Positions 1 to 64,000 of a stretch of 64,000 nt of DNA are shown piece by piece. Positions within the stretch are counted from its first letter, which is position 1. Every line of letters begins with the position of its first letter. The translations under genes were made by a program, and so were the position numbers. The DNA is from a virus (lineage: Duplodnaviria > Heunggongvirae > Uroviricota > Caudoviricetes), in the IMG/VR virus record IMGVR_UViG_3300031413_000001; one strand, given 5' to 3'. The notes under the pieces were generated by a model, which was not told the origin of the DNA, made no database searches, and was given only the letters and a program-made list of their open reading frames with translations.

Positions 1-852
1 TTCACGATCAGCTACGACGTTTCCAGTCCGTTCACGCTTGCTGCATATGGCAAGGTCTTTGTTGGTTACAACTTGGACAAGAACAGTTGGAGCATCCAGG
101 GTGAAAAGCTGGATGGTCGAAACTTCCTTCGCGAAGGAAGCTATGACACTGAGTTCTACAAGATGGAACAGTTGGTCGACAAGGCTGGCCTTCCAATGTG
201 GATGAAGGACAAGGCAACAGGCGAGGCTCTAATGGATGAGCACGGCCTGATGACGCCCAGGATGCGGGAAGTTCTAGACTATACGACGACAACCAAGTAT
301 CCTGGTGGCGCGGACAGTGAGCGTCCATTCTTGGACGTGTTGAAGGAAATGTTCAACGAACGTCTGGGTAAAGTCAGCGGCGGCCGCTTCATTGAAACTG
401 AAGTCGGCAAGCTGCTGAAGATGGGCGACATCTGCGTCAATGGTGATCCCAAGTTCACCTCCACGTGGGACGTTGTCACATACGCACTCTTGATGAACCA
501 CAACATTCAGGTTCACCTTGAGGGTGTTTACGAAACACAGGACCTCTACGACAAAGCGGATCCGCATTTTGTTCCCTCGGAACTATTGCAGATCAAGGAT
601 GTTATCCATGAGGTCTTCCGCAGCGAGACGCCGCATGATGTGATCAGGGACAACCGAAAGGTCCTGAACTTTATTGCTGGCAACAATGCGGAGAATGGTA
701 TCACACAGTGGCATGGTGCAAATCTGAAGATTTCCAATGTCCGTGATCACAAGAAGGTTCTCAATGCTCGGAAGGAGCATGAGGAAGAAGCTAGGCTGAA
801 GTGGGAAGCTGCTCAGCCTACTAGGTTTGCCGACCCCTCATTGTTTGGATAA
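1..852 (+). CDS. hypothetical protein, 5' end lies upstream of window
   Basis: Frame-1 reading frame is open from nt 1 with no in-frame stop before the listed ATG at 73; ends with TAA at 850-852. Balanced amino-acid composition. No motif recognised. Confidence 0.5.
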   Translation, partial: FTISYDVSSPFTLAAYGKVFVGYNLDKNSWSIQGEKLDGRNFLREGSYDTEFYKMEQLVDKAGLPMWMKDKATGEALMDEHGLMTPRMREVLDYTTTTKYPGGADSERPFLDVLKEMFNERLGKVSGGRFIETEVGKLLKMGDICVNGDPKFTSTWDVVTYALLMNHNIQVHLEGVYETQDLYDKADPHFVPSELLQIKDVIHEVFRSETPHDVIRDNRKVLNFIAGNNAENGITQWHGANLKISNVRDHKKVLNARKEHEEEARLKWEAAQPTRFADPSLFG

Positions 853-855
853 TTT

Positions 856-1869
856 ATGAGTAACATCGTCTATGAAGCAATGATGACTCTGATGCCGGGC
901 AGCCGGAAGCGAACAGCTTCCGGTTGGACCAACATTGATGGAGTCTGTTGTGTTCACAATGGTGAAACCCAGGACAAGCGAAAGCGACTGGGTATCACGA
1001 TGGGACAGGATGGATCCAGTGTGATCGCTCAGTGCTTTAACTGCCACTTCAGAGCTGGATGGAGACCAGGTCAAAATCTCAGCAAAAAGATGGCAAGCCT
1101 ATTGTCCTGGATGGGCATGGGAGACGATGAACTCAAAAAGCTCAATTTCAAAATCTGGCAGGAACGTGAGCGGGCCAAGATGGACCCCAACTATCTTCCC
1201 AAAGAGTACACCAAGCTGGAGTTCAAACCACACCAGCTGACACCGGGAAGTCGTCCCATCTTGGAGTTCATTGCCGAGGGATATCAGGACAAGAATCTGG
1301 ACAAGGTGGTCAACTATCTTGCGGATCGCGGTGATGATATCTTCACAGGGTTTGATTTCTACTGGAATCCAACCAAAGAGCACAACTTGAATGAACGAGT
1401 GATGATTCCATTCAGGTGGAAGGGTCAGATTGTTGGTTGGACTGCCCGTGCGGTATTTCCAACCAAACATCGTTACTTCACGGAGGTACAGCCCAATTAC
1501 ATGTTCAACACCGAAATGGTGGACAATGATTGGGAATACTTGTTTCTCTGCGAGGGACCTTTTGACGCCATTGCGATAAATGGTGTAGCGACACTGGGTG
1601 ATAAGATCACCGACGACCAGATCCGATGGCTCAATCAGTGCGGCAAGAAGATTGTCGTGGTACCTGATAGGGTCAATCAGGGTGGAACGCTTGTGGACAC
1701 GGCTGTTCGAGAAGGCTGGCAAGTCTCCTTTCCTCGCTGGGATGCGGGGATCAAGGATGGCGCTGATGCGGTTAAGACGTATGGAAAGCTCTACACCATC
1801 TGGTCGATTATTGACGCAAAGGTGTCCAATAAACTAGAAATAAACGTGCGCCGACAGCGCCTACGATAA
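856..1869 (+). CDS. DNA primase (Zn-ribbon plus TOPRIM domain, DnaG/T7-gp4-N-terminal type)
   Basis: N-terminal zinc-binding motif CCVHNGE...CFNCHF. TOPRIM signature LFLCEGPFDAIAINGVATLGDK...KIVVVPD (E, DxD acidic residues). Lies immediately upstream of the helicase gene. Confidence 0.75.
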   Translation: MSNIVYEAMMTLMPGSRKRTASGWTNIDGVCCVHNGETQDKRKRLGITMGQDGSSVIAQCFNCHFRAGWRPGQNLSKKMASLLSWMGMGDDELKKLNFKIWQERERAKMDPNYLPKEYTKLEFKPHQLTPGSRPILEFIAEGYQDKNLDKVVNYLADRGDDIFTGFDFYWNPTKEHNLNERVMIPFRWKGQIVGWTARAVFPTKHRYFTEVQPNYMFNTEMVDNDWEYLFLCEGPFDAIAINGVATLGDKITDDQIRWLNQCGKKIVVVPDRVNQGGTLVDTAVREGWQVSFPRWDAGIKDGADAVKTYGKLYTIWSIIDAKVSNKLEINVRRQRLR

Positions 1870-1886
1870 GAGACCAGGAGGTCCAA

Positions 1887-3407
1887 TTGAGCCAGTATAA
1901 AAAAGAAGAAGTTGAGCTCAAGGACTACAGTCAGGAAGTCCAGAAGGTCCTGATTCAGTTCATGCTAACAGATAGCAGCGCGTATGTTCGCTGCCAGAAC
2001 ATTGTCAAGCCAGAGTACTGGGATGACAAGTTGCGGCCAGCAGTCCGCTACATTCAAAAGTTTACCAACGAGTACAAAGCTCTGCCGACTCCAGAGCAAG
2101 TAACCGCTGAAACGGGCATTGACACTCCCATTATTCCCAACGTTCAGAGCCAGCACGTGGATTGGTTCCTGGATACAGTTGCGGACTTCTGCAAGCATAA
2201 GGCAATGGAAGCTCTGGTCTATGATGGACCCAAGCTTCTCGAGACCGGTGACTATGCAGAGCTGGAGCGTCGAAGCAAAGAGAACATGCTGATCAGTCTT
2301 CAGAATGAACTTGGTACCGATTACTTCATGGATCCCCTGGAACGACTCCAGCGCATGAAGGACAAGACTGACACGACACCAACTGGCTGGCGAGACATTG
2401 ACAGCAAGTTGTATGGTGGAATGAACCGTGGCGAGATCACATTCTTTTGTGGTGGTCCTGGTACGGGTAAGAGTCTCTTCCTGCAAAATCTCGCACTGAA
2501 CTGGGTTCAGATGGGCCTAAATGTGATCTACATCACGATGGAGCTCAGCGAGGAACTGGTTGGTCTCCGCTACGACGCGATGATCACCGAAATGCCAACC
2601 AAGATGATCTTCAAGGACATTGAGGATGTGGCAATGCGGTTGGGCATGATGCGTAAGAGTGGCGGCAAGGCTCACAAGTGGGGCAAGCTGCAAATCAAGA
2701 AGATGCCAATGGCTGGTACAAAGGCCAATGACATTCGTGCGTACCTGCAGGAATTTGAGATCCAGACAGGTCAGAAGCCCGATGCTATCGTGGTGGATTA
2801 CTTGGACTTGATGCATCCCAACAGTGGAAAGATCAACGTCAGCGATCAGTTCATCAAGGACAAGTTCACTTCGGAAGAGCTGCGCGCTCTAGCAGTGGAG
2901 TGGAATGTTCTTTGTGCAACGGCATCGCAGTTGAATCGTGCATCCATTCAGGAGCAGGACTTTGACGCAAGTCACATTGCAGGTGGTATTTCAAAGATCA
3001 ACACAGCGGATAACGTGTTGGCCATTTTGACAACCACAGCTATGAAGGACCGGGGAGAGTATCAGATCCAGTTCTTGAAGACACGATCTTCAAGCGGTGT
3101 TGGACAAAAGATCTTCTTGAAGATTGACAGTTCAACGTTGAGGATCCAGGACGCTCCACAGGAGATGATGGAGGGACGTGGTTCGGGCGTATCAGCAATG
3201 CAGGCTGGTTTGCTCAACAAGGTTCAGACAGTGGTCCCCAAGAGTATTGGCACGGCGTATAGTGGCGGCGGAAGTGCCGATCCAACCGCACCAACTGGTC
3301 CAGCAGCAGAAAATCCCGTGTTGTCGCGTACCAGCACAACATCGTCGGGTAAAGTGGCTGCACCAGGAGCATTGCTCAGAAGTCTCGCACTTAAAAATCG
3401 AGACTAA
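1887..3407 (+). CDS. replicative DNA helicase, DnaB/T7-gp4-C family (RecA-like ATPase)
   Basis: TTG start 5 nt after AGGAGG. Walker A FFCGGPGTGKSLF; Walker B-like IVVDYLDLM; DnaB-type motifs (arginine finger region LNRASIQEQDF). Low-complexity Gly/Ser/Ala/Pro C-terminal tail. Confidence 0.85.
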   Translation: MSQYKKEEVELKDYSQEVQKVLIQFMLTDSSAYVRCQNIVKPEYWDDKLRPAVRYIQKFTNEYKALPTPEQVTAETGIDTPIIPNVQSQHVDWFLDTVADFCKHKAMEALVYDGPKLLETGDYAELERRSKENMLISLQNELGTDYFMDPLERLQRMKDKTDTTPTGWRDIDSKLYGGMNRGEITFFCGGPGTGKSLFLQNLALNWVQMGLNVIYITMELSEELVGLRYDAMITEMPTKMIFKDIEDVAMRLGMMRKSGGKAHKWGKLQIKKMPMAGTKANDIRAYLQEFEIQTGQKPDAIVVDYLDLMHPNSGKINVSDQFIKDKFTSEELRALAVEWNVLCATASQLNRASIQEQDFDASHIAGGISKINTADNVLAILTTTAMKDRGEYQIQFLKTRSSSGVGQKIFLKIDSSTLRIQDAPQEMMEGRGSGVSAMQAGLLNKVQTVVPKSIGTAYSGGGSADPTAPTGPAAENPVLSRTSTTSSGKVAAPGALLRSLALKNRD

Positions 3408-3449
3408 CAGTTCTGCTAAATATGCGACGCGCCATTAGGGAGAGTTTGA

Positions 3450-3734
3450 ATGACCGGTCAACCCGACGACATTAGGAGGTACGTCAGACTCACTGAGTCC
3501 ACGCTCCTGTCCTCGGACGAAGCGGACACACTATTCGAGGGTATCGAGATTCCACATCTCGATACCTCGGACCTTCTCCACGAAGACGTCAACGATATGA
3601 TCTTCAAGTTCCGAAGCTACAGTGAGGCCGATACGGATCCCTCCTATGCTCGGGGCGTGGAGGAAGGGCTGGCACTTGCCGCTGACATGCTGGAACGCCT
3701 GTTGGAACGCCATCCTGGTCACTCTAGCAAGTAA
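3450..3734 (+). CDS. small acidic hypothetical protein
   Basis: 94-aa ORF packed between flanking genes; Asp/Glu-rich. No motif recognised. Confidence 0.4.
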   Translation: MTGQPDDIRRYVRLTESTLLSSDEADTLFEGIEIPHLDTSDLLHEDVNDMIFKFRSYSEADTDPSYARGVEEGLALAADMLERLLERHPGHSSK

Positions 3735-3742
3735 GAGGCACG

Positions 3743-4012
3743 ATGAAAGACCAGCGCGTCAAGAGTCTCATCGAAGAGCTCGACCTGTTTGTCCCACAGC
3801 GCGACAAACACCAAATCATTGAGGCAAGGGCCAGCAACGTGATTGCTGGTGCCATGAACCTCGTCAACCTGATCAATGAGAGTTTTGAGGACGATGAAGC
3901 CGATGAGCTGATCCGTCGCCTCATGAACGCCATCAAGAACAGGGATCCAGACAAGTTCAATCGCAAGATCCGAGAATTGCGTAAAATCGAGGAGGGCAAA
4001 CGTGGCAAATAA
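3743..4012 (+). CDS. hypothetical protein
   Basis: 89-aa ORF whose stop overlaps the next start (4002). Charged helical composition. Confidence 0.45.
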   Translation: MKDQRVKSLIEELDLFVPQRDKHQIIEARASNVIAGAMNLVNLINESFEDDEADELIRRLMNAIKNRDPDKFNRKIRELRKIEEGKRGK

Positions 4013-5066
4013 CAGTGACGCTATCCGTCGTCTAATGAACCTCATGGAGTCCACTCAGCAACCCAATCTCATTGAGGGCTGGGTTGACAACGTCAAGGAC
4101 AAGTTGGATCGACGAATGGGAAACAAGGAGCGGGAACAAATGGCCGCTCAGTTGACCAAAGAGTATTACACGTGGTTGGGTCAAAGCAACCGTGAGGGAA
4201 CCGGAGAAGATCTGGTTCGCTTTATGACTCAGAGGATCGGCTTCAATTCCCAAGATGTCAAGGTTGTTCTCTCCAAGTCGGGCGTCATTGGTGACGATGC
4301 TCCCGAGGCGGAAGAAGAGCCCGGCGAGGAAGAGGATGCGCCAGAGGCAGAAGAGAAGCCCGCTGGATGGGATCCAGAAGAGGGTGTGCCGCTTCCCAAG
4401 GATATTGCCAACGCCAAGCTCAATGATTTCAAGCACCTTGGTGGTGGCTTGGATCAGGCAAAAGCCGACAACAAGACTGATGCCAATGAGATCAAGGACG
4501 ATCCACGAAAGTACATGAGTGGAAACGGCTGGGACAACAAAAAGATCACAGCCAAGCTGTCTAAGATGCCCAAGGGTTCCTCGCTGACACTGGGTAAGAG
4601 TACCTTTCGTTTGTCCGCGGGCGATGAAGCAACAGACTTCTACGATGGCCCAGCAAATGAATCCATCAACGAAGCATCCAACCCAGATGTCATTCCACGC
4701 AAGACCATCAAGCAGGTAATGGACGCCGCTGCCGCACAGGTAAACGACGAGTACCTCTACAATGGTCCCAAGAATGATGCTGAGTCGACCAAGAATCAGG
4801 CAACTGGTCGTAACCGTCAGTCATCTACCGTAAGAGGCGACGACGAGGGAACACCCAATGAGCCAGGCAAAAAGGGCTCCGGTCAATACGATGCAGCGGA
4901 GATGGTCAACATTCTGAAGAGTGATTTTCAGATCACCAATGCCAAGGCGTGGGTTGACAGCTTGACCCGCAAGGTCATGAATGCTGGTGGCATCTCAACC
5001 ATGTCCGACAACGACATGCACGACCTGGCCCTTCTTGGCTGGGCACTGGTTCGCGCTCGCAACTAA
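4002..5066 (+). CDS. hypothetical protein with acidic Glu/Pro/Ala linker
   Basis: 354-aa ORF. Internal PEAEEEPGEEEDAPEAEEKP low-complexity linker. No catalytic motif recognised. Confidence 0.55.
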   Translation: MANNSDAIRRLMNLMESTQQPNLIEGWVDNVKDKLDRRMGNKEREQMAAQLTKEYYTWLGQSNREGTGEDLVRFMTQRIGFNSQDVKVVLSKSGVIGDDAPEAEEEPGEEEDAPEAEEKPAGWDPEEGVPLPKDIANAKLNDFKHLGGGLDQAKADNKTDANEIKDDPRKYMSGNGWDNKKITAKLSKMPKGSSLTLGKSTFRLSAGDEATDFYDGPANESINEASNPDVIPRKTIKQVMDAAAAQVNDEYLYNGPKNDAESTKNQATGRNRQSSTVRGDDEGTPNEPGKKGSGQYDAAEMVNILKSDFQITNAKAWVDSLTRKVMNAGGISTMSDNDMHDLALLGWALVRARN

Positions 5067-5103
5067 ATTGAACACGCGATGCTCGTCATGCTAGAAAGTT
5101 GGT

Positions 5104-6279
5104 ATGACGAGCATCCCACACTTCGAAGACATGAGCGTCAAAGACATCCTGGATAGTCTTGACCTCAAGTGGATGGCCAGCGAAAAGCTGGACGGATCCT
5201 ATCTTCAAATCGGCCTAGATGATGCCGGACAATTCTACACACAACGAAAGGGCGGACAGCCCATCTATGACATCGAGGACTGGCCCGATGAACTGTGGTC
5301 TGCGACGTATCGTCGTGGACATGCGGTTGCCAGTTGTGTCATCGAAGCTCTTGTAACCGAGAATGCAATCTCTCCAGGAAACTGGCTGGGTGTTGAGCTC
5401 CTTGAGGGTGTTCAGCCCAACTCCATTCCCTACAAGGGAGAGATGACCAGCACCTATGATAGCATGGTCGTCACGCATACCAGCTGGTCGCCCAGCACGG
5501 CATTTTATTGCATTCTAGGCAATGACTTTTCCGTAAAGACGACCGCGCTGATAACGCGGATGATTGGCGCCACCGAGGCAGCTCAAATAGATGAACTTGC
5601 CAACTGGATGGTTCACATCAACAATTCACTTTCCATGGAGTGGATTCGTGAGCGCCTCTCAACCAGTGCCGATCAGGTAAAGCTGGTGCTAGATCACTGG
5701 CTGCCCGAGCCCAGCAACATTCGGGGTTTTAGCAAGCGGGAGATCCTCGAGACAAATCTGTCCCGGAAGCATCCCAACGCTGGTGATCGTAATTGGAATG
5801 AGCTCCGAAAGGAAATTGTCCAGGAACGCGCACGTCTCCGCCCGGTCTTCGATTCATGCGTTCTTCTATTCAAGGAAGCTGCTTACCGGGTCATAGTGAA
5901 CGAAAGTGACTCTATTATGGGCAGTGGATGCTATAAGGAAGGCGCAGTCGTAGCGACCCCCAGAGGGCTGTTCAAACTGGTGGACCGGGAAGCATTCTCA
6001 GCCATCAATGAGTTCACTCATCGGGTCAAGTATGCCATCGTGGGTGGAAGGCGTCCAGCACGTTCCTGCTTTTTGAGTCGCACCAAGGATTGGCCCAAAG
6101 AAAAGCGGCTAGCCAGACTTGAAAAATTACTGACAGGGTACCGCGCAATGCGTTATTCATTACATTACAACGGAATGTTGAACGGGAGAGCCATTCAACT
6201 CTCTTACAGCGGGGACCTTCATCGTAGGACTCTCGGAATGTTCTACGATACGAAGAAAAGGATTGAAGATGGGCGGTAA
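5104..6279 (+). CDS. hypothetical protein
   Basis: 391-aa ORF; its 3' end overlaps the next gene by 17 nt (coupled pair). Confidence 0.55.
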   Translation: MTSIPHFEDMSVKDILDSLDLKWMASEKLDGSYLQIGLDDAGQFYTQRKGGQPIYDIEDWPDELWSATYRRGHAVASCVIEALVTENAISPGNWLGVELLEGVQPNSIPYKGEMTSTYDSMVVTHTSWSPSTAFYCILGNDFSVKTTALITRMIGATEAAQIDELANWMVHINNSLSMEWIRERLSTSADQVKLVLDHWLPEPSNIRGFSKREILETNLSRKHPNAGDRNWNELRKEIVQERARLRPVFDSCVLLFKEAAYRVIVNESDSIMGSGCYKEGAVVATPRGLFKLVDREAFSAINEFTHRVKYAIVGGRRPARSCFLSRTKDWPKEKRLARLEKLLTGYRAMRYSLHYNGMLNGRAIQLSYSGDLHRRTLGMFYDTKKRIEDGR

Positions 6280-7159
6280 GGCTTTCACAGATACGCAACG
6301 TATTGCTCGTGAGGACATCTACGGCACTCTGACTTGGTTGGAGCGCCACTGGCCCGATTACATTCTAAATGACGGTAAGCCTCTGAGCAAAGTCATGCTG
6401 GGATCGGCTGGTAAGAACGAGACGTCTGGTGATATTGATCTGAACTTGAGCATTGATGTTTATGATCAGGCAAAAGTTGCCAATGACCTTATCGCCCTCT
6501 TGGGTGCCGATCACGTAAAGGCTCGTCCAGGCAACAACCAGATCTTCACATCCATTCCCATCAACGGAGATGCTGAGGCGCATGGTAGGGTCCAGGTGGA
6601 CTTTATGTTTGGTAACTTTGAGTGGCAGAAGTTCAGCTACTTTAGTGCTGGCAAGACTGACATGCTCCGCTGGGGCAATAGCAGTGCCAGCTACTTTAAG
6701 GGATTGTACAGAACGGAGATGATCAAGGCTATCACGGCCTATTGCTCCGACTGGGTATTGGAAGACAAGGGTGAGATCATCGCCCGCGTGGGTCCCACGT
6801 TCTTCCACGATCGGGGACTGCTCTGGCGTTATCGGCTTCGGCCAATGCGTCAGGATGGTACCGCGAGGGTCAAGGAATTCAAGGAACTCTCCAAGGAGGA
6901 ATTCTTGAAGGTTTACCCCAGCGCAGTTACGGCGCTAACTGACAAGATGGATGATCCCAAGAAGGTGGTTGAATACCTCTTCAACGGGCGTGGAAGTGTT
7001 GGTTCAGTGGACACGCTGGAAAGCATTGCCATGTATATGAATCGTGCCTTCGACAGTGATGCTCGAAGGACCATTTGTGCCATCTTTCTAGAGCGGCTAA
7101 ATAACCTGAAAGTTGAAGTCCCCATAAAGGATTTCAAGCACATTTACTTGCAGGTGTAA
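6263..7159 (+). CDS. putative nucleotidyltransferase (Pol-beta superfamily fold)
   Basis: Motif LGSAGKNETSGDIDLNL = hG[GS]x8D[IL]D. A later acidic residue lies in VQVDFMF. No further subfamily assignment possible by eye. Confidence 0.5.
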   Translation: MKMGGKAFTDTQRIAREDIYGTLTWLERHWPDYILNDGKPLSKVMLGSAGKNETSGDIDLNLSIDVYDQAKVANDLIALLGADHVKARPGNNQIFTSIPINGDAEAHGRVQVDFMFGNFEWQKFSYFSAGKTDMLRWGNSSASYFKGLYRTEMIKAITAYCSDWVLEDKGEIIARVGPTFFHDRGLLWRYRLRPMRQDGTARVKEFKELSKEEFLKVYPSAVTALTDKMDDPKKVVEYLFNGRGSVGSVDTLESIAMYMNRAFDSDARRTICAIFLERLNNLKVEVPIKDFKHIYLQV

Positions 7160-7398
7160 CCATGCGTTGGAATGAGATTGTAAACGAAACTTCGACCGCC
7201 GGATCAACAGCATCCGGCAATGTAGCGACCTCAGTTGGAAAAGCAGGCATGAAGGGTTCTATTGGTGCCGGCTTTGACTCCCAGGGTCACAAAGGAATCT
7301 ATGACGCAGCGGAGCGCAAAAAGGGTCGCAAAAAGAGCTGATTCCAGATGTGTTCCGATAAATAGATGCAACAGAAACTCTCTTTTAGGAGACTTCAA

Positions 7399-7731
7399 AT
7401 GACTGACAAGATTCACGGCTTTGCCGCAACTCCAGACCAGTTCCTGTCGGGCGGTCTCCCAATGTTCACTGCTACCGTTACTGGTGCAGACCTGACCGCA
7501 CTGGTCGGCGCAGAAGAGCAGCACTCGCCTGCACTGGACAAGCTGATTGAGGTCATCTCGATCCGCGCACAGCCAGTCATCATGGGCAAGGCTAAGCCAA
7601 CCACGCTGAACTTTGCCGTTGAGCACAACGAGATCTTCGGTGACCTGTCGGCGTTCAACGCTGAGGCAACCGCAGCTTTCGGCGCAGCGATCCCAGGTGC
7701 GACTGTGACGATCAGCAAGTTCGTATTCTAA
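7399..7731 (+). CDS. hypothetical protein (Ala/Thr-rich)
   Basis: The listed ORF starts at 7366, but GGAG precedes the ATG at 7399 (MTDKIHGF...). Followed directly by a strong terminator. Confidence 0.5.
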   Translation: MTDKIHGFAATPDQFLSGGLPMFTATVTGADLTALVGAEEQHSPALDKLIEVISIRAQPVIMGKAKPTTLNFAVEHNEIFGDLSAFNAEATAAFGAAIPGATVTISKFVF

Positions 7732-7759
7732 TCCTTAGGGAATAGATTGCAGACAGATT

Positions 7760-7792
7760 AGCCCAGGAAGCGTTTGCTTCCTGGGCTTTTCC
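7760..7792. terminator. intrinsic terminator hairpin, possibly bidirectional
   Basis: agcccaggaagc-gttt-gcttcctgggct then tttcc. A 12-bp perfect stem placed between convergent genes ending at 7731 (+) and 7796 (-). Confidence 0.7.
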
Positions 7793-8032
7793 ATGTCATG
7801 CTGCGGGGCGAATTAGCTCTGCATATTCGGTAAGTTCCACGCGCAAGAGAGCTTCTTGCTTTCGCCGACGGGCAGCGAGGACTTCATCGACCAGTCGGGT
7901 ATTTCGACGAACTAGAAATGCACCATCGCGGATGATCTCGAATTCGTCGATTGGAAGTTCATTCTCATTCTCGTTCACTGCGGTCTCCCTGCTTATGTAA
8001 CAGGGTTAGCATCAGTGCGGAGTGTGTCAACC

Positions 8033-9703
8033 TTACTGACTGGGCATCAGGTGTGTTACGTCTCGGGCAACACTCTGAATTTCAATCAGCTTGCCATCGT
8101 CGTCAAAGATGCCGCGATCAATCCAGTCCTGCCAACGAGTCTCATTGTGGCGCTGAATCCTGTGGATACCACGACGCACTTCTGCTTCCGGTGAGATGCT
8201 GAGCATGTAAGCGATAAACTTCTCATGGTCGGTCTGTGGAATAACATCCAGGAGCGCAAAGCCGTTGATATCATCTAGCTCAACGTCAAAGTAATCCCTG
8301 AACGTCTGGTTGCTGAACGTGATCTCAAACTTGGCATTGAAACAAACCACCATGTCAATGGTGTTGTCAATGACCGTCTTGTAACGCTCACGCGATGCCT
8401 TCAATTGGGTATCAATATCCTTGAACGCCGTTACATCTCGGGCAACCACAATCTGTGCTTCCGCGTTGTCCCACTCGATTGGTCGACTGTTGAAGGCAAC
8501 CTCACGAACATCACCGCTCTTGGTCATCAAGAGAGTCTCGTAGCTTTCCGGTGCATCACTGTCCAGCTTGACTCGAATATGCTCACGCTCCAGGGGGTGG
8601 ACAAAATCAAGGGGATTGATCTTTTGTAGTTCGCTCTCGCTATAGCCGGTCAGTGTGATAAGGCGCTCGTTCCAATCTAGAAGCGAGGAGTTATCGTGGA
8701 TAAACATGCTCTCCGAACTTGCATCCGAGAATGCACGGAAGTGAGCCTCACTCTTGCGAAGATTCTGATATGCCTTCTTGAGTTCCGTGGTGTCATAGAA
8801 CACCAAGATCCACTGGTGAGCCTGATGACCCTTGATCACTGGGGTGATGTGGACGTCGAACCAAATGTCCGATGCACTTTCAAGCTCAAGCTGAACCTCG
8901 TGGCGAGCGGTTACTTCCTCACCAAGTGTCCGGCGAACCGTCCAGTAGCCCTTGTCAATTCCCAGCAGATCACGAAGACTCATCTTCTTTAGATCACGCC
9001 TCTTGGTCTTGGTCAAGCGAGCAAAGCCCTCGTTGACGAAGGTTACCTTGTAATCACTTCCGTCATTCTCGAGGATAACAAAGCCCGTGTTGGATGCGTC
9101 AATCGTCGTGACCAATTCCTGGTTACGTTCCGCTAGCTCACGCATCATCTGACCATTCTTCACACGATGGGTCACATTGCGGATTAGGATGATGTAATGA
9201 GTCTGCTTGTCACGACGAACCAGCTTGCTGGCGCCCACGTCGATATAGATTGTGGTTCCATCTTCCTTGACTCCCATGAATTCCTCATGATGATAAGTAG
9301 TGGTAAGTGGTTCGTCGCTGTTCACCAGGCCCATGAAGCTTTCCATGAACTCGGAGTTGACTTTTGTTCCCTCAGGAAACTGAAACAATGTGGAGATGCT
9401 CTTGCCGATGATATAACGCTTCTTCCACCCAAACATTGCCTCGGCCGCTGGGTTGAAGCTTTCAATAATGCCGTGAGTGTCCACAAGTAGGAGTGCATCG
9501 GCCAAGAGGCGCGACGTCTGTTCGATCTGTTGTGCGTAGTCGTCGAGTTTTGCCTGAAGGGTCTCGGTAACGTCCTGGGCAAGAGTCATCGTTCCCTTGG
9601 CAGCCTTCTCCAATGCATCACTGCTGGCGATGGCTGCCTTGAGACTTGCTTCGCGTGCTGCTTTCCTGTCAGTTTCCTTCTGACTCTGAAACAGCCACTT
9701 CAT
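8033..9703 (-). CDS. multi-PAS-domain sensor protein with no recognisable output domain
   Basis: 556 aa. Repeated PAS/PAC-like segments (e.g. LLVDTHGIIESFNPAAEAMFGWKKRYIIGKSISTLF, FVILENDGSDYKVTFVNEGFARL, SMFIHDNSSLLDWNERLITLTGYSESEL, MVVCFNAKFEITFSNQTFRDYF). No kinase, GGDEF, EAL or HTH motif seen. Confidence 0.7.
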   Translation of the reverse strand: MKWLFQSQKETDRKAAREASLKAAIASSDALEKAAKGTMTLAQDVTETLQAKLDDYAQQIEQTSRLLADALLLVDTHGIIESFNPAAEAMFGWKKRYIIGKSISTLFQFPEGTKVNSEFMESFMGLVNSDEPLTTTYHHEEFMGVKEDGTTIYIDVGASKLVRRDKQTHYIILIRNVTHRVKNGQMMRELAERNQELVTTIDASNTGFVILENDGSDYKVTFVNEGFARLTKTKRRDLKKMSLRDLLGIDKGYWTVRRTLGEEVTARHEVQLELESASDIWFDVHITPVIKGHQAHQWILVFYDTTELKKAYQNLRKSEAHFRAFSDASSESMFIHDNSSLLDWNERLITLTGYSESELQKINPLDFVHPLEREHIRVKLDSDAPESYETLLMTKSGDVREVAFNSRPIEWDNAEAQIVVARDVTAFKDIDTQLKASRERYKTVIDNTIDMVVCFNAKFEITFSNQTFRDYFDVELDDINGFALLDVIPQTDHEKFIAYMLSISPEAEVRRGIHRIQRHNETRWQDWIDRGIFDDDGKLIEIQSVARDVTHLMPSQ

Positions 9704-9948
9704 TAGAGCTTGGCCTTGATTTCGATGAGCACCATCTTCAAGCCGTTCATAGCTTCAGTGATCGTGATGTTGTTCTTGGAGTAGTCGTCGATGATCTTGT
9801 AGATCTTCTCGTCCTTCTTTTCCAACTGCTTGGCCTGACGGAAAACCCACCAACCCAGAGCAATAATGATACCAAGAAGAACCGCAGTAAGAGAACTTCC
9901 ATCCCCCTTTGCGATTAGGGAGACAATGCTTTTGAAAAGGTCTTCCAT
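9703..9948 (-). CDS. small single-pass membrane protein (holin-like topology)
   Basis: AAGGAG precedes the internal ATG (MEDLFKSIV...). One hydrophobic helix LTAVLLGIIIALGWWVF followed by a charged C-terminus. Confidence 0.45.
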   Translation of the reverse strand: MEDLFKSIVSLIAKGDGSSLTAVLLGIIIALGWWVFRQAKQLEKKDEKIYKIIDDYSKNNITITEAMNGLKMVLIEIKAKL

Positions 9949-10049
9949 GAGTGTCTCCTTGAGCCGATCTTTACCCCCATATTTACCATAGAGTCGCCCC
10001 TGCACTGCACCAGGTTAACTGCCTGGTTTCGGACTATTATCAAACAGAT

Positions 10050-10268
10050 ATGCTAAATATGCTTGGATATCCTAATAGTGAGAAACCAATGACTCTTTCT
10101 GAGCTCTTTGGGGACGACCCCCTTAAAATGTCGGCCGAGGAGCGTGCGTTTCTCGAGAGTGCCCAGCACCTATGGGCAGCTCAATTCGAGGCAATCATCC
10201 ATGAAAGTCGTGGTCCCAAGATCAAGACCCGTATCCATGTCAAGAAGGGCAAAAAGAAGAATGGATAA
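10050..10268 (+). CDS. small hypothetical protein
   Basis: 72-aa ORF ending in a KKGKKKNG basic tail, immediately before the next gene. Weak support. Confidence 0.3.
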   Translation: MLNMLGYPNSEKPMTLSELFGDDPLKMSAEERAFLESAQHLWAAQFEAIIHESRGPKIKTRIHVKKGKKKNG

Positions 10269-11598
10269 GTTCAATCTTGCCGATGTATTGGGCCGCTATG
10301 GTATTGATGATGCCACTGCTGGCCGCCTAAAGGGCAAAATGCAGGGCGATGATCTAATGAATTTGGTCAACTATCTAACGGGTCCGCAGGGAGTTAACCT
10401 CTCCAAAGCATCCGCGATACTTGGTAAATATGGAGTCAAGCTAGGGAGCAGCAAGCCCATGGAAAACTATCTAAATGCCAAGTACGAAAGCGTCAGGAAT
10501 GGACGTCCTCTGGATGAGACTTTTGGTGGTGTTATGACCAAGGTTTCCGAAGGCTACACCTACGCTGTTGAAGTTTCTGAACAAAGCCGCGATCGAGTTC
10601 TTGACTGGTTGGATGAAAATTCAGTAAGCTACCAGGCTACCAGCCCAACAAACTACCGCATTGAGTGCGGTGACCGTGAGGGCGCATATCGCACCGGTCG
10701 GGCACTATCTGAAATCCTCAGGAAGCCAACGGTGCGTGACTCCGTTGAAACTGTTGAGGAAAAGATGAGTAAGAATCCAAACAAGCGCGTCAATGACGCC
10801 AAGGACAAAATGTCCAAGATCACGCCCAAGGATCCCAACCGCCAGGCAGCAACCATGCGTAGCGGCGCTGGTTATCACAAGGGTGAAACGGATCTTCGCA
10901 AAGTGGACAAGGGTGCCCGTGGCGCCAAGTACAAGCCTCGTTACGACGAGGAGATCGAAGAACCAATTACCGAGGGAGTGATGGGAATGAAGCCAGTGAA
11001 TCCACTTTTCCGCCTGCGCGAACTCGCAGGTCTTCCTGAACTAGACGAGGACGATTTCGAGGGAATTGAAATCCCTGAGATTGGTGCCAGCGATCCAGCT
11101 GGTCCTCTTGGTGCAGGCCCAGTTGCCGATGAACCAGCCGACATGGATGTAGATGGAATGGGAGACGATCCCGTTGCTGATCCAATGGACGACATGGATG
11201 GCGGCATGGACGACACCATGGACGACGCGATGGATGCTCCAGTTGACCCAATGGGCGACGAAGGTGTTCCAGGCGAGCTGGGTGCTGACCCGGTTGAGAT
11301 GCCAGGCGACGACATGGGAATGGACGTTCCCGACATGGATGCTCCAATGGATCCCACTGGTGCTCCAATGGCTCCACCGGTTGGTGCTCCAATGGGTATG
11401 GGTGCTTCAATGGCTCCTCAGCAGAGCGATGCAATGGCTCAGATTGAGGACAGCCTGAACAGCATCCAGACTGGTCTTGCAGACATTCGCCTCTCGGAGT
11501 ACAAGAGCCTGATCCAAAAGCTTCAGGACCTCACCAATCAGGCCCAGATGATGGGACGTGATTACTTGGGTGAGAGCGCTATGAGGCGCAAGAAGTAA
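10261..11598 (+). CDS. acidic Asp/Met/Pro-rich repeat protein (function unknown)
   Basis: The listed ORF starts at 10108, but its 5' part overlaps the upstream ORF; ATG at 10261 (MDKFNLADV...) is preferred. C-terminal third is built of degenerate MDD/PMG repeats (DDMDGGMDDTMDDAMDAPVDPMGDEG...APMAPPVGAPMGMGASMAP). Confidence 0.55.
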   Translation: MDKFNLADVLGRYGIDDATAGRLKGKMQGDDLMNLVNYLTGPQGVNLSKASAILGKYGVKLGSSKPMENYLNAKYESVRNGRPLDETFGGVMTKVSEGYTYAVEVSEQSRDRVLDWLDENSVSYQATSPTNYRIECGDREGAYRTGRALSEILRKPTVRDSVETVEEKMSKNPNKRVNDAKDKMSKITPKDPNRQAATMRSGAGYHKGETDLRKVDKGARGAKYKPRYDEEIEEPITEGVMGMKPVNPLFRLRELAGLPELDEDDFEGIEIPEIGASDPAGPLGAGPVADEPADMDVDGMGDDPVADPMDDMDGGMDDTMDDAMDAPVDPMGDEGVPGELGADPVEMPGDDMGMDVPDMDAPMDPTGAPMAPPVGAPMGMGASMAPQQSDAMAQIEDSLNSIQTGLADIRLSEYKSLIQKLQDLTNQAQMMGRDYLGESAMRRKK

Positions 11599-11828
11599 TG
11601 CGCTTTCGGGAGATTCGAGGAGGTATCCAAGTTTCTGTTTCCAATGAGGAGCAGGAGATGGTCGACCTCATCGAATCTCAGGAAGATAAAACAATCAAGC
11701 GAAGTGAGCTTGACGAACGCCAAAAGGAAGTGGCGCGCAAAATGGTGAGCAGGGGTGTTCTTGAAAGAACCCAGCATGATGGATCTCTGTTCTACATCGT
11801 AAGCAAACTAGATGATCTTTGGAGATAA
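11598..11828 (+). CDS. hypothetical protein
   Basis: 76-aa ORF; start overlaps the previous stop (ATGA-type junction). Confidence 0.4.
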   Translation: MRFREIRGGIQVSVSNEEQEMVDLIESQEDKTIKRSELDERQKEVARKMVSRGVLERTQHDGSLFYIVSKLDDLWR

Positions 11829-11829
11829 C

Positions 11830-12558
11830 ATGAGCAACTCTCTCATCCCAATGGGACCCAGCAACGCAGACATCCAGGAAATGGCACGTCTTCGTAATAT
11901 TCTGAACGGCGGAAGCAATGTTCCCGCTGTGGCAAACGAAACTGTGAATGCCCATTATTCGGGTGGTTACGCAGGAACCCAGCGTCCTCTAAACGAGAGC
12001 CGTGGCTATGTGGCGCCCGCTGCACCAGCATACATGCCCAGCTTTGGCACAAGCCGTGCAGACGTGGATGCAATGAAGAACATCATGGAAACGCTTAACC
12101 AGCTTTCCGGTGATGAAGAGGCGCCTCGCCAGCAGCTACAGGAAACTTCGCAGTTTTCCAGCCCAGCCCTCCCTGCTCCTCAGAATGGTCCATACAGCGT
12201 TATGGCAATCATCGAGGAAAGCGGTGGCAAGGACGTAAATCGCTACAATGTTGTTGACGCTGGACGTCGCGATGTTGCTCCTGGAATGGTAATGAAGGAA
12301 GCAGCAACGGCAGTCATGAAGCTTCTAAACAAGGGCCAGCAGCTTTCCTCACCCAAGGTGCAGGAAGTGTTGGATCTTGATGAGGAATTCAACCGCAGCA
12401 GGATTGAAACGGGACGTCACAAGGCCCGTTATGCAAGGTCGATGGAACTGGGCGAAAGCGCAGCGGCTAATGTGTTCAAGGATCGCTTTAATGCGGCTCG
12501 CGCACAGGCACTGGCAGCACAGGACACCATCAAATCGATCAACGAATCCCTTCGTTAA
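11830..12558 (+). CDS. hypothetical protein
   Basis: GGAGA precedes the ATG at 11830 (MSNSLIPMG...). About 243 aa. Followed by a terminator. Confidence 0.5.
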   Translation: MSNSLIPMGPSNADIQEMARLRNILNGGSNVPAVANETVNAHYSGGYAGTQRPLNESRGYVAPAAPAYMPSFGTSRADVDAMKNIMETLNQLSGDEEAPRQQLQETSQFSSPALPAPQNGPYSVMAIIEESGGKDVNRYNVVDAGRRDVAPGMVMKEAATAVMKLLNKGQQLSSPKVQEVLDLDEEFNRSRIETGRHKARYARSMELGESAAANVFKDRFNAARAQALAAQDTIKSINESLR

Positions 12559-12568
12559 TCAATGGTAG

Positions 12569-12597
12569 CGGTTGGTATTGATTTACCAACCGTTTTT
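12569..12597 (+). terminator. intrinsic terminator
   Basis: cggttggta-ttgatt-taccaaccg followed by ttttt. Confidence 0.7.
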
Positions 12598-12660
12598 CCA
12601 TGACTGATACCACGTCCGCTAAATACACAATATCGCAGCTTACTTGTCTGGAAGGATGTC

Positions 12661-12954
12661 ATGGGCATTGATGAACTCAACACAAGTCCTAATTACCGCC
12701 TTTCCAAAGTCCTAGGATTGTTGGAATCGCTGTTTGGTGTGACGATCGATTTCGATGCCGCAAATAGCACGGCAGAACTCCAGAGCGTCTACGAAGCGTA
12801 TGGACTAGAACGTAGCAGGATTATCAAGGAGTCCACTTTTAACTCCTACAATAATGATCCCAGCTACACCAAAGCGGTACTAATTCAGGAAGCCATCAAC
12901 ATCTTTCTCAGCGAAGTTGCGCCCAAGCGTCTCCGCAAGAAGACTTCTGCCTAA
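12661..12954 (+). CDS. hypothetical protein
   Basis: 97-aa ORF located just upstream of the large repeat protein. Confidence 0.45.
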   Translation: MGIDELNTSPNYRLSKVLGLLESLFGVTIDFDAANSTAELQSVYEAYGLERSRIIKESTFNSYNNDPSYTKAVLIQEAINIFLSEVAPKRLRKKTSA

Positions 12955-12966
12955 GGAGCAAACCAC

Positions 12967-14934
12967 ATGACGAATACTAAGATTGAGAGGCTGAAGGCAA
13001 TCAAGGAGGAGTTCGCTCGTACGCAACTTCGCATTGCTGAAGTCCGAAAGCTAGAAGAGAGCGCAGAGAGCACAAGCCTCTCCAACCTTCTGGAAAACGA
13101 CCTGGAGCAGGCAGAACTAGTTCTGGCCGCACAGGATATGATGCACAAGTTGCAGAACATGGCTGAAGACCTGGCCAAGATGAATGCCCAGGATCTCTTC
13201 CCCCTCGTTGACAAGATGAAGGCAGCTTTTGGACAGGAAGCCGCTCACTCGTTTGAAGAGTCCTCGCAGGAGGCCATCACCGGCGCAATGAACACGGTTC
13301 GCCGTGCCAAGGACGAAATGGGCAACTCCATTATGCGTCTTGAAGGCAAGGTTCCACCCAACGACATGAGCGCAGACGCCAACATGGATCCCGGTGCAAA
13401 CATGGCCGATCCAGCAGCAGAGCCTGCTGACGCTGGTGCTGTTGATGCCGCAATGGACGACTTCGGTGGTGCAGATGCTGCATCCGGTCCAGAGCAGGAG
13501 CCACTGGGTCGTGCCCGCAAGGAGTCGCGTGAGGGTGGTAAGGCTCTCAATGAAAGCGTTATCCTAGAGTCCGCTGGTCGCAAGCTGATTGAGACCGAGG
13601 GTCTTGATTCGCTCATTGGTTGGGTCTTGAAGGAAGCAGCCGCTGGCATGCCAGAAGAGCACTTCCGCAGTTTTGCTACCAGCGTTGCCCAGAAGGCAGC
13701 AAAGGATCCAGCAAAGCTCGCAGGCTGGATTGGTAAGAAGAAGCACGGCATGGCTGCAATGGCCCAGCTGGCAGAACCAACCCGCACGCAGAGCCAGGAT
13801 CAGGAGCACTACGAAGTAATGGAAGGCAAGTCGTTCAAGCAGAGCGACGACGAGGACGATAACTGGAAGAAGAAGTCCAGCGATAAGGCCCGTAGCAATG
13901 CCCGCCGTGAAAAGCAGAAGGGCGACGATCTGGAAGAAGGCAAGAGCTTCAAGCAGAGCGATGACGAGGATGACAATTGGAAGAAGAAGTCCAATGACAA
14001 GGCTCGCAGCAACGCACGTCGCGAAAAGCAAAAGGGTGATGACCTGGAGGAAGGCAAGACTTTCCGCAAGGGTGATGACGAAGAGGACAGCAAGGCTGAC
14101 CGCATGAAGGCTCGATCCGATGCACGTCGTGAAAAGCAGAAGGGTGACGACAAGGTCTCCGAAGCTACTCTGACTGCACAGGGTCTGGCACAGATCATCG
14201 AAGCATCCATCAAGACAACCGGCAAGGGCAATGCTGCCAAGGCCGTCAAGGAAGCTGTTGCTTACTTGGACAAGGCTGTTGGCATCAACGAAAGCGAAGG
14301 CGGAAATCTGGCCAAGCTGGTTGAGGCATTCCAAGCTGCATACGGTGTAACGCCAGCAGTTTATTCGGTTCAGAAGATGAAGGAAGCCGCAGTTCCAATG
14401 AGCCCGCAGGACAAGAAGAACGGCAATGCCGCTCTTGGTAAGATTGCAGGCAAGATGGGCGCAAACCGTTCCACAGCTACTCAGAGCGTCCAGAGCGCAA
14501 TGGCTGGCATGGATGGCCAAGAGCGTAACGCGGCCAACAAGATGCTGAACACGATGAAGCAGAATGGTGAGAATCCAAAGAATGCTGGTGAGTTTGCTCA
14601 GAAGGCAAGCAGCCTCGTTGGTGACGACGATGCAGTGAATGAGAACATCAACGCGGCACACTGGCCAGTTGATTCTCAGGGCCAGTACAAGGGTGAGCCA
14701 ATGAGCACCGACTATGGAAAGCTCAAGCCAATGACCGGCGCTCCCAAGGCCGGCAAGACTGAGGGCGGTGCACCAGAGACCAAGGTTGAAGAGCCAAAGG
14801 TCGAGGGCGCAAAGGCTCCAGAGGGTGGCGAAAAGCCCAAGGGCAATCCTTTTGCCAAGAAGTCCGAGAAGAAGGAAGAGCCAGCAGCCGAAGAGCCCGC
14901 TGATGATTCCGACGACAACGACGACGACAAGTAA
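12967..14934 (+). CDS. large acidic protein with tandem 38-aa repeats (function unknown)
   Basis: 655 aa. Coiled-coil-like N-terminus and Ala/Lys-rich middle. Three tandem copies of EGKSFKQSDDEDDNWKKKS(S/N)DKARSNARREKQKGDDLE. C-terminal poly-acidic tail DDSDDNDDDK. Confidence 0.6.
   Translation: MTNTKIERLKAIKEEFARTQLRIAEVRKLEESAESTSLSNLLENDLEQAELVLAAQDMMHKLQNMAEDLAKMNAQDLFPLVDKMKAAFGQEAAHSFEESSQEAITGAMNTVRRAKDEMGNSIMRLEGKVPPNDMSADANMDPGANMADPAAEPADAGAVDAAMDDFGGADAASGPEQEPLGRARKESREGGKALNESVILESAGRKLIETEGLDSLIGWVLKEAAAGMPEEHFRSFATSVAQKAAKDPAKLAGWIGKKKHGMAAMAQLAEPTRTQSQDQEHYEVMEGKSFKQSDDEDDNWKKKSSDKARSNARREKQKGDDLEEGKSFKQSDDEDDNWKKKSNDKARSNARREKQKGDDLEEGKTFRKGDDEEDSKADRMKARSDARREKQKGDDKVSEATLTAQGLAQIIEASIKTTGKGNAAKAVKEAVAYLDKAVGINESEGGNLAKLVEAFQAAYGVTPAVYSVQKMKEAAVPMSPQDKKNGNAALGKIAGKMGANRSTATQSVQSAMAGMDGQERNAANKMLNTMKQNGENPKNAGEFAQKASSLVGDDDAVNENINAAHWPVDSQGQYKGEPMSTDYGKLKPMTGAPKAGKTEGGAPETKVEEPKVEGAKAPEGGEKPKGNPFAKKSEKKEEPAAEEPADDSDDNDDDK
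13822..14152 (+). repeat. three tandem near-identical 114-nt in-frame repeats (third copy diverged)
   Basis: Copy 1 begins at 13822 and copy 2 at 13936, differing only at synonymous or conservative positions. Copy 3 (about 14050-14152) is more diverged. Confidence 0.8.
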
Positions 14935-15010
14935 GAACGCCGTGCCGGTAGCTGGAGACAGTTACCGGCATTGCCATATCAGAGTAAATAGTGAAAATAG
15001 GAGACACCGT

Positions 15011-15377
15011 TATGCGTTGGACAGAGATTTTCACTGAGGAACTCAACCCGCTGCAGATTGCAAAGGGCGTCGTCATGGACATTGTTTCTCGTCTCAAAGC
15101 ACAGGGTGTGGGAAGCATCACAGTCAAGCAGGTTGTGGACTTGATTCGCAACAATCCTGATCTAGATGGAACTGCCGTGGATGCAGATCTGGTTGCCACT
15201 GCCGTCAAGGGTATGGAGGGACTCTCAGTTGAGCCCGATCCCGAGAATGGTCAGTTGAGCGTTATGATCAGCAACGCCGGAGCAGGACGCCAGGTCGATC
15301 AAAAGCAAGCTGAAAAGGACGACAAGCAGGTAAAAAGTGCCGCCCTTCGTACCATTGCACAAAAGGACAAAGAATGA
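15011..15377 (+). CDS. hypothetical protein
   Basis: GGAG precedes the ATG at 15011 (MRWTEIF...). Stop overlaps the next start. Confidence 0.45.
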
Positions 15378-15727
15378 TCACCTTTCCCACAGCCGCTGAA
15401 GCACGCGCAGGAAGTCGAAACAACCTCGTGATCTATGACGAGATTCGATGGATTGAGCGAAAGATCTTTGAAGCCATTGAACTTGGCAAGTTGTCACTGG
15501 ATGTCAAGGACAGCCCTTTCACAGATCCACTAAGCTATGATCCGCTGAATGAAGCCAAGCTGGATGCTCGAGATTACTATGGCGCGCTATTCAGCGATGT
15601 CTATGACCGCAGCCTTCGTGAGCAGATTGATTTGGTACAGAAGAACTTCTACGACCTGGGCTACCAGATTGTGCCTCTGAAGAACCTCTCAACTGGCAAC
15701 ACCTTTATGTGGAGGATTCTCTGGTAA
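15374..15727 (+). CDS. hypothetical protein
   Basis: 117-aa ORF with ATGA-type overlaps on both sides. Confidence 0.45.
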   Translation: MITFPTAAEARAGSRNNLVIYDEIRWIERKIFEAIELGKLSLDVKDSPFTDPLSYDPLNEAKLDARDYYGALFSDVYDRSLREQIDLVQKNFYDLGYQIVPLKNLSTGNTFMWRILW

Positions 15728-17352
15728 TGGAACTATTCAAACAACTCAGCGAAGCCAAGCTTCACAGCCGTCTCCACTATGAGGGACTGGACATCAGCGT
15801 TGAAGTTCCTGCCGGCGGCTACCGTCGTGGCAAGAACCAGAAGACCGGTGAAGCATGGTCGCACAAGATCAAGGACAACTACGGCTACATCAAGGGAACT
15901 CACAGTCCCGATGGTGAGCACTTGGATTGCTACCTCCGTAAGAACCCCAAGAGCAACGCAACTGTCTATGTGGTCCACCAGCTTACCGTTGATGGAAGCA
16001 AGTTTGACGAAGACAAGGTCATGCTTGGCTATTCCAACAAGGATGAAGCTGTCAAGGCGTTCAAGGAATTCACGTTCAAGCCAAATGTGATGTATGGCGG
16101 TGTAACGGAGTTTGACATGGAGCACTTTCAGCTTGCCTGCTTTAGTGCCTCTAACAGTCACGCCATGTTGACCAACAACAAGACGTTTGAGCTGTTCAAG
16201 AAAAAGGGTCTTTTGGGCTCGCGCATCAGAAGTCCCAATCAGATCGCCCGTCGTGTCAGCGAAAGTCTCCATGAGGGTCTCAACGAGATTGGCGAGACGT
16301 TGTGGCGTGGTGACCTCGAGGAATGCTTGGATTGGTCTGGGCTCTATGAGGGTGCGGAGATTGAAGCAGTCCTGAGCCGCGCTTATGGTCACTACACCAA
16401 TACTCCATACATGCACGAAATGGGACAGCTTTCGGAAGGTGAGTTCCGTGAACGTGCCCTACAGCGTATCATGGAAGATGATGCCCTGGCAACAGATACG
16501 GAAGATCAGATTCAGGTCGTTGAAAGCATTCGTGATGATTATGATCATGAGAGCAATCCTGTTCTTGATATCGAGAACACGTCCCTAAATGAATTCGAAG
16601 AACTAGAAGAGGAGCCCGTCATGGAGGCCAACAATTTCGTAGTCGTAGTTCATACCCAGATGATGGAGAACATTGGTACGGCAGCTCAGCCCAGCTGGGC
16701 AACTGCTGGCTCGCGTACTCAGCTGGTACAAGAGGGCTTTACCAACTATGGTGATGCTCGCGCCGTTGCGGCCAAGGTTTCCTCTGGACAGATCCCCGTC
16801 AACATCGCGGAAGGTGCCTATGTTCTAGGCATCGACGTTATGCCAATCGGTGAGTATCGTCAGTTCCACGAGGATGACAACGCAGAGCCCGTTGAGGAAA
16901 CTGTCGAGGATGAAACCACTGAAGAAGTGTTCTTTGCCCAGCAGATTCAGGAGATGAAGGATCGCGCAGGCGTCCACGATGGAAGCTACACCAACAAGGG
17001 AACGCCCAGTGTTCACGAGACACGTGAGCGCCTTGAGAAGCTTTCACAGAGCTATTTTGAGGAAGCAGCCGCTGAGGAACTGGAGGAGCACAAGGCTCCG
17101 TCCAACACTCTGAGCGATGGACAACTCGCCCATACGCTCCGAGTAGTCAGGGAGACGCTCAAGAAGAATCCAAGCGCGCATGTCAACAAGGCTATCAGGG
17201 CTGTCTGCCAGAAGCTCTATGGCAACCCCTCGTTGGACGAGGAAGTCATCAAGCACGCTGAGTTCGAGTACGGAACCCTGGACGACTTTGATGCGAACGT
17301 TCGCGGCAAGGGACTTGGCACGGCTGTTGGTATTTCCCGGACGCCTAGGTAA
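15709..17352 (+). CDS. hypothetical protein
   Basis: 547-aa ORF with an acidic C-terminal half. No motif recognised. Confidence 0.55.
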   Translation: MEDSLVMELFKQLSEAKLHSRLHYEGLDISVEVPAGGYRRGKNQKTGEAWSHKIKDNYGYIKGTHSPDGEHLDCYLRKNPKSNATVYVVHQLTVDGSKFDEDKVMLGYSNKDEAVKAFKEFTFKPNVMYGGVTEFDMEHFQLACFSASNSHAMLTNNKTFELFKKKGLLGSRIRSPNQIARRVSESLHEGLNEIGETLWRGDLEECLDWSGLYEGAEIEAVLSRAYGHYTNTPYMHEMGQLSEGEFRERALQRIMEDDALATDTEDQIQVVESIRDDYDHESNPVLDIENTSLNEFEELEEEPVMEANNFVVVVHTQMMENIGTAAQPSWATAGSRTQLVQEGFTNYGDARAVAAKVSSGQIPVNIAEGAYVLGIDVMPIGEYRQFHEDDNAEPVEETVEDETTEEVFFAQQIQEMKDRAGVHDGSYTNKGTPSVHETRERLEKLSQSYFEEAAAEELEEHKAPSNTLSDGQLAHTLRVVRETLKKNPSAHVNKAIRAVCQKLYGNPSLDEEVIKHAEFEYGTLDDFDANVRGKGLGTAVGISRTPR

Positions 17353-17375
17353 ACGTCGTACCACTAGGTAAATAT

Positions 17376-17399
17376 GGAGCGGACGGAAACGTCCGCTCC
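17376..17399 (+). terminator. GAAA-tetraloop hairpin (terminator-like, no U-tract)
   Basis: ggagcggacg-gaaa-cgtccgctcc. A 10-bp perfect stem 24 nt after the stop of the 15709-17352 gene. Confidence 0.4.
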
Positions 17400-17466
17400 A
17401 GTCATGTCTGGAAGATCGGAAATAGACACAAACTCCAGAATTCTATATACCCAGAAAGAAAAAGAC

Positions 17467-18165
17467 ATGATCACACAGAACAAACAATTCACATATCCCA
17501 AGCTGGAGCGTATCACACGTCCAGATGGTGTCCGCCATTATCTTGATGATCTTGGCATCCCTCATAGCAGCGTGACCACCATCCTTGGTGCCACGGAAGA
17601 CAAGACTGGCTTGATGGAGTGGCGTGCTTGGGTTGGCGACAAAAAAGCTGACCAGATCCGCGACGATGCCTGCTCGCTGGGAACCTTGATGCACACTCAT
17701 CTGGAAAACTGGATGGTGGGCGAGGAACGTCCTCGTGGCAGCAATGTGATCCGGAAGATGGCCACCAACATGGCCGACGTTATCATTGAACAGGGCCTCA
17801 GCAATGTTGAGGAAGTCTGGGCAATGGAAGAGATGCTTTACTTTCCTGGCCTATATGCAGGAACGGCAGACTTGATTGGAATCCACAATGGCGAACCAGC
17901 CATCATGGACTACAAGACAACCAACAAGATGAAGAGCAAGGACAAGATTCAGAACTACGCTTGTCAGCTTGCTGCCTATGCTCTAGCACACAATGAACTG
18001 TTTGACACCAACATTCGTCGCGGTGTCATCTTCATGGTTGCCCGCGATCTTAGCTTTCAGGAGTACGTCTTCGAAGGCAAGGAGTTTGAAAAAGCGGTTG
18101 AGACTTGGATGGAACGTCTAGAGATGTTCTTCAGCCAGCAGCAAGCTTCTCTCGAGCAATCTTGA
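17467..18165 (+). CDS. PD-(D/E)xK family nuclease (RecB/Cas4/phage-exonuclease-like)
   Basis: The listed ORF start at 17374 lies inside the upstream hairpin, so ATG 17467 is preferred. Motifs GTADLIG...EPAIMDYKT (D...E-x-K) and QLAAYA. Confidence 0.6.
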   Translation: MITQNKQFTYPKLERITRPDGVRHYLDDLGIPHSSVTTILGATEDKTGLMEWRAWVGDKKADQIRDDACSLGTLMHTHLENWMVGEERPRGSNVIRKMATNMADVIIEQGLSNVEEVWAMEEMLYFPGLYAGTADLIGIHNGEPAIMDYKTTNKMKSKDKIQNYACQLAAYALAHNELFDTNIRRGVIFMVARDLSFQEYVFEGKEFEKAVETWMERLEMFFSQQQASLEQS

Positions 18166-18565
18166 TGTGACGGCAGATCCTGCCCCGTGATCCCGCTTGG
18201 CACGTGCAACTTGCCTTGTTGCCATCCAGGGTCACGGTGTAGAGGTCGCCCTTGCTTCCCTCGATCTCCATTACGGTTGCCGTTGTGGGATCGGGAACAT
18301 TCACGGCATTGGGATTATCGGGTTCCTCCGATGTGCCCAGTACCTTGAGACTTTTGACCCGGTCGATGGAAATGGTGCTCTCATAGTGAGTCTTGCCAAA
18401 CACATCCTCGCGGGCAACCACACGGAGGGTTTCGGGTTTGTCCCAAGCGTTGGGATGCGCCACGATGCCCACAATCGGTGGCCTGGGAAAGTTCATCCAC
18501 TCAATGGAGTAGAACGTCTCAATCTCAACCCGTGTGCCGATCGGTGGAACTTTGATCTCATTCAT
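18131..18565 (-). CDS. SWIM zinc-finger protein
   Basis: C-terminal CTCQAGSRGRICRHIKIA matches the CxCxnCxH SWIM signature. Confidence 0.5.
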   Translation of the reverse strand: MNEIKVPPIGTRVEIETFYSIEWMNFPRPPIVGIVAHPNAWDKPETLRVVAREDVFGKTHYESTISIDRVKSLKVLGTSEEPDNPNAVNVPDPTTATVMEIEGSKGDLYTVTLDGNKASCTCQAGSRGRICRHIKIAREKLAAG

Positions 18566-18623
18566 AGATCCAATCTAGCAAGCTTCTTACCAAAGTCAAG
18601 CTGGGGAATAAATATGTGGTAAA

Positions 18624-19244
18624 TTGGAGACACGCATGGCTGTAATTCAGATCACTAGGGTCCAGCACCGCCGGGGAACAAGCGGCGAGTTGCCCGATGC
18701 CTTGGCTGATGGTGAGTTCGGCGTCACAACTGACACGGGCGAGATCTTCATGGGTGCGCCCAACTTGCCCGCGCTCCAGAACCGCCGATCTTATCCCTAT
18801 CAGAACATCAAGGTTCTCACCGAGTTTGACATCCAACGTGGCATCAAGGGTGATGTTTATCACCACGGTCCGCTGGTTGGCGTCAAGCTACCATCTGGGT
18901 CAGCTTCCGCATTCGTTCCCTGTGTTCCATTGTTCCGACATGGATCCGTTGACTATGCGGTTTTTGACTTTGGTCTTTCGACCAACAACAGCACGATCAA
19001 GGCTGTTGGAGAGATCGCGATCTGTATTCATCCTGGCGACCCCAATGCCTCCACTGTTAAGGTAACTATCAAGAACTCATTGAACTTTAGTCCCGAAGCA
19101 TTGGCTCAAATTGGCTGCAAAGTTCAATCCCTTTCCCCAGCGGGAAACGACAATGGGATTACCTGGCTAGCCGTTCGAACAGGAACAGCGTTTGACTGGA
19201 CATTTACTGTCACTGGTCGCGAGTGGACTAATCCTCCGCTCTAA
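18624..19244 (+). CDS. hypothetical protein
   Basis: 206-aa ORF; beta-rich composition. No motif recognised. Confidence 0.5.
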   Translation: METRMAVIQITRVQHRRGTSGELPDALADGEFGVTTDTGEIFMGAPNLPALQNRRSYPYQNIKVLTEFDIQRGIKGDVYHHGPLVGVKLPSGSASAFVPCVPLFRHGSVDYAVFDFGLSTNNSTIKAVGEIAICIHPGDPNASTVKVTIKNSLNFSPEALAQIGCKVQSLSPAGNDNGITWLAVRTGTAFDWTFTVTGREWTNPPL

Positions 19245-19269
19245 CTAAAACTTCTCTCAGGAGAATCAC

Positions 19270-19722
19270 ATGAACCCTTTTCTACTGCCTCCCAGCGAGC
19301 GTCTCGCTGAATGGAGGGCATTTCGCACCAGCCTCGTTGGCATCGGAGACATGGAGCAGCTTCAAGCTGTGGCAAAGTGGGTGGCTCTCGCCCCCACGAG
19401 CACCTTTGTTCTAGATTACGATGATGCACAAAGTTGGGCCGGTCCCTGGGACCTTCTCCATCAGGGTGATTTCGATGATGTCGCAAAGGCCTATCTGATG
19501 GAGCAAACGCTCTACATGCTGGGCTGGGCTCCCGAGCGTATGAAACTGGTTATGATCCGGAACCAAGAGGCGTCTTTGCAGACGATGATCCTCTTGATTG
19601 ATAACAAGTGGGCTCTGAATTATGCTCACGCAGACGTGTTCAATTTTGACACAGAGCGTCAGAATTGTGTAACTCTGGTTAGCTATCGTGTAAACCCAGA
19701 AGGCGGGCATCTAGAAGCCTAA
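19270..19722 (+). CDS. hypothetical protein
   Basis: 150-aa ORF. Confidence 0.5.
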   Translation: MNPFLLPPSERLAEWRAFRTSLVGIGDMEQLQAVAKWVALAPTSTFVLDYDDAQSWAGPWDLLHQGDFDDVAKAYLMEQTLYMLGWAPERMKLVMIRNQEASLQTMILLIDNKWALNYAHADVFNFDTERQNCVTLVSYRVNPEGGHLEA

Positions 19723-19814
19723 TTAGCGGATCCCTTGGAGCATAAACGCCCAGGACAACGCGAAAAAGTGCATACTAAATACCGGCCCAACGAAACAAAG
19801 AGAACAGGAACAAG

Positions 19815-22136
19815 ATGGGCAGCACACCAATCATGGTCGTCAAGCGTGACGGCAAGAAAGAGGCACTAGACCTCGAGAAGATCCACAGAGTGGTCTTCTG
19901 GGCCTGTGAAGGCCTAGCAGGTGTTTCCCCCTCGGAAGTTGAGCTTCGCGCCAAGCTTCAGCTAGAGGATGGAACACGTACATCGCAGATTCACGACCTG
20001 CTGGTCAAGAGCGCAAGCGAACTGATCAGCGAAGATACCCCACAGTATCAGTTCGTAGCAAGCCGCCTGGCAAGCTACCAGCTACGCAAGGAAGTCTACG
20101 GCCGCTATGAGCCATGGACTGTACGCCAAGTTGTTGAGCACAACGTAAGACTTGGTCACTACACACAGGAACTTCTTGACAACTATTCCGATCAGGACTG
20201 GTTGAAGATTGAGAAGATCGTTCGTCACGAGCGCGACGACTTGATTGCCTACGCAGGCATGGAGCAATGGCGCGGAAAGTACCTGGTAAAGGACCGGGTA
20301 TCTGGACAGTTCTTTGAAACCCCTCAGATTGCGCTGGTGCTGATCGCTGCAATCGGTTTCATGGCTTATCCAGCTGAGACTCGTATGATGTACGTCAAGG
20401 ACTTCTACGACGCAGTAAGTCAGTTTGATATCAGCTTGCCAACGCCCATCATGGCAGGTCTGAGAACACCACAGAAGCAGTTTAGTTCCTGCGTTACCAT
20501 CAGTGCCGACGATAGCCTGGACAGCTTGACCGCTACCAATGGTGCCATCGTCAAGTACATCAGCCAGAAGGCTGGTCTTGGTATTGATATGGGACGCATT
20601 CGCGCACTTGGAAGCAAGATCCGAATGGGCGACGCAGAACACACTGGACTCCTTCCCTTTGTTCGTTGGTTCCAGACTGCCGTTAAGTCGTGCAGCCAGG
20701 GTGGTGTTCGTGGTGGTGCAGCAACGGTCCATTTTCCAGTATGGCACTACGAGTTCCCAGAGCTGGTTGTTTTGAAGAACAACAAGGGCACTGAGTTCAA
20801 TCGTATTCGTCAGCTGGATTACAGCTTCTTGTTCAATCGTATGATGTACAGGAGGTTGATTGACGGTGGTGATATCACGTTCTTCAGCCCACATGAAGTT
20901 CCAGGTCTCCTAGATGCGTTCTATGCGGATCAGGATGAGTTTGATCGTCTCTACGTCAAGTATGAGAATGATCCCTCGATCCGAAAGCACTCCATGAAGG
21001 CACTGGACGTTTTCCAGGCTTACATGACAGAGCGCAAAGAAACTGGTCGCATCTATTTGATGAACATCGACCATGCAAACAGCCACGGAAGCTACATTCC
21101 AGAGCTGGCTCCAATCACGCAGAGCAACCTGTGCCAGGAGATCACGCTTCCAACTCGTCCACTCCAGAGCTATGACGACGATAGCGGTCGTATCTCGCTT
21201 TGCACGCTGAGTGCATTGAACTGGGGACGTGTTAGGACGCCACATGATTTTGAGAAGCCAGCCAAGCTGGTTGTTCGCTTCCTCGATGAGCTACTCAGCT
21301 ACCAGAACTACCCAGTGAAGGCAGCAGAAACCGCAACGCGCGAGCTACGTCCCCTGGGCGTGGGCATCATCAACCTGGCTTACTTTCTCGCCAAGCATGG
21401 CCTGAAGTATGACGATGGTGCGCTAAGTCTGGTCGATGAGTTCATGGAAGGCATGAGCTACTATTTGATCAAGGCTTCAGCTGACCTGGCAGTGGAAAAG
21501 GGTGCCTGTGAGGGTGCTCACATGAGCAAGTACAGCAAGGGCATCCTGCCCATTGACACGTACAAGCGAGACATTGATGAACTGGTTGAGCCCAAGCTAC
21601 GCCAGGAGTGGGAAGCCCTCCGCGTTCAGTTGCTTGACACGGGAATCCGCAACACCACACTGATGGCGCTGATGCCTGCGGAAACATCCGCTCAGCTCAG
21701 CAACAGCACGAATGGTATTGAGCCAGTACGCGCACTTGTGTCGGAGAAGGTCTCCAAGCACGGCATCTTGAAGCAGGTTGTTCCTGAGATTCAGAAGCTG
21801 AAGAACAAGTACGAGCTACTGTGGGATCAGAAGAGCCCCAGGGGTTATCTGAAGGTTGCGTGCGTTTTGGGTAAATACCTCGACCAGAGTGCGTCGGTGA
21901 ATACCAGCTACAATCCGCAGCACTATGAGGAAAATGAGATCTCCATGAAGGAGATGATCATGGATCTTCTGTACTTCTACAAGTACGGTGGAAAGAACTT
22001 GTATTACTTCAATACCTATGACGGTCAGGAAGATGTGACCATGGAAAAGGATGCACCACAGAAGCCCGCAGAAGAAATGAGCCTTGAAGAGCTCATGGCT
22101 CTTCCTGAGGACGACTGCGACTCCTGCAAACTGTAA
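19815..22136 (+). CDS. nrdA: ribonucleoside-diphosphate reductase large subunit (class Ia, N-terminal ATP-cone)
   Basis: 773 aa. ATP-cone VVKRDGKKEALDLEKI. Catalytic-site NLCQEI, C-terminal redox Cys pair ...CDSCKL, conserved SNS...PSGS-like regions. Confidence 0.95.
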   Translation: MGSTPIMVVKRDGKKEALDLEKIHRVVFWACEGLAGVSPSEVELRAKLQLEDGTRTSQIHDLLVKSASELISEDTPQYQFVASRLASYQLRKEVYGRYEPWTVRQVVEHNVRLGHYTQELLDNYSDQDWLKIEKIVRHERDDLIAYAGMEQWRGKYLVKDRVSGQFFETPQIALVLIAAIGFMAYPAETRMMYVKDFYDAVSQFDISLPTPIMAGLRTPQKQFSSCVTISADDSLDSLTATNGAIVKYISQKAGLGIDMGRIRALGSKIRMGDAEHTGLLPFVRWFQTAVKSCSQGGVRGGAATVHFPVWHYEFPELVVLKNNKGTEFNRIRQLDYSFLFNRMMYRRLIDGGDITFFSPHEVPGLLDAFYADQDEFDRLYVKYENDPSIRKHSMKALDVFQAYMTERKETGRIYLMNIDHANSHGSYIPELAPITQSNLCQEITLPTRPLQSYDDDSGRISLCTLSALNWGRVRTPHDFEKPAKLVVRFLDELLSYQNYPVKAAETATRELRPLGVGIINLAYFLAKHGLKYDDGALSLVDEFMEGMSYYLIKASADLAVEKGACEGAHMSKYSKGILPIDTYKRDIDELVEPKLRQEWEALRVQLLDTGIRNTTLMALMPAETSAQLSNSTNGIEPVRALVSEKVSKHGILKQVVPEIQKLKNKYELLWDQKSPRGYLKVACVLGKYLDQSASVNTSYNPQHYEENEISMKEMIMDLLYFYKYGGKNLYYFNTYDGQEDVTMEKDAPQKPAEEMSLEELMALPEDDCDSCKL

Positions 22137-22143
22137 GAAAAGT

Positions 22144-22177
22144 GCCCGGGAGCGCGTGGGCGCTTCTGGGCCTTTCT
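22144..22177 (+). terminator. intrinsic terminator/attenuator after nrdA
   Basis: gcccgggagcgc-gtgg-gcgcttctgggc followed by ctttct. Confidence 0.55.
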
Positions 22178-22232
22178 ACCAGTAATAGACATGGGGCACC
22201 AGAATCCTGTATATTCAGAAAGAGGACAGGCT

Positions 22233-22457
22233 ATGAATGCCGAACTAAAAGCTCTCCAGGATGAGCGAACGCACCTGTTGGTTTTGGGGTTTAAGACCAT
22301 GAACCAGCACCTGCCATTCAATGTCCAGATCGGTGGTCATGATATTCCCAGCGAGCTCGCTGGTAAGGCACGATTTGGAATCACCAATGTTATCGCTGCT
22401 CGTCTCCGGGAGATTGAGCAGAGGATTCGAGAAATCAAAAAGGAGAATAACGCATGA
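22233..22457 (+). CDS. small hypothetical protein between nrdA and nrdB
   Basis: AAGAGGA precedes the ATG at 22233 (MNAELKAL...). Stop overlaps the nrdB start (ATGA). Confidence 0.4.
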   Translation: MNAELKALQDERTHLLVLGFKTMNQHLPFNVQIGGHDIPSELAGKARFGITNVIAARLREIEQRIREIKKENNA

Positions 22458-23584
22458 GCGTTTTCAATCTTAATGCAACCAACCACATGACGGCAAAGAT
22501 GTTCTTTGATCCATCGGGTCCAGTGGACATTCAGCGTTTTGACCAGGTAAAGTATCCAGAGCTTGAGGCACTGACCAACAGCCAGCTGGGCTTCTTTTGG
22601 CGTCCAGAAGAAGTTGACCTCAACAGCGATCGAGGTGACTTTGGAAAGCTCAACGATCACGAGCGTCACATCTTCACCAGCAACTTGAAGCGACAGATCC
22701 TTCTAGATAGCGTTCAGGGTCGTAGCCCAACGGCAGCGTTTGGTTCGATCACCAGCTTGCCGGAAATGGAAACGTGGGCACAGACTTGGGCCTTCATTGA
22801 GACCATTCACAGTCGCAGCTACACTCACATCATCCGTAACGTCTATCCCAATCCCGGCGAGGTCTTTGATGGCATGAAGTCCATCCAGGAAATCGTTGAT
22901 TGCGCGCAGGACATCTCGGCAAACTATGATGACCTGATTGAGTCGTCGATGTGGTATCAGTTGCTGGGTCTGGGCAAGCATACCGTCAATGGCAAGAAGA
23001 TCATCGTTGATGAGTATGAGCTCAAGAAGAAGCTCTGGTTGACCATGATGAGCGTCAACATCCTTGAGGGTGTTCGCTTCTACGTCAGCTTCGCATGTAG
23101 CTGGGCATTCGCTGAAACCAAGCGTATGGAAGGCAACGCCAAGCTGATCAAGTTCATCGCTCGTGATGAGAACTTGCATCTCGCAGGAACGCAGAACCTC
23201 TTGAGGAACATCCTGGTCGCTGATGACCCCGACTTCATCAAGATCCGCGAAGAGTGCGAGCCACTGGCAATCCAGATGTACCTCAGCGCAATCCAGCAGG
23301 AAAAGGCATGGGCCAAGTACCTGTTCAAGGATGGTTCGCTGATTGGTCTCAACGAGGCACTACTGAATGAGTATGTGGACTACATTGCCGGTCAGCGTAT
23401 GCGTGGCGTGGGTCTCAAGGCTCCATTCACCGTTCCTGCTCGCAACCCACTTCCCTGGACTTCCAGCTGGATCGCATCCAAGTCGGTTCAGGTTGCCCCT
23501 CAGGAAACTGAGATTTCCAGCTACATCAATGGTGGTGTCAAGCAGGATGCCGGCATCAACGACTTCAGCACATTCGACCTATAA
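22454..23584 (+). CDS. nrdB: ribonucleoside-diphosphate reductase small subunit (class Ia, di-iron/tyrosyl radical)
   Basis: 376 aa. Iron-ligand motifs EAIHS...H, EGVRFYVSFA and ENLHL. C-terminal Tyr-containing tail SYINGG...DF. Confidence 0.95.
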   Translation: MSVFNLNATNHMTAKMFFDPSGPVDIQRFDQVKYPELEALTNSQLGFFWRPEEVDLNSDRGDFGKLNDHERHIFTSNLKRQILLDSVQGRSPTAAFGSITSLPEMETWAQTWAFIETIHSRSYTHIIRNVYPNPGEVFDGMKSIQEIVDCAQDISANYDDLIESSMWYQLLGLGKHTVNGKKIIVDEYELKKKLWLTMMSVNILEGVRFYVSFACSWAFAETKRMEGNAKLIKFIARDENLHLAGTQNLLRNILVADDPDFIKIREECEPLAIQMYLSAIQQEKAWAKYLFKDGSLIGLNEALLNEYVDYIAGQRMRGVGLKAPFTVPARNPLPWTSSWIASKSVQVAPQETEISSYINGGVKQDAGINDFSTFDL

Positions 23585-23596
23585 GGAGAACACATA

Positions 23597-23851
23597 ATGG
23601 ACTTTGATATCTTTGTTGAGGGTGAAAAGTACGAGCTTCGTGGCATTGAAAAGGCCAAGCTCAACTTGACATACAAGACCGAGGGTGGAGCAATCCGTCC
23701 TCAGATGCTTCGCGGCGGTGTGATCCTTGGATTGCACGCCCTGTCGGAAGGCGTCTACCAGGACAGCAAGATTGTCTACATCCTAGAGGATGGCAAGATC
23801 TTGGAAAAGCATGGCACCATCACGGTTGCCGATGACCAGATTTCCTTCTAA
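23597..23851 (+). CDS. hypothetical protein
   Basis: 84-aa ORF in the nrd operon. Confidence 0.45.
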   Translation: MDFDIFVEGEKYELRGIEKAKLNLTYKTEGGAIRPQMLRGGVILGLHALSEGVYQDSKIVYILEDGKILEKHGTITVADDQISF

Positions 23852-23861
23852 GGAGACACCC

Positions 23862-24101
23862 ATGCAGGCAATCATCTACAGCAAGCATCCCTGCCCATTC
23901 TGTGACCGAGCAAAGATGTTGTTCGATCACAAGGGTATCAGCTACACTGAAATCAACGCCATTGAGAACATGGACGAAATGGTCGAGAAGGTATCAGCAG
24001 CCACTGGTGCGCGACCACAGACCGTTCCTCAGATTTGGCTTGATGACATCTACATTGGAGGCTTCACCCAGCTGGTGGAGCACTTTAAGAAGCAGGGATG
24101 A
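23862..24101 (+). CDS. glutaredoxin (RNR reductant)
   Basis: AAGGAG precedes the ATG at 23862. CPFC active site (KHPCPFCDRAK), TVPQIW and GGF motifs of the glutaredoxin fold. Confidence 0.8.
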   Translation: MQAIIYSKHPCPFCDRAKMLFDHKGISYTEINAIENMDEMVEKVSAATGARPQTVPQIWLDDIYIGGFTQLVEHFKKQG

Positions 24102-24622
24102 GAAGCAATCAAAGTCCCGAGGATTACCTGAAGGTCGTGGCCAAGAAAAAGCCACGACTACAGGCTCTCCTGGATAACGTGGACACGATGACGCAGGAAG
24201 CTATTGATGCCCTGGGGGAACCACTTTGGATCCGTCAGGCGCTGAGTAACCTGAAGAAAAATGAGGGCATGACCCTCAGCATGTACACTCAGGCTCGCAT
24301 CAACCAAGCCATCGCAGCCGAAGAGGAAGCCGCAAAACTTCCCAAGCCCACATACGAGGTTCGTATATGGGATTCAAACAACGGCTACGTTGGTACTGAA
24401 ATGCAGGGGTCACAATCTGGTTGGAAGATTGAGATGAACCCCGGCGATAGTTTTGCCATCATTGACGACCACACGGTCCGAGTTGGTGATAGCATGATTA
24501 GGATAAGCGAGTTTGATCTGACACCACTCATGCACTTGAGTAAGTTTGTTGGATACATGACTCTTCAGAACTACAAGGGCTTTCATCGTGCTCTCGTAAA
24601 CGAAAAACACAAGCACCTATAA
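24098..24622 (+). CDS. hypothetical protein
   Basis: 174-aa ORF with ATGA-type junction to the glutaredoxin gene. Confidence 0.5.
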   Translation: MRSNQSPEDYLKVVAKKKPRLQALLDNVDTMTQEAIDALGEPLWIRQALSNLKKNEGMTLSMYTQARINQAIAAEEEAAKLPKPTYEVRIWDSNNGYVGTEMQGSQSGWKIEMNPGDSFAIIDDHTVRVGDSMIRISEFDLTPLMHLSKFVGYMTLQNYKGFHRALVNEKHKHL

Positions 24623-24642
24623 ACTACACGGATAAATATCAC

Positions 24643-24939
24643 ATGCTAGTAGAAAAGAAGTCTGAAAACACTCCCGTAGTTGCCATTAAGTTGGTTACAG
24701 GTGAGGAAGTCATCGCCCGCAAGCTCAGCGAGGAAAACGATGGTATCCGTATTGCCCGTCCACTTGCGATGGTAATGGCGGAGAATCCTGAGAACCCCAG
24801 CCAGACGCGCGTTATGTTCACGCCATGGATGGTTGCTGCTGGAAAGGAAATGATGACCATCAAGACCATTCACATCATCGCCATGGTACCAGCACGCGAC
24901 GACGCAGCTGAGCAGTATGAACAGGCAATCTCCAATTAA
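24643..24939 (+). CDS. hypothetical protein
   Basis: 98-aa ORF. Confidence 0.45.
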   Translation: MLVEKKSENTPVVAIKLVTGEEVIARKLSEENDGIRIARPLAMVMAENPENPSQTRVMFTPWMVAAGKEMMTIKTIHIIAMVPARDDAAEQYEQAISN

Positions 24940-25336
24940 GCTCATTGAGCGCATCAAGTTGGCCTACCAGGCATTCACGGCACCAGCGTGTGTTGTTGAT
25001 GCCCAGGTGGGCCGCTTGGTCTCCTATGATGCTGTGAACCGGCGGCTTGTGATCCAGGGAGACTTTGAGATCCACGCAACCGGCACTCTCTTTTTGCGCT
25101 CAGATCGGGACGTTGTGGTACAAAGTGGTCACAATGGCATTGAGTACACCAACGATATCCACTTGAATCCTGAACTGGATGAAGAAGATGCAATCCACCT
25201 CGAATGTGAACCAGGAAGCCCTGGACAGTCAGCTCTACAACCCATCAGTGGACCCCAAGGTCTTGATGCTTCAGCAGATAATGGAGACGACACCCTATGT
25301 TGCGTCACAACCATTAACTACAGGGCCCTTGATTGA
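24917..25336 (+). CDS. hypothetical protein (possible spike/baseplate component)
   Basis: 139-aa ORF whose 3' end overlaps the next ORF in another frame by about 158 nt. Beta-strand-like segment VIQGDFEIHATGTLFLRSDRDVVVQSGHNG. Confidence 0.4.
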   Translation: MNRQSPIKLIERIKLAYQAFTAPACVVDAQVGRLVSYDAVNRRLVIQGDFEIHATGTLFLRSDRDVVVQSGHNGIEYTNDIHLNPELDEEDAIHLECEPGSPGQSALQPISGPQGLDASADNGDDTLCCVTTINYRALD

Positions 25337-26033
25337 TCCCAACAGCGTTGCTCCCGAGCTCAGAGAGCACGTTCAACAGTTCAATGCACTCAGCACGCAG
25401 AATCCCTATCAGGGTGTCGTGGTGAACCCCGCAAGCTGTCTTATCGTAGATATACGGAATGATCTCCAGTCCTTTCCCATAGTGATGGATGTGAAGTTCG
25501 GAACCGATCCCCAGTGGACCGATTACCGACCAGAATTCCAGCAGGACATTGACACGATCAATTCAGATTGTGATATCATTCAGGATCACACTGATCGCCT
25601 GACCAGCAACTTGCCCAGCCTAGCTGGTATTGCTCAAGCATCTCTGGCACTGGCTACCGTTATGAGTCTCTTGAGCAATCCATGCCTTGGACTAGATGGT
25701 ATGCTGGGAAGCATCATGGACAGCGGTAAAGCACTTCTCAATGACGTAAAGAAGCAGATTGCATCAGCATTGCAGAAGGCAAAGGAAGCAGTCAGCGCGG
25801 CCCTTGGTCCACTGATTGCTGATATCAAGAATGCCATTGCAGGAGCCAAGGCCAAGATTGCAGCATTCGTAGCCAAGGCCAAAGCCGAGGTGATGAACTT
25901 TGCCAAATCTCTCTTGGCACAGGCCCGTCAAGGTCTCGCGGAGTTGATGGCCAACTTGCCCAAGGATCCCTGCCTTCGCAGCCTCATGAAGAGCGCAGCA
26001 ACGGGCGCAGCCGCTGGTATCATCGGTGGGTAA
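25179..26033 (+). CDS. hypothetical protein with Ala/Lys-rich amphipathic C-terminus (structural?)
   Basis: 284 aa; the true start may be an internal Met (about 25266-25281). C-terminal KAKEAVSAALGPLIADIKNAIAGAKAKIAAFVAKAKAEV repeats. Directly upstream of the PAAR gene. Confidence 0.5.
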   Translation: MKKMQSTSNVNQEALDSQLYNPSVDPKVLMLQQIMETTPYVASQPLTTGPLIDPNSVAPELREHVQQFNALSTQNPYQGVVVNPASCLIVDIRNDLQSFPIVMDVKFGTDPQWTDYRPEFQQDIDTINSDCDIIQDHTDRLTSNLPSLAGIAQASLALATVMSLLSNPCLGLDGMLGSIMDSGKALLNDVKKQIASALQKAKEAVSAALGPLIADIKNAIAGAKAKIAAFVAKAKAEVMNFAKSLLAQARQGLAELMANLPKDPCLRSLMKSAATGAAAGIIGG

Positions 26034-26301
26034 GCCATGCGTTCGTATGGGAGACCGCTGCACCGGCCATGGTGATGCTCCTCCACGTCCCAACGTGCAG
26101 GGAAGCCCCAACGTCTTCATCAATAGCAAGCCAGCACACCGTCAGGGTGATATGTGGGCCGTTCACAAAAACCATCCCAGCAAACTTGCCAGTGGCTCGA
26201 GCACCGTGTTCGTCAATGGCAAGGGCCAGGGCCGTGTGGGAGACCCAGTGTTGTGTGGATCCCGATGCGCCCAAGGTAGCCCAAATGTTTTTGCAGGATA
26301 G
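26026..26301 (+). CDS. PAAR-repeat protein (tail-spike tip, T4 gp5.4-like)
   Basis: 91 aa. Three PAAR-like repeats: GSPNVFINSKPAHRQGD, GSSTVFVNGKGQGRVGD, GSPNVFAG. Confidence 0.7.
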   Translation: MGKPCVRMGDRCTGHGDAPPRPNVQGSPNVFINSKPAHRQGDMWAVHKNHPSKLASGSSTVFVNGKGQGRVGDPVLCGSRCAQGSPNVFAG

Positions 26302-26303
26302 GC

Positions 26304-26332
26304 TTGACAACGAGTAAGCGGCCTACTAGATA
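26304..26332 (+). promoter_or_regulatory. sigma70-like promoter for the tmRNA gene
   Basis: TTGACA (26304-26309), a 17-nt spacer, then TAGATA (26327-26332). Predicted transcription start about 26339. Confidence 0.5.
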
Positions 26333-26339
26333 AGAGATG

Positions 26340-26750
26340 TTGTTGAAGACCAAGACTTAATAGCAAGTAGCGGACCCGGGGGCAGTACCCGGCAGATCCA
26401 CCATAACTGCGCGGCGCTGCCCTGGAAGCTAGCCGCTGCCCTCGAGTAGGGCGGTTATGATGGGTCTGAACCAGGATCGACGTGCGAGCGAACGGTTACG
26501 AGAAGATTGAGCTTCGGCTCATGAAGCGATGACAGGGTGGCTCCTTTAAAGGCCAAAGCATGTAAATGCAAACGACAACACCGTTGTCGAGGCACGTCTG
26601 GCCGCGTAAGCAGCCAGACGAGGTAGGATTGCTTCGGTAGTTCTATCGCGTCTCTTAAATCCCTAGGGGCTCAACTCCCTAGGTGAGGGTATGGCTCCAC
26701 CCGGTAACAGAACGGGCCACCTTTCCCATACAGATTGCATAATTACTAAG
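26340..26750 (+). ncRNA. ssrA: tmRNA (ssrA), apparently circularly permuted two-piece form
   Basis: Tag reading frame 26568-26609: GCA AAC GAC AAC ACC GTT GTC GAG GCA CGT CTG GCC GCG TAA = ANDNTVVEARLAA*. The 5' tRNA-like strand GGGUCUG (26462-26468) is followed by a GGAUCGACG box homologous to E. coli GGAUUCGACGG. The complementary 3' strand CAGAUCC-A-CCA (26393-26403) lies UPSTREAM and is preceded by a T-arm-like hairpin CCGGG-ggcagua-CCCGG (26376-26392). The predicted acceptor stem has a G3:U70 wobble pair, the AlaRS identity element. 3' boundary of the coding piece not determined. Confidence 0.6.
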
Positions 26751-26860
26751 AGACCAGTAATTATAGCTCGCCATATCTCGGTGTCGTAGGGAGCCTGAAA
26801 TACCGCGTGACAGTTAGCCAATTTGGTGCTAGCGGGGTCCGCGCAATACAGGAGTTCTCA

Positions 26861-28567
26861 ATGACACAGACAGATACCCGCCACCACATAACGGTGCAAG
26901 GGTTACTTGTCTGTGGCGTGGGGGATGAGGGTAACGTGGATAAAGCAATCAAATCTGATATTAATATCAAGATGCTTACCGACCTTGCGCCAACCATCAT
27001 TTGGACGCGGGACGCTTCGGGAAAGCTGACATATCTAAACAATTTTTGGTTTGAATTCACGGGCTGTGAATACACATTGATCGATGCTATCCTGTGGAAG
27101 GAGTCCATTCATCCCGATGACATGGATGACCTCCGGGAAAAGCTCAACGAAAGCATGGCGCGTGGCGAGCCATACGAGGCCGAGACGCGCATCAAGCGCC
27201 ATGACGGCGAGTACCGATGGTTTCGCATCGCAACCCGTGCCGTCAAGGATGAAGAAAACAATGTCATGCAGTGGCTGGGTGTTGCTTCCCCCATTCATGA
27301 ACTAAAAATCGCCCAAGAACGCGCCGACGTGGCGCATGATGAATTGGAGCGCATGGTAAAAGAACGCACCCGAGCTCTCGAGGACAGTCAACATCAGGTC
27401 TTGGAAGAGATCAATGCTCGACAGAAAATGGAAGACGCGCTTCGTCAGGCACAGAAGATGGAGTCAGTGGGTCAGCTGACTGGTGGAATTGCACACGATT
27501 TCAATAACATGCTGACGGTTATCATTGGCAACTTGGAGTTGCTGAAGATGAGCGCTCCCAATCTTGGTGACAATCCAGTTGCCAAGCGTATGGACAAGAA
27601 CGTCAACATGGCCATTGAGGCCGCGCTCAAGGCGGAAAAGCTGACGAGCCAGTTGCTGGCATTCTCCCGCAAGGCACGACTCCACCCCGAACGTCTTGAT
27701 GTCAACAAGGTCATCTTGGGCGTAAAGGAAATGGTCGACCGCGCAGTTGGTATCGCGATCACTTGTGAGATCGATCTACAAGACGATGTGTGGCTTTGCT
27801 TGAGCGACAAGACCCAGCTGGAAAGCGCGATCATCAATCTCTCGATCAATGCGCGGGACGCCATGCTGCCCAAAGGCGGTACACTTCGCATCTTCTCGCA
27901 GAACAAGACGATCGGCGATCTCCGCTACGTTAGTGTGGGTGTCAGGGATACTGGCACTGGCATTCCTCCAGAGATCTTGGAAAAGGTCTTTGAGCCATTC
28001 TTCACAACCAAAGATGTGGGCAAGGGAAGCGGTCTTGGACTGTCAATGGTTCACGGCTTCTGCCAGCAAAGCAATGGACGGGTGTTCATTGAAAGCAAGA
28101 TCGGTGAAGGCACCACTGTTGAGATGATCTTTCCCTACACGGCTGGGGAGAGCATTGACAAGGTCCAGGCCGACGAGGACTTCAACTACGACGAGAACAA
28201 GCGCAGCATCCTCGTGGTCGATGATGAGCCCGCGGTTCGTGAGCTGGCCTGTCAGCTACTGACTGATCTGGGCTACAATGTTGTCAGTGCCGAGAATGGA
28301 ACACAGGCAATTGAGTTCTTGGGCGATGACGAGATTCCCATCGATCTGCTCTTCACCGATGTGGTAATGCCCGGTGGTGTTGATGGCTTCCAGGTTGCCA
28401 AGTATGCACAAAGCGTCCGGCCAGGAATGCCCATTATCTTCACCACCGGTCACGCGGAAATCGCGCTCAACGAGTTGAAAAAGGATCTGAGCCAAAAGCT
28501 CAAGGTTATTGGAAAGCCCTACAGGCTCAATGAGTTAAGCCAGACGATTGCCCAAGAGCTTGCTTGA
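26861..28567 (+). CDS. hybrid sensor histidine kinase (PAS/PAC - HisKA - HATPase_c - receiver)
   Basis: AGGAG precedes the ATG at 26861. PAS/PAC domain ([23 protein letters not shown]...[17 protein letters not shown]). H-box [21 protein letters not shown]1, G2 boxes ([25 protein letters not shown]). C-terminal receiver domain ([12 protein letters not shown]...[11 protein letters not shown]...KPY). Confidence 0.85.
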
Positions 28568-28632
28568 TTATTGATATCCGTTAGGCCGCTCTGTTACTGT
28601 CTGGATCCTAAGAGAATCCAGAGGTAGAGAAA

Positions 28633-28821
28633 ATGGTCGCAAGTTCTTGGAAGCTACGTTTGGATCCCCGTTCCGAGGATCAGGTTGAAGATTGGTTGCG
28701 CGACGAAGGTTTCCGCGACTATGACGTCAACTATGGTCGCGAGGCGCTGGAGATTGAACTCTTCGAAATTGATGCAGCGTTTCGATTCCGTATGCAGTTC
28801 GATGATGAGATCCTAGCATAA
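28633..28821 (+). CDS. small acidic hypothetical protein
   Basis: 62-aa ORF followed by an 11-bp-stem hairpin. Confidence 0.4.
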   Translation: MVASSWKLRLDPRSEDQVEDWLRDEGFRDYDVNYGREALEIELFEIDAAFRFRMQFDDEILA

Positions 28822-28825
28822 CATT

Positions 28826-28857
28826 GGAGCGTGGGTTGCAGATGTGACCCACGCTCC
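28826..28857 (+). terminator. hairpin (weak terminator, poor U-tract)
   Basis: ggagcgtgggt-tgcagatgtg-acccacgctcc. Confidence 0.4.
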
Positions 28858-29078
28858 ATCCATGAGCGCAATACGCAAAATTGTGTAAAAACGAGCTTTT
28901 TATTGGAACGCCCAGATAATATGCTAGACAGGATTGTCATATCTGCATAACAAGGTGTAACAACGCACAACAAAACAACTTTGTTGCGTGTTTACGCCAT
29001 TGAAACCGTTTATGGAGAGCACAGGTACTTTCCACAAATTGTTGCAGTAGATCGGAACATAAAAAGTTAAAGGTCCTT

Positions 29079-29603
29079 ATGAGCCTCAATAACTACAATT
29101 CTGCAACAAACCTGATCAAAGCAATGGAAGATGGGGCTCAGTACGTTCGCGTAGTCGCCGGCGCCCGTGAGGGTTCGGTGGGCCGCGTAATGAGCGTCCG
29201 AAGTAAGTATTATAGCGCACACGATTATCATCTGGCCGTTAAGGGTCGCCGCAGCTTTTGGATGAAGGGCAGCGACTTGGAGCATCTCGAGAATTGGCGC
29301 GGTGGAACTTTCTACGCGCTGAATCGGGATACTCCAGTATTCAACGACCTGATGGGACGTCGTTTGGACGTGGGGCAAACGCTCCTGTTCCCGCGCGGAA
29401 CCGAAGGCGCTCGCGTCGATATGGTAATGGGCACGATCAAAAAGATCAGTGACAAAGGTGCCATCTACGCGAAGCTCTTCAAAAGTGGTCAGGGTAACGA
29501 TCTTGATGATTGCCTCGTACGGGTTGGGAAGCCCGGCAGCGCGATGATCATTGACAAAGGAACTGCTGACACGGTGATGATGGCCAAATTGGCCGCATTC
29601 TAA
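29079..29603 (+). CDS. hypothetical protein located between the kinase and regulator genes
   Basis: 174 aa. Two similar Gly/Arg/Val-rich half-domains (VRVVAGAREGSVGRVMSV / RVDMVMGTIKKISDKGAIYAKL). Preceded by an AT-rich 255-nt intergenic region. Confidence 0.5.
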   Translation: MSLNNYNSATNLIKAMEDGAQYVRVVAGAREGSVGRVMSVRSKYYSAHDYHLAVKGRRSFWMKGSDLEHLENWRGGTFYALNRDTPVFNDLMGRRLDVGQTLLFPRGTEGARVDMVMGTIKKISDKGAIYAKLFKSGQGNDLDDCLVRVGKPGSAMIIDKGTADTVMMAKLAAF

Positions 29604-29621
29604 GAGCCAAGGGGGCTATAA

Positions 29622-29969
29622 ATGTCGGGCAAAGTTCTAGTCGTTGAAGACGAACCCATGGTGCAAATCCTGCTAGAGGATATTTGCGCCCACGCAGACG
29701 TGGAAATCGTCGCGATGGTTGACACGGTCAAGGACGCACTCGCGGCCATTGATCGGGGCGGCTTCAAGGCTGTGATCCTCGACGTCAACCTCCACGGTGA
29801 GACCAGTGAGCCAATCGCCGCTGCACTACAGGGAAAGGGTTATCCCGTTCTCGTCTCCACTGGAAGTTTTCCCGGAGAGCTGCCCGCAGTGTTCAAGGAC
29901 TTCACGATTGTGCAGAAGCCCTTTAGCACCGTGGATATGGTACTCCTCTTGTCGCAGGTTGCTTTCTAA
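29622..29969 (+). CDS. single-domain response regulator (CheY-like receiver only)
   Basis: AAGGGGG precedes the ATG. Acidic pocket VVEDEP; phospho-acceptor Asp in AVILDVNLHG; conserved T/S (VSTG) and Lys (VQKPF). Confidence 0.8.
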   Translation: MSGKVLVVEDEPMVQILLEDICAHADVEIVAMVDTVKDALAAIDRGGFKAVILDVNLHGETSEPIAAALQGKGYPVLVSTGSFPGELPAVFKDFTIVQKPFSTVDMVLLLSQVAF

Positions 29970-29996
29970 CCTATTGCGCTAAGTTAATACGTTTCA

Positions 29997-30031
29997 TTAA
30001 GGCAAGTTAACAAAATAACTTGCAACCTTAC
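29997..30031. promoter_or_regulatory. imperfect palindrome (candidate operator)
   Basis: TTAAGGcAAGTT-aacaaaat-AACTTgcaaCCTTA. Lies between the regulator gene and the DUF4326-like gene. Confidence 0.3.
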
Positions 30032-30145
30032 TGCCCTTTCTATAGCTAGAGGGCAACGTGATGTTCCTTCCCCCAGGTACGGCACCACGTGGAGTCCAGG
30101 GGATGGGTCGCAAACGCCTCTCCTGGACTCCAATAAGTAGATCGT

Positions 30146-30445
30146 ATGATGAGCGATCTTTTTAACTGGCCTCAACCCGGAACCACAGTGGTAAACCTCA
30201 AGGAGGACCACTATGACGTGCGGATTGATCGCAAGACCAAGTGGGGCAATCCCTTTGTTGTCGGCCGTGATGGCACTCGTGAGGAGTGCATCCGTCAATT
30301 CTCCGATTGGATCGTGGACCAAAAGCACCTCATGGATGATCTCCATGAGATCAAGGGAAAGCGCCTGGGTTGCTGGTGCCATCCCCAACCCTGTCATGGA
30401 AATGTTCTTGCGAAACTGGCAGACGGCTATAAAAGAACAGACTAA
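30146..30445 (+). CDS. DUF4326-like small protein
   Basis: Motifs KWGNPF, REECIRQFSDWI and GKRLGCWCHPQPCHGNVL resemble the DUF4326 family that is frequent in phages. A 10-bp perfect inverted repeat (ggagtccagg ... cctggactcc, 30091-30131) lies just upstream. Confidence 0.5.
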   Translation: MMSDLFNWPQPGTTVVNLKEDHYDVRIDRKTKWGNPFVVGRDGTREECIRQFSDWIVDQKHLMDDLHEIKGKRLGCWCHPQPCHGNVLAKLADGYKRTD

Positions 30446-30492
30446 GTCGCTCATTGTTTGACAAACGGATCCAGCACCTTTATTAAGGTTGA

Positions 30493-31146
30493 ATGGACAA
30501 CATCACTGACTTCCTCGTAGCAGGACCCAATACCAGCTTTCTGGTAGCGGGTTGCGTCGTCGCAGCCGTTCTCATTCTCGAGATCGTTCTGCTAATCGTT
30601 GGTCACTCAACGATGATGATGAACGCAGATGTTGACATGACGCTCGACCTCGATGGAAATGGTATCCCCGATTATCTCGAGGGTCACGGTCATCTTGGCG
30701 ACTGGTTCAACCCCGGTCACATTCCCGTAACAATGTTCCTCGTGCTGTTCTGCGGACTACTAGCCCTCTTGGGTTACAGTGGTCAGTGGATCTATCTTGG
30801 ACAAGCGGGACAATTGGCTCCCGCCCTTCTCGCGGTTCCCATCACACTTGTTCCCACACTAGCATTCTCCCGCTGGTTTTCAGTTGGTCTGGCACGTATC
30901 ATCCCACAAGATGAAACAAACGCCATATCAGTTGAAAGTCTCGCGGGTGATGTTGGTGTGTTGACGACTGGGCCCGTACAGGGACGTGATGATTTTGGCA
31001 TGGCACGATTCGCCGACAAGTATGGGGTTGATCATGCCCTAGTAGTCGGTAGTGTTGATGACACGATTATTGAAACGGGCTCAAGCGTTGTGTTAGTTGG
31101 TCCACACCCTGAGAAGAGCATCGCTTTTATCATTCGCAAGATCTGA
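30493..31146 (+). CDS. NfeD/YqiJ-like membrane protein (partner of SPFH proteins)
   Basis: Multiple TM helices (VAGCVVAAVLILEIVLLIVG, VTMFLVLFCGLLALLG). C-terminal OB-fold-like segment GDVGVLTTGPVQGRDDFGMARF...GSSVVLVG. Immediately upstream of the flotillin gene, matching the E. coli yqiJ-yqiK arrangement. Confidence 0.55.
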   Translation: MDNITDFLVAGPNTSFLVAGCVVAAVLILEIVLLIVGHSTMMMNADVDMTLDLDGNGIPDYLEGHGHLGDWFNPGHIPVTMFLVLFCGLLALLGYSGQWIYLGQAGQLAPALLAVPITLVPTLAFSRWFSVGLARIIPQDETNAISVESLAGDVGVLTTGPVQGRDDFGMARFADKYGVDHALVVGSVDDTIIETGSSVVLVGPHPEKSIAFIIRKI

Positions 31147-31170
31147 TACCCAGATCAACAAGGAGACCCA

Positions 31171-32908
31171 AGTGGGCAATCTTCCCTTTATCGGACTAAT
31201 CGTGGGAGCGGTGATCGTAATCATCCTCCTGTTGGGCTTGCTGGCAGTCAAATTCTACCAGCGCGCAAGCAAGGAACAGGCTTTCGTTCGTACTGGTAAG
31301 GGCGGCCAGAAGGTCGTCAAGGACGGCGGCTCGGTTGTATGGCCGATCATTCAGGAAACCATCCCCATCAATATGCAGACGCTTCGTCTGACTGTTGAGC
31401 GGAAGGCCAAGGACTCGCTGATCACCAAGGATCGTCTCCGCGTTGACGTGAAGGCAGAGTTCTACGTTCGGGTTGCACCGGATGAGCAGAGCATTGCAGC
31501 CGCGGCACAGACGCTGGGCCGACGCACCCTTCAGCCGCAGCTTCTCGCAGAGCTGATTGAAGGCAAGTTCGTCGACGTCCTTCGCGCAGTGGCAGCAGGC
31601 ATGGACATGCAGGACCTTCACACTCAGCGGGCTGACTTCGTGAAGACGGTCAAGACCACTGCGGCAGAGGATCTCAAGGCCAACGGTCTGGAACTGGAGT
31701 CGGTGTCGCTGACCGGGTTGGACCAGACGTCCATCGAGCACTTCAACCCCAACAACGCCTTCGACGCAGAAGGTCTCGCCAAGCTGACCAACGTCACGGA
31801 GACGCGTCGCAAGGAGCGCAATGAAATCGAGCAGACCACGCGAGTGGCCATCGAGGAGCGCAACCTGTCGGCGACCAACCGAAGCCTGGAGCTCAAGCAG
31901 GAAGGCGAGTTCGCCCGCTTGCAGCAGGAGCAGAGCGTTGAAACGCGTTCGGCGGAGCAGGGTGCAAACCTGGCCAAGACCCGTGCTGATCGCCAGCGCG
32001 AGTCGGACATCGCAGCCATCGAGGCAGACCAGGCAACTGAAGCAGCACGGGTGAACAAGACCCGTACGATTCAGATTGCAGAAGCTGAAGCAGCTCGCGA
32101 TCTCGAACTGGCCGGCCAGGATCAGCGCATTCGCGTTGCTGCCAAGTCCCAGGAAGAGTCGGAAGCCCGTGCATCGGCCGATAAGGCACGTGCAATGGCC
32201 GTTGAGGCATCGGAAGCGGTCAAGACCGTGGAAGCAACTGCCCGAGCAGAGCGTGACCAGAAGGTTGCGGTCATTGCAGCAGAGACCGAGGCGCAGCGTG
32301 AGGCAGCTGGTATCAGCATCCGCGCGGAAGCTGAGTTCAAGGCAGCTGACAGCCAGGCAAAGGCTCGTGAGCGACTCATCGACGCCGATGCGAAGAAGTA
32401 CGAGGTTGAGGCCGAGGGTCAGCGCATGATCAACGAAGCAGCCAACACCATGTCGCCTGAGCAGGCAGCACTTCAGATCCGCTTGAAGCTTATCGAACAG
32501 CTTCCGCAGATCCTGGAGCAGATGGGCAAGCCCATCGAGAAGATTGACAGCTTCCGTGTCGTTCACATGAACGGCAGCATGGGCGGTGGTCACTCTTCGG
32601 GTTCGGTCGACGGTGAGACCACCGGCAACAGCGGCGGCAATCTGCCCACGCAGATGACCAACGCACTGCTGGACTATCGCTTGCAGGTTCCCATGGTCGA
32701 GGAAATGGCCAAGGAACTGGGCGTGGATATCTCGCGCGGCATGAACGGCATCGTGGACAGCATCGGCGGGGTCTCCAAGCCGGCCCCCAGTGCAACGCAG
32801 GCTACCAAGCCCGCCCCACGCGGTCACAAGACTGGTGATCCGGACATCATGACCGGGCTGGAGACGGAAAAGCTGCAGAAGCTTGCAGGCATTCACCCCG
32901 AGGGCTAA
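31171..32908 (+). CDS. flotillin-like SPFH/band-7 protein (YqiK-like) with long Ala/Glu/Arg coiled coil
   Basis: AAGGAG precedes the GTG at 31171. N-terminal TM helix, SPFH core (QTLRLTVERKAKDSLITKDRLRVDVKAEFYVRV). About 200 aa of EA/AR-rich coiled coil. Gly-rich C-terminal tail. Confidence 0.8.
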
Positions 32909-33030
32909 GTCCTCACTGATTGCTTGGGAGGGGCTGGACCAAAAGGTCTGGCCCCTTTTCTGTCTATTCTGTTGTAGACATGCGTGGAATTGGTGCTAGT
33001 AATGAGTCAGTGTTAAGCAAAAGGGATACG

Positions 33031-33690
33031 ATGAGCAGCAACATGGTCAGTAAGGTAGCAGCCGGCACCGGAGCGGCCTGCGTGTTCGTCGGCGGTCTCG
33101 CTGGCCTACCCTTTCCCTTCATTGGGGATCTTCTGGTCAGCACACCACTGGCGGCCGTGACGGGAATGGGCATCTGGTACTTTTGGCCAGGTCGTCGTCC
33201 AATCACCAAGGCAGAGGTCGAGCAGATCTTCGCCGATCAGGACAAGCTGAAGAACAGCAGCGGCGTTTCCAACAAGGAAGTCGTCGAGACCATCAAGTTG
33301 GTCTCCGACAAGCTGGATCGCATTCTGATGGAGGCCAGCAGCCTGAAGGGCCCCAATACGATCCGGCGCATCAAGCATCTGGATGCTGTTGGTCGGAAGA
33401 TCATCGAAGACTTCCGCCAGGATCCGTCGGACATCAAGCGCGCACAGAGCTGGATTCACAGTTATCTGGACCAGACGCTGGATTGCGTCAAGCAATACGC
33501 GCAGCTGAGCCGGAACGGTGCCCGCAGCATCGACGCGCAGCGGCAAATGGCGCAGTTCGACGACCTCTTGGACTTGCTGCATAGCAAGAGCCAGGAACTG
33601 CTCGACCATCTTCTCACCAACGACACCACCAACATGCAGGTAAACGTGGAAGTCTTCCGCGACATGCTCAACAACGAAGGGATCAAGTAA
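33031..33690 (+). CDS. XpaC-like membrane protein (5-bromo-4-chloroindolyl phosphate hydrolysis protein family, tentative)
   Basis: Two N-terminal TM helices (AAGTGAACVFVGGLAGLPFPFIGDLLV, LAAVTGMGIWYFW) followed by a helical soluble domain. Position immediately upstream of the TelA-like gene mirrors the Bacillus xpaC-yaaN pair. Start uncertain (33031 or 33040). Confidence 0.45.
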   Translation: MSSNMVSKVAAGTGAACVFVGGLAGLPFPFIGDLLVSTPLAAVTGMGIWYFWPGRRPITKAEVEQIFADQDKLKNSSGVSNKEVVETIKLVSDKLDRILMEASSLKGPNTIRRIKHLDAVGRKIIEDFRQDPSDIKRAQSWIHSYLDQTLDCVKQYAQLSRNGARSIDAQRQMAQFDDLLDLLHSKSQELLDHLLTNDTTNMQVNVEVFRDMLNNEGIK

Positions 33691-33692
33691 CC

Positions 33693-34856
33693 ATGGTAGA
33701 GACTGTTACGGCAACCGCAGTGGACACTTCCACGCTGATGCCAACCCCGGAACCGATCGGCAGCACGGCACTGGTAAGTCTCGCACCCGCGGGCACTGCA
33801 ATCCAGGTCAGCAAGGTGTCGCCGGAGCGCGCCAAGGAACTGGCGAAGAAGATCAACATTCGCGACACGCAGAGCATCATCGGCTTTGGCGTCGAAGCGC
33901 AGAAGAGCGTGTCGGCCGTTTCGGATCAGATGCTCGACGGCGTCCGCACCAAGGACACTGGCCCGGTCGGTGATTCGCTGAACCTGATGGTTCACGAGAT
34001 GCGCGGCCTGGACTTTGGTTCGCTGAGCCAGAAGCAGGGCTTCATCAGCAAGCTTCTCCGGAAGGCCAGCCGGGTCACGCTGTTCCTGGAGCAGTATGAG
34101 ACCGTGCAGAGCAAGATCAACAAGACGCAGGCCGTCCTGGAAGGTCACCGGGTCAACATGCTCCGCGGCGTGAAGATGCTCGATCTTCTCTACGTGAAGA
34201 CGCTGGAACTTCTCGGTTCGCTCGATGAGCAGGTCGCCGCAGTCCAGTACAAGCTGGAAGAAGTCAACACCATCGATATCCCGCAGGCCAATCAGAAGGC
34301 CCAGGAATCGCAGGACATGGCCGACACCCAGCTGGCCGCGGATCTGATTCAGGCGCGAGATGCACTGGAGCGCAAGCTGCATGATCTCCAGCTGACCCGT
34401 CAGATCACCATCCAGGCACTGCCCAGCATTCGCATCGTGCAGAGCAACGAGATTGGCCTCTCGGAGAAGATCCAGAGCCAGATCCTCAACGCACTGCCAC
34501 TGTGGAAGCGCAACATGGCACTGGCCATCGAAATGGCGAAGACGCAGAACGCCGCGAAGGCAACCAAGGCGGCTTCGGACTTCACCAACGAGCAGCTTCG
34601 TATGGGCAGCGACATGCTCCAGCAGAGCAATCTCGCAGTCCGCAAGGAAGTCGAGCGCGGCATCGTGGACGTGGACAGCGTCAAGTACGCCAACGACAAG
34701 CTGATCCAGACCATCGAGGACACGATCACCATCGCGCAGGAAGGCAAGAACATGCGCGCGGCGGCCGAGACCGAGTTGGCAGCGGCCGAGCAGCAGCTGA
34801 AGCAGACGCTGCTCAGCGCAGCGCAGCGCCAGGCAAACATGAAGGCAATCGCCTAA
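33693..34856 (+). CDS. TelA-like toxic-anion-resistance family protein
   Basis: 387 aa, all-helical. Regions GFGVEAQKSVSAVSDQMLDGVRTKDTGPVGDSLNLMVHEMRGLDF and QILNALPLWKRNMALAIEM are characteristic of TelA/YaaN/KlaA. Confidence 0.7.
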   Translation: MVETVTATAVDTSTLMPTPEPIGSTALVSLAPAGTAIQVSKVSPERAKELAKKINIRDTQSIIGFGVEAQKSVSAVSDQMLDGVRTKDTGPVGDSLNLMVHEMRGLDFGSLSQKQGFISKLLRKASRVTLFLEQYETVQSKINKTQAVLEGHRVNMLRGVKMLDLLYVKTLELLGSLDEQVAAVQYKLEEVNTIDIPQANQKAQESQDMADTQLAADLIQARDALERKLHDLQLTRQITIQALPSIRIVQSNEIGLSEKIQSQILNALPLWKRNMALAIEMAKTQNAAKATKAASDFTNEQLRMGSDMLQQSNLAVRKEVERGIVDVDSVKYANDKLIQTIEDTITIAQEGKNMRAAAETELAAAEQQLKQTLLSAAQRQANMKAIA

Positions 34857-34862
34857 CACTAG

Positions 34863-34892
34863 AAGGCCGGGGGAAACCCCGGCCTTTTCTTT
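34863..34892 (+). terminator. intrinsic terminator (GAAA tetraloop)
   Basis: aaggccgggg-gaaa-ccccggcctt followed by ttctttg. Confidence 0.8.
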
Positions 34893-34933
34893 GACTGGTT
34901 GACATCCAGGATAGCTTTCTGTATTGGTAGAAG

Positions 34934-35374
34934 ATGAACAAAAGCATCCTCACTGCACTTGCGGGACTTCTCGCGGTAACGACTCCGGCAGCTCTCGCAG
35001 CGCCGTTGAGCACCAACAGCTACGACTATGATGTCGTGGGCATCTACGATGGTGACACCTTCTACATCAAGATGGTCGGCCTTCCCCCAGAGCTCCAGCG
35101 TATTGGTGTCCGCGTCCGCGGCATCGACACTGCGGAAATGAAGGGAAAGTGTCAGAGCGAGAAGAGCACCGCTGCCGGCGCCAAGGCATTCACCACGCGA
35201 ATCCTCAAGCAAGCTGGCAACCGAGTAACGCTCCGGGGTCTCAAGTGGGACAAGTACGGCGGTCGTGTGGATGCTGATGTGTTCGTTGGCGGCGAGAGTC
35301 TCTCCAACATGATGATCACACGTGGATATGCCCGTCCCTACATGGGCGGCAAGCGAGCAGGATGGTGCGAATGA
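34934..35374 (+). CDS. secreted thermonuclease (staphylococcal nuclease/SNase fold)
   Basis: Signal peptide MNKSILTALAGLLAVTTPAALAAP. SNase motifs YDGDTFY, VRVRGIDTAE, KYGGRVDADVFVGG. Confidence 0.75.
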   Translation: MNKSILTALAGLLAVTTPAALAAPLSTNSYDYDVVGIYDGDTFYIKMVGLPPELQRIGVRVRGIDTAEMKGKCQSEKSTAAGAKAFTTRILKQAGNRVTLRGLKWDKYGGRVDADVFVGGESLSNMMITRGYARPYMGGKRAGWCE

Positions 35375-35934
35375 CCGAAGTTTTCGAGTTCTTCTACGGC
35401 GGCTACGCGAGTCAGTGGGCGCCCAGCGATTTCATCATCGGCGGCGTCAAGTATAACTGCGCCGAACAGTACATGATGGCCGAGAAGGCCCGCATGTTCA
35501 ACGACGATGACGCGCTGGAAATCATCATGGGGACCAACAACCCCAAGGTGCAAAAGGCCACCGGTCGGACGGTCAAGAACTTCGACAAGCACAAGTGGGA
35601 CCTGGAGCGAAAGCTGATCGTCTATCGTGCCAATCTCGCCAAGTTCACACAGAACTCCGAGTTCCTCCTGTGGCTCCAGGGAACCAAGGGCCGGACGCTG
35701 GTCGAGGCCAGCCCCTGGGACACCATCTGGGGCATTGGTCTGGGGGCAGAAGATCCTCGGGCACAGAGCCGGAACACCTGGCTGGGAACCAACGATCTAG
35801 GCGAGATCGTCACGCAGGTCCGTGAGGACATTGAGTGGATGCACTTCGCACAGGCCGGCACGGACAAGCTCAAGAGGGCCAAGTTCATCGGCGGCACGAT
35901 GGTTCCCATCGGTGATGACGGGCTGCCAAAGTAA
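35371..35934 (+). CDS. NADAR (YbiA-like, DUF1768) domain protein
   Basis: ATGA overlap with the nuclease stop. Motifs FFYGGYASQWAPS, YNCAEQYMMAEKARMFND, LVEASPWDTIWGIGLG. Confidence 0.7.
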   Translation: MTEVFEFFYGGYASQWAPSDFIIGGVKYNCAEQYMMAEKARMFNDDDALEIIMGTNNPKVQKATGRTVKNFDKHKWDLERKLIVYRANLAKFTQNSEFLLWLQGTKGRTLVEASPWDTIWGIGLGAEDPRAQSRNTWLGTNDLGEIVTQVREDIEWMHFAQAGTDKLKRAKFIGGTMVPIGDDGLPK

Positions 35935-35970
35935 TAGACAAGCGGGTAAGAGTTGTTGTAGGATAGTTCT

Positions 35971-36360
35971 ATGAAATCACTTACCCGCATGACTATGCTC
36001 GCCACCGTGATCGAACAGTTGGCCGAAGGCCTTACTGACGATGTTGCCATTGACCGTCTCTGCCGTGGAGTAATGTACATCCACGCAACTGATCCGGTGA
36101 TGCTTGAACGTCCAATGTTCAACAAGATCATGATCCCCATCTTCGCTCGTCTGATCTACGAAAGGCACGCCTTTGAAGTGCCCGTGGTCCGCTACGTGAA
36201 CGCACTCATCGACTTCATTGACGAAGCGGAATTCGAAATCGTCGATAACGAGCTCCGTCTTCAGAACGATCAGGCTCCAGGGATTGATCAGGAAGCGGAG
36301 GCTATGGAAAAGCTAGCCGACGACTTCAAGGCAGAATACGACTCCGAAGTTGAAGCGTAA
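35971..36360 (+). CDS. hypothetical protein
   Basis: 129-aa ORF with an acidic C-terminus. Confidence 0.5.
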   Translation: MKSLTRMTMLATVIEQLAEGLTDDVAIDRLCRGVMYIHATDPVMLERPMFNKIMIPIFARLIYERHAFEVPVVRYVNALIDFIDEAEFEIVDNELRLQNDQAPGIDQEAEAMEKLADDFKAEYDSEVEA

Positions 36361-36415
36361 CCAGCGTTTTTCCACTAAATAGGCAATACACCCAAACCTA
36401 TTTAGGGAGAGAATC

Positions 36416-36889
36416 ATGGGACGTCCAGTAAACAAGCAGAATTTCGGTCCCGATGGTATCGAAGTCCAGGCAAAGGTTGGCAGCGCGGCTGCTAAGGCAG
36501 GCTACATTGTGAAGCAGACCAGCACACATGAGTTCATCGTCAACGTTGGCGGCAAGGAATACACCTCGCGCATGGTCGAAAAGGCCAAGGGCGATCTCGC
36601 TGTTGGTGAGATGATGATCGCAGTCACGCTGGCTGATGGTTCGGTTGTTCCTGCAAAGAGCCTGAAGGGTCACGTCGTGACCGCAGGTGGCAAGGCTACC
36701 GTTTGGGCAACGCGCACCAACAACGCTGCTCCTTCGAAGGTTGCACGAGTTCAGGAAGAGGCCCCAGCGCCCACCCCAGCGCCCACCCCAACTCCAACGC
36801 CAACTCCTTCGACCCCAGCTGATCCGGCTCCAACAACTCCCGAGCCAACTCCAGCTGATCCAGACACGACCACCCCAACGGGTTCGTAA
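36416..36889 (+). CDS. hypothetical protein with Pro/Thr-rich C-terminal linker
   Basis: AGGGAGAG precedes the ATG. C-terminal APAPTPAPTPTPTPTPSTPADPAPTTPEPTPADPDTTTPTGS encoded by short nucleotide repeats. Followed by a terminator. Confidence 0.5.
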   Translation: MGRPVNKQNFGPDGIEVQAKVGSAAAKAGYIVKQTSTHEFIVNVGGKEYTSRMVEKAKGDLAVGEMMIAVTLADGSVVPAKSLKGHVVTAGGKATVWATRTNNAAPSKVARVQEEAPAPTPAPTPTPTPTPSTPADPAPTTPEPTPADPDTTTPTGS

Positions 36890-36892
36890 GAC

Positions 36893-36920
36893 AAATGGCC
36901 GGGGGAAACTCCGGCCATTT
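36893..36920 (+). terminator. intrinsic terminator-like hairpin
   Basis: aaatggccgg-gggaaact-ccggccattt. Confidence 0.6.
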
Positions 36921-36996
36921 CCATGAGTAAAATCCTGGTTGACAGCGCACCAGAACCTGCTAATTCCTGGTGTACAAGTTGAGCAGGAGATCGAAA

Positions 36997-38124
36997 ATGG
37001 CCGAAGGCAAAACGTACAATATCCCAGCGGTTCGTTTCGATTGGTTCAAGACTCAGCTGGAAACGCTGGGTCGGAAGGCCAAAAAGCTCAACGGCGAGCG
37101 CCTGTTCTGCACCGCAGTGGGCTTCCACAATGAAGAGGACAAGGACAGTCGCTGGCATGGTCAGAAGATCATGGAAGTGTTCGTGGCCTGCCCCGAGCCC
37201 AAGCTCAACGGCTGGGACTTTGTGGCACGGATCGACCACGCCAATGAAGTTGGCAACATCGTCCGCACCACCGGTCTCCAGGCACTTCCTGAGATGTATC
37301 GTGATCGTGGCCCGGTGTGTGATCACTGTGGTCATAAGCGGATGCGCCGCGATACCTTTGTGGTCTTCCATGAGGAACAGGGTTTCAAGCAAGTTGGCAG
37401 CTCTTGCCTCAAGGACTTTCTGGGACACGGCGACGCCGACCGGATTGCCAAGCTGGCGGAAATGTACGCCAACATCCACTCCTTTATGCGCGGCTCCTAT
37501 GATGGTGAGCACGTTCTGGCCGATCATCGCTGGATTGGCATTGATCAGTATCTCGCACAGGTGGCCGAGGAAGTTCTCACGCGAGGCTTTGTCAGCAAAA
37601 AGCAATCGTATGAAACGGGTCAGCTGAGCACTGCCGAGCGGGCGCTGACTGGCTATTATCGGCATGATTCGGTCTCGGTGGAAGCCCGAGACCTTGCAGC
37701 CAAGGCTCTCACGTGGGCGCAGGAACTGGACGAGGCCGATGAGCCCCTCAACGATTATCTCCACAATGCGTGGGTGATCGCCAACGCGGTCGCCATCGAG
37801 GCTCGAAGCACAGGCATTGCGGCAAGCATCGTAGGTGTGTATTACCGAAACAACAAGCCAGCGCCGCTGCCCAGCAGCCACGTTGGAAACATCGGCGACA
37901 AGGTAACCATGCAGTTGGAAATTCTCGAGACGCGGCTTTTGGACAGCGGTACCACGCTGAACATCATGCGCGATCTTCAGGGAAACAACATCAAGTGGTT
38001 TTCCAGCAATCAGGGCTTTGCAAAGAAGCGCGGACAAACCATAAAGGTGCAGGGTACGGTAAAGGCACACAATGCCTTCCGGGGTGTCGCAGAGACGCTC
38101 CTAACGCGCTGCAAGGAGGCTTGA
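36997..38124 (+). CDS. hypothetical protein
   Basis: GGAG precedes the ATG at 36997 (MAEGKTYN...). The antisense 439-aa ORF is judged a shadow. Contains CDHCGHKRMRRD. Confidence 0.55.
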   Translation: MAEGKTYNIPAVRFDWFKTQLETLGRKAKKLNGERLFCTAVGFHNEEDKDSRWHGQKIMEVFVACPEPKLNGWDFVARIDHANEVGNIVRTTGLQALPEMYRDRGPVCDHCGHKRMRRDTFVVFHEEQGFKQVGSSCLKDFLGHGDADRIAKLAEMYANIHSFMRGSYDGEHVLADHRWIGIDQYLAQVAEEVLTRGFVSKKQSYETGQLSTAERALTGYYRHDSVSVEARDLAAKALTWAQELDEADEPLNDYLHNAWVIANAVAIEARSTGIAASIVGVYYRNNKPAPLPSSHVGNIGDKVTMQLEILETRLLDSGTTLNIMRDLQGNNIKWFSSNQGFAKKRGQTIKVQGTVKAHNAFRGVAETLLTRCKEA

Positions 38125-38125
38125 G

Positions 38126-38824
38126 GTGCCCAATCTCCTAACAAACCAACGCTTTGATAGCTGGCCGGAACTCCGTACATTCTACAACGAGTTCTTTTGG
38201 GACACTCGGCATCAAGAGTGGATGCAGGACTATGGAACCTATCGACGGCTCCGCATGATCATCAGCCAGTATCAGGCATACCGATCAAAGGTCCGCCAGT
38301 TCAAAAGCCTTCAGGAGATCCTGGAGTGGATGAACGGCTATGGCCATGAGGTCATGATGGTCCCTATGAACTACGTGGACAACCGCCGTCTGCCCAGTCA
38401 GCCCGAGCGCGTGGAGATCAGCCAAGTCTGGCACACGCCGGATATCAACGTTGCGTTCCGCTTCTTTCCAGGAAGCGATGAGGAACTTCATGGTCCAGGT
38501 GTGATGCTGACCATGAGTGTTTTCCCCCGAAAGGGAAACAAGTTTGATCCGGATGCTTGGCGTTTTGGGCTTGCCAGTTATGGCATCTACAGCTCAGAAG
38601 GTCAGTGGACCGACGACTATGGAAAGCACCATTGGGACTTTGAAGTCACCATCTTGGATGCTGACTTTACGATAACTGATACGATGAATCCCAAGTGGGC
38701 TTTCTCGATGCCAAATGATCAGGACGATGAAATCTCCGATTGGGAAGATGCCAACAACCGAGCATGGGCTATCGAAGAAGGTCTCGAAGACTATGAGGTG
38801 TTTGGTGACAGCTACTCTCGCTGA
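38126..38824 (+). CDS. hypothetical protein
   Basis: GTG start after AAGGAGG. 232 aa. Confidence 0.55.
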   Translation: MPNLLTNQRFDSWPELRTFYNEFFWDTRHQEWMQDYGTYRRLRMIISQYQAYRSKVRQFKSLQEILEWMNGYGHEVMMVPMNYVDNRRLPSQPERVEISQVWHTPDINVAFRFFPGSDEELHGPGVMLTMSVFPRKGNKFDPDAWRFGLASYGIYSSEGQWTDDYGKHHWDFEVTILDADFTITDTMNPKWAFSMPNDQDDEISDWEDANNRAWAIEEGLEDYEVFGDSYSR

Positions 38825-39041
38825 AATAAAAGGTTGGACTGAAATCGTACTCAACAAGTCCAAGGGTCGAGACTTCAATGAGCAGTGTCGGTGGATGGCA
38901 AAGCAAAATCTGGTCTCCACTGTTGATTTCATCTATCTTCCGGGTGCCAAGACCAGGGCCCACGATGCAAGGACGGATATCTTCCGTTTCAAAAATTCCA
39001 GCATGGCCACGTTGTTCAAGTTGACATTCGGCGGCTCCTAA
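38793..39041 (+). CDS. small protein of the FKLxWGG paralog family (solo copy)
   Basis: C-terminus ...DIFRFKNSSMATLFKLTFGGS; central CRWMAKQ. Start uncertain, since the listed ORF start at 38715 overlaps the upstream gene. Confidence 0.45.
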   Translation: MRCLVTATLAEIKGWTEIVLNKSKGRDFNEQCRWMAKQNLVSTVDFIYLPGAKTRAHDARTDIFRFKNSSMATLFKLTFGGS

Positions 39042-39054
39042 GTTAGGGGGAGGT

Positions 39055-39900
39055 ATGGAGATCGAAACATGGGCTGGACCAAATTCCGAAAACGTGACAA
39101 AGCAGCAATGCTGTTCCTCCTCGTCCTGCTCGTCGCCAGCAGCCCAGTCCGAAAAGAGACTCGGGGATGGTTCTGGAGCGGACTCTTCAAGTGGTTCGTC
39201 AAAGCGCCACTCCTGCTCCTCTATGGGATCATCGCCGTGCCTGTTGTGCTCCTACGAGCCGCCAAAAGGTCTGCCTGGTCGGCACTTGGATGGGACCAAC
39301 TGGGGAAAGGCTCTTCATAGAGCTGTCAGTGGTCGCTGGCCTCTCGCTGAGCAAAAGGAGTGGTGGTACAAAAAGTACCGCGCAGCTCTACGGAAAAAGA
39401 CTGCCAGGCGTTTTTATGAGCAGGGTGGTCTCTGCTTTTACTGCCACAATCCTTGCTTTCTAAAAGATACCGACCAGGGAACGATGAACAAAAAGCGGGT
39501 GGCGACCGCTGAGCATGTGATCCCCCTGAGCAAGGGCGGTACCGATCACTTGACCAATCTAGTGATGGCTTGCTCAGCTTGTAATTCACTCCGCGGAGAT
39601 ATGAAATTCAGCCGCTTCATCAGGTTGCGGCAGAGCCCTGAACGTTGGAGTGCCTTTGCAGCCACCATCTTAAAGGAACGCCAGGGCCGCCAAGCCAAGG
39701 CCAAGGCAAAGCGGGCTCACAAGGGCGTGGAGATGATGTGGAAGATCGCCACACTTCTCATCTATTGCCCCGAGGCACGACCAATCGTCAAGGAAGTCCA
39801 CGAGGAGTTCATTCGACGACGAAAGGTAATCGACGACAGGATTGCGGCTAGAAAAGCCAACAGTCTGGTAGATGAAAGCGATATCCTGGTTGACAGCTAG
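39055..39900 (+). CDS. HNH endonuclease with Ser-rich N-terminal region
   Basis: HNH core CFYCHNPC...AEHVIPLSKGGTDHLTNLVMACSACNSLRGD. An alternative start further 3' is possible, because a small two-TM ORF at 39069-39320 overlaps in another frame. Confidence 0.6.
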   Translation: MEIETWAGPNSENVTKQQCCSSSSCSSPAAQSEKRLGDGSGADSSSGSSKRHSCSSMGSSPCLLCSYEPPKGLPGRHLDGTNWGKALHRAVSGRWPLAEQKEWWYKKYRAALRKKTARRFYEQGGLCFYCHNPCFLKDTDQGTMNKKRVATAEHVIPLSKGGTDHLTNLVMACSACNSLRGDMKFSRFIRLRQSPERWSAFAATILKERQGRQAKAKAKRAHKGVEMMWKIATLLIYCPEARPIVKEVHEEFIRRRKVIDDRIAARKANSLVDESDILVDS

Positions 39901-39945
39901 GTCTCCTATGTTACAAGAGCAGTACGGAAACAAAGGAGATCGAGC

Positions 39946-41079
39946 ATGTTGGACAAGTTGATGACGGACGCGACGAAGAAGTTGAGCGAGGCTTTTGCCG
40001 AGGCCGGCTTCGAGATCCGCTTCGTCGGCGGCTGTGTCCGGGATGCCATCTTGGGTGTTGTGCCCAAGGATATCGACTTCACCACCGATGCAACGCCCGA
40101 CGAGATGAAGGACATCACGTTGGCCAACAGCTTTAAGTTCATGCCCACCGGGATCGATCATGGCACGGCGACCATCGCGGTCGATGGTGAGATGTTCGAG
40201 GTCACGACGTTGCGCGTGGATGCAGAGACGGATGGTCGTCATGCAACAGTGGTCTTCACGCGCAGCTTCGAGGTCGACGCAGAGCGCCGCGATTTGACCA
40301 TCAACGCAATGTCGATGGACATGGACGGCAATGTCTACGACTACTTCGGTGGTATGCAGGACTTGAAGGACAAGGTTGTCCGCTTTGTTGGTGTGCCGGA
40401 GATGCGCGTCCAAGAGGACTACTTGCGTATCTTGCGCTACTTTCGTTTTGCGGCACGGTTCGACAGCACGATGGACCAGGACACGTTGGACTTGTTCAGC
40501 GAGGGCGAGGTCTTGGACAAGTTGAACACCGTCTCGGTGGAGCGTTTCTGGCAGGAGATGCAGAAGTTGTTGGACCCGTCGATGCCGGCGCGCACTCGGG
40601 TTGTGGACGCAATCTTCCGCACTCGGGTCAACCGGTCGTTGGGGTTCTTCCGTTTCAACCCCGTCGAGGTAACGCGGAGCGATGATGCAGTGTCGGCTTT
40701 GGCCTCGTTGGTCTATGAGCAGGACATGACGCGATTCTTCGAGTTCTGGGCGTTGAGCTCGGCCGAGCAGAAGAAGATCGAATGGTTGGTGCGTAACCGC
40801 AGCACGCCATTGGACGAGCGGGTGGTCATGAACATGATGACGCGGAACAAGGCTCCGCGTGATTTTGTGGTCAGCTTGGCCGAGATGATGGGGGAGCCCA
40901 CGTTGGCCGAGTTCGCTCGGAACTACGTGGTGCCGACCTTCCCGGTAAAGGGGGACGACTTGATCGCCGCTGGGATGAAGCCGGGGCCCGACATGGGGCG
41001 TCGCTTGGAGCGCATGAAGGACGCATGGGCGTTCAGCAGCTTCAACAAGTCCAAGGACGAGTTGATGGAGGTTGAGTGA
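39946..41079 (+). CDS. tRNA nucleotidyltransferase (CCA-adding enzyme) / poly(A) polymerase family
   Basis: Head-domain motifs FVGGCVRDAILG...PKDIDFTT, RRDLTINAM and ED..RILRYFRFAARF. Confidence 0.8.
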   Translation: MLDKLMTDATKKLSEAFAEAGFEIRFVGGCVRDAILGVVPKDIDFTTDATPDEMKDITLANSFKFMPTGIDHGTATIAVDGEMFEVTTLRVDAETDGRHATVVFTRSFEVDAERRDLTINAMSMDMDGNVYDYFGGMQDLKDKVVRFVGVPEMRVQEDYLRILRYFRFAARFDSTMDQDTLDLFSEGEVLDKLNTVSVERFWQEMQKLLDPSMPARTRVVDAIFRTRVNRSLGFFRFNPVEVTRSDDAVSALASLVYEQDMTRFFEFWALSSAEQKKIEWLVRNRSTPLDERVVMNMMTRNKAPRDFVVSLAEMMGEPTLAEFARNYVVPTFPVKGDDLIAAGMKPGPDMGRRLERMKDAWAFSSFNKSKDELMEVE

Positions 41080-41405
41080 GCAGCGCGATTCCTGAACCCG
41101 GTCCCTACTATGAGGGACTGATCGAAGTTGGCGCGGAAAATGTTGATAACTGGGAAGTTGTCATCGTCCGCGCCAACAATCCCGCGATAAAGCATGGCGA
41201 GTACCGTGATCGTCCAGTACCCACGACAGCCCTGATGAAGTGGTTCCGGGAAAGCGGTGTCGATCCCGAGGAGGTCAAGTTGTCCGAGTGGGAGTTCAAC
41301 AACAAGGGAATTCCACCAAAGGTGGATCCTTTCTTTGAAGTGCATCTATTCTTCCTGCGTCCAAATGATGCCATGAAGTTCAAACTTGCCTGGGGTGCAT
41401 TGTGA
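41076..41405 (+). CDS. FKLxWGG family small protein
   Basis: C-terminus HLFFLRPNDAMKFKLAWGAL. ATGA overlap with the CCA-enzyme gene. Confidence 0.55.
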   Translation: MSSAIPEPGPYYEGLIEVGAENVDNWEVVIVRANNPAIKHGEYRDRPVPTTALMKWFRESGVDPEEVKLSEWEFNNKGIPPKVDPFFEVHLFFLRPNDAMKFKLAWGAL

Positions 41406-41671
41406 GCGTTGGAAAGCAAATCAAAGAGATCGAGGATATGCTGAGCAGAGTCGTCACTGCACCACACACCAAGGATCCCAAGTATCATCGCTTCCAGGGA
41501 TACGATCATCAGGTGATCGTTCGTCCTCGAACGTTGGAGATGGTTAATTGGTGCAACCAGCATTGTCAGGACGACTATTCCCTGGACGCAGCGGCCAGCA
41601 CCGGCGACAAGGTTTCCTTTAAGAATGCCAAGGACGCCATGCTGTTCAAGCTCACTTGGGGCGGAGCGTGA
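41402..41671 (+). CDS. FKLxWGG family small protein
   Basis: Central MVNWCNQHCQDDY. C-terminus VSFKNAKDAMLFKLTWGGA. ATGA overlap with the upstream paralog. Confidence 0.6.
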   Translation: MSVGKQIKEIEDMLSRVVTAPHTKDPKYHRFQGYDHQVIVRPRTLEMVNWCNQHCQDDYSLDAAASTGDKVSFKNAKDAMLFKLTWGGA

Positions 41672-41904
41672 CCAAGACGATTACCGACTACGCGGTGACG
41701 CCAGGTACCCGCTATCGTTATGCTATCAAGTTCCATGCGTGGAGCGAGAGTAGAACGGGACAAGCCTACAACTGGCTCCGCAATCGTACGCAGGAATTCT
41801 CTCACAACCTACATTCAACGGCTGGACAGAATGATTGCTTTTACATCAAGGACAAAGCGTTGGCGATGATGTTTGCCCTCACGTGGGGCGGACGAGTAGG
41901 TTAG
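41656..41904 (+). CDS. FKLxWGG family small protein (diverged)
   Basis: C-terminus CFYIKDKALAMMFALTWGGRVG. Confidence 0.5.
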   Translation: MGRSVTKTITDYAVTPGTRYRYAIKFHAWSESRTGQAYNWLRNRTQEFSHNLHSTAGQNDCFYIKDKALAMMFALTWGGRVG

Positions 41905-42136
41905 ACTCCTAGATTGGGAGGAACGCAACCGTCCCGCTGTACACAGAGCATACACTTGTCATAGGGCTTGCTCGCACTTACTAGAGCCTGCTTGAGCTGT
42001 TCCTTGAAGTGCATAAGGGCGCCATTGACTGCTTGGCCGACCAGCATGTTCACTGCACTGTCCAGCTGACCACTGGAATAACTGGGATAGAATCCCACAT
42101 TGATTGTATCAATGGCCAATGCCACTGCGTTCGCGT

Positions 42137-42514
42137 CTATGTAGCGCGTTTTTTCAGACATACTTCCCAGGCTCCGCCGCCGTTTTTAGGTGTGATCGAT
42201 CTGACTGCGGAGATTCTGTCTGCCCATCGTGGCATCTCAATGTTGATCTGGCCACTCTTGCCGCTGATGATGGTCAACACTTTATAGCCCAGTAGGGCGC
42301 CATTTTCAATATGGTCGCGCACCACCAGAAAAGCTTCTTGAACCGTGAGTCCATGAAGGTCGAGGGTTGGATGATAGGGCACTGCCCTAGGACTGACGAC
42401 CATGGTAAAATGATCGCCAGCAGTGGGACCCACGCGGGCTTGACCCAAGGGCGTTACGTCCTTGGTTGCACGGGACCAGACGTCCCGGTCGGCCTGTGTG
42501 AGTCCCATGATCAA
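42137..42514 (-). CDS. Smr-domain protein
   Basis: LDLHGLTVQEAFLVV...GYKVLTIISGKSGQ matches the Smr (small MutS-related) domain signature. Confidence 0.65.
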   Translation of the reverse strand: MIMGLTQADRDVWSRATKDVTPLGQARVGPTAGDHFTMVVSPRAVPYHPTLDLHGLTVQEAFLVVRDHIENGALLGYKVLTIISGKSGQINIEMPRWADRISAVRSITPKNGGGAWEVCLKKRAT

Positions 42515-43054
42515 TCAACCTGCAAATGGCTTAGTTGGGACTTCATTAAGCAACTGGCGTCCGCCCGTCAATCCCTTCTTCTCCTCAAGACTCTTCAGAG
42601 CCTCAGCGGGAGTCATAAAGCCATCATCGTCGACCACTGGAGCGGCAACCACTGCGATGGTGGGTTCGGGAGCCTGTACGCCCATGTCCTCAAAGGCAAA
42701 GGTGTAGCGATGCATCGCGCTCTGGCTGGCCGCATAAGCTAGATCAAAGGAGTGACCGGTCAGCTTGAGCCCCTGTGGGATGATGCTGAACACTGGCTTG
42801 TCCTTGGCTGCATCCATGCAATCAAGACGAAAGCTGTTGAATCGCATCGCATCCAGAAAATGCTCGGGGTTGATCGTCGCGCGGGCATTGATCTGAACCG
42901 TCTTGGCTACAAAATCCACCGAGACGTTTTCCACGTTCAGCGTTACACCTTCGGAGCGGCTTGCGACTCGAAACCTGTAAGAATACCAGGGCATCGTGAT
43001 CTGACCGCGGGTACCATCTTCCATGGGGACTCCAAACTTTTCCTTACTCATCAT
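42515..43054 (-). CDS. hypothetical protein
   Basis: AAGGAG precedes the ATG (MMSKEKFG...). 179 aa. Confidence 0.5.
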   Translation of the reverse strand: MMSKEKFGVPMEDGTRGQITMPWYSYRFRVASRSEGVTLNVENVSVDFVAKTVQINARATINPEHFLDAMRFNSFRLDCMDAAKDKPVFSIIPQGLKLTGHSFDLAYAASQSAMHRYTFAFEDMGVQAPEPTIAVVAAPVVDDDGFMTPAEALKSLEEKKGLTGGRQLLNEVPTKPFAG

Positions 43055-43200
43055 ATTCTCCTTATAGAGCGTCCACTATTTAAGCGTCTATAAACAACGC
43101 ATATATTGCGGAAATGCACCAGAGTTTCGTATAAGTAGAAGAGAGGACAACGACTCAACCCTCTATAAGAATTCTGCGTCGCAAGAACGAGAACCATAAA

Positions 43201-43995
43201 ATGGCAAAGTTTCAATCGACCAAGACCTACGGTACTGACCGTGGGCTCTCCTGCTGCTTTAGGCAGTGGAAGGCATCACATAGCCACTGTTCCACTCTTC
43301 ACGGCTACAGCTTGGGCTTCAAGTTCGTATTCGAGAGCGAGACGCTGGATAGCAGGAACTGGGCATTTGACTTCGGTGGTATGAAACCCATCAAGCAATA
43401 CCTGGACAGCATGTTTGACCACACGGTGTTGGTTGCTGAGGATGATCCCGCTCTGGAGTTCTTCAAGACCATGGCTGGCTATTCCACGATGCCTGAGCAC
43501 AATGGCACCAACGAGTCCATTGGCTACTTGAACCCCATTCCCCACGAGGAAGGTCGCATCTGTGCCCTTCGTATCGTGCCCGGCGTGGGTTGTGAGATGA
43601 CAGCCAAGATGGTCTTTGAGGAAGCCAGCAAGATGCTGGAGCAGATGAAGACTGGTGAGAACTCTCGCTATGAGATCAATCCAGACGTACGTCTAGTCTC
43701 CGTGGAATGCTTTGAGCACGGCTCCAACAGTGCGATCTATTATGGCGATGTTCCCAATCGTCAGGTCCATTATGTGGACGTTGAAGGCATTGATGAGTCC
43801 GACATTCAGTATTTCAAGGACCGGCTGGCTCAGGCAATCAAGCGTGGCGACAAGGTCACGTCTGAAAAGACTCAGCAATACTTGGACATTCTAGGTGATG
43901 GTGCTCCCAATCATCCATCGCGGATTGGGGACTTGAGCAAGTTCGAAGATGTGATCTACGACTTGCATAAGATTCCGCCCGTAGACGAAAAGTAA
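43201..43995 (+). CDS. 6-pyruvoyl-tetrahydropterin synthase/QueD-like (T-fold) protein with C-terminal extension
   Basis: N-terminal 120 aa carry the C-x(n)-HGH-x-Y/F motif (CSTLHGYSLGFKFVFES) and the DFGG segment of PTPS/QueD. The remaining about 140 aa are not recognised. Confidence 0.55.
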   Translation: MAKFQSTKTYGTDRGLSCCFRQWKASHSHCSTLHGYSLGFKFVFESETLDSRNWAFDFGGMKPIKQYLDSMFDHTVLVAEDDPALEFFKTMAGYSTMPEHNGTNESIGYLNPIPHEEGRICALRIVPGVGCEMTAKMVFEEASKMLEQMKTGENSRYEINPDVRLVSVECFEHGSNSAIYYGDVPNRQVHYVDVEGIDESDIQYFKDRLAQAIKRGDKVTSEKTQQYLDILGDGAPNHPSRIGDLSKFEDVIYDLHKIPPVDEK

Positions 43996-44008
43996 GACTG
44001 GCACAAAG

Positions 44009-44042
44009 AACCCCGGACAGCTTAGGCCATCCGGGGTTTTTC
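44009..44042 (+). terminator. intrinsic terminator
   Basis: aaccccgga-cagcttaggcca-tccggggtt followed by tttttcc. Confidence 0.75.
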
Positions 44043-44065
44043 CTTGGTTAAGTGATTGGAAACCC

Positions 44066-44605
44066 TTAGTTGCTGCCAGGCAACCTTGCAAACCAATGTG
44101 GTCCAATACGAAATCTATTGATCAATCCACGACCCCAGTTCCTAAGGGAGCCATTGAAGTGTGTTGATCCATTCGTAGGGTCTTTCATCTTATCACCGCT
44201 GAACAAAATGGCTGCTTTGTGTTGACACTCCGCCCATGTTGCTTTGTCCCTCGGTATTAGTGTCCCCGTTGACCTCTTAGTCCAAGAAAACTGACTTTGT
44301 GCCCACACCACTGAGCAAACGTTGTTCGCATGGAACGCGGATCGCTTGGTGCGGTTCAAAGTCACAAATGCGACTGCCCACTGATCGCGGGGGCTTCCCC
44401 CTCTGATTTCATGATAGATGTTAAGTGCCATGCACAACATCTGGTCTTGATCAGCACGATTGGCTTGCTGAAGTTCTGGAATCAGTCCTCCGGCAGATCG
44501 TGTTGCAGCGTGTAGTCCTTGGTATCTAAGGGTTGTCCCTGCTGAGGCTAGGTTGGGCGTCAGCAAAAAGGACAAGAGGAGCACGATTGCTCCTGTAAAT
44601 TTCAA
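44066..44605 (-). CDS. secreted cell-wall hydrolase, SleB/Hydrolase_2 family (candidate lysin)
   Basis: Signal peptide MKFTGAIVLLLSFLLTPNLASA. Motifs ALNIYHEIRGG, AVAFVTLNR and VCSVVWAQSQFSW. Confidence 0.7.
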   Translation of the reverse strand: MKFTGAIVLLLSFLLTPNLASAGTTLRYQGLHAATRSAGGLIPELQQANRADQDQMLCMALNIYHEIRGGSPRDQWAVAFVTLNRTKRSAFHANNVCSVVWAQSQFSWTKRSTGTLIPRDKATWAECQHKAAILFSGDKMKDPTNGSTHFNGSLRNWGRGLINRFRIGPHWFARLPGSN

Positions 44606-44679
44606 CCATCACCTCACATATAGTTGGTCCGATCTTGCCCTCAGTATGCGCTGGGCAACGGCGCGGAGTCAAACAAGAC

Positions 44680-45276
44680 CTAGAGGTCGCGTCGGTCATC
44701 CAAGCTCAACAGTTGTTCTCCCACGACGAGCTTGAAGAGGAGAACATCATTTAGCTTATCAAGATAGAGAAAGGTCCTGGGTTCAGTTACCAGTTTGATC
44801 GGCCCAGAGAGCTTTTCCAATTCGGCAACGTTATCAGGGCGCAATCCCCACTTGGGGTCCTTGAACTCAAACCTGTATCCATACTCTCCGTAGAACTTGC
44901 CCTTGGGCTTTGGACGTGGAAGAGTAAGATGCCAGCATGATCTCTCGACGATGCGTACATGATTGAACGTAAACTTGTGCCTGTGACGGAGAAACCATTG
45001 CAGCATCCGGGGATCGCTGGAAAAGGCATTGAACTGGTATGTTCGCTGGTTGCTCTGAAGAACCATATCAAGATCTTTGAAGCTGTGGTTGATGAGATCC
45101 TTGATCCCCAGCCACTCGCCCCAGTTGGGCAAATCTAACGAAAGTCCAACTCCGTAGGCATATCGTCCAAAGAACAATGGCCTCCGCAGAGTCTCGATCT
45201 GTGTTTCCTCCAGGCACCAACGCCTTACTAGGTCGTCCGTTACCTTATAGATTCTCTGTTCAAAGGTCCAAGGCAT
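44680..45276 (-). CDS. hypothetical protein, distant relative of the FKLxWGG family
   Basis: Internal ATG (MPWTFEQ...) is preferred over the listed start at 45456, which overlaps the convergent gene. Contains RRWCLEET and the C-terminal region DVLLFKLVVGEQ plus a 12-aa tail. Confidence 0.45.
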   Translation of the reverse strand: MPWTFEQRIYKVTDDLVRRWCLEETQIETLRRPLFFGRYAYGVGLSLDLPNWGEWLGIKDLINHSFKDLDMVLQSNQRTYQFNAFSSDPRMLQWFLRHRHKFTFNHVRIVERSCWHLTLPRPKPKGKFYGEYGYRFEFKDPKWGLRPDNVAELEKLSGPIKLVTEPRTFLYLDKLNDVLLFKLVVGEQLLSLDDRRDL

Positions 45277-45373
45277 ATATTCCTGTGTAGCACTGTCTTG
45301 AGTCAAGAACAAGGTATTTAGTCCATTTGACAAGCTGGTTTTTGGTGCTAACAAGGTTTGGAAGGAGAACGAT

Positions 45374-45826
45374 GTGCCACTGCTAGACGAAACGGTATCA
45401 GAGGAAAGCATGAGCTTTCTCGACGAAGCCTCGGCACACTTTCTTCGTGCGATCAAACAGCATTACACACGGGACACGGCCGTGGATGTGATGGAAGCCC
45501 TGTCGCCCATTCTGGGCAAAGACTGGAAGGGTCGCGTCATTTTTGGCATCATGGCCAACAAGTACAAGAACATCCGCAATCTGCGGATCATCAAGAATGT
45601 CAACGATGGCGTGGTGCAAAAGATCAACGCCATCAAGGAAGTCCGTATGTTGACCGGCATCGGTCTCACGGAAGCCAAGAACCTGGTGGAAACGGCATAC
45701 TACCAGCCCATGGATGTGCTGATGAAGACTCCTCCCCAGGACTTCACCTCGCAGGACTGGGACCGCCAGATTCAGACATCAATAACCGTCCTGCGTAATG
45801 CAGGCTTCAGCGTGGAGATCGCATGA
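45374..45826 (+). CDS. protein with ribosomal bL12 (L7/L12) C-terminal-domain-like segment
   Basis: GTG start after GAAGGAGA. KINAIKEVRMLTGIGLTEAKNLVE closely matches the bL12 CTD consensus K(I/V)xVIKxVRxxTGLGLKEAKDLVE. The N-terminal 80 aa are unrelated. Confidence 0.6.
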   Translation: MPLLDETVSEESMSFLDEASAHFLRAIKQHYTRDTAVDVMEALSPILGKDWKGRVIFGIMANKYKNIRNLRIIKNVNDGVVQKINAIKEVRMLTGIGLTEAKNLVETAYYQPMDVLMKTPPQDFTSQDWDRQIQTSITVLRNAGFSVEIA

Positions 45827-46065
45827 GTATTCTTGCCAAGGTCCGAAAGGACATGATGACTTCCGGTCACTCGGAAGCGGAAGCATTTTCCCAGGGTGGT
45901 CTCCAGGCCATCTTCGACGACCTGCAGAATCTTCGGCGGGAACGCAACACGGCAAAGCGTGAGGCGCTGACCAAGCTGGACGCCGATTACAACGAGGCGG
46001 AAGTCTCGCTGGAACGTCGCTATGCGATGATGATGAAACTCTCCGCTCGCAATAGCGACAAGTAA
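45823..46065 (+). CDS. hypothetical protein
   Basis: 80-aa ORF, ATGA-coupled. Confidence 0.45.
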   Translation: MSILAKVRKDMMTSGHSEAEAFSQGGLQAIFDDLQNLRRERNTAKREALTKLDADYNEAEVSLERRYAMMMKLSARNSDK

Positions 46066-46077
46066 CAGGGGTCCAAG

Positions 46078-47418
46078 ATGAGCGACAACAAGGCAATCAA
46101 GTTTCCCGATCGGCACTACGTGGGCTTTCAGGCTCGCCCCAGTCACGATGAGCTGCCTCTGGGGTTCATGACCCCGGACGGCACGGACAGTGCTGCGGTC
46201 AAGCGCAAGGGCACGGTCGATCGCTGGGCAGAGAGTGGCGGCTATTATGGTCGCAACGAAGCCCAGGACAAACTGCCGGCGCAGAGCTACGAGAACAAGC
46301 CGCTGGCTGGTTTCAAGCTGGGTCAGAATGTTCGGCACGGTTACGGCTGGGGACAGGGTAACGTCAAGTGGCGCATCGCCGATCCGCGCGGCTTTGAACT
46401 GGAGATCACCAGTCCCAATTTCGCCCAGCTGATCGGCTTCTGCACGATCCAGGAAGGCGAGATCCTCGAGGACTGCATCTGGGCTCGACTGGGTGCCGAC
46501 AACGTGCTGGTTCCCGTCAACAGCGACGTCTATCGCGCAACTGTTCGGAACACCGAGCGGGTGAAGAAGTCGGCATCCATGCGGGACATCAAGATCGGCG
46601 ACAGCGCGGTCTTGCAGAATGGCGACGAGGGCATCTACTATGGCGCCTTCTACGTTGCCTCCATCGATCGCTATTCCAACGGGCTGGGTCACAACCTCAA
46701 CAGCACGGGCAAAAAGCGCCACGTGTTCCTGATGCAGCAGCCGGGCGCTGATGGCGTGAGCAGCGTCAAGTTCTTCAAGGCCATGCCCACTCCCAAGCTG
46801 AGCGAGGTCTTCGAAGCTGAAACGCCGCTCACGCATACCGAGGCCGAGAAGGAAGTTAACCGGCTGATCCAGACGGGCATCAAGCTCAACGAGAGCGGGG
46901 CCAACTATCAGGAAGCTATCGGGGTCTCCATCGAGGAGATGAGCATCAGCGACTTCACGCAAACGGAGGAGCCCTGCACGTACCAGACGCTGCTCGACGA
47001 TGCGCTTGCGATCAGCCCCGAACACAAGGACAACATCAGCTATCTGATGCGCTACGTCAGCGAGGGCAACGTGTTCGGCGTCTACAACGGAAAGCTGGTT
47101 CAGATTGATCTCTACGATGTGGAGAACAAGAAGACGATCGTGCCGGGCGGCTCCACCCATCATCCACAGTACCACGGCGGAAAGCCCCAGTTCTGGACGG
47201 CCAAGTTCGCTTGGGTGGACGTGGCCAAGTTCCAGGCAACCGGTGAACTGGCCCCAGTGGTCAGGTCGGCCACTCAGGGCACTGGCTACTTCTCGCGGCA
47301 GTACAATGAGACGGTCTGTGAAGACTTTGATGTGTCCACCGACACGTTGCCCGATCTATTCCGTTACCGCATGAACGCCAAGACCACTGCGGGCGCGGAT
47401 GTGGTCTTTTACCGGTAA
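46078..47418 (+). CDS. hypothetical protein
   Basis: 446 aa with balanced composition. The antisense 467-aa ORF is judged a shadow because of its Leu/Ala/Arg/Val bias. Confidence 0.6.
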   Translation: MSDNKAIKFPDRHYVGFQARPSHDELPLGFMTPDGTDSAAVKRKGTVDRWAESGGYYGRNEAQDKLPAQSYENKPLAGFKLGQNVRHGYGWGQGNVKWRIADPRGFELEITSPNFAQLIGFCTIQEGEILEDCIWARLGADNVLVPVNSDVYRATVRNTERVKKSASMRDIKIGDSAVLQNGDEGIYYGAFYVASIDRYSNGLGHNLNSTGKKRHVFLMQQPGADGVSSVKFFKAMPTPKLSEVFEAETPLTHTEAEKEVNRLIQTGIKLNESGANYQEAIGVSIEEMSISDFTQTEEPCTYQTLLDDALAISPEHKDNISYLMRYVSEGNVFGVYNGKLVQIDLYDVENKKTIVPGGSTHHPQYHGGKPQFWTAKFAWVDVAKFQATGELAPVVRSATQGTGYFSRQYNETVCEDFDVSTDTLPDLFRYRMNAKTTAGADVVFYR

Positions 47419-47424
47419 TGACTT

Positions 47425-47450
47425 GGGGAGCGGATGTCCGCTCCCCATTT
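47425..47450. terminator. bidirectional intrinsic terminator between convergent genes
   Basis: ggggagcgg-atgt-ccgctcccc, flanked by t-rich sequence on the + side. Confidence 0.65.
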
Positions 47451-47454
47451 GCCC

Positions 47455-48807
47455 TTAAAACTTTACCTTCTTCAAGGCCTCTACTTCTTCGCGGTAGAGG
47501 TCTTTTCGTACCTGTGGATCCTTCAAGATCCTGTTGTACTCCTTGATGTTGGCCTTTAGTTCCTTGATCTTGTCTAGGACCTGCTGATATGCGTCCTTGG
47601 TCCAACGATGGGCCGGTAGGTTGACGATGCGGTCGATTCGCTTGTCATCCAGCTTGAGCTTGATCGTTACCTTGTTGACATCTTGATCCAGTTCCACTCG
47701 GCTCTTGATCGCACCCAAGCGCGCTGGCAGTTTGTCATCAAAGCATAGCTTGACACCTTCCCAGAAGCCCAGCTCGTAGCTGTCCTTGTCAACCTTGTTC
47801 TGATAGCGTGTTGCGTACCAGTTCAAACGCCATGCCACAAAGTCCTCGACAACCTTCTCGGCGTTCTCATACTGACGGATTGCCTTGCCGTTCCAGTCGA
47901 TGACCACGATGCGCTCGCTCTTCTTCTGGCGTAGCTTGAAGTAGTCAATGATCTTGGCCTGGTCCCAGCCCTTTACCGCACCACGTGCCATCTTGACCGT
48001 GATGTCGATGGTGTCTGTGGAGCGATCAGTGTAGGTGCTGATCTTGCCATCGTCCTCGAATGTGTTGAGTCGTTCCTTGAACTTTTCCAGTGTGAGCTCT
48101 GGCGGCAACTCGGTGATCTTAACCGTCGAAGTGTCGAGGACCTCAGCCTTGCCAGTGAACTCCCAGGAGTTTTCCTCAAGGTGCTGAACGCCAACGTTGT
48201 AGAGTTCGTATGCTGGTGGAATCCTCTTGAGCTTTTTACCGTCTAGGACGTCCAGCGTGGCCTGAATCAAGCTCTTAAAGCTGCGGGGCAAGATCTCCGT
48301 TGACCAGCCCACAGCGATGCCGGAAACACCGTTTAGAAGCACAGTGGGGATCAGGGGGAGAAAGTGCTGCGGCTCAATTGTGGAGCCGTCGTAGTTTTCC
48401 TTGGTTGGCACAATGTCCATGTCGGGGAACATCAGTTCCATTGCTGCCTTGCCACGCTTGACGTATGTGTAGCGAGGAGCACCAATACCATCAACGGGAG
48501 CCACGCGAGTACCAAACGATCCAATGCCATCTAGAAGTGGCACGTTGTTGACATAAGGAGCGGCCAGCATGGAGATCGAACCGGCCGCCGAGGCGTCGCC
48601 GTGAAGATACAATCCGCTGCTGATCATCTCACCTGCCAGCGAGACTGTCTTGATCTTTTCACTCTTGCCCTTGACAAGCCAGAGTGCTTTGCGTTGTGCG
48701 TCCTTTAGACCGTCGGCAACCTTGGGGATTGCGCGGCTTTCGCAAACGTAGATGGAATATTCTCGACTGGTGTCTAGGATATAATTGGATGAGCTATTTT
48801 GGGTCAT
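47455..48807 (-). CDS. DNA topoisomerase II, GyrA/ParC-N-terminal-like subunit (T4 gp52-like)
   Basis: 450 aa. YSIYVCESRAIPKVADGLKDAQRKALW; active-site Tyr region PRYTYVK; tower/winged-helix segments. Confidence 0.85.
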   Translation of the reverse strand: MTQNSSSNYILDTSREYSIYVCESRAIPKVADGLKDAQRKALWLVKGKSEKIKTVSLAGEMISSGLYLHGDASAAGSISMLAAPYVNNVPLLDGIGSFGTRVAPVDGIGAPRYTYVKRGKAAMELMFPDMDIVPTKENYDGSTIEPQHFLPLIPTVLLNGVSGIAVGWSTEILPRSFKSLIQATLDVLDGKKLKRIPPAYELYNVGVQHLEENSWEFTGKAEVLDTSTVKITELPPELTLEKFKERLNTFEDDGKISTYTDRSTDTIDITVKMARGAVKGWDQAKIIDYFKLRQKKSERIVVIDWNGKAIRQYENAEKVVEDFVAWRLNWYATRYQNKVDKDSYELGFWEGVKLCFDDKLPARLGAIKSRVELDQDVNKVTIKLKLDDKRIDRIVNLPAHRWTKDAYQQVLDKIKELKANIKEYNRILKDPQVRKDLYREEVEALKKVKF

Positions 48808-48868
48808 TGAGATGCCTCTGATTTATCGTGCATTTTACTTATTGCACGACACCAGAGTCAATAACTGG

Positions 48869-49075
48869 TTAGCCCCAGACCAGTTTGAACATCACTGCCT
48901 TGGAGGGGTCGCGGAACATCCAGCCAAAATGACTTGCCATCCCATATGGCGTTCCATAAAAGACATAATCGTCGCGGGTCCAGCCCTGTTCTTTGAACCA
49001 CTTCTCTATGTCTTGGCGTGTGATCCAACAACCATCGCGCAGCATACAGATGTCAACGACTTCTAGGTCGGTCAT
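48869..49075 (-). CDS. FKLxWGG family small protein (array copy 1)
   Basis: C-terminus FRDPSKAVMFKLVWG; ATGA overlap with copy 2. Confidence 0.55.
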   Translation of the reverse strand: MTDLEVVDICMLRDGCWITRQDIEKWFKEQGWTRDDYVFYGTPYGMASHFGWMFRDPSKAVMFKLVWG

Positions 49076-49377
49076 CCCCAGGCCAGTTTGAAATGAGCTG
49101 CGACCTTGGGGTCCTTGAAGTAGAAGATGAACTCATGGTCGCCTTCTCGACTTACTCCCCAATCGTAATCGTACCAGGCTTTGTCGCTTTCATCCAATCG
49201 ACTCATTGAAGCATCGCCGCTTAGATCAGGATATTGGCCTTGTATCCACTTCATTGCATCAAGGCCAGTCTTTAGATGCGTTCCAAAACCTCCAGAAGTA
49301 ACCAGTATTACGTGGTGTTCAAAGTCTGGTTCCCACCAGGGAACATAGTGGACGCCATTCTTCTCTCTGTACTTCAT
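49072..49377 (-). CDS. FKLxWGG family small protein (array copy 2)
   Basis: Internal ATG (MKYREKNG...) forms an ATGA overlap with copy 3, so the listed 165-aa ORF is trimmed. C-terminus FIFYFKDPKVAAHFKLAWG. Confidence 0.55.
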   Translation of the reverse strand: MKYREKNGVHYVPWWEPDFEHHVILVTSGGFGTHLKTGLDAMKWIQGQYPDLSGDASMSRLDESDKAWYDYDWGVSREGDHEFIFYFKDPKVAAHFKLAWG

Positions 49378-49709
49378 AGTCGGCCCGTCCAAGTCAGCAT
49401 GAACAGCATCGCTGCCCTTCGGTCCCTGAACCAAAAATGGGCTAGAAGCGGCTTTGGTGAGCGATCTTTGGAGCTCTTTTGAGTGGAACCGGTATGAAGC
49501 CATTCGCCCTTGCCCTCGTTTTCCCAAAAGTGCTGACCGTTGGTGGTTCCAACGTTCTCGAGGAGCCACTCCTTGGTTTCAAGGGGAAAGCCATGCTTGA
49601 AATAGCCATGCGCTTTTCCACGGCCACGAGGAATCTCGGCATCAAGGGTGACATGGAAGCCACTCTTGACGATTACCTTGCCATTCTCATGGGCTGGCTG
49701 GTGAGTCAT
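49374..49709 (-). CDS. FKLxWGG family small protein (array copy 3, diverged C-terminus)
   Basis: C-terminus HFWFRDRRAAMLFMLTWTGRL. Confidence 0.5.
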   Translation of the reverse strand: MTHQPAHENGKVIVKSGFHVTLDAEIPRGRGKAHGYFKHGFPLETKEWLLENVGTTNGQHFWENEGKGEWLHTGSTQKSSKDRSPKPLLAHFWFRDRRAAMLFMLTWTGRL

Positions 49710-49963
49710 TTTCCTCCAAAGATCATCTTGAACATCACGGCCTCGGTGGGTTTATCGAAGTACCACGTGCTATAACCAAAAGAGGACCAATTGCGAGTGC
49801 AGAATTCCTCACACCAGTCTTCCATTTCAGCCAGCTTGCTGTAGCGGGTCTCCGATGAGTTGAGGCTACGATTATACTCATCCGGCGAGGGAATGGTAAC
49901 CTTGATGGCGTGAGCGTGCTGGGTCCTGAGCCCCTTGTACTTGCGGGGAGGATTCCATTGCAT
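49706..49963 (-). CDS. FKLxWGG family small protein (array copy 4)
   Basis: MEDWCEEFCTRNW; C-terminus TWYFDKPTEAVMFKMIFGGK. Confidence 0.55.
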   Translation of the reverse strand: MQWNPPRKYKGLRTQHAHAIKVTIPSPDEYNRSLNSSETRYSKLAEMEDWCEEFCTRNWSSFGYSTWYFDKPTEAVMFKMIFGGK

Positions 49964-50045
49964 AGCAGTCTCCAGGAAGCGTGATTGCTTCCTACTGCTC
50001 GCTGTGGATGATCTTTCGAAGTTTCATGTGAACTGGTATAGCAGC

Positions 50046-50270
50046 TTAGGGCCGCAGTTCAACCGCTTTCACAGACACTGTGGCGGCCGGGAACTCATTG
50101 GATGCCCAGCGGAACGCTGCATCACGTGCCTTGATCTCGCTGAAGTTGTAGGCCCAGAAGGTGCTAGTCTCCAGCGAGGGTGCCTCAGGAAAGACCCCAT
50201 TGATGGGATGATCCAGTTCCAGTGTGATCTTCCAGAGGCTGCACTTGTTATTGAGCATGTGGCTATCCAT
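50046..50270 (-). CDS. degenerate FKLxWGG family member (array copy 5)
   Basis: C-terminal region EIKARDAAFRWASNEF plus a 14-aa extension; possibly decaying. Confidence 0.35.
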   Translation of the reverse strand: MDSHMLNNKCSLWKITLELDHPINGVFPEAPSLETSTFWAYNFSEIKARDAAFRWASNEFPAATVSVKAVELRP

Positions 50271-50526
50271 TGGCTAGTTTGAACATGACCGCTTCCCGGG
50301 GATCCACAAATAGGATTTGCAGATGCAGAAAAGGATCGATCAGATAACCACTCTTGCAATGCTTCTCGCACCAACTCTCCGCGAGTTCAATACTCTCGAT
50401 GGCCAGATCTTTGAGACCAGGACGCTTTCCATGGGCTCTCGCAGTTTGAAGAATACTCTGCATTAGTCGACTACGAAGCTTCAGCTCAACCACATGGTAG
50501 TCTTGTTGATCAACATTCAGTATCAC
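50263..50526 (-). CDS. FKLxWGG family small protein (array copy 6)
   Basis: AESWCEKHCKSGY; C-terminus ILFVDPREAVMFKLANG. Confidence 0.55.
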   Translation of the reverse strand: MILNVDQQDYHVVELKLRSRLMQSILQTARAHGKRPGLKDLAIESIELAESWCEKHCKSGYLIDPFLHLQILFVDPREAVMFKLANG

Positions 50527-50867
50527 AATGTTCCGCCCCAGGCAAGTTTGAACAACATAGCGTCCTGATCACTCTTAAAGTAGAAGCGGTACTGATCGCG
50601 ATATACATGATCATAGATGCTGAGTGTGGGATGATCGGTGGTTCCGCGACGGGGAAGAGACCCACGACCGCTGATCACCACGGTATCTTGTGTGACATCC
50701 AGGAGCCACTGACGAATCTCGTGGTGGTTGTTCTCTAGCTGGGCACAGAAGCTGGTAGCGGTCTTGGGATCGAGGTACCATTTTACCTGGTCGTCTCGAT
50801 CGACCATGTGAACTCTTACATCCATTGCTGGCGAAACTTCTCTGCATCTGTTTTGGTTTGAAACCAA
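50523..50867 (-). CDS. FKLxWGG family small protein (array copy 7)
   Basis: C-terminus YRFYFKSDQDAMLFKLAWGGTL. True start is probably an internal Met (about 50825 or 50807). Confidence 0.55.
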   Translation of the reverse strand: MVSNQNRCREVSPAMDVRVHMVDRDDQVKWYLDPKTATSFCAQLENNHHEIRQWLLDVTQDTVVISGRGSLPRRGTTDHPTLSIYDHVYRDQYRFYFKSDQDAMLFKLAWGGTL

Positions 50868-51064
50868 GCCACGAAATCAATGGTTCTGTTGAGCTTTCCC
50901 TTGTCGCCATTGAACACCGTGTAGTCATACTGCATGTGGTTGACTAAGTGATCGCGGCACCACTTTAAGATCACTTCTTCGTTGAACTCCATGTCGCGGA
51001 AGGTACGGGTTTGCTTGAAGTGAAGGCGTTTGGGAGGGAGGCCATTTCTGTGAACTGTGGACAT
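50816..51064 (-). CDS. FKLxWGG family member with diverged C-terminus (array copy 8)
   Basis: ILKWCRDHLVNHM; C-terminus FQTKTDAEKFRQQWM. Confidence 0.45.
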   Translation of the reverse strand: MSTVHRNGLPPKRLHFKQTRTFRDMEFNEEVILKWCRDHLVNHMQYDYTVFNGDKGKLNRTIDFVAWFQTKTDAEKFRQQWM

Positions 51065-51267
51065 TACAACCTCAATCTGAACATAACCGCTTGGTCGCGG
51101 CTCTCAAAACTCATTTCTCTGATTTCATGATTTCCCACATAGAATATAGCCACCGATTGTCGAATACCCATTTCGCGCAATATCTCTTCAGCGCGTTCAA
51201 AAGGTGGGGTCCGAATGGCAAGCGGTGGGTTAAACTCGATGTTGGCTCGCTCAGGTGATTTAGGCAT
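51064..51267 (-). CDS. degenerate FKLxWGG family member (array copy 9)
   Basis: 67 aa; C-terminus SRDQAVMFRLRL. Confidence 0.4.
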   Translation of the reverse strand: MPKSPERANIEFNPPLAIRTPPFERAEEILREMGIRQSVAIFYVGNHEIREMSFESRDQAVMFRLRL

Positions 51268-51523
51268 TATGCCACCTCAACTTGAAAATCATTGCATCTC
51301 GCCCCTCACTAAAGGACGCGCTCAAAGCGATCTGCGTGAAACCAATGCCAAAGGTTTTGATTCCACTATCCTTGCACCACTGTTCCAGGGCGTCAACAAC
51401 TCTGGTGAGGTTTTGATTCCACTCCACGTCCCAGCGGTTAAATGGGTCCCTTTGCCAATCCAAGTTCAGGGACATCATAATTCGATCTATTTGGCGCTTG
51501 TCAAAATTGCACTGGATGGTCAT
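51260..51523 (-). CDS. FKLxWGG family small protein (array copy 10)
   Basis: LEQWCKDSG; C-terminus FSEGRDAMIFKLRWHNA. Confidence 0.5.
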   Translation of the reverse strand: MTIQCNFDKRQIDRIMMSLNLDWQRDPFNRWDVEWNQNLTRVVDALEQWCKDSGIKTFGIGFTQIALSASFSEGRDAMIFKLRWHNA

Positions 51524-51816
51524 GCCCCACCCCAGGCTAGCTTGAATGCCATTGCATCGCTTTTGTTCTTAAAGCGCCAACTGTAGACAATCGAGGTGTA
51601 GTGGAGACGAACGCGAACTGGATTCAAACCCTGTGGATAGGGAGCCTCAACGTTCTTGCGTTCATATCCCCACTGGTCACCAAGTTCACCAAACTGACCA
51701 CCGCACCACTCGTTGATATCCATGAAGGTCGTGATATCATCGTTTGCTGGAGTCGTGGTGTGATCAATCCAGTGAGGAAACTGGTACTCTGGGAGGTGTT
51801 GGTAATCAAGCTGCAT
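51520..51816 (-). CDS. FKLxWGG family small protein (array copy 11)
   Basis: INEWCGGQFG; C-terminus YSWRFKNKSDAMAFKLAWGGA. Confidence 0.6.
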   Translation of the reverse strand: MQLDYQHLPEYQFPHWIDHTTTPANDDITTFMDINEWCGGQFGELGDQWGYERKNVEAPYPQGLNPVRVRLHYTSIVYSWRFKNKSDAMAFKLAWGGA

Positions 51817-51826
51817 AGTCAGCTAT

Positions 51827-52120
51827 TTACACACCACCCCAAGTCAGTTTGAACATCAGAGCCCTTGCTTCATCGCGAAAGTAAAAGATGCGGCGAAGCT
51901 GTCCAAAAGCATCATGCATCAGTCCACCGTGGTGCCACTGGTACTGACTGTTGTCCATGTTGAGAAACCACTGGTGGTTGGTTGGCGCACCTTTGCCCAC
52001 ATGCCTTTCCAGCCACTCATATATTTCAGTGCTCAGTTGAAAGCCGCCCGACCCCAGTAGACTGTATCGGTCTTGGTTTTCCATGTAGAGTGTGATGTAG
52101 GTGTTGTCCAAGTTATTCAC
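51827..52120 (-). CDS. FKLxWGG family small protein (array copy 12)
   Basis: C-terminus RIFYFRDEARALMFKLTWGGV. Confidence 0.6.
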   Translation of the reverse strand: MNNLDNTYITLYMENQDRYSLLGSGGFQLSTEIYEWLERHVGKGAPTNHQWFLNMDNSQYQWHHGGLMHDAFGQLRRIFYFRDEARALMFKLTWGGV

Positions 52121-52529
52121 CGCCCCAAGTTAGTTTGAACAAGATGGCATCATCCTTGCTGGAGAACCAAAAGTGGTAATGTGTGATGGGGATGCCCAAT
52201 TCTTCAGCCATCTGGTTTCGCTGCTCACGTATCTGACTTCTAGCAATGGAGTCTGAGATTGCTGCCTCGATCCAATTGCTGTCCTTGGTATCGCGTGGAT
52301 TGGGAATAGTACCATCGGCGATTAAGATGCTCCGCATATATACGTCGAAATCAATCAATACGCCATAGGCACTCTTGGCCCACTTTCCCTCACAGGATTC
52401 CCTGCACCAAGTGGTCATGGAAAATACATCCATGGAATAGACAGGAACGCGCGTTCCATACGCCTGGAGATCCCAGTATAGATCGGCCGTCTCGCGATCA
52501 AAGAACTCGGCGTTGGGTAGAAGTTCCAT
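52113..52529 (-). CDS. FKLxWGG family small protein (array copy 13)
   Basis: Internal start MELLPNAEFF is preferred. MTTWCRESCEGKW; C-terminus HFWFSSKDDAILFKLTWGGE. Confidence 0.55.
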   Translation of the reverse strand: MELLPNAEFFDRETADLYWDLQAYGTRVPVYSMDVFSMTTWCRESCEGKWAKSAYGVLIDFDVYMRSILIADGTIPNPRDTKDSNWIEAAISDSIARSQIREQRNQMAEELGIPITHYHFWFSSKDDAILFKLTWGGE

Positions 52530-52530
52530 A

Positions 52531-52818
52531 TCAGCCCCAGGTAAGTTTGAACAAAAGGGCATCCGCACTGTTGTTGAATGCAAAGCCAGTCTTGCCACGA
52601 ACGTTAACGGGTGCGGGCACTGATGTGCAATTTAATCTGCACCATCGTGTTAGAACAGCCACACCCTGGTTTAGCTGCTCGGCGTTGCGCGCCCAGGAAG
52701 TGCTCTTGTAATCTTCCACATTGGTACCACCACACTCCGCTATCCTGTGCTGGGTCATGTAGGCAACATGGTCGCCTTCTTGCGGTTCAAACCAAACCAT
52801 AAACCAATGAAGATTCAT
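52531..52818 (-). CDS. FKLxWGG family small protein (array copy 14)
   Basis: LTRWCRLNCTSV; C-terminus FAFNNSADALLFKLTWG. Confidence 0.6.
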   Translation of the reverse strand: MNLHWFMVWFEPQEGDHVAYMTQHRIAECGGTNVEDYKSTSWARNAEQLNQGVAVLTRWCRLNCTSVPAPVNVRGKTGFAFNNSADALLFKLTWG

Positions 52819-53180
52819 CGCACACCAAAGGCCATCTTGAACAACTGGGCAGCGCGACGATCGCGTATCATAACCTGTATTACTGCCCGGTCGGGGAGGT
52901 AAAGTTCACCACGGACTGACCAATCGTGTCTTCGTCCCAGAGCGTCTGCATGATACCATTCTCGACCGTAAGCGCGCCGGGGCCCCACATTCTTGTAGAG
53001 CCACTCCGTGACTGCGGGATGGACGTCATCGAAGTGTCCTGAGCGTAGGTTCTGGACACCATCTGAACCTAGCATCATGGCTTCAGCATACAGCTCTTTT
53101 ACAGACCTTACGGGAATGAACACGTTGAAGTGGCCATCCTCAATTTCCATTAAATGTCCAGGTAGCTCAAACACTTCCAC
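52815..53180 (-). CDS. FKLxWGG family small protein (array copy 15, diverged C-terminus)
   Basis: C-terminus IQVMIRDRRAAQLFKMAFGVR. Confidence 0.5.
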   Translation of the reverse strand: MEVFELPGHLMEIEDGHFNVFIPVRSVKELYAEAMMLGSDGVQNLRSGHFDDVHPAVTEWLYKNVGPRRAYGREWYHADALGRRHDWSVRGELYLPDRAVIQVMIRDRRAAQLFKMAFGVR

Positions 53181-53436
53181 CCCACGTCAACTTGAAGATC
53201 ATCTGTTCCACTTTGTTCTTACAGTGGATATTGATGCGGGTCTTGTACCCACCATCAGCAGCTTGAGTACTTGGATTTCTGTCATAGGACGTTGCGATTT
53301 TGTGGCTTGGCATCATTTTATCGAGCCAAGCCACAAAGCTATCATAGTCGTCCGTCGTCACTGCGCCAAACCAAATATCTTCGAAAAGAGGGTGTGGTCC
53401 ACAGTGACGCATATCAACCCTCACAGGCCAATCCAC
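53167..53436 (-). CDS. FKLxWGG family small protein (array copy 16)
   Basis: C-terminus HCKNKVEQMIFKLTWGGSV. Its start overlaps the end of the gp39-like gene. Confidence 0.55.
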   Translation of the reverse strand: MDWPVRVDMRHCGPHPLFEDIWFGAVTTDDYDSFVAWLDKMMPSHKIATSYDRNPSTQAADGGYKTRINIHCKNKVEQMIFKLTWGGSV

Positions 53437-55289
53437 TCCTTGCGGTCATCGGAACGCTTGCTGTTGAAGATCAGATCCAACGTTTCACCCATTGTGCCGT
53501 CATCGGTCACAGGATAAACTTCTGGGTTCTTCAGCGAGTACTCCCAATCCTCACGAGTTAGAGTACCAAGACCCTTTGCGCGAGTGATAGCCCAGCCGCT
53601 GTAATCTTCGGGCTTGAAGTCCTGGTAGTTGTGGGCGTACCAGTACTTTCTCAGCTTTCCCTTTTCCGCAATGATGAATGGTGTGCGGAAGATGTACACG
53701 AATGGCTTGGCCTGATCAGCGAACAGCTCTGGCCAATATGTGTGGAAGAAGTTGATCAACAGCGCACCAATGTTCAATCCGTCCGGATCCATGTCGTGCG
53801 CCACATAGACCTTGCCATAGCGAAGATCGCTCAGCTTGGCCTTTTGACCAATGACCAGTCCCATGCAGTTCATGATGTCCGCGAGCTCTTTGTTCTCAAT
53901 GACCTTCTTGGGCATTTCGCCGTTGACGTTGAGAACCTTACCCTTCATTCCCAGACCACCATGCAGATCAGGATCACGAGCAGCGCCCATTCCCGAAATA
54001 GCACTTTCACCCTCTGCTAGGAAGAGAATGCACTTGGTGCGATCCTGACCAGCAGCGTCCATCAAACGAGGAACCTTGTTTCGTAGGTTCTTCTTGCTGG
54101 CCTTCGCTAGATCGCTGATGTCCTTTTTCATCGTGCGCTCAGAACAACGCTTGTAGATTTCCTCAATCCAGTCACGATTCTTGCGGATGAATTCCTTGTA
54201 GAGTTCGGGGTTCTCAAGATCAGCGCGGATGACCTTGCCCACTTCCTCATTGATCAGTCGAGTCTTGCTCTGGCTGTCAAAGTTCGGACCGTTCATGTTC
54301 GTGATGTTGTAGATCAGAACACCTTCCGTTACGTCGGAGCGGTTGGGGCTGAGCTTGCGGCGCTTGCTTTCCTTTTCCAGTGCGGTCAAAAGATTGCCGT
54401 AGAATAGGCGACGGAATGTCTCGATGTGGACACCGCCGTTGAAAGCAGGAATGTTGTTGACGATGGTGTGAACGTGATCTCCACCAGTTGTCCAATTGGG
54501 AACAATCCAAAAGCGACTACGGAAGTCCTCTGCCTTGATTTCAATGGCCATTGGCTTCAAGCCCGGAAACAGCGTTTGCTCTGGCCTTGGCTTTACCTTG
54601 ATCAGCTCTCCGTTGTAGAAGATCTTGATCAGTGGGTTGCAGATCGCAACCTCGGTGATGCGACTGCGGACAAACTCCTCGGGAAGCGTCATGTCGGGGA
54701 AGACTGCCTCGCTGAGCTTGAACGTTACCTTGGTGCTGTTCTCACCCTTTCGAGCATTGATTTTGGTCTTGCCAAATTGCAGCTCATCGTTGGCAGCCGT
54801 TCCCTGAGTGAACTCCTGCTGAAAGCGTTCGCCATCCTTTTGAATGTCCAGTCGGAAGAACTCGCTGCAGAAGTTGACCACCGATGCACCAATACCATTG
54901 GTACCGGCAACCTGGCCACGCTCTTCAAAGTTACGTCCGGCTCGTGCCTCGGTCATAACCAGTGTTGCAAGGTGCATGTTGTGGGCATCATCCCAGGCGA
55001 TTGGGATACCGCGACCATCATCCTCAATGGAGATTTCACGACCAACCGGATCATAGGTTACCTTAACGCGCGTTCCGTGACCATGACCAACAACCTCGTC
55101 GAGTGCGTTGTCGAGCACCTCGCGAAAAGCCGTATATAGTGCAGGGACCCAAGTGATCTCCTGAGGCACAGGCATGCCGTCTTTGATCTGCAGAATCGTC
55201 TGCGTGTGAGGGGCACGACTTCCCAGATACATCTCCGTTCGGAGTCTGGCGTGCTGATAATCTGTGAGTTTCTTGATTTTGTTTGACAT
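53421..55289 (-). CDS. DNA topoisomerase II large subunit, GyrB-like ATPase plus TOPRIM (T4 gp39 plus gp60 equivalent, unsplit)
   Basis: 622 aa. GHKL ATPase motifs (EVLDNALDE, DDGRGIP, GTNGIGAS). TOPRIM ILFLAEGESA...VYVAHDMDPDG. Length indicates the gp39 and gp60 parts are in one polypeptide. Confidence 0.9.
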   Translation of the reverse strand: MSNKIKKLTDYQHARLRTEMYLGSRAPHTQTILQIKDGMPVPQEITWVPALYTAFREVLDNALDEVVGHGHGTRVKVTYDPVGREISIEDDGRGIPIAWDDAHNMHLATLVMTEARAGRNFEERGQVAGTNGIGASVVNFCSEFFRLDIQKDGERFQQEFTQGTAANDELQFGKTKINARKGENSTKVTFKLSEAVFPDMTLPEEFVRSRITEVAICNPLIKIFYNGELIKVKPRPEQTLFPGLKPMAIEIKAEDFRSRFWIVPNWTTGGDHVHTIVNNIPAFNGGVHIETFRRLFYGNLLTALEKESKRRKLSPNRSDVTEGVLIYNITNMNGPNFDSQSKTRLINEEVGKVIRADLENPELYKEFIRKNRDWIEEIYKRCSERTMKKDISDLAKASKKNLRNKVPRLMDAAGQDRTKCILFLAEGESAISGMGAARDPDLHGGLGMKGKVLNVNGEMPKKVIENKELADIMNCMGLVIGQKAKLSDLRYGKVYVAHDMDPDGLNIGALLINFFHTYWPELFADQAKPFVYIFRTPFIIAEKGKLRKYWYAHNYQDFKPEDYSGWAITRAKGLGTLTREDWEYSLKNPEVYPVTDDGTMGETLDLIFNSKRSDDRKEWIGL

Positions 55290-55418
55290 GGTTAGCCCTT
55301 GCTCTTTAATGCAATCTACGAGATTCTGGTGTGGAAATCAATTTTCACAACCAGAGGCACAATTCAATTTATCTGTCTTGCTCTTTGTTGTGACAGGGTG
55401 TAGAAGAATTGCTCAGAA

Positions 55419-55835
55419 GTGGAGGGCAATTTGAAGGCTATCGAGATCATGGAAAGCGGAAAGCCACGTAGTGGTTATCAGGCTTTTGAGCTCTCGAGCG
55501 AGAGCCGGAGCAAGCTCGCTGCTCAGTTTCCACCAAAGTTTCCGGAGTTCATCGGACATCACATCACGTATAAGACGGGTGTGAAGAGCGATGTTCCCCT
55601 CCCGGAAGCCAGCACCTTCACGGTTGTTGGTTACGCGGTAGATGAAGAGGGAATTGAAGCCCTCGTCGTAGAAGTGGATGGCTCATCTGTTCGAGAGGAT
55701 GGACGAACCTATCACATCACGTGGTCGTTGGACAGAAGCAAGGGCTTCAAGCCCGTAAAGTCCAATGACTTATTGAAGAACGGCTATCAAACTGTTCCTT
55801 CGATAAATATATCTGCTACGGCAAAGTTTTTCTAA
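55419..55835 (+). CDS. hypothetical protein
   Basis: 138-aa ORF; divergent from the topo II gene across a 129-nt intergenic region. Confidence 0.45.
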   Translation: MEGNLKAIEIMESGKPRSGYQAFELSSESRSKLAAQFPPKFPEFIGHHITYKTGVKSDVPLPEASTFTVVGYAVDEEGIEALVVEVDGSSVREDGRTYHITWSLDRSKGFKPVKSNDLLKNGYQTVPSINISATAKFF

Positions 55836-55927
55836 AAACAGTGCTACGGAGGAAGAAGCGGAATTCCTAATCTTCCCGAGACACGCAACCTCGCGATGCG
55901 CGATCTTTTGATTAGGAGAATACCTTG

Positions 55928-56353
55928 ATGGCTAAACTGCACAAGCACCTCATTGTACATGCCGCTGTTGACAAACCACCCGTTAAAAAGGACGAACGGT
56001 TTGTAGAGCAGTGGCTTACAGATATCGTTCACGCAATGGGAATGGAAGTTCTAAAGGACGCCAGCGCAGAATACTGCGAGCAAATTGGCAACCGCGGAAT
56101 GACCGCAGTGGTTCTTATCACCACTTCCCACATGGTGCTTCATACTTGGGATGAGTGCGAACAGCCATTCATCGAGTTTGACCTCTACACCTGCAGCGAA
56201 TTGGATCCAGAGATGGCATTCAAGGCCCTGGAGGCGTTTGGTGCCAAGAACATTTCCTACAAGTTCCTGGATCGTTACGACGGTCTGACGGATCTGACTC
56301 CAGTGGTCAAGAAGACCTTCTGGGAGAAGCTCAAGGATCTCTTCAGCTTCTGA
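55928..56353 (+). CDS. S-adenosylmethionine decarboxylase proenzyme (small bacterial/archaeal AdoMetDC type)
   Basis: AGGAGA lies 8 nt before the ATG at 55928. Motifs LIVHAA, GMTAVVLITTSHMVLHTWDE (processing-site Ser-His region) and IEFDLYTC. Confidence 0.65.
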   Translation: MAKLHKHLIVHAAVDKPPVKKDERFVEQWLTDIVHAMGMEVLKDASAEYCEQIGNRGMTAVVLITTSHMVLHTWDECEQPFIEFDLYTCSELDPEMAFKALEAFGAKNISYKFLDRYDGLTDLTPVVKKTFWEKLKDLFSF

Positions 56354-56441
56354 TTCCAAACCTCGAGAGTTATTCGGAAACAGATAAGTAGACAGTCTGC
56401 TTCGGCAGTCTTTACATTCCGAATAACTCTTAGAGGTCAAC

Positions 56442-57848
56442 ATGGCATTCATCATTTTCATCTTCTTCGTCGCAGCGGCTATCAGCAGCGTAGCGGCGTA
56501 CTTTTCCCTTGTGGGTCTGGGCAGCATCTTTGCCGCGACTTTCTGGGGAGTCGTCATCATGGGCGGTGCCCTGGAAGTCGGCAAGATCGTAACTGCCAAA
56601 TGGGTTCATGCAAACTGGCGTAACCCTGCGGCCCCCTGGTACTTTAGAGGTCTTCTCTGCTTCTTTGTTGCGGCATTGATGGCCATTACAAGTCTGGGCA
56701 TCTATGGCTATCTGAGCCGGGGACACCTTGAACAGCAGGCACCACTCGCAGGACTAAGCGTACAGGTTGCCCAGCTGGAAACCCAAGTTCAGCAAAAGAC
56801 GGCCGAGAACTCCACGCTTCAAAAGCGATTGGATCAGATTGGACGTATCACGGACAAGAGTCTCGAGACTTCGGGACGTGCTGGTCTGCGGGCTGCGGCT
56901 TCTCAGCGCCGTGACACCACGGAACTGCAGGGTAAGATTGATGCCAACAACCAGGCAATCAATCAGCTCAACGGCCAGCTGGTTCCACTCAAGCTGAAGA
57001 CTGGCAACGTCGAGGGAGAACTGGGCGTTGCCAAGTTCATCGCCGAAGCGGCTGGTTGGAGTCCTGAAAAGGCAATCCGCATCATCATCGCTCTGATCAT
57101 GAGCAGCTTTGACACCCTGGCACTCAGCATGTTCATCATGGGAAGCATCTCACTCAAGCAGCGTCGGGAAGCCAAACGTCGTGAAGCAGCGGGAGAACTG
57201 GGCGACGTATTGCCCATTGAGGAACTGATTGTGCCCATGCCACCAGTAACCGAGCCGGCAGCCAACCGCTTTGTCGGCGATACCAGTGATGCTATCACGA
57301 TCATCAAGAGCGATGGTCCAGCTATCAACCTTCTCCAAGAACGTCCTGCTCGCCCAGCAATGAGCGAGGAGCAAGTTGAAGAGTTCAAGGCCAAGCTGGA
57401 AGCAAAGTTCATGGCCGACCTGCAGGAAGCTGCAATGGCGGAGCGTGATCAGTTGCTGGATGATCTAAACAAGCAGATCTACCAGGAACGTGAGGAGTTC
57501 GACACCTACATGGAAGAAGCAAAGAGTGTCCTAGACACCGAAGCTGGAACCATTGAGGAGCAGAAGGCAAGTCTTGCACAAGATCATGCTGCATTGCAGG
57601 ATGCTCACCAGCAGTTGCTCGACATGGAAGCCCGCTTGAATGATGAGCGTGAACTACTGGCACAGTGGCAGCAACAGCTTACTGATCAGCAGAACACCAT
57701 CAACACTTGGGCACCAGAGTCCGATCCAACCGATGGTCGTTCCGACAAGGACAAGATCATCTCCATGTTGGAGCGCAACCCACAGGTTGTCAATGACATC
57801 ATTGAAACCGTTGACGCAATGAGGCCCCTGGTCAAGCCGGGTCTATAA
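56442..57848 (+). CDS. membrane protein with long C-terminal coiled coil
   Basis: Four N-terminal TM helices (FIIFIFFVAAAISSVAAYFSLVGLGSIF...), a further helix IIIALIMSSFDTLALSMFIMG, and a Gln/Glu/Leu-rich coiled-coil C-terminal half. Confidence 0.55.
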   Translation: MAFIIFIFFVAAAISSVAAYFSLVGLGSIFAATFWGVVIMGGALEVGKIVTAKWVHANWRNPAAPWYFRGLLCFFVAALMAITSLGIYGYLSRGHLEQQAPLAGLSVQVAQLETQVQQKTAENSTLQKRLDQIGRITDKSLETSGRAGLRAAASQRRDTTELQGKIDANNQAINQLNGQLVPLKLKTGNVEGELGVAKFIAEAAGWSPEKAIRIIIALIMSSFDTLALSMFIMGSISLKQRREAKRREAAGELGDVLPIEELIVPMPPVTEPAANRFVGDTSDAITIIKSDGPAINLLQERPARPAMSEEQVEEFKAKLEAKFMADLQEAAMAERDQLLDDLNKQIYQEREEFDTYMEEAKSVLDTEAGTIEEQKASLAQDHAALQDAHQQLLDMEARLNDERELLAQWQQQLTDQQNTINTWAPESDPTDGRSDKDKIISMLERNPQVVNDIIETVDAMRPLVKPGL

Positions 57849-57952
57849 TGCAAATGGCTCCCGGAGGCGTTACAACGCTTCTGGGAGCAGGCCCCAAAGG
57901 CCAAGATCGGCGCAGCTAAATATCAAACGCACCGGGAGTCTGAGGATAACAT

Positions 57953-59206
57953 ATGAGTGAAAAGAAGAATCTGAGCTGCTCTTTTTGTGGTAAGAAGCAA
58001 GAAGCCGTTCAGAAGCTGATTGCTGGTCCGGATGTCTTTATCTGTAACGATTGTGTTCAGCTCTGTGCCGATATCCTAAAGGAAGACGACAACACGGCAA
58101 CCAAGATGCCGGTAAAGGATGGGGCCATTCCCAGCCCTCGTACCATTCGTGAGTTTCTCGATCAGTATGTGATCGGCCAGGAAGCTGCCAAGATGGTCAT
58201 GAGCGTGGCGGTCCACAACCATTACAAGCGGTTGGCCAATCCAGTGGTTGATGATGTTGAGCTCGAGAAGTCCAACATTCTCCTACTGGGCCCAACGGGC
58301 AGCGGTAAGACACTTATGGCAAAGAGCATTGCCAAGCTACTGGATGTTCCCTTTACTATCGCAGACGCCACCAGCCTAACTGAGGCGGGCTATGTGGGTG
58401 ACGATGTTGAAACCATCATCACTCGATTGCTGCAGGTTTGCGACAACGATGTGTCCAAGGCGGAACGCGGCATCATCTACCTCGACGAGGTGGACAAGAA
58501 GGCCAAGAAGAGTGAAGGCTCCAGCGTTAGCAGGGACGTATCGGGCGAAGGCGTTCAGCAGGCACTCCTGAAGATCATCGAAGGCTCAGAAGTTCGTGTT
58601 CCCGTACAGGGCAACCGAAAGCATCCCAACAGCGAGATGGTGGTTGTAAATACCAAGAACATCCTGTTTATCGTTGGTGGTGCATTCGTTGGTCTTGATG
58701 AGATCATTGGAAAGCGCCTCAACAAGGGCAAGGGCGGAATTGGCTTTGGTGCATCTGTTAAGTCGGACATTGACAAGGATGTATCCAGTGCCCTCTTGAG
58801 CCAGGTTGAGCCAGAGGATCTTACCAAGTATGGTCTGATTCCTGAAATGGTTGGCCGTCTCCCAGTTATCACACACTTGGAGGAGTTGGACCAGGACCAG
58901 TTGGTCAAGGTTCTCACTGAGCCCAAGAACGCGCTTATCAAGCAGTTTGAGAAGATCTTCCAGCTGGAAGATGTCAAGCTGGACTTTGACAAGGAAGCCC
59001 TTCGTGCCATTGCCAAGGACGCTATCACTCGGAAGACGGGTGCTCGTGGTCTGCGGTCCGTTATTGAAAAGCGGTTGATCCGCGTTCAATATGACCTCCC
59101 TGACCTTAAGGAAGCTGGAGCAACAGCTATCCGCGTGGGCAAGGATGTCATTGAAGGAAAGAGCGAGCCACTGGTGGTCTATGACCCCAAGGCAGCAAAC
59201 GAGTAA
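57953..59206 (+). CDS. clpX: ATP-dependent Clp protease ATP-binding subunit ClpX
   Basis: Zinc-binding CSFCGK...CNDC. Walker [16 protein letters not shown] pore loop. Walker [10 protein letters not shown]. Sensor/IGF region RVPVQG...; C-terminal SRGLR. Confidence 0.9.
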
Positions 59207-59272
59207 TTGACGCAGTGGGGGTAGAAGTTATAGGCTTCCACTTGTATCCAATCGAAAGGAAATGATCTGTCT

Positions 59273-59794
59273 GTGAACTCTCAGTATGCGGTAAACGACC
59301 AAATTCGGGCAAGGGAGGTTCGCCTCATTGCCGACAACGGTGATCAGTTGGGCGTCATCCCAACCATTGAAGCGCGTCGTCGTGCAACAGTGGCCGGCTT
59401 GGACCTAGTTGCCATCAACATCAGCAATGGTGTTCCAATCTGTAAGATCCTCGACTACGGCAAGTTCAAGTATGAGCAGAGCCGGAAAGAGCGTGAGAAC
59501 GCAAAGAAGAACCGCGAGAGCCGGGTGGAGCTCAAGGAAATTCAGTTGCGGCCGACCACTGATAGCAATGACATTCAGATCAAGGCCAAGAGGGCGCAGG
59601 GCTTCCTGAATGATGGCGACAAGGTAAAGGTCGTGATGAAGTTCAAGGGTCGTGAGATCACCCACTTGGATGTTGGTGCCGACGTTATGGTCAGCTTTAT
59701 CAACGCCCTGACTGATTACAAGCTGGAACGCCCAATCAGTAGAAGTGAGCGCCAGTTGTTTGCCATCATTATGCCGGCTCCCAAAAAGGCATAA
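59273..59794 (+). CDS. infC: translation initiation factor IF-3
   Basis: GTG start. NDQIRAREVRLI, LDLVAI...PICKILDYGKFKYE, KEIQLRPTTDSNDIQIKAKRAQGFLNDGDKVKV...KFKGRE are the canonical IF3 N- and C-domain motifs. Confidence 0.85.
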   Translation: MNSQYAVNDQIRAREVRLIADNGDQLGVIPTIEARRRATVAGLDLVAINISNGVPICKILDYGKFKYEQSRKERENAKKNRESRVELKEIQLRPTTDSNDIQIKAKRAQGFLNDGDKVKVVMKFKGREITHLDVGADVMVSFINALTDYKLERPISRSERQLFAIIMPAPKKA

Positions 59795-59817
59795 CTTACA
59801 CTTAACACAGATAACAG

Positions 59818-59851
59818 AAGCCACGCAGAAATGTGTGGCTTTTGTCTGTTT
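59818..59851 (+). terminator. intrinsic terminator after infC
   Basis: aagccacgc-agaaat-gtgtggctt followed by ttgtctgttt. Confidence 0.7.
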
Positions 59852-60157
59852 GGGCACAGGTTATCGTACTTTTGAACGTTAACCAAAGCGTCATGTTGTG
59901 AGACTGTCATGCGATAAAAACGCTGGAAGTCGCTGGTTTGCATGGTTTATTGTGACTGGGAGACTACCTACAGCGCACCGTATCCGGCACATTTTGTTAC
60001 AAAATTATGATTTTACGCCTTGCAAGCGCATCACGTAGATTGTAGTTTAATTTTTGCAACCGACACTCTAACAGGAGTGGAACGTTGTAGGGAATTGGCC
60101 GGGTCGCACCATCAATCTCCTCATCGACGCAGTGAGTAACAGGGAGAGGCCCGAAGT

Positions 60158-60559
60158 ATGGGTGTCGTGCATCTTTTTGGTCCACCCGAGAGTGGATCAG
60201 GTGAGGAATTGGCCAAGGCCAACAAGGGGGAAGCTGACGAGAACTCCGGGGAGTCTTGTCAGGTAATTGAGCTACATCGTAACAAAAAGATCGCTCGTGG
60301 TCTTCATCCCAACCTGGTGTTCAAAGAGATTGAAACTCTCTTGGTCCAACAGGGTATGGATCTTGGTTGTGAAAAAGCCAGAGCGGACTATAAAGTGGTC
60401 ACTTACTTGGTGCAGGGTTTGATCGACAGGGCTAGCGGGACAACTACGGATCGCAGCTTTTTGTTGGATACTTTGCGCCACGTGTTGGCTTACGAGGAGG
60501 CTGTGAATACCTATGAAACCAACGAGCTCTTTGGAGACCTGCTCGGTCGTCTCAACTGA
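60158..60559 (+). CDS. hypothetical protein
   Basis: 133-aa ORF following a 360-nt non-coding stretch. Confidence 0.45.
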   Translation: MGVVHLFGPPESGSGEELAKANKGEADENSGESCQVIELHRNKKIARGLHPNLVFKEIETLLVQQGMDLGCEKARADYKVVTYLVQGLIDRASGTTTDRSFLLDTLRHVLAYEEAVNTYETNELFGDLLGRLN

Positions 60560-60948
60560 AGGCGGAAAATCGGTCAAGGCCGATATCCTGAAGAAAAGCG
60601 ACAAGAGCATTCGCGTTGCCTTTCATGGAAGCAACATCGTGTTGAACCTCAACCGTACGGATACGAGGCGGCCCTACGTGGGCAATCTGCACGGAATGGA
60701 ATTCACCACGGGTGGCTAATCCAACGGGAACGCCACAGACGCTCAAGGAAGCACATCACAGGGGGTGGCTTGCTGGGGTCGCGCTTCGGCTGGGACATGG
60801 CGTGCCGGGGCGGAATCCCTACGATAGGGACGCTGTAGAGCATTTGGAATGGGACATTGGTTTCGACGAAGGCTTCAACGATGGATTCGAAGAAGCCGGT
60901 TGACTTCCTGGTCTCCTGTGTTAGCTTGTTTGAAACGAGGGAGACCAA

Positions 60949-61695
60949 ATGTTCCATGATCTAAAAGGCGTCGTCGATAACATCCTTCGGGGAGAGTTCC
61001 CCGAGGGACGAATCGAAATCAACGACCAGATCCTCGTAGTCAACGAGGCAGCGCATCTCGTCGCCAAGAACCGCCCAGGCGGTGACAGTCAGCGCGAAGA
61101 AGCCAATTCCCTCATCCTCTGGCTCGCAGGTCTTCACCCGGACATTTTCGTCTACGGTGCCCAGCTGATGATCAAGCATCACGGTGTGCATTTCACCTAC
61201 GATGAAAAGACGGCTGTCCGAATGGACACCATCGAGGACAAGTTCTTCCGTGCCACGCCCTACAAGGTCAGCACCTACAACGAGATCGAGCATTTTGCTT
61301 GGCCGCAGCGATTCCTCGATGACAGCACGTTCGAGGAGCGGCTGGCCAATCTCGCCGAGGAATACGAGCCCGACGAGAGCCCAGCTGATATGCTGCTCAG
61401 CGGCATGGCAATCCCCGATGATTTGAACTATGATCAGCGTTTCCAGCTGGCCAAGGACTGCATCGCGGATATCGACGCAATGCACAAGCGGTATGGGAAG
61501 ACCAACATTCTGATCAACGAGCGCCTGGACAGGTTCCTGGGATGGCTCCTGACCGTTGATCCGGAACTGATGATCATGGCCGTCCGGTCCCTTCTGGTCA
61601 GCACGAAGGTTGAGCTGAATCCCAAGGCACTGACCAACATGCAGGCAATACTGCAGGTTGCGGGGCCCTATATCAGGCCGCTGGGTCGCGCCTAA
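60949..61695 (+). CDS. hypothetical protein
   Basis: 248-aa ORF. The antisense 174-aa ORF is judged a shadow. Confidence 0.5.
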   Translation: MFHDLKGVVDNILRGEFPEGRIEINDQILVVNEAAHLVAKNRPGGDSQREEANSLILWLAGLHPDIFVYGAQLMIKHHGVHFTYDEKTAVRMDTIEDKFFRATPYKVSTYNEIEHFAWPQRFLDDSTFEERLANLAEEYEPDESPADMLLSGMAIPDDLNYDQRFQLAKDCIADIDAMHKRYGKTNILINERLDRFLGWLLTVDPELMIMAVRSLLVSTKVELNPKALTNMQAILQVAGPYIRPLGRA

Positions 61696-62216
61696 TTAGT
61701 GACATGATATGGTTCCAGTGTTATAACTGGGACCATACATACCAGCACTGGTAATCCCTCGCCCGGAAGAAGACGGGATGGATGAGCCGCTGGAGGCGAC
61801 TGGCTATCATTGTGGGGCTCGACTCCCCAACGCGCAAGCGGAGGTTGCTGCCAGGATAAAGAACAGCGCCAATGGTTGTGAGCTCTCGCCTCGACTGCGA
61901 ACTCACTGCCCAACGTGTGCCACTTGGAAGGTGCAAGTTGGGACACCGCCACCAATCCAGGATAGCTAGATGAAAAGACGACAGGGTGACCCCGTCGCAG
62001 AGTCCGCTCTGCTTTAGTTCCAAGGTGTCATGACAGCCTCTAACTGCAAGACATTCTATTCCCTTTACGAGTGCGGACCCTGTCCCTATCGTAAGGGGGA
62101 TAATGGTGTGGCTTCTTGCCTACTGCAAGTTACTAACGCGTTCGCTGTTCGCTCTCTTGTCTTTCCAGTCATAGCCATTCAAAGTATCTGGCTCCAAGAC
62201 CAATCGTAAAAGCCCA

Positions 62217-62247
62217 CAGAAAAGTCCTCCCAGAACCCCAGGAGGAC
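62217..62247 (-). terminator. intrinsic terminator for the minus-strand lipoprotein operon, flanked by 17-nt direct repeats
   Basis: On the minus strand: gtcctcctgggg-ttc-tgggaggac followed by ttttct. Direct repeats gaccaatcgtaaaagcc lie at 62198-62214 and 62245-62261. Confidence 0.6.
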
Positions 62248-62270
62248 CAATCGTAAAAGCCGGAAGCTAG

Positions 62271-62603
62271 TTAGTCGCAGAACCTAGCACGGAGTTCCTC
62301 GATAGTGGGTTCAACGGCCATTGCTCCCGTCTTGTTGTTCTCCCAGACTTTCATCGTTACTGGGAACTCAGAGCCGAGCGGAACCTGTTTGTAGTTGGAA
62401 CACCTTTTTGCCAGATAGATGTCCTCATAGACGGTTCCGTTTTCCACATCCATCATGCTGACATGAAGATGCTTGGGTGGCTCCACATCCACGACACGCA
62501 GGATCCGCTTTTGTTCCGGAAGTTTGATCCAGGGACTGGGACCACAGGCCGTTAGAAGCCCTGCGATTGCGAGGACGGCAGCGCGCATCAGCTGGTACCC
62601 CAC
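62271..62603 (-). CDS. lipoprotein (function unknown)
   Basis: Signal peptide with lipobox MRAAVLAIAGLLTAC. 110 aa. Confidence 0.5.
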   Translation of the reverse strand: MGYQLMRAAVLAIAGLLTACGPSPWIKLPEQKRILRVVDVEPPKHLHVSMMDVENGTVYEDIYLAKRCSNYKQVPLGSEFPVTMKVWENNKTGAMAVEPTIEELRARFCD

Positions 62604-63001
62604 ACAATGTGAACGCGAGCCTTGGTGCTTGCCAGTGCTGCCCGCAGCTTTACAGACAGCTTCATGTTGGCATTGGTTTCACCGACCAGCGCATCGTATT
62701 CCAGGATCTTGTCCATCGACGGCGTGCAGAGCGCGATCATTTCCTCGCCGGTAATGGCCGTGCATTCATCGAACTGTCCAAGTTCGAGACCAAACCACGC
62801 CGGCTGGTCACCGCCTCCGCTGTAGCGGGCTTCAAAGCCCTTGATGGGATCCGTCTGCCCGTACATCTTGGTGTCGTCGGGTTCGCCATTGAGAGCCTTG
62901 TAGAGCTCCGAGCGATGTGCGGCCCAGGGGTCTGGCGTGTTGCTGTATTCGCTGTGACCAAGGTCGATTCCCAGGATCACATATCCGATCGTGTATGCCA
63001 T
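62588..63001 (-). CDS. hypothetical protein
   Basis: GGAG precedes the internal ATG (MAYTIGYVILGIDLG...). The listed ORF extends further 5' without an RBS. Confidence 0.5.
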   Translation of the reverse strand: MAYTIGYVILGIDLGHSEYSNTPDPWAAHRSELYKALNGEPDDTKMYGQTDPIKGFEARYSGGGDQPAWFGLELGQFDECTAITGEEMIALCTPSMDKILEYDALVGETNANMKLSVKLRAALASTKARVHIVWGTS

Positions 63002-63115
63002 TGGCTTCTCCTTCTCCGCCCAGTTAGCAGATTGATTCCATTGTGCAACCAGAATATTGAGAACTTGGTGCCCTTTCTGTATAACTAAGGGGTAACCAAA
63101 AGAGGAGATCCCACA

Positions 63116-63379
63116 GTGGGACAGCATTACAACGGAAACGGTCGAGAGATCCACAAGCGGGGTCTAGCCGTTGAAGTCAAGCCAGCTCACAATCCCGAGC
63201 AGGCTCTCAGGAACCTTGACAGTGCAATGAAGACGCTCAAGCGTCGCACCATTCAAGAGGGCCTGATCCGCGATATCCGTCGGAAGGAATTTGCGGAAAC
63301 CAAGGGGCAGATTGCCCGCAAGAAGCGTCAGGATGCGATTCGTCGCTCCAAGAAGCGTCTGCGTCAGCCGGCTGTCTAA
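63116..63379 (+). CDS. rpsU: ribosomal protein bS21-like protein
   Basis: VEVKPAHNPEQALRNLDSAMKTLKRRTIQEGLIRDIRRKEFAETKGQIARKKRQDAIRRSKKR parallels the bS21 pattern V.V..NE..ALRRFK...K.G.L.E.RRREFYEKP...RKR...A..R..KK. Has a 15-aa N-terminal extension. Confidence 0.55.
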   Translation: MGQHYNGNGREIHKRGLAVEVKPAHNPEQALRNLDSAMKTLKRRTIQEGLIRDIRRKEFAETKGQIARKKRQDAIRRSKKRLRQPAV

Positions 63380-63729
63380 TGGTGCCGGGTCCTGATCTGG
63401 ATGCAGATATTGCCCGTAAGGTTCTTGGTGTCATCGTAATAAGTGACACCAAGACCGGAAAGTATCAACTCCGAGACACTGCCAATAGGCGGTTTCTTGA
63501 TGTTCCCCCATACAGCACGGACACCACAACCGCGCATGAGTTGATCAGCAAGTACAAGGCAGCGGGCTGCACCTTTCAGATCAATGCCCCCAGGGAAGAT
63601 GATCAGTGGAATGTGACCATCTCTCATCCGCAGATCTCTGGCGTGAACTTTGGAGCAGGTGGAAGCACCTTGCCCCACGCGATATGCCAGGCGATTCTGC
63701 AATTCTCCCAACTCTTTAAGATTGGATAA
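63379..63729 (+). CDS. hypothetical protein
   Basis: 116-aa ORF, ATGA-coupled to the bS21-like gene. Confidence 0.45.
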   Translation: MVPGPDLDADIARKVLGVIVISDTKTGKYQLRDTANRRFLDVPPYSTDTTTAHELISKYKAAGCTFQINAPREDDQWNVTISHPQISGVNFGAGGSTLPHAICQAILQFSQLFKIG

Positions 63730-63733
63730 CATC

Positions 63734-63940
63734 ATGGCGTTTATTCTAGGCGTACTGGTCGGACTTATCGTCGGCTGGAACTTTTTCCCACAGCCCGCAA
63801 GCATCGCAACAAAGATTGCCAAGCTACGCGGCAAGGCACCGGCAACGGTTGCCAACCCAGTGGTCACTCCTGCTCCAACGTACACCGTTGATCCAGTGGT
63901 TCCCACGACGACTACCTACAACGATCCAACTCGTCTGTAA
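63734..63940 (+). CDS. small membrane protein
   Basis: ATG at 63734 (MAFILGVLVGLIVGWNFF...). One TM helix, then a Thr/Pro/Val-rich tail. Followed by a terminator. Confidence 0.4.
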   Translation: MAFILGVLVGLIVGWNFFPQPASIATKIAKLRGKAPATVANPVVTPAPTYTVDPVVPTTTTYNDPTRL

Positions 63941-63945
63941 TGTGA

Positions 63946-63971
63946 AAAGCGGGAGGAAACTCCCGCTTTTT
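63946..63971 (+). terminator. intrinsic terminator (GAAA tetraloop)
   Basis: aaagcgggag-gaaa-ctcccgcttt followed by ttcc. Confidence 0.8.
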
Positions 63972-64000
63972 CCATGGATGATAAACATCCAGGTTTCCTC

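What the first reader, a model, noticed from the sequence alone, without database searches (positions are those of the whole stretch)
26304..26760. Circularly permuted (two-piece) tmRNA gene with alpha-type tag ANDNTVVEARLAA, its own promoter, in a virus-like genome
The tag reading frame gca aac gac aac acc gtt gtc gag gca cgt ctg gcc gcg taa (26568-26609) is a textbook tmRNA resume-codon plus tag ending LAA. The 5' tRNA-like strand GGGUCUG followed by GGAUCGACG (26462-26476) matches the E. coli tmRNA 5' end. Its only good partner, CAGAUCC-A-CCA with an adjacent 5-bp T-arm-like hairpin, lies 60 nt UPSTREAM (26376-26403). The pairing gives G3:U70, the Ala identity element. Gene order acceptor-3'-piece then coding piece is the permuted layout known from alphaproteobacteria, some betaproteobacteria, cyanobacteria and mitochondria. 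The tag resembles Rhizobiales/Caulobacter tags (ANDN...EARLAA-like; established knowledge recalled from memory, not verified). A permuted tmRNA carried by a phage-like element would be unusual and hints at the host clade. The T-loop sequence (GGCAGUA) is non-canonical, which lowers confidence in the exact acceptor-piece boundaries.
Basis: partly seen in the sequence, partly recalled or inferred. Interest (0 to 1): 0.7.

Follow-up and report, generated by a model that had tools for sequence, protein, structure and literature searches.

The report
Two-piece tmRNA gene in jumbo phage
The flagged stretch is a genuine, intact, circularly permuted (two-piece) ribosome-rescue RNA gene of the alphaproteobacterial type, carried by an uncultivated giant phage related to Sinorhizobium and Agrobacterium jumbo phages; it is real but belongs to a kind already reported in phages, including this phage group.

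Summary
ARAGORN calls one permuted tmRNA at 26309-26700 with tag ANDNTVVEARLAA. Rfam scores it 90.2 bits on alpha_tmRNA (threshold 50) and 86.2 bits on tmRNA_permuted (threshold 47).

- **Anatomy.** The gene runs promoter, acceptor piece ending in CCA, a 58-nt intervening hairpin, then the coding piece. G3:U70, discriminator A, the T-arm, helix P2, pseudoknot PK1 and a stop-codon hairpin are all present. The "odd" T-loop GGCAGUA is the alpha-type consensus.
- **Genome.** The window is a jumbo phage with primase, helicase, ribonucleotide reductase, topoisomerase II and virion proteins. Its nearest relatives are Sinorhizobium phage Phosso and Agrobacterium phage Atu_ph07.
- **Relatives.** Four distinct relatives carry the gene at the same place, after a PAAR gene. 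Helices are kept through compensatory changes: 12 pairs, with 0 of 500 shuffles reaching the observed values. Phosso's copy is not annotated in GenBank.
- **Host hint.** Tag ends ANDN...EARLAA match the tag ANDNYAEARLAA of Rhizobium, Ensifer and allied genera (119 of 119 sampled genomes).
- **Novelty.** Phage-borne two-piece tmRNAs are already documented, and a related Sinorhizobium jumbo phage (AP-J-162) is reported to encode a tmRNA.

Verdict: a new member of a known kind, with interest about 0.25.

The parts
26303..26331 (+). Predicted sigma-70 type promoter: -35 CTTGAC (26303-26308), 17-nt spacer, -10 CTAGAT (26326-26331).
   Evidence: This is the only match (at most 1 mismatch) to CTTGAC-N17-CTATAT in the 64 kb on both strands; 0.09 expected. 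TTGACA/CTAkAT-like hexamers sit at the same place in L358, L035, L359 and Phosso. The stretch aligns to positions 1-39 of RF01849. The generic E. coli-type scan did not call it, because the -10 lacks T at position 6. Function is inferred, not shown.
26339..26403 (+). Acceptor (tRNA-like 3') piece, about 65 nt. It holds the 3' strands of helix P2 (GUUGUUG 26339-45, GACU 26354-57, GU 26367-68, GCG 26370-72). Then come T-arm 26376-26392, acceptor 3' strand CAGAUCC 26393-26399, discriminator A 26400 and encoded CCA 26401-26403.
   Evidence: RF04321 starts at 26339. All helices are paired and covary across five phages. The 5' end is inferred from promoter spacing and is not mapped.
26404..26461 (+). 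Intervening segment (58 nt), predicted to be removed from the precursor. Its ends pair (UAACUGC/GCGGUUA) and extend the acceptor stem into one long hairpin.
   Evidence: The fold of 26391-26470 is -38.9 kcal/mol, z = -3.05. The same end-to-end pairing appears in L358/L035 (53 nt) and L359 (167 nt) despite different sequence. Excision is inferred from the known processing of two-piece tmRNAs.
26462..26721 (+). Coding (mRNA-like) piece, about 260 nt. In order:
- acceptor 5' strand GGGUCUG 26462-68;
- GGAUCGACG 26474-82;
- P2 5' strands (CGU 26481-83, GC 26484-85, GGUU 26494-97, CGAUGAC 26527-33);
- inserted UUCG hairpin 26508-21;
- PK1 (AGGG 26534-37 / CCUU 26543-46; UGGC 26538-41 / GCCA 26552-55);
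- tag frame;
- structured 3' region ending ...AACAGAACGGGCCACC.
   Evidence: RF01849 covers 26300-26721. Helix table; covariation counts. The 3' end is taken from the model end and is not mapped.
26568..26609 (+). Tag reading frame: resume codon GCA, 13 codons ANDNTVVEARLAA, stop TAA. The stop lies in the loop of hairpin P5 (CGUCUGGC 26595-26602 / GCCAGACG 26613-26620).
   Evidence: ARAGORN tag. Direct reading. P5 pairing.
26739..26764 (+). AT-rich inverted repeat (AUAAUUACU-8 nt-AGUAAUUAU) just after the gene. It may be a 3' boundary or processing hairpin, but there is no T-run.
   Evidence: Direct reading. It was not called as a terminator. Phosso, by contrast, has a canonical GC hairpin plus T-run after its tmRNA. 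Whether it belongs to the gene is uncertain.

Best explanation
**What it is.** This is a functional ssrA gene encoding a circularly permuted, two-piece tmRNA of the alphaproteobacterial type. It is carried in the genome of an uncultivated jumbo phage related to Sinorhizobium phage Phosso and Agrobacterium phage Atu_ph07.

**Proposed mechanism (inferred from how two-piece tmRNAs are known to work).**
1. Host RNA polymerase with sigma-70 transcribes one precursor from CTTGAC-N17-CTAGAT.
2. The precursor folds so that the acceptor strands pair across a 58-nt hairpin.
3. tRNA-processing enzymes cut at G26462 (RNase P-like cleavage) and trim to the encoded CCA at 26403. This removes the intervening segment.
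4. The ~65-nt acceptor piece and the ~260-nt coding piece stay together through the acceptor stem and helix P2.
5. Host alanyl-tRNA synthetase charges the RNA through G3:U70 and discriminator A.
6. With host SmpB and EF-Tu it enters stalled ribosomes. Translation resumes at GCA 26568 and appends (A)ANDNTVVEARLAA.
7. The LAA end sends the product to ClpXP-type proteolysis.

**Likely benefit.** The phage probably keeps ribosomes free and recycles amino acids while host mRNA is being destroyed.

**Shown versus inferred.** Shown here are the sequence, structure, conservation, covariation and genomic context. Inferred are transcription, processing, charging, tagging and the benefit to the phage.
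For: - **Gene calls.** ARAGORN reports a permuted tmRNA with tag. RF01849 scores 90.2 bits and RF04321 86.2 bits, both well above their thresholds.
- **Identity elements.** A complete acceptor stem with G3:U70, discriminator A, encoded CCA, an alpha-type T-loop, PK1 12 nt before the resume codon, and a stop codon in a hairpin loop.
- **Conservation.** The same gene sits directly after the DUF7217-like and PAAR genes in L356 (99.8% identical), L358, L035, L359 and Phosso.
- **Covariation.** 92.7% of cells are paired, and 12 pairs change on both sides. None of 500 shuffles reaches these values, and slid controls give 33-49% paired. Acceptor pair 4:69 is U:A, C:G or G:C, while G3:U70 never changes.
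- **Promoter.** It is the unique host-type promoter match in the window and is conserved in relatives.
- **Precursor hairpin.** z = -3.05.
- **Phage context.**
- **SmpB.** None was found in the window. None was found in the Phosso or Atu_ph07 records using a Pfam-validated SmpB query. This points to dependence on host SmpB.
- **Related genes.** A phage ClpX homologue (57953-59206), an IF3 homologue and a CCA-adding enzyme lie in the same window.
- **Literature.** S. meliloti tmRNA is processed into 82-nt and 214-nt pieces (PMC2873474). Huge phages are known to carry tmRNAs and translation genes (PMC7162821).
Against: - No expression, processing or charging data exist; everything functional is inferred.
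- Only 64 kb of a probably ~470-kb genome was seen, so a phage SmpB elsewhere cannot be excluded.
- The covariation set has only five sequences, and the tested structure was drawn from these sequences.
- One relative (L035) has a Val (GTC) resume codon and a rearranged stretch before it. Not every copy may therefore be fully functional.
- Atu_ph07 has no tmRNA at the syntenic site, so the gene is dispensable for this phage group.
- No canonical terminator follows the gene.
Confidence: 0.85

Rival explanations
1. The RNA is made but acts mainly as a competitor or re-router of host trans-translation rather than as a simple extra rescue factor. It might displace host tmRNA on SmpB, or add a phage-specific tag that is handled differently, for instance by the phage ClpX.
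For: - The tag middle differs from the host-type tag: TVV against YA. It varies among relatives (ANDNTVEVALAA, ANDNVSTKVALAA), while only the ANDN and LAA ends are kept.
- The phage encodes its own ClpX.
- A CDS-less phage tmRNA-like RNA (mycobacteriophage DS6A) was reported to inhibit endogenous tmRNA (cited in PMC11915505).
- The RNA is only up to 64.5% identical to 112 sampled bacterial genes.
Against: - The tag frame is intact and ends in the canonical LAA degron.
- All elements needed for normal function are conserved.
- ClpX is also present in Atu_ph07, which lacks the tmRNA at the syntenic site. The two genes are therefore not an obligate pair.
Confidence: 0.1
2. A decaying relic: a host ssrA gene picked up by chance and no longer functional.
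For: - Atu_ph07 lacks the gene at the syntenic site.
- L035 shows a rearranged stretch before the tag and a non-Ala resume codon.
- Intervening segments have swollen to 167 and 410 nt in relatives.
Against: - The gene is retained at the same locus in five phages whose flanking protein is only 32-62% identical.
- Compensatory changes keep every core helix.
- The promoter, CCA, G3:U70 and tag frame are all intact.
Confidence: 0.04
3. An attP-like fragment of host ssrA used for site-specific integration, or a standard one-piece tmRNA whose 3' end lies downstream.
For: Temperate phages and genomic islands often integrate at tmRNA genes and carry their 3' ends (PMC12595487, PMC9004378).
Against: - Both pieces, the tag and a promoter are present, not just a 3' fragment.
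- No integrase was seen among the proteins scanned, and the relatives are lytic jumbo phages.
- Among overlapping models of the same clan, alpha_tmRNA was the one retained, and it matched across its full length.
- No T-arm followed by CCA lies downstream of the coding piece.
Confidence: 0.01

Closest known systems
Alphaproteobacterial two-piece tmRNA (Rfam RF01849), e.g. Sinorhizobium meliloti SsrA
   Same: - Gene order: promoter, acceptor piece with CCA, intervening segment, coding piece.
- T-loop GGCRGUA, the GGAUCGACG motif, PK1, and resume codon GCA AAC GAC AAC.
- Tag ends ANDN...EARLAA.
- Host-type CTTGAC-N17-CTATAT promoter (PMC2873474).
   Different: - It is carried by a phage.
- The tag is one residue longer, with TVV in place of YA.
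- It is only up to 64.5% identical to 112 sampled bacterial genes over the tRNA-like and coding parts.
- An extra UUCG hairpin is inserted in P2.
- The predicted pieces are about 65 and 260 nt, against 82 and 214 nt in S. meliloti.
- The intervening segment is 58 nt, against a bacterial median of 34 nt.
tmRNA of Sinorhizobium jumbo phages (AP-J-162 as published; Phosso as found here)
   Same: - Same phage group: topoisomerase II is 69.5% identical to Phosso's.
- Same locus after the PAAR gene, and same permuted alpha type.
- AP-J-162 is reported with one tmRNA (PMC11242549).
   Different: - Phosso's copy has a 410-nt intervening segment, tag ANDNVSTKVALAA, a reduced 3' region and a canonical terminator. 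It is missed by ARAGORN and is not annotated.
Two-piece tmRNAs of marine phages (OM43 phage Melnitz, pelagimyophages)
   Same: A permuted alpha-type ssrA sits behind an early-type promoter in a lytic myophage. The proposed roles are ribosome maintenance or amino-acid recycling (PMC9004378).
   Different: - No riboswitch was found here; the Rfam gathering scan of the window gave only the tmRNA.
- The phage lineage is different, and the inferred host is of the Rhizobium/Ensifer kind rather than marine.

Membership tests
tmRNA (ssrA) | tRNA-like domain: 7-bp acceptor stem with G3:U70, discriminator A, 3' CCA and a T-arm | tested here: met
   GGGUCUG pairs with CAGAUCC in all seven positions, with G3:U70, followed by A and CCA. 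The T-arm is 5 bp with a 7-nt loop. G3:U70 is invariant in five phages.
tmRNA (ssrA) | Internal tag reading frame with a resume codon, a stop codon and a hydrophobic C-terminal degron | tested here: met
   GCA...TAA at 26568-26609 encodes ANDNTVVEARLAA.
tmRNA (ssrA) | Pseudoknot PK1 shortly upstream of the resume codon | tested here: met
   AGGG/CCUU interleaved with UGGC/GCCA, ending 12 nt before GCA. Both stems are present, with changed sequence, in L358, L359 and Phosso. The stems were identified by hand, and stem 2 is poorly aligned in A2.
tmRNA (ssrA) | Covariance-model score above the curated threshold | tested here: met
   RF01849 scores 90.2 bits against a threshold of 50. RF04321 scores 86.2 against 47.
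tmRNA (ssrA) | Alanylation, SmpB binding and trans-translation activity | not testable with these tools
   This needs biochemistry or infected-cell proteomics.
Permuted two-piece tmRNA, alpha type | Gene order: acceptor piece (ending in CCA) upstream of the coding piece, separated by an intervening segment | tested here: met
   CCA ends at 26403 and the 5' acceptor strand starts at 26462, leaving 58 nt between them. ARAGORN flags the gene tmRNA*.
Permuted two-piece tmRNA, alpha type | Mature RNA consists of two processed pieces | not testable with these tools
   Only the precursor hairpin geometry is shown.
Permuted two-piece tmRNA, alpha type | Alpha-specific sequence features: T-loop GGCRGUA, AGGAUCGACG, the 3' AACAGAA element | tested here: met
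   All align with high posterior probability to the RF01849 consensus.
Jumbo phages of the Atu_ph07 / Phosso group (Polybotosvirus and relatives) | Shared core proteins and gene order | tested here: inconclusive
   - Topoisomerase II large subunit is 69.5% identical to Phosso's and 58.7% to Atu_ph07's.
- ClpX is 64.8% and 57.1% identical.
- The DUF7217-like protein matches only these phages in the GenBank phage set.
- No nucleotide-level match was found, and no whole-genome comparison was possible from 64 kb.

The most novel reading that the evidence does not exclude
This lineage of jumbo phages, whose cultured relatives infect Sinorhizobium and Agrobacterium, may maintain a private quality-control circuit. 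Its parts would be a diverged tmRNA with a lineage-specific tag core, transcribed from the only host-consensus promoter in the region. It would work with the phage's own ClpX (and IF3) to re-route which proteins are tagged and destroyed during infection. That would go beyond simply topping up host ribosome rescue.
Probability: 0.1. Interest if true: 0.55.

Novelty: new member of a known kind. Interest (0 to 1): 0.25.

Why it matters
- **Annotation.** The gene is a clean, well-supported feature of an uncultivated jumbo phage.
- **Host prediction.** The alpha-type gene, the Rhizobium/Ensifer-like tag ends and a rhizobial sigma-70 promoter all agree with the hosts of the nearest cultured phages.
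- **Clade biology.** tmRNA is a conserved, syntenic trait of one branch of these jumbo phages. It sits alongside ClpX, IF3 and a CCA-adding enzyme, which fits the known tendency of huge phages to carry translation-related genes.
- **Practical by-product.** Sinorhizobium phage Phosso has a tmRNA that is not annotated and that ARAGORN misses because of a 410-nt intervening segment. Counts of phage tmRNAs based on ARAGORN alone are therefore underestimates.
- **Limit.** None of this changes what is understood about tmRNA or phage biology.

Tried and rejected
- **Nucleotide search of the tmRNA region against GenBank phages.** No match at the default threshold. At E up to 10, only a 28-nt hit in Phosso proved meaningful.
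- **Megablast of 24 kb of the window.** No relatives found. The first attempt was one base too long.
- **Downstream histidine kinase as a synteny anchor.** It hit only unrelated records.
- **PAAR protein as an anchor.** It is too widespread and did not bring up Atu_ph07 among the listed rows. The DUF7217-like protein worked instead.
- **First IMG/VR pattern.** It was too loose.
- **Global MAFFT alignment of window against Phosso.** It misplaced the acceptor piece because of the 410-nt insert. I therefore replaced the intervening segments with a GAAA linker for the structural alignment.
- **Minimum-free-energy co-folding.** It did not reproduce the pseudoknotted architecture and was used only for the precursor hairpin.
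- **Generic promoter scan.** It did not call the promoter; the rhizobial consensus did.
- **Rfam's placement of the outermost P2 helix in the window.** It carried non-standard pairs. A 7-bp alternative, GUUGUUG/CGAUGAC around an inserted hairpin, fits better and covaries.
- **Paper on jumbo-phage transduction of islands at tmRNA.** It concerns the host gene as an integration site and is not relevant here.
- **Phosso intervening segment.** A six-frame look showed no long open frame: the longest stop-free stretch is 87 codons, start codons were not checked, and no homology search was done.
- **Not done.** The whole Atu_ph07 genome was not scanned.

Full report

Yes.
- The tag frame GCA AAC GAC AAC ACC GTT GTC GAG GCA CGT CTG GCC GCG TAA is at 26568-26609.
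- GGGUCUG is at 26462-26468, followed by AACC and GGAUCGACG.
- Upstream lies CCGGG-GGCAGUA-CCCGG (26376-26392), then CAGAUCC-A-CCA (26393-26403).

ARAGORN finds exactly one RNA gene in the 64 kb. It is a permuted tmRNA at 26309-26700 with tag ANDNTVVEARLAA. Rfam gives alpha_tmRNA (RF01849) 90.2 bits against a threshold of 50, E = 3.8e-23, across the whole model at 26300-26721. It gives tmRNA_permuted (RF04321) 86.2 bits against 47. The alpha_tmRNA consensus T-loop is GGCgGUA, so this loop is a hallmark of the class.

**2. Anatomy**

No ORF of 60 aa or more lies between 26366 and 26761 on either strand. The PAAR gene ends at 26301. The next gene is a hybrid histidine kinase with an AGGAG-spaced ATG at 26862. 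From the Rfam structure lines, manual pairing and comparison with relatives, the gene reads as follows.
- **Promoter.** CTTGAC-N17-CTAGAT at 26303-26331.
- **Acceptor piece, about 26339-26403.** It carries the 3' strands of helix P2, the T-arm, the 3' acceptor strand, discriminator A and an encoded CCA.
- **Intervening segment, 26404-26461 (58 nt).** Its ends pair (UAACUGC/GCGGUUA) and prolong the acceptor stem. The fold is -38.9 kcal/mol, z = -3.05.
- **Coding piece, 26462 to about 26721.** In order it holds:
  - the 5' acceptor strand;
  - the GGAUCGACG motif;
  - the 5' strands of P2;
  - an inserted UUCG-capped hairpin (26508-26521);
  - a pseudoknot PK1 (26534-26555) ending 12 nt before the resume codon;
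  - the tag frame, with its stop codon in the loop of an 8-bp hairpin (26595-26620);
  - a structured 3' region ending in the alpha-type AACAGAACGGGCC element.

Rfam's placement of the outermost P2 helix carried non-standard pairs. A 7-bp pairing of the very 5' end (GUUGUUG, 26339-45) with CGAUGAC (26527-33) fits better and covaries.

**3. The promoter claim**

The generic E. coli-type scan does not call a promoter, because the -10 hexamer lacks a T at position 6. The published S. meliloti sigma-70 consensus is CTTGAC-N17-CTATAT (PMC2873474). Searching the whole window on both strands with at most one mismatch gives a single hit at 26303-26331. The expected number is 0.09. The same element (TTGACA plus CTATAC, CTATAT or GTAAAT) precedes the gene in all relatives. 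It also aligns to the 5' flank built into RF01849. The promoter is therefore well supported as a prediction, though transcription itself is not shown. No canonical terminator follows; only an AT-rich inverted repeat lies at 26739-26764. Phosso has a GC hairpin plus T-run after its gene.

**4. What genome is this?**

The window encodes the following phage and accessory genes:
- a primase, a DnaB-type helicase and virion structural proteins;
- class I ribonucleotide reductase;
- a PAAR protein, a PAS-histidine kinase-receiver protein and a YqiJ/flotillin pair;
- TelA and an HNH endonuclease;
- a CCA-adding enzyme and QueD;
- both subunits of T4-type topoisomerase II;
- a ClpX homologue and an IF3 homologue.

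The topoisomerase large subunit is 69.5% identical to that of Sinorhizobium phage Phosso (469 kb). It is 58.7% identical to that of Agrobacterium phage Atu_ph07 (490 kb). The next hits are Rak2-like jumbo phages at about 46-47%. There is no nucleotide-level match in the GenBank phage set. An IMG/VR contig (IMGVR_UViG_3300031088_000033, 44 kb) is 99.8% identical over the tmRNA. The window is therefore an uncultivated jumbo phage of the Phosso/Atu_ph07 group.

**5. Relatives carry the same gene at the same place**

A faint 28-nt blastn hit led to an unannotated 750-bp gap after the PAAR gene of Phosso. Rfam scores that gap 113 bits (RF04321) and 108 bits (RF01849). The tag is ANDNVSTKVALAA and the intervening segment is 410 nt. 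ARAGORN finds nothing there. Using the DUF7217-like neighbour as anchor, IMG/VR gave three more distinct relatives with the gene just downstream:

| Relative | Identity to the window's tmRNA | Tag | Intervening segment |
|---|---|---|---|
| L358 | 78% | Same as window | 53 nt |
| L035 | 74% | Read as VNDNTVVEARLAA | 53 nt |
| L359 | About 74-81% over three blastn segments | ANDNTVEVALAA | 167 nt |

In Atu_ph07 the homologous neighbours are followed by only 200 nt. No tmRNA is detected in that 10.8-kb stretch. This agrees with the published count of zero for that phage (PMC11242549).

**6. Is the structure under selection?**

I replaced the intervening segments with a GAAA linker and aligned the five distinct sequences. 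Against my hand-drawn structure of 49 pairs, 92.7% of cells are standard pairs and 12 pairs change on both sides. None of 500 shuffles reaches the observed values on any measure. Sliding the partners by 1-3 columns drops pairing to 33-49%.

Specific examples:
- Acceptor pair 4:69 is U:A, C:G or G:C, while G3:U70 is invariant.
- The outer T-arm pair is C:G, G:C or U:A.
- P2 next to the T-arm is GCG/CGU or UGG/CCA.
- The inserted hairpin is UGAGC/GCUCA or CCAG/CUGG.

Caveats: there are only five sequences, the structure was derived from them, and PK1 stem 2 is misaligned by one column in MAFFT.

**7. Origin and host**

Nearly all are from Rhizobium, Ensifer, Shinella, Mesorhizobium, Phyllobacterium, Hoeflea, Aurantimonas, Bartonella and Parvibaculaceae. 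ARAGORN reads the tag ANDNYAEARLAA in all 119 loci where it calls a gene. The window's tag keeps both ends and has TVV in place of YA.

I compared the tRNA-like 3' part plus the coding part up to the stop codon. On this measure the window is 73-86% identical to L358, L035 and L359. It is at most 64.5% identical (median 59%) to 112 of these bacterial genes. This is an old, vertically kept phage gene rather than a recent capture from any sampled host. Bacterial intervening segments have a median of 34 nt (19-75). Viral ones have a median of 77 nt (5-410). The alpha type, the tag, the rhizobial promoter and the hosts of the cultured relatives all point to a host among Rhizobium, Ensifer and allied genera. 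This is an inference.

**8. How it most likely works**

The mechanism is inferred from established knowledge of two-piece tmRNAs. These include Caulobacter and S. meliloti, where 82-nt and 214-nt pieces were mapped (PMC2873474). The permuted form is described as cleaved by tRNA-processing enzymes (PMC11915505).
1. One precursor is transcribed.
2. The intervening hairpin is removed.
3. The two pieces are held together by the acceptor stem and P2.
4. The RNA is charged with alanine and delivered to stalled ribosomes with SmpB.
5. The stalled product receives the tag (A)ANDNTVVEARLAA and is degraded through its LAA end.

A Pfam-validated SmpB query finds nothing in the window. It finds nothing in the Phosso or Atu_ph07 records. 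The phage RNA therefore presumably uses host SmpB. The phage does encode ClpX. ClpX is shared with Phosso and with Atu_ph07, which has no tmRNA at the syntenic site. The two genes are thus not an obligate pair.

**9. Comparison with what is known, and novelty**

- Permuted tmRNAs number 11,946 in the current database, which also lists 79 bacteriophage sequences (PMC11915505).
- Buchholz et al. found tmRNA genes in 402 of 18,146 phage genomes. Of the 133 unique ones, 53 were two-piece, mostly from marine or aquatic phages (PMC9004378).
- Huge phages are known to carry tmRNA, SmpB, IF3, CCA-adding enzymes and queuosine genes (PMC7162821).
- The Sinorhizobium jumbo phage AP-J-162, a relative of Atu_ph07, is reported with one tmRNA (PMC11242549).
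- My two truncated IMG/VR scans alone gave 149 loci with ARAGORN-called permuted tmRNAs. Some sit on contigs of 244 and 308 kb.

The finding is therefore a correct identification of a new member of a known kind. The modest new points are these:
- the syntenic conservation with covariation in one branch of these jumbo phages;
- the unannotated Phosso gene, which ARAGORN misses;
- the fact that the gene owns the only host-consensus promoter in 64 kb.

**10. Verdict**

- Observation: confirmed.
- Interpretation: supported, except for the claim of rarity.
- Confidence that this is a tmRNA gene: about 0.97.
- Confidence that it is a functional two-piece rescue RNA as described: about 0.85.
- Interest: 0.25.

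Noticed in passing
window 57953-59206 (+): A phage-encoded ClpX homologue with a ClpX zinc finger, AAA_2 and the D2-small domain. It is 64.8% identical to Phosso's and 57.1% to Atu_ph07's (annotated as the Clp protease ATP-binding subunit). It could handle LAA-tagged proteins. No ClpP was seen among the proteins scanned.
   Followed up: partly
window 59273-59794 (+): A translation initiation factor IF3 homologue (IF3_N plus IF3_C) sits immediately after the ClpX gene. This is another translation-related gene, as described for huge phages.
   Followed up: no
window 39946-41079 (+) and 43201-43995 (+): A CCA-adding tRNA nucleotidyltransferase and a QueD-like 6-pyruvoyl-tetrahydropterin synthase. 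ARAGORN finds no tRNA genes in this 64 kb, although related phages carry 33-66.
   Followed up: no
window 26807-28567 (+), likely start ATG 26862: A hybrid sensor kinase (PAS, HisKA, HATPase_c, receiver) lies directly downstream of the tmRNA. It has no close counterpart in GenBank phages; the best hits are about 25-30% identical and sit in unrelated records.
   Followed up: partly
window 30493-34856 (+): A YqiJ/NfeD-like membrane protein, a flotillin (SPFH/Band 7) protein and a TelA-like toxic-anion-resistance protein lie in a row in a region of raised G+C (0.55-0.59). Phosso also has an SPFH protein near its tmRNA locus.
   Followed up: no
L001 (Phosso PV764938) 5490-6179; intervening segment 5599-6008: Phosso has a high-scoring permuted tmRNA (113 and 108 bits) that is not annotated in GenBank. 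ARAGORN misses it, presumably because of its 410-nt intervening segment. A six-frame look at that segment gave a longest stop-free stretch of 87 codons (start codons not checked); Rfam and ARAGORN find no RNA family or tRNA in it.
   Followed up: partly
L035 13955-14352 (IMGVR_UViG_3300017694_000020): This gene is nearly identical to L358's except for a rearranged, 14-nt-longer stretch before the tag. The change puts a GTC (Val) codon at the resume position and a UxU mismatch in P2. An alternative PK1 stem (UGGUU/GGCCA) remains possible. It is unclear whether this is a functional variant or an early stage of decay.
   Followed up: partly
L360 (Atu_ph07 NC_042013) 5904-6379: The syntenic spot in Atu_ph07 has only a 200-nt gap after the PAAR-sized gene and no tmRNA. 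A tRNA lies about 3 kb further on. The tmRNA is therefore not universal in this phage group. The rest of the Atu_ph07 genome was not scanned.
   Followed up: partly
window 26739-26764: An AT-rich 9-bp inverted repeat (ATAATTACT...AGTAATTAT) lies just after the tmRNA. A minus-strand promoter-like site overlaps it at 26787-26760. It has no T-run, and its role is unknown.
   Followed up: no
Rhodobacter phage RcRudolph OP009285 49361-49392: A 32-nt, 87.5% match to the T-arm and acceptor 3' strand of the window's tmRNA lies inside an annotated hypothetical protein. It may be an attP-type fragment of a host tmRNA gene.
   Followed up: no

Follow-up and report, generated by a model that had tools for sequence, protein, structure and literature searches.

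FATGUY receivers are promiscuous hubs whose feeders are HWE/HisKA2 kinases and also the hybrid HisKA kinase CC2874 (PMC5964349). In Caulobacter, CC2874 phosphorylates the FATGUY receiver MrrA, and the Rec domain of the kinase itself is dispensable (PMC5964349). Members of this receiver class are considered to be phosphotransfer intermediaries rather than allosteric effectors (PMC9981736). Another Caulobacter example, the LovK-LovR pair of the general stress response, employs a single-domain receiver to drain the hub, and there the phosphatase of the receiver is a bifunctional kinase (PMC5964349). Among viruses, histidine kinases are present in the curli clusters of pelagiphages (PMC9599517), and a survey of jumbo phages reports only a divergent 'cREC' domain with no link to a kinase (PMC7824862). 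The locus described here encodes both a hybrid histidine kinase and a small receiver, a module for which our literature search found no description. It lies in a window (the whole stretch of DNA analysed, 64 kb) of a viral genome of ~464 kb, and its features are collected in the table.

Table. Features of the kinase-receiver locus and of a second PAS protein in the window.
Feature	Coordinates	Strand	Remarks
Four-PAS protein, 556 aa	8033..9703	-	No output domain; Pfam, NCBIfam
Alpha-type (permuted) tmRNA, phage-borne	26300..26721	+	Rfam and ARAGORN; bounds the kinase insertion point on the left; host clue
Soluble hybrid histidine kinase, 568 aa	26861..28567	+	PAS_3, HisKA (His212), HATPase_c, fused CckA-Rec-class receiver (Asp500)
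Acidic 62-aa ORF, conserved	28633..28821	+	pI 4.2, no His; independent gene calls on related contigs
Terminator-type hairpin	28825..28858	+	dG -30.3 kcal/mol, z -5.3; splits kinase/62-aa from 174-aa/receiver
AT-rich spacer	28859..29078	+	Conserved sequence blocks, locus-specific
174-aa backbone protein	29079..29603	+	Helix, two KOW/SH3-like barrels, closing helix
115-aa single-domain receiver, putative SdrG/Sma0114 (FATGUY-like) class	29622..29969	+	Phospho-acceptor Asp54

The locus belongs to a clade of jumbo phages whose contigs with these signalling genes measure ~435-481 kb. The two genes sit between the tmRNA and a YqiJ-flotillin-TelA membrane module, and this gene order recurs in more than 10 contigs, the largest of 481 kb; the synteny is identical on contigs of 468-481 kb and on IMG/VR UViGs. 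The nearest cultured phage is the Sinorhizobium jumbo phage Phosso, whose counterpart of a virion protein is 38% identical. Could the locus nevertheless be host chromosome adjoining a prophage, or a piece of a bacterial genome that was binned wrongly? The named homologs closest to the kinase and to the receiver are bacterial, but IMG/VR classes the contigs carrying the locus as viral, phage genes occupy both of its flanks, hallmark phage genes are found in the window, and all of the ~29 closest kinase homologs are embedded in the same phage synteny. Moreover, the gene for the 174-aa protein has no relative among the 185,579 bacterial genomes searched. The recurrent synteny on viral contigs, the kinship with Phosso and the lack of the 174-aa gene in bacterial genomes establish that the locus is virus-borne, as a reading of the DNA made from sequence alone (hereafter the sequence-only reading) had supposed, rather than host DNA beside a prophage. 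The chance of a host origin is negligible, and we regard that explanation as refuted for practical purposes.

The tmRNA also offers a clue to the host. It matches the Rfam models RF01849 (alpha_tmRNA; 90.2 bits, gathering threshold 50) and RF04321 (86 bits), and occupies the same site in L002, L005, L007, L015, L016, L018 and Phosso. ARAGORN gives the tag peptide ANDNTVVEARLAA; a scan for bearers of this tag returned no match. The lineage-wide presence of an alpha-type tmRNA, the hosts of cultured relatives (Sinorhizobium and Agrobacterium) and the mostly alphaproteobacterial origin of the nearest named bacterial kinases indicate that the lineage probably infects alphaproteobacteria.

At its longest the kinase ORF begins at GTG 26807, and the start at ATG 26861 that had been proposed earlier is favoured by homolog lengths of 568-572 aa and by independent gene calls. 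Pfam finds all four domains of the complete hybrid kinase recognized in the sequence-only reading: PAS_3 (60 bits), HisKA (35 bits, cut-off 26.9), HATPase_c (73.8 bits) and Response_reg (67.5 bits). Thirty aligned kinases of the phage clade share the catalytic residues without variation. Specifically, these include the phospho-accepting His212 of the H-box (568-aa numbering), which aligns to the CckA H-box; N326/N330 of the N-box, D363xG365xG367 of the G1 box, the F-box and GKGSGLGLS of the G2 box; and D454/D455, D500, T529 and K552 of the fused receiver. No catalytic His or Asp is lost in the 30 kinases or in 17 aligned receivers, in agreement with the earlier claim of intact residues, and the kinase is predicted to be catalytically intact. 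Strain-level comparisons yield a dN/dS of 0.05-0.08 for the kinase and 7-8 synonymous but no non-synonymous differences for the small receiver, and both genes are under purifying selection.

Among described proteins, the kinase most resembles CckA. Its best NCBIfam matches are PRK13557 and CckA, both under cut-off, and the CckA equivalogs NF046020 and NF046026, whose cut-off is 1000, reach 314 and 263 bits and cover the core alone. The best PDB match of the core is the CckA DHp-CA structure 5IDJ (1e-40), and the best structural-database matches of the fused receiver are 28tm and CckA-Rec 6TNE. The kinase is not CckA itself: the equivalog cut-off is not reached, there is no hydrophobic segment (a transmembrane search gave a Kyte-Doolittle maximum of 1.33), and the membrane-anchored multi-PAS architecture is absent. 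It might instead mimic CckA, in which case the fused receiver would pass phosphate to host ChpT, driving or draining CtrA/CpdR and so hijacking the cell cycle, and the small receiver would form a CpdR-like branch, with ClpX as a possible target. Besides these likenesses, the FxxGH/YAE motif of the fused receiver fits such a role, as do the link between its class and ChpT-type partners (PMC9981736), a phage ClpX with a zinc-finger N-domain at 57953-59206, and the exploitation of host CtrA by alphaproteobacterial phages (PMC9437464). However, thousands of hybrid kinases show an equal degree of similarity, the kinase lacks a transmembrane region, and the CpdR model is matched by the fused receiver alone (80 bits; cut-off 180) and not by the small receiver. 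The ClpX gene, in turn, is a backbone gene that also occurs in relatives without kinase and receiver. We consider mimicry of CckA unlikely.

The N-terminal sensor varies among the kinases of the clade, which carry PAS only, GAF+PAS or PAS+PAS. A related viral contig of 500 kb encodes such a kinase in a LOV-type form. The family phrog_5982 matches the kinase at 3.9e-117, and therefore hybrid kinases are already present, unannotated, in phage protein sets. Against the PADLOC defence models, the kinase gave a single match, to PD-T4-6, which is weak (18.7 bits) and of a generic receiver kind, and nine other proteins gave none. A second, PAS-only sensor had also been reported in the window, and Pfam and NCBIfam bear this out. 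The four-PAS protein is kept at 63-76% in related phages, including the kinase-less L038, and may be an accessory sensor that is not tied to the kinase.

The small receiver is matched by Response_reg at 32.5 bits, barely over the cut-off of 30.2, and has no other domain. Every aligned receiver homolog from phages (n=17) retains residues E9-D10, D54, T80 and K99-P100. ORF calls, Pfam and this alignment confirm the earlier description of a receiver-only protein, encoded 18 nt after the 174-aa ORF, in which all phospho-acceptor residues are present. A phmmer search of the PDB ranks SdrG (5IEB, 4e-20) and Sma0114 (2LPM, 2e-14) first, with PhyR receivers next, and identity with SdrG is 40%. In the AF2 model (pLDDT 87.5), just two short turns lead from beta4 (76-80) to beta5 (95-98) and helix alpha4 is missing; the top Foldseek match of the model is again SdrG (TM 0.81). 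The switch position, K-3, is the non-aromatic Ile96, where sequences and alignments place Val in SdrG and Leu in Sma0114. Because SdrG and Sma0114 are the top sequence matches, SdrG is the top structural match, alpha4 is absent from the model and the switch is not aromatic, we assign the receiver, from sequence and predicted structure, to the SdrG/Sma0114 FATGUY class with a derived beta4 motif. This motif reads PVLVSTGS in place of the canonical PFxFATG[G/Y], with P, T and G retained, both Phe residues changed to Val or Leu, and the last G/Y changed to Ser. Bacterial relatives of the receiver (35-44% identity) carry PFVFATGY, and two of three are encoded directly behind HWE_HK kinase genes.

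The sequence-only reading had instead placed the protein with CheY-, DivK- or CpdR-type receivers that might rewire chemotaxis or the cell cycle. In favour of such a role, the protein consists of a receiver alone and its phosphorylation site is intact, but Ile replaces the aromatic residue at the CheY Tyr106 position and alpha4 of the 4-5-5 face is absent from the model. Furthermore, no CheY model appears among the NCBIfam matches, there is no CpdR match, and a DivK-like model, whose cut-off is 160, reaches 22.7 bits, with SdrG and Sma0114 remaining nearest. An identity of this kind is very improbable, and rewiring of chemotaxis or the cell cycle has no specific support. Its FATGUY class gives firmer grounds for the HWE/HisKA2 general-stress network of alphaproteobacteria as the target.

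From the kinase stop to the start of the 174-aa gene there are 511 nt, rather than the AT-rich 255-nt spacer first reported, and this gap holds the 62-aa ORF, the hairpin and a 257-nt region of 42% GC (counted from the 62-aa ORF stop). The 62-aa ORF is kept in kinase-less relatives, shows 3-4 synonymous and no non-synonymous strain differences, and has no match in Pfam, PHROG or PADLOC. A GC-rich stem is found at the hairpin position in nine loci, usually with TTTTCT after it, and RNAalifold reports compensatory changes in 10 of 12 pairs. Because this conserved terminator with covariation lies between them, the kinase/62-aa and 174-aa/receiver genes belong to two separate transcription units. 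Alignment A6 reveals conserved blocks in the spacer across divergent phages (CTAGACTGGC, AACAACGCRC..TTAGTTGC and AGATCGRA) that have neither RNA-structure support nor a recurrence elsewhere in the window. Presumably, the spacer is a promoter, operator or 5′ UTR of the 174-aa/receiver unit.

The 174-aa protein has a tandem KOW/SH3-like fold, no match in Pfam or NCBIfam, and no amino-acid change at the strain level. Its gene lies 18 nt from the receiver gene in every receiver-bearing phage, and Phosso has the gene without kinase or receiver. The gene is co-transcribed with the receiver and predates it in the lineage. Its fold and its presence in Phosso argue against the protein being a relay component. 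Thus, the three ORFs of the proposed signalling locus are real, but the middle one is not part of the relay.

The kinase is accompanied by the receiver in eight of eight distinct phages, whereas L015, L016, L017/L018 and L019 have the receiver but no kinase; an H-box scan found no kinase elsewhere in three large kinase-less contigs. Our trees indicate that the kinase was gained once and lost at least twice; after the single acquisition it was inherited vertically, with remodelling of the N-terminal sensor. Receiver dN, taken relative to backbone dN, is similar in phages with and without the kinase, and the receiver was kept under similar constraint after the kinase losses. Kinase-receiver spacing is constant across kinase identities of 46-99%. 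The receiver evolves far faster than the kinase DHp (34-55% receiver identity where the kinase has 63-70%, and DHp columns are conserved at 81%), which gives no sign of co-evolution. Since several related phages retain the receiver without the kinase, the two are not an obligate cognate pair.

If the kinase can be lost, then what does the receiver do? One answer is a private circuit, in which the kinase phosphorylates the small receiver and the receiver contacts a phage target, most obviously the co-transcribed tandem-KOW protein or else the downstream YqiJ-flotillin-TelA module, such that a PAS-sensed cue sets the timing of some step in the phage programme, for instance lysis, late expression or superinfection exclusion. 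The invariant 18-nt gap, a kinase never seen without a receiver, the locus-specific blocks of the spacer, and the proposal that jumbo-phage TelA-type modules serve superinfection exclusion or pseudolysogeny (PMC7824862) all speak for it. Yet the receiver remains intact and constrained after kinase loss, and therefore must have another phosphodonor or a function while unphosphorylated. Phosso, moreover, has the 174-aa gene and membrane module without the receiver, and an effector role runs counter to the intermediary function of the class (PMC9981736). We find a private circuit doubtful.

Alternatively, the two genes may be unrelated accessory neighbours, the receiver by itself drawing phosphate from host kinases as a sink or decoy and the kinase acting via a host Hpt and response regulator. 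Separate transcription units, different evolutionary rates, independent kinase loss with the receiver retained, and the pairing of the receiver's bacterial relatives with HWE rather than HisKA kinases are consistent with this idea. The unbroken accompaniment of the kinase by the receiver and the constant spacing over such a range of kinase divergence weigh against it, as does the CC2874-MrrA precedent for a hybrid HisKA kinase serving a FATGUY receiver (PMC5964349). Mere neighbourhood is, on balance, improbable.

Hybrid kinases normally require Hpt or ChpT. No Pfam match to Hpt/ChpT (HPTransfase) was found among the module proteins and 67 further ORFs of the window; the 62-aa ORF has no His and the 174-aa protein is KOW/SH3-like. 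Such a gene may lie elsewhere in the ~464-kb genome, of which the window covers 64 kb. The earlier suggestion that the virus carries both halves of a phosphorelay therefore holds only for an intact kinase and receiver; the window has no Hpt/ChpT, the transcription units are separate and the pairing is not obligate.

The reading we favour, at a probability of roughly 0.4, is by analogy with the CC2874/MrrA scheme: the receiver would be a phospho-shuttle or sink for host HWE/HisKA2 kinases, and the phage kinase an extra input whose sensor can be swapped. The kinase would autophosphorylate on His212 upon a cytoplasmic cue sensed by its PAS domain, and would directly add phosphate to, or remove it from, Asp54 of the small receiver; its H-D-x-x-N motif predicts both kinase and phosphatase activity. 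The receiver, which has no output domain and whose class comprises promiscuous intermediaries, would exchange phosphoryl groups with host HWE/HisKA2 kinases and phosphotransferases at the general-stress node around PhyR, a PhyR-type network in the host being assumed. In this manner the kinase would supply the virus's own sensory input to a host signalling hub, and the host response would be switched on or drained. The virus-borne locus, intact catalytic residues, purifying selection, receiver class, the precedents for FATGUY receivers as hubs and intermediaries, the invariable presence of a receiver beside the kinase, the persistence of the receiver after kinase loss, and the probable alphaproteobacterial host support this shuttle-or-sink reading. 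The separate transcription units with their conserved terminator, the lack of co-evolution, the derived beta4 motif and the HisKA rather than HWE/HisKA2 type of the neighbouring kinase count against it, and the CckA-Rec-like fused receiver would fit a ChpT-dependent relay as well.

A virus-owned kinase and receiver under strong selection suggest that the virus senses the state of the cell and feeds host phospho-signalling. A bolder version, which we offer as speculation and think rather unlikely, is that giant phages read infected-cell physiology through a sensor-swapped cytoplasmic kinase (PAS, GAF+PAS or PAS+PAS) and seize the host general stress response, or an allied HWE/HisKA2 network, via an SdrG-like hub. 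If true, this would constitute a virus-run two-component input to a core bacterial stress pathway, and it may set the tempo of infection or pseudolysogeny. The LOV-type kinase noted above raises the prospect of light responses in some giant phages.

How, then, does the module compare with its described counterparts? The phage receiver is like SdrG (Sphingomonas melonis), MrrA (Caulobacter) and Sma0114 (Sinorhizobium) in its receiver-only form of ~115-125 aa, and it shares with this class the beta4-beta5 spacing, the predicted lack of alpha4, the non-aromatic switch and the DVNL context of the phospho-site. Sma0114 follows an HWE kinase, as do bacterial relatives of the phage protein. The phage receiver differs in being virus-encoded, in its PVLVSTGS motif and in its HisKA neighbour, and its NCBIfam scores fall far under the family cut-offs. 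CC2874-MrrA of Caulobacter crescentus, compared here by description, likewise combines a classical HisKA hybrid kinase bearing a C-terminal Rec with a FATGUY receiver (PMC5964349). Direct transfer without need of the Rec domain is established in Caulobacter and would be the parallel for the phage pair, whose genes have a terminator and a backbone gene between them. With CckA, the phage kinase shares the H-box GG[IV]AHDFNN[ML]L, the DHp-CA core likeness to 5IDJ and the fused-receiver motif FxxG[YH]AE seen in 6TNE; it differs in its single PAS, in having no transmembrane anchor and in its scores of 263-314 bits against 1000, and no ChpT, CtrA or CpdR gene lies near the phage locus. LovK-LovR may provide a working model for the phage pair by analogy alone; LovK is a HisKA2 LOV kinase, unlike the phage HisKA kinase.

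Besides the pelagiphage kinases and the PHROG families of kinase-like proteins (phrog_5982 among them), sensory genes in phages include the agr genes of phiCDHM1, VqmA of phage VP882 and the arbitrium system. These resemble the present module as signal-sensing proteins carried by phages, but none is reported to pair a hybrid kinase with a FATGUY receiver or to combine long vertical inheritance with sensor swapping. The module is best described as a new viral variant of a known signalling system.

The kinase, the 174-aa protein and the small receiver proposed by the sequence-only reading are all confirmed as plus-strand ORFs, and Pfam assigns to the kinase each of the domains named there (PAS_3, HisKA, HATPase_c and Response_reg). 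The ATG at 26861 is the kinase start favoured by homolog lengths (568-572 aa) and by independent gene calls; PAS_3 covers residues 76-160 in the 586-aa reading of the protein. No hydrophobic segment is found in the kinase, which is therefore taken to be cytoplasmic, and its PAS domain carries no LOV, heme or other cofactor signature (no NCRFLQ-type motif). All catalytic positions are unchanged in 30 kinases of the phage clade: the H-box His212, the residues of the N-, G1-, F- and G2-boxes and, in the receiver domain, DD/D/T/K. Conservation among these kinases is highest in the DHp domain and lowest in the PAS domain and N-terminus.

NCBIfam places the kinase with PRK13557 and the CckA-type hybrid kinases, at scores far under the equivalog cut-offs. 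The best solved relative of its core is Caulobacter CckA (5IDJ, E 1e-40), whose GGVAHDFNNLL aligns with the kinase H-box, and its fused receiver is nearest to 28tm and the CckA receiver domain (6TNE), with which it has the motif FxxG[YH]AE in common. A rival, less favoured reading takes the kinase as a CckA mimic that would work through host ChpT. The 67 other ORFs of the window hold no Hpt or ChpT-like domain.

Features of the kinase/receiver locus and other window genes
Feature	Position	Strand	Details
556-aa protein	8033-9703	-	four PAS domains, no output domain; strand opposite to neighbours
Permuted tmRNA, alphaproteobacterial type	26300-26721	+	Rfam RF01849, 90 bits; tag ANDNTVVEARLAA
Kinase ORF	26807/26861-28567	+	ORF listing
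62-aa ORF	28633-28821	+	after kinase; conserved, acidic, pI 4.2, no His
Terminator hairpin	28825-28858	+	15 bp; dG -30 kcal/mol; z -5.3
Non-coding spacer 5' of 174-aa gene	28859-29078 (~220 nt)	+	locus-specific conserved blocks
174-aa ORF	29079-29603	+	ORF listing
Small receiver ORF	29622-29969	+	ORF listing
Membrane-associated module after receiver	30493-34856	+	YqiJ/NfeD-like, flotillin/SPFH, XpaC-like (Halogen_Hydrol), TelA
Probable topoisomerase subunit A gene	47455-48807	-	near ClpX/IF3
Gyrase B-like ORF	53421-55289	-	near ClpX/IF3
ClpX	57953-59206	+	zinc-finger CSFCG and Walker A; adjoins IF3
IF3	59273-59794	+	

The possibility that the locus is host DNA beside a prophage, which the sequence-only reading had raised against itself, does not hold. 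The window encodes a primase, DnaB helicase, virion structural protein and RNR, together with PAAR, DUF4326, YqiJ, flotillin and TelA proteins and, further along, gyrase, ClpX, IF3 and S21. Moreover, the contigs of 468,011 and 480,938 bp, many others and IMG/VR viral genomes all share one gene order: RNR and Grx, then further on PAAR, tmRNA, kinase, 62-aa ORF, ~174-aa gene, receiver, (DUF4326), YqiJ, flotillin, XpaC-like and TelA. A profile of the 174-aa protein finds no relative among 185,579 genomes that represent bacterial and archaeal species. The phage genes, the recurrent synteny and this absence together argue that the locus is virus-borne. Compared with known phages by megablast, 20 kb yield only a 59-bp match in RNR. 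For the window virion protein the best match is to Phosso, a 469-kb Sinorhizobium phage (38% identity), followed by Agrobacterium phage Atu_ph07.

The tmRNA lies directly upstream of the kinase and keeps its position throughout the lineage, including Phosso; its back-translated tag ANDNTVVEARLAA has no match in the 185,579 genomes. Because this alphaproteobacterial type of tmRNA is conserved, and given the hosts of cultured relatives, the host is probably alphaproteobacterial. In five related viral contigs a tRNA lies directly 3' of the small receiver (L002, 13211-13283; L005, 13158-13229; L007, 14692-14763; L015, 6939-7010; L016, 6916-6988), such that tmRNA and tRNA flank the module there; the window has no tRNA at this site. 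Other local variants are an L008 RNR large subunit split by an intein-like insert (1190-4986), with a NUMOD3 endonuclease gene nearby (6458-7360), and an L007 PAAR protein (7962-9086) fused to a VgrG3-like C-terminal domain. Matches to ribosomal protein S21 and SAM decarboxylase fall within 49.7-63.9 kb of the window, and the clpX/IF-3/topoisomerase neighbourhood is likewise described for Sinorhizobium phage AP-J-162.

The interval from the end of the kinase gene to the start of the 174-aa gene measures 511 nt and includes two elements absent from the sequence-only account, the 62-aa ORF and a terminator hairpin. The former has no family match and shows only synonymous strain-level changes (3-4, with 0 non-synonymous). 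The hairpin recurs at the same place in relatives as a GC stem with a T-run, with compensatory changes in 10 of its 12 pairs, and both elements are retained even in relatives that lack the kinase. Since this hairpin separates the two gene pairs, the locus comprises two transcription units, [kinase, 62-aa ORF] and [174-aa gene, receiver].

The spacer that follows contains blocks (CTAGACTGGC-like; AACAACGCAC..TTTGTTGC at 28959-28987; AGATCGGA) that are conserved among phages whose proteins share only 45-70% identity. The rest of the window contains no further copies, which rejects the blocks as a general phage promoter. Nor is any structure supported for them, and they could thus be an operator or a 5'UTR element.

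The confident model of the 174-aa protein (pLDDT 82.6) has two KOW/SH3-like barrels between two helices. Its family is small, its members always stand alone, and its strain-level changes are 5-6 synonymous and 0 non-synonymous. The Phosso homolog lies immediately 5' of the YqiJ-like gene, in a neighbourhood that lacks kinase, 62-aa ORF and receiver alike. This is therefore a backbone gene that predates the module, and its barrel fold and history reject it as the missing phosphotransferase; the 62-aa protein fails in that role because it has no histidine. A rival proposal is a private circuit in which the phage proteins would act on this tandem-KOW protein, whose gene shares a transcription unit with the receiver, or on the TelA membrane module. 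The YqiJ-flotillin-XpaC-like-TelA module is also conserved and present in Phosso; for TelA-type modules of jumbo phages, superinfection exclusion or pseudolysogeny has been proposed (PMC7824862).

The small receiver (115 aa), assigned by the sequence-only reading to the CheY/DivK/CpdR type, passes the Pfam Response_reg threshold narrowly (32.5 against 30.2 bits) and is clearly related to SdrG (5IEB, 4e-20) and Sma0114 (2LPM, 2e-14). The acidic pair, Asp54, the Ser/Thr-Gly and the Lys-Pro are kept in 17 small receivers, an Ile occupies the CheY-type aromatic switch position, and strain-level changes are again exclusively synonymous (7-8, with 0 non-synonymous). Helix alpha4 is missing from its AF2 model (pLDDT 87.5), and the top Foldseek match of that model is SdrG (40% identity, TM 0.81). 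In two of the three nearest bacterial relatives examined, the receiver gene lies directly behind those for PAS/GAF-HWE_HK kinases.

The evolutionary record separates the histories of the two signalling genes. The closest ~29 homologs of the kinase, at 45-99% identity, are all encoded by phages and sit at this locus. The phage kinases make up a single clade that excludes bacterial kinases (<=45% core identity) and branches in the same pattern as the backbone tree. For deep comparisons dS is saturated in most pairs; comparisons between near-identical strains of independent samples were used instead and, free of saturation, give kinase dN/dS values of 0.05-0.08. Kinase identities that run from 99% down to ~45% within one locus, with dN/dS <=0.08, thus argue for long maintenance in the virus.

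Sensor modules vary across the kinase tree, with PAS only in most, GAF+PAS at two separate positions and PAS+PAS once. The GAF+PAS kinases have 741-763 aa and the PAS+PAS kinase 721 aa, the core being otherwise conserved (remodelled sensors: L007, 10001-12292; proteins P0023/P0024; L008, 10001-12166). The 556-aa PAS protein encoded elsewhere in the window is conserved (63-76%) in related phages, one of them kinase-less, and thus occurs independently of the kinase. An unrelated viral contig of ~500 kb (L046, IMGVR_UViG_3300049988_000286; 499,572 bp, GC 58%) encodes a 529-aa PAS-HisKA-HATPase-receiver kinase (8001-9590) with the canonical LOV motif NCRFLQ in its N-terminal PAS. This protein may, by its motif, be a virus-borne blue-light sensor; no small receiver is encoded within 8 kb of it.

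Four kinase-less contigs retain the 62-aa ORF, the 174-aa gene and the receiver: L015 (462 kb), L016 (465 kb), L017/L018 (436 kb) and L019. L015 and L018 have ~200 nt between the tmRNA and the 62-aa ORF that follows it. These loci nest at two places inside the kinase-bearing clade, and the kinase has therefore been lost at least twice. Relocation within these phages is rejected, as the invariant H-box DNA occurs in 7 of 2.9 million viral contigs, none of them a kinase-less genome. Their receivers retain the catalytic residues, and the receiver rate relative to backbone genes is similar with and without the kinase. The L017 receiver frame (6542-6895) has TAG at a conserved Trp codon where the near-identical L018, from a sister sample, has TGG; we treat the TAG as polymorphism or assembly error, and the intact L018 frame rejects pseudogenisation after kinase loss. 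No kinase is found without a receiver, which is present in all eight distinct kinase-bearing phages.

We hypothesize that the small receiver is the core of the system, a phospho-shuttle or sink that would exchange phosphate with host HWE/HisKA2-type proteins of the general-stress node, which would account for its survival after kinase loss. The kinase would be an added input that directly loads or unloads the receiver, depending on a cytoplasmic signal that its variable sensor domain detects, as CC2874 does for MrrA. From what is established on HisKA phosphatase motifs, the H-D-x-x-N of the phage kinase predicts that it would be bifunctional. There are bacterial parallels: FATGUY receivers (SdrG, MrrA, Sma0114, also CckA-Rec and CpdR) are phosphotransfer intermediaries (PMC9981736), and MrrA serves as a promiscuous hub: it takes phosphate from many HWE/HisKA2 kinases, as well as from CC2874, a classical hybrid HisKA kinase that can do without its own Rec domain, and hands it to LovK/PhyK and then PhyR (PMC5964349). 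Counting against this shuttle with a kinase input are the separate transcription units, the derived FATGUY motif, and a receiver that diverges much faster than the kinase DHp domain and so gives no sign of co-evolution. Another competing reading is that kinase and receiver are two functionally unrelated accessory genes.

PHROGs already contains unannotated kinase families, one of which (phrog_5982) matches the kinase at 3.9e-117. Histidine kinases occur within pelagiphage curli clusters (PMC9599517), alphaproteobacterial phages exploit host CtrA (PMC9437464), and in a survey of jumbo phages the sole such report is of a 'cREC' domain that is independent of any kinase (PMC7824862). No kinase is mentioned where Sinorhizobium phage AP-J-162, a relative, is described. 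Full-text searches found no account of this kinase/FATGUY-receiver module, and none of the PADLOC defence models fits. The component families are ordinary, which limits the surprise.

The known means by which phages eavesdrop on their hosts are small peptide or quorum-sensing receptors. If a virus has long kept a canonical His-Asp signalling set, this would be a different route, by which intracellular state is sensed by the virus and written directly into the host phosphorylation network. Two or more kinase losses with the receiver retained amount to a natural experiment, from which a clear hierarchy of receiver core and add-on kinase input follows that can be tested. These compact soluble proteins are also suited to studying what the FATGUY motif does and how promiscuous this receiver class is. 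Among solved receivers, SdrG is nearest to the small receiver in both sequence (5IEB) and predicted fold (Foldseek). Unlike their bacterial relatives, in which PFxFATG[G/Y] is canonical, the phage receivers carry the derived form PVLVSTGS.

What the first reader, a model, noticed from the sequence alone, without database searches (positions are those of the whole stretch)
30493..34856. Four-gene host-like membrane module: YqiJ/NfeD-like, flotillin (YqiK-like), XpaC-like, TelA-like
A membrane OB-fold protein is followed by a 579-aa SPFH/flotillin protein with a roughly 200-aa Ala/Glu/Arg coiled coil. This reproduces the E. coli yqiJ-yqiK pair in both sizes and order. It is immediately followed by a two-TM protein and a TelA/YaaN-family protein, the xpaC-yaaN arrangement. 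The whole block ends at a strong terminator, so the four genes appear to be one operon. Such membrane-microdomain and toxic-anion-resistance modules are normally chromosomal or plasmid stress loci. In a viral context they could serve membrane remodelling, superinfection exclusion or tolerance of envelope stress during lysis timing, which is inference.
Basis: partly seen in the sequence, partly recalled or inferred. Interest (0 to 1): 0.6.

Follow-up and report, generated by a model that had tools for sequence, protein, structure and literature searches.

The report
Jumbo-phage flotillin plus TelA membrane genes
A roughly 464-kb bacteriophage, probably of Alphaproteobacteria, carries two adjacent gene pairs that bacteria use to organise and protect their inner membrane (YqiJ + flotillin, XpaC + TelA). 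The block is conserved across a clade of giant phages, so the phage probably uses it to manage the host membrane during infection.

Summary
All four family calls are confirmed by Pfam: YqiJ_N 5e-15, Band_7 4e-19 plus Flot 6e-36, XpaC/Halogen_Hydrol 3e-20, TelA 4e-89.

The DNA is phage DNA, not host flank. The window is part of a 463,863-bp metagenomic contig. The block DUF4326–YqiJ–flotillin–XpaC–TelA–SNase–NADAR recurs in at least ten related 435–481-kb jumbo-phage contigs. The four-gene core also occurs in the cultured Sinorhizobium phage Phosso.

The phage flotillins form one clade, at most 52% identical to the nearest bacterial ones (Sphingomonadales).

The "single operon" reading is probably wrong. 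A strong hairpin plus T-run, followed by a sigma70-like promoter box, lies between flotillin and xpaC in all eight phage genomes compared. The block is therefore probably two bicistronic units.

The two pairs are separable. XpaC–TelA occurs alone in seven other viral contigs, and YqiJ–flotillin alone in one viral contig and on 326 plasmids.

A distant TelA subtype sits next to YqiJ–flotillin in 9 of 80 Sphingomonadales-dominated loci, in a different gene order. This argues for a functional link that arose independently.

The function is inferred: maintenance or organisation of the host membrane during a long infection.

Verdict: a new variant of known kinds, of moderate interest.

The parts
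30458..30486 (+). Sigma70-like promoter candidate for unit 1. TTGACA (30458-30463), a 17-nt spacer, then TATTAA (30481-30486), ending 6 nt before the yqiJ ATG. The transcript could be leaderless or have a very short leader.
   Evidence: Read from the sequence. Related phages L015 and L018 carry the same layout, a TTGACA followed 18 nt later by a -10-like box ending 6-7 nt before the start; L008 and L017 have a degenerate ATGACx box in that position. The consensus scan did not report it. Inference only.
30493..31146 (+). YqiJ-like (NfeD2-type) inner-membrane protein, 217 aa. Three TM segments plus a C-terminal probable OB-fold.
   Evidence: Pfam YqiJ_N 5.1e-15. YqiJ_OB 0.0064, below the cutoff. 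TM segments. Orthologues carry YqiJ_OB hits. A YqiJ gene lies directly upstream of flotillin in 77-78 of 80 bacterial loci.
31172..32908 (+). Flotillin (SPFH2, YqiK-like), 578 aa, GTG start after an AAGGAG at 31160-31165. N-terminal TM, SPFH domain, a roughly 210-aa Ala/Glu/Arg-rich coiled coil, and a Flot C-terminal domain.
   Evidence: Band_7 4e-19 and Flot 6.1e-36. A profile of alignment A1 hits human Flotillin-1 structures 9l3g and 9bq2, E 6e-7. Composition and TM. 8000 homologues scored; phage relatives range from 99% down to about 50% identity.
32926..32968 (+). Intrinsic-terminator-like hairpin (15-bp stem, AAAA loop) followed by TTTTCTGTCTATT. Probable end of the yqiJ-flotillin unit.
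   Evidence: -26.3 kcal/mol, z -4.05. A hairpin of -20 to -30 kcal/mol plus a T-run lies at the same place in all 8 related phage genomes. The stem sequences differ.
32975..33003 (+). Promoter-like element for unit 2. TAGACA (the hexamer GTAGAC is invariant in 7 of 7 aligned phages), a 16-17-nt spacer, then TAGTAAT.
   Evidence: Alignment A2: GTAGAC is invariant and is followed 16 nt later by TATAAG, TATAAC, TATAAA, TATACA or TAATAT in the relatives. GTAGAC is rare in the window, 12 sites against about 31 expected. The promoter function is inferred.
33031..33690 (+). XpaC-family protein (PF10112), 219 aa. Two N-terminal TM helices plus a cytoplasmic helical bundle. An AAGGGA RBS lies 4 nt upstream.
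   Evidence: Pfam 3.4e-20. The start is fixed by orthologue alignment A5 and by gene calls in L005 and L007. AF2 model: pLDDT 70 overall, 80-92 in the C-terminal bundle. A profile search finds 3628 family representatives at E<=1e-3.
33693..34856 (+). TelA/YaaN-family protein, 387 aa, soluble and all-helical. It starts 2 nt after the xpaC stop.
   Evidence: Pfam TelA 4.3e-89 and phrog_5890 7e-47. No TM segment. 40% identity to the TelA of a bacterial xpaC-telA pair. AF2 model made of long helical hairpins, pLDDT 66.
34861..34894 (+). Intrinsic-terminator-like hairpin (GGCCGGGG-GAAA-CCCCGGCC core) plus TTTTCTTT. End of the xpaC-telA unit.
   Evidence: -24.1 kcal/mol, z -4.86. Hairpins follow TelA in the related phages too, but in L008 and L017 that hairpin overlaps the start of the next ORF and in Phosso it lies under a convergent gene. 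The scan missed it; the likely reason is that the stem extends into the T-run.

Best explanation
**What it is (shown).** A conserved block of a clade of roughly 435-481-kb jumbo phages, probably infecting Alphaproteobacteria. It consists of two adjacent two-gene units.
- Unit 1 encodes a 3-TM YqiJ/NfeD-type protein and a flotillin.
- Unit 2 encodes a 2-TM XpaC protein and a soluble YaaN-type TelA.
- Each unit is bracketed by a sigma70-like promoter box and a hairpin terminator.

**How it most likely works (inferred).**
- The units are read by the host RNA polymerase during infection.
- The flotillin inserts through its N-terminal helix. It oligomerises through its long Ala/Glu-rich coiled coil into membrane-attached cages on the cytoplasmic face of the host inner membrane, as solved eukaryotic flotillin complexes do. 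YqiJ is its dedicated membrane partner.
- XpaC tethers or regulates TelA at the same membrane.
- In bacteria both pairs are tied to tolerance of membrane-damaging agents.
- The phage therefore most likely brings its own copies to keep the host inner membrane organised, sealed and energised through a long, resource-heavy infection. This would cover phage-inflicted envelope stress or membrane-targeting host responses.

The identity and phage ownership of the block are near certain (above 0.9). The confidence given below is for the function.
For: **Families**: supported.

**Phage ownership and age**
- The parent contig is 463,863 bp.
- The same gene order, with the same non-membrane neighbours (DUF4326 upstream, SNase and NADAR downstream), recurs in L008/L009, L015-L018, L104, L123, L126 and L102; the four-gene core also recurs in L124, and the JGI 19.8-kb contig has the block as far as SNase. 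The four-gene core is also in the cultured phage Phosso.
- Protein identity falls to 25-50% across the clade while order is kept. That implies long retention under selection.
- In an NJ tree the phage flotillins form one clade of 70 leaves with no named bacterial sequence inside.

**Two units**.

**Separability of the pairs**
- XpaC-TelA occurs alone in 7 viral contigs.
- YqiJ-flotillin occurs alone in a 376-kb viral contig and on 326 plasmids, 266 of them conjugative.

**Functional link between the pairs**
- A distant TelA subtype plus a 2-TM protein precede YqiJ-flotillin in 9 of 80 bacterial loci.
- That TelA is not significantly similar to the phage TelA (E 0.35), so the association looks independent.

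**Published roles of the families**
- E. faecium xpaC/telA affect daptomycin binding and phospholipid microdomains (PMC6811118).
- Disruption of Listeria telA increases nisin susceptibility (cited in PMC12791056).
- Flotillin plus YqiJ/YuaF operons associate with PspA membrane-stress systems (PMC11237479).
- SPFH proteins form operons with NfeD partners (PMC2636767).
- Flotillin forms membrane-attached cages (PMC11260169, PMC13000311).

None of the four proteins hits a known defence-system model.
Against: - There are no expression, localisation or phenotype data for any phage copy.
- The biochemical activities of TelA, XpaC and YqiJ are unknown even in bacteria.
- E. coli yqiK deletion mutants show no growth defect under the conditions tested (unpublished data cited in PMC2636767), so "membrane maintenance" is a loose concept.
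- The promoter assignments are consensus matches supported only by conservation.
- Physical coupling of the two pairs is not shown.
- The structure models are of medium confidence (pLDDT 66 and 70) and gave no specific functional homologue.
Confidence: 0.45

Rival explanations
1. Superinfection exclusion or inter-phage competition. The membrane proteins alter the inner membrane of the infected cell so that DNA injection by a second phage fails.
For: - All components act at, or are tethered to, the inner membrane.
- Tellurite-resistance gene clusters have been linked to phage inhibition on IncHI2 plasmids (Whelan et al. 1995, cited in 10.1101/2021.03.02.433402).
- YqiJ-flotillin pairs are common on conjugative plasmids next to transfer and pilus genes, a setting where entry exclusion matters.
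Against: - No PADLOC defence model matches any of the four proteins.
- No known exclusion protein family is present.
- The inferred lifestyle of these jumbo phages is lytic, which gives a short window in which exclusion would pay. This is inference.
- The published phenotypes of the families concern envelope stress, not phage entry.
Confidence: 0.15
2. Control of membrane permeabilisation or lysis timing. TelA is itself membrane-active, XpaC restrains it, and the flotillin cage confines the activity. Together they set when the host membrane is breached.
For: - In E. faecium the xpaC deletion phenotype appears only when telA is intact (PMC6811118). That fits XpaC restraining TelA.
- From my own knowledge, not checked here: the TelA homologue KlaA belongs to the host-lethal kilA locus of plasmid RK2.
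Against: - Model confidence is only pLDDT 66.
- No holin, endolysin or spanin is adjacent. The nearest cell-wall hydrolase gene lies about 9 kb away on the other strand.
- TelA has no hydrophobic segment.
Confidence: 0.12
3. A scaffold for a phage process at the membrane. Flotillin microdomains would concentrate host or phage membrane proteins, such as proteases, secretion or respiratory complexes, or assembly and replication machinery. TelA/XpaC would be unrelated neighbours.
For: - Bacterial and eukaryotic SPFH proteins act as scaffolds or cages for other membrane proteins (PMC11260169, PMC12005517, PMC2636767).
- The two pairs are separate transcription units and occur apart in other elements.
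- TelA identity patterns are discordant with the other three genes. In L123 TelA is 82% identical but flotillin 61%; in L015 TelA is 57% but flotillin 75%.
Against: - The adjacency of the two pairs is kept in every member of the clade examined, down to 25-50% identity.
- A TelA-type gene has independently joined YqiJ-flotillin in Sphingomonadales. This argues that the pairs work together.
- No client protein can be named from the sequence.
Confidence: 0.15
4. Passenger DNA. The block would be a recent capture from the host, an assembly chimera, or host flank with no role for the phage.
For: - GC3 of flotillin (0.71), XpaC (0.77) and TelA (0.82) is above the window mean of 0.64.
- All four families are typical of chromosomes and plasmids.
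Against: - The block sits in identical phage synteny in independent assemblies from several samples and in a cultured phage.
- No bacterial homologue exceeds about 52% identity for flotillin or about 48% for TelA.
- The phage sequences form their own clade.
- Other clearly phage-context genes in the window have equally high GC3 (NADAR 0.82, the ORF at 39946 0.83), and YqiJ is low at 0.51.
Confidence: 0.03

Closest known systems
Sinorhizobium phage Phosso (PV764938.1), genes 491-494
   Same: Same four genes in the same order and on the same strand in a cultured 469-kb phage. YqiJ_N and YqiJ_OB both pass the Pfam cutoffs; XpaC scores 1.3e-22. There is a terminator-like hairpin and a GTAGAC box between flotillin and xpaC.
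   Different: Identity is only 27-49%. The deposited record names just two of the four genes (SPFH domain protein, toxic anion resistance protein). The flanking DUF4326, SNase and NADAR genes are not found next to it. No paper on this phage was found in the library.
E. coli yqiJ-yqiK and B. subtilis yuaF-floT (NfeD2-SPFH2 operons)
   Same: The order (membrane OB-fold protein first, then flotillin), the domain architecture and the sizes agree. The pairing is nearly universal among the nearest bacterial homologues (77-78 of 80 loci; PMC2636767).
   Different: The phage protein fails the FloT equivalog model, 67 bits against a 700-bit cutoff. It is at most 52% identical to bacterial YqiK-like proteins. 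It is encoded by a virus and is followed by xpaC-telA, which none of the 80 bacterial loci have downstream.
Bacillota xpaC-telA (yaaN) pair (E. faecium xpaC/telA, Listeria lmo1966-lmo1967)
   Same: XpaC lies immediately upstream of TelA with a 2-nt gap. The same junction is seen in a bacterial chromosome whose TelA is 40% identical. These pairs are linked to daptomycin and nisin tolerance and to phospholipid microdomains (PMC6811118, PMC12791056).
   Different: The phage XpaC has no bacterial relative detectable by pairwise or word-based search; only profiles link them. The phage pair is joined to a flotillin pair, and the predicted host is Gram-negative.
Sphingomonadales TelA - 2-TM protein - YqiJ - flotillin clusters (e.g. 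Novosphingobium clariflavum)
   Same: These also combine a TelA-family protein, a roughly 220-aa protein with two N-terminal TM segments, YqiJ and flotillin in one co-oriented cluster. They are found in 9 of 80 loci plus L012/L013.
   Different: The gene order is reversed, with the TelA pair first. That TelA belongs to another subfamily (E 0.35 against the phage TelA). Homology of its 2-TM partner to XpaC is not shown: hhalign probability 4-9%, although the alignment is co-linear.
TelA genes of other jumbo phages (Pectobacterium phage CBB gp340, GAP32, Staphylococcus S6/PALS_2; phrog_5890)
   Same: TelA is an established jumbo-phage cargo gene. The window phage shares a virion protein with this group.
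   Different: Identity is 23-26%, and no flotillin-family gene is annotated nearby in the one neighbourhood examined, phage CBB. YqiJ, XpaC and flotillin have no PHROG family at all.

Membership tests
Flotillin / SPFH2 (YqiK, FloT type) | SPFH (Band_7) domain above the Pfam cutoff | tested here: met
   PF01145 4e-19, 69.8 bits against a 23.6-bit cutoff.
Flotillin / SPFH2 (YqiK, FloT type) | C-terminal flotillin domain following an Ala/Glu-rich coiled coil | tested here: met
   PF15975 6.1e-36 at residues 392-519. Residues 220-430 are 62% A/E/R/Q/K. The A1 profile hits Flotillin-1 structures.
Flotillin / SPFH2 (YqiK, FloT type) | N-terminal membrane anchor | tested here: met
   One hydrophobic segment at residues 6-24.
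Flotillin / SPFH2 (YqiK, FloT type) | Operon partner of NfeD2/YqiJ type directly upstream | tested here: met
   A YqiJ_N protein ends 25 nt upstream.
Flotillin / SPFH2 (YqiK, FloT type) | Assembly into large membrane-attached oligomers or foci | not testable with these tools
   Needs microscopy, cryo-EM or multimer modelling.
FloT equivalog (NCBIfam NF058507) | Whole-protein score at or above the curated cutoff | tested here: not met
   67.2 bits against a 700-bit cutoff. It is a flotillin but not a FloT orthologue.
YqiJ / NfeD2 | YqiJ_N membrane domain with about 3 TM segments | tested here: met
   PF21001 5.1e-15. Three hydrophobic segments.
YqiJ / NfeD2 | C-terminal OB-fold (YqiJ_OB) | tested here: inconclusive
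   The window protein scores 16.9 bits against 25.4. Orthologues carry hits: Phosso 27.5 bits, L102 and the JGI contig. No structure model could be made.
XpaC (PF10112, Halogen_Hydrol) | Pfam match above the cutoff over the full domain | tested here: met
   3.4e-20, 73.3 bits against 29.8, profile positions 18-190 of 191. All 40 close homologues carry PF10112.
XpaC (PF10112, Halogen_Hydrol) | Two N-terminal TM helices, and a gene immediately upstream of telA | tested here: met
   AF2 helices at 3-23 and 30-50, though modelled at low confidence (pLDDT below 50 there). Weak hydropathy peaks. 2-nt gap to telA.
XpaC (PF10112, Halogen_Hydrol) | Hydrolysis of 5-bromo-4-chloroindolyl phosphate | not testable with these tools
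   Needs a biochemical or plate assay.
TelA / YaaN / KlaA (PF05816) | Full-length Pfam match above the cutoff | tested here: met
   4.3e-89, 299 bits, profile positions 2-331 of 332. phrog_5890.
TelA / YaaN / KlaA (PF05816) | Confers resistance to tellurite or envelope-acting antibiotics | not testable with these tools
   Needs an expression phenotype.
Ter stress-response cluster (terZABCDEF) | TerB, TerC or TerD genes next to TelA | tested here: not met
   No such Pfam family appears among the called genes across the 21-kb locus around TelA (about 10 kb on each side).
Known anti-phage defence systems (PADLOC-DB) | Any of the four proteins matches a defence model | tested here: not met
   No hit for any of the four proteins.
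   A conserved hairpin plus T-run and a conserved promoter-like box lie between genes 2 and 3. Read-through is not excluded, because there are no transcript data.

The most novel reading that the evidence does not exclude
YqiJ-flotillin and XpaC-TelA are the two halves of one four-component membrane machine. The flotillin cage would enclose a patch of inner membrane in which XpaC holds TelA, itself a ClyA-like helical protein able to act on the bilayer. Jumbo phages would then have adopted this machine to control host-membrane permeability or repair. The independent pairing of a different TelA subtype with YqiJ-flotillin in Sphingomonadales would be a second invention of the same machine.
Probability: 0.12. 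Interest if true: 0.8.

Novelty: new variant of a known kind. Interest (0 to 1): 0.5.

Why it matters
Bacterial flotillins, YqiJ/NfeD partners, XpaC and TelA are widespread. After decades their mechanisms are still poorly understood.

- **A virus depends on them.** A clade of giant phages has kept all four, in fixed order, while the proteins diverged to 25-50% identity. That says they do something a virus needs during infection.
- **An experimental handle exists.** One member, Sinorhizobium phage Phosso, is cultured. Deleting four phage genes and watching the host membrane during infection could give a cleaner phenotype than bacterial knock-outs have.
- **Flotillin and TelA look linked.** TelA-type genes neighbour YqiJ-flotillin both in these phages and in Sphingomonadales, with a different gene order and TelA subtype. 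This is comparative-genomic evidence that flotillin and TelA systems cooperate. I did not find this link described in the literature I could search.
- **Annotation gap.** Flotillin, YqiJ and XpaC have no PHROG family, so phage annotation pipelines built on PHROGs will leave them unnamed.

Tried and rejected
1. **Nucleotide similarity to known phages.** Megablast of 18 kb found nothing. Protein-level searches were needed.
2. **Defence-system models.** No PADLOC hit for the four proteins.
3. **Solved structures by sequence.** Nothing for TelA, XpaC or YqiJ. Single-sequence flotillin also found nothing; only the profile worked.
4. **Fold searches.**
   - The XpaC model matched only generic or designed helical bundles.
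5. **Is the Sphingomonad 2-TM protein "X" an XpaC?** Pfam gave no hit. hhalign gave 4% and 9% probability, and hmmsearch at most 8.5 bits. Homology is not shown.
6. **Is GTAGAC a general promoter motif of this phage?** No. The window has only 12 sites against about 31 expected, and most lie inside genes. It is specific to this locus.
7. **Compositional evidence for recent transfer.** GC3 is high for three of the genes but equally high for other phage genes. Rejected as evidence.
8. **Rfam.** No known RNA family in 29500-36500.
9. **Context of the Sphingomonas sanxanigenens flotillin P0070.** Not on record.
10. **Literature.** No paper on phage Phosso. No paper treats a phage-encoded flotillin beyond passing mentions of SPFH genes in phage genomes.

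Full report
**1. Observation**

- Gene 1 matches YqiJ_N at 5.1e-15. Its YqiJ_OB match is sub-threshold (16.9 bits against 25.4).
- Gene 2 matches Band_7 at 4e-19 and Flot at 6.1e-36.
- Gene 3 matches Halogen_Hydrol (the XpaC family) at 3.4e-20.
- Gene 4 matches TelA at 4.3e-89.

PHROGs knows only the TelA (phrog_5890). It has no family for the other three. NCBIfam shows that the flotillin is not a FloT orthologue: 67 bits against a cutoff of 700.

Reading the junctions refines the gene starts.
- The flotillin starts at the GTG at 31172, after an AAGGAG, giving 578 aa.
- XpaC starts at the ATG at 33031, giving 219 aa. The TTG at 32920 lies inside a hairpin. The orthologue alignment and gene calls in sister contigs support 33031.

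Hydropathy gives three TM segments in YqiJ, one N-terminal segment in flotillin, weak N-terminal hydrophobicity in XpaC and none in TelA. Flotillin residues 220-430 are 62% Ala/Glu/Arg/Gln/Lys.

**2. Whose DNA it is**

The exact TelA protein is found on ten contigs. The longest is 463,863 bp, and the gene neighbourhood is identical in independent samples.
- Elsewhere in the window there are PHROG hits to a virion structural protein, ribonucleotide reductase and topoisomerase II.
- Pfam finds DnaB, topoisomerase IV subunit A and ClpX.
- Megablast against known phages finds nothing.
- At protein level the 469-kb cultured Sinorhizobium phage Phosso carries a flotillin (49.8% identity), a TelA (46%) and a virion protein (38%). 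Agrobacterium phage Atu_ph07 and Rak2-like phages are more distant relatives.

In Phosso, genes 491-494 are the same four families in the same order. The same order was found in L008/L009 (465 and 389 kb), L015-L018, L104 (481 kb), L123, L124 (480 kb), L126, L102 and a JGI 19.8-kb contig. Most of these also have DUF4326 upstream and SNase plus NADAR downstream (the JGI contig has no NADAR directly after SNase).

Identity to the window proteins falls to 27-51% (YqiJ), 49-75% (flotillin), 25-58% (XpaC) and 39-82% (TelA) while the order is kept.

An alphaproteobacterial-type permuted tmRNA lies at 26300-26721 (Rfam RF01849, 90 bits). The nearest bacterial flotillins are from Sphingomonadales. Both point to an alphaproteobacterial host.

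**3. Origin**

The flotillin search returned phage-context proteins from 99% down to about 50% identity. Named bacterial proteins (Sphingomonas, Novosphingobium and others) appear only at 52% or below. Eighty bacterial loci retrieved with a profile are all 45-52% identical.

In a midpoint-rooted NJ tree, the sequences I could tie to phage contigs share an ancestor whose 70 descendants include no named bacterial protein. There are two caveats. Part of the phage labelling rests on matching contig lengths, and the tree is crude.

The phage TelA is of the YaaN type.
- It is 40% identical to the TelA of a bacterial xpaC-telA pair that has the same tight junction.
- It is 37-39% identical to Enterococcus proteins.

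The phage XpaC has only phage-clade relatives by word-based search. A profile of it finds 3628 family representatives in an exhaustive search.

GC3 is raised in three of the four genes. It is equally raised in other genes of the window, so it says nothing about recent transfer.

TelA identities are discordant with the other genes. In L123 TelA is 82% identical and flotillin 61%; in L015 TelA is 57% and flotillin 75%. This indicates gene-level mosaicism within the clade.

**4. Transcription units**

Between the flotillin stop and the xpaC start lie 122 nt. They contain a 15-bp GC-rich hairpin followed by TTTTCTGTCTATT. The hairpin folds at -26.3 kcal/mol, z -4.05.

All eight phage genomes compared have a hairpin of -20 to -30 kcal/mol plus a T-run at this position. 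The stem sequences differ. About 10-20 nt downstream, every one of the seven aligned genomes has the invariant hexamer GTAGAC, that is TAGACA, one mismatch from TTGACA. A TATAAT-like box follows 16 nt later. GTAGAC is otherwise rare in the window.

After TelA there is a second hairpin, -24.1 kcal/mol, z -4.86, followed by TTTTCTTT.

Upstream of yqiJ, TTGACA-N17-TATTAA ends 6 nt before the ATG. L015 and L018 carry a clear TTGACA in the same position; L008 and L017 have only a degenerate box there. The yqiJ message may therefore be leaderless.

I conclude that the block is most likely two bicistronic units read by the host sigma70 polymerase. Read-through at the first terminator cannot be excluded without transcript data.

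**5. The pairs apart and together**

- In IMG/VR, 8 of 11 flotillin loci carry all four genes. One 376-kb viral contig has YqiJ-flotillin only.
- Of 14 TelA loci, 6 are this clade, 7 have XpaC-TelA without flotillin, and 1 has TelA alone.
- In the phage genome collection only Phosso has a full-length flotillin homologue. TelA alone is common in jumbo phages such as CBB.
- YqiJ-flotillin pairs occur on 326 plasmids, 266 of them conjugative, for example beside the pil genes of pECOED.
- Among the 80 bacterial loci, YqiJ precedes flotillin in 77-78. None has an XpaC-family gene.
- Nine of the 80, plus Novosphingobium clariflavum, have TelA followed by a 2-TM protein upstream of YqiJ-flotillin.
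- That TelA is a different subfamily: E 0.35 against the phage TelA by BLASTP, about 1e-10 against the YaaN-type profile.
- Homology of its 2-TM partner to XpaC is not shown.

A TelA-type protein with a small 2-TM partner has thus become linked to YqiJ-flotillin at least twice, in different gene orders. I take this as the best available evidence that the two pairs cooperate.

**6. Structures**

A profile of the flotillins hits human Flotillin-1 cryo-EM entries. Those complexes are large membrane-attached cages (PMC11260169, PMC13000311).

The XpaC model (pLDDT 70) shows two TM helices and a confident helical bundle with no informative match.

**7. Mechanism**

Known from the literature:
- SPFH proteins pair and co-evolve with NfeD partners (PMC2636767).
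- Flotillin plus YqiJ/YuaF operons associate with PspA membrane-stress systems (PMC11237479).
- In E. faecium, xpaC deletion lowers the daptomycin MIC 8-fold and redistributes phospholipid microdomains, but only if telA is intact (PMC6811118).
- Disruption of Listeria telA raises nisin and tellurite susceptibility (Collins 2010, cited in PMC12791056).

My preferred reading, at 0.45, is inferred. The phage expresses its own flotillin cage with YqiJ and a membrane-tethered TelA/XpaC pair. Together they keep the host inner membrane organised, sealed and energised during a long jumbo-phage infection.

The rivals are superinfection exclusion (0.15), control of permeabilisation or lysis timing (0.12), a scaffold for another phage process with TelA/XpaC unrelated (0.15), and passenger DNA (0.03, contradicted by the data). 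None of the four proteins matches a defence model.

**8. Novelty and score**

All four families are known. TelA in jumbo phages is known, and SPFH genes have been noted in passing in phage genomes. The Phosso record names two of the four genes.

Four things I did not find described:
- the conserved four-gene block as a hallmark of a jumbo-phage clade;
- its two-unit architecture;
- the phage-specific flotillin clade;
- the apparently independent TelA-flotillin linkage in Sphingomonadales.

I rate it a new variant of known kinds, interest 0.5.

Noticed in passing
window 26300-26721 (+): A phage-encoded transfer-messenger RNA of the permuted alphaproteobacterial type. Rfam RF01849 scores 90.2 bits, E 8e-25. 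ARAGORN gives the tag peptide ANDNTVVEARLAA. It supports an alphaproteobacterial host and is notable cargo for a phage.
   Followed up: partly
window 26807-28567 (+) and 29622-29969 (+): A hybrid sensor histidine kinase (PAS-HisKA-HATPase-receiver, 586 aa as listed) and a stand-alone receiver protein (115 aa) lie just upstream of the membrane block. Both are kept in relative L104. L008/L009 keep the receiver but not the kinase. A phage-borne two-component system next to envelope-stress-type genes is suggestive, but I did not test a link.
   Followed up: partly
window 8033-9703 (-): A 556-aa protein built of several PAS domains (PAS_9 1e-38, four stretches) with no recognisable output domain. 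It is a second sensory protein in this phage.
   Followed up: no
window 30146-30445 (+), 34934-35374 (+), 35362-35934 (+): DUF4326 (5e-28) lies immediately upstream. A staphylococcal-nuclease-like protein and a NADAR-domain protein (2.8e-44; also hits the PADLOC candidate PDC-M42C at 5.7e-38) lie immediately downstream. These genes flank the block in most relatives. Whether they relate to it is unknown.
   Followed up: partly
loci L102 7729-8097 and the JGI 19.8-kb contig 5256-5642: In the most divergent members of the clade, an extra 122-128-aa ORF with no Pfam hit is inserted between xpaC and telA.
   Followed up: no
loci L012, L032, L054, L058, L062, L075, L078, L088, L092: Sphingomonadales chromosomes carry a co-oriented cluster of TelA (a distant subtype), a roughly 220-aa 2-TM protein, YqiJ and flotillin. 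I have not seen this bacterial association described. The 2-TM protein aligns co-linearly with XpaC, but not significantly.
   Followed up: partly
loci L111 (3643-4917) and L117 (3645-4871): In two other jumbo-size viral contigs (333 and 342 kb), the ORF upstream of TelA is about 410-425 aa (stop-to-stop frame) and matches the XpaC profile only weakly (1e-6, 9e-6). It may be an extended or fused XpaC variant.
   Followed up: no
window 57953-59206 (+), 47455-48807 (-), 53421-55289 (-): A ClpX-like unfoldase with its zinc finger, a topoisomerase IV/gyrase A-type subunit and a topoisomerase II large subunit are encoded in the same window. These are typical jumbo-phage host-independence genes.
   Followed up: no
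loci L123/L126 versus L015/L018: TelA identity to the window (80-82% versus 56-57%) runs opposite to flotillin identity (59-61% versus 70-75%). This indicates recombination that swaps individual genes within the block among related phages.
   Followed up: partly
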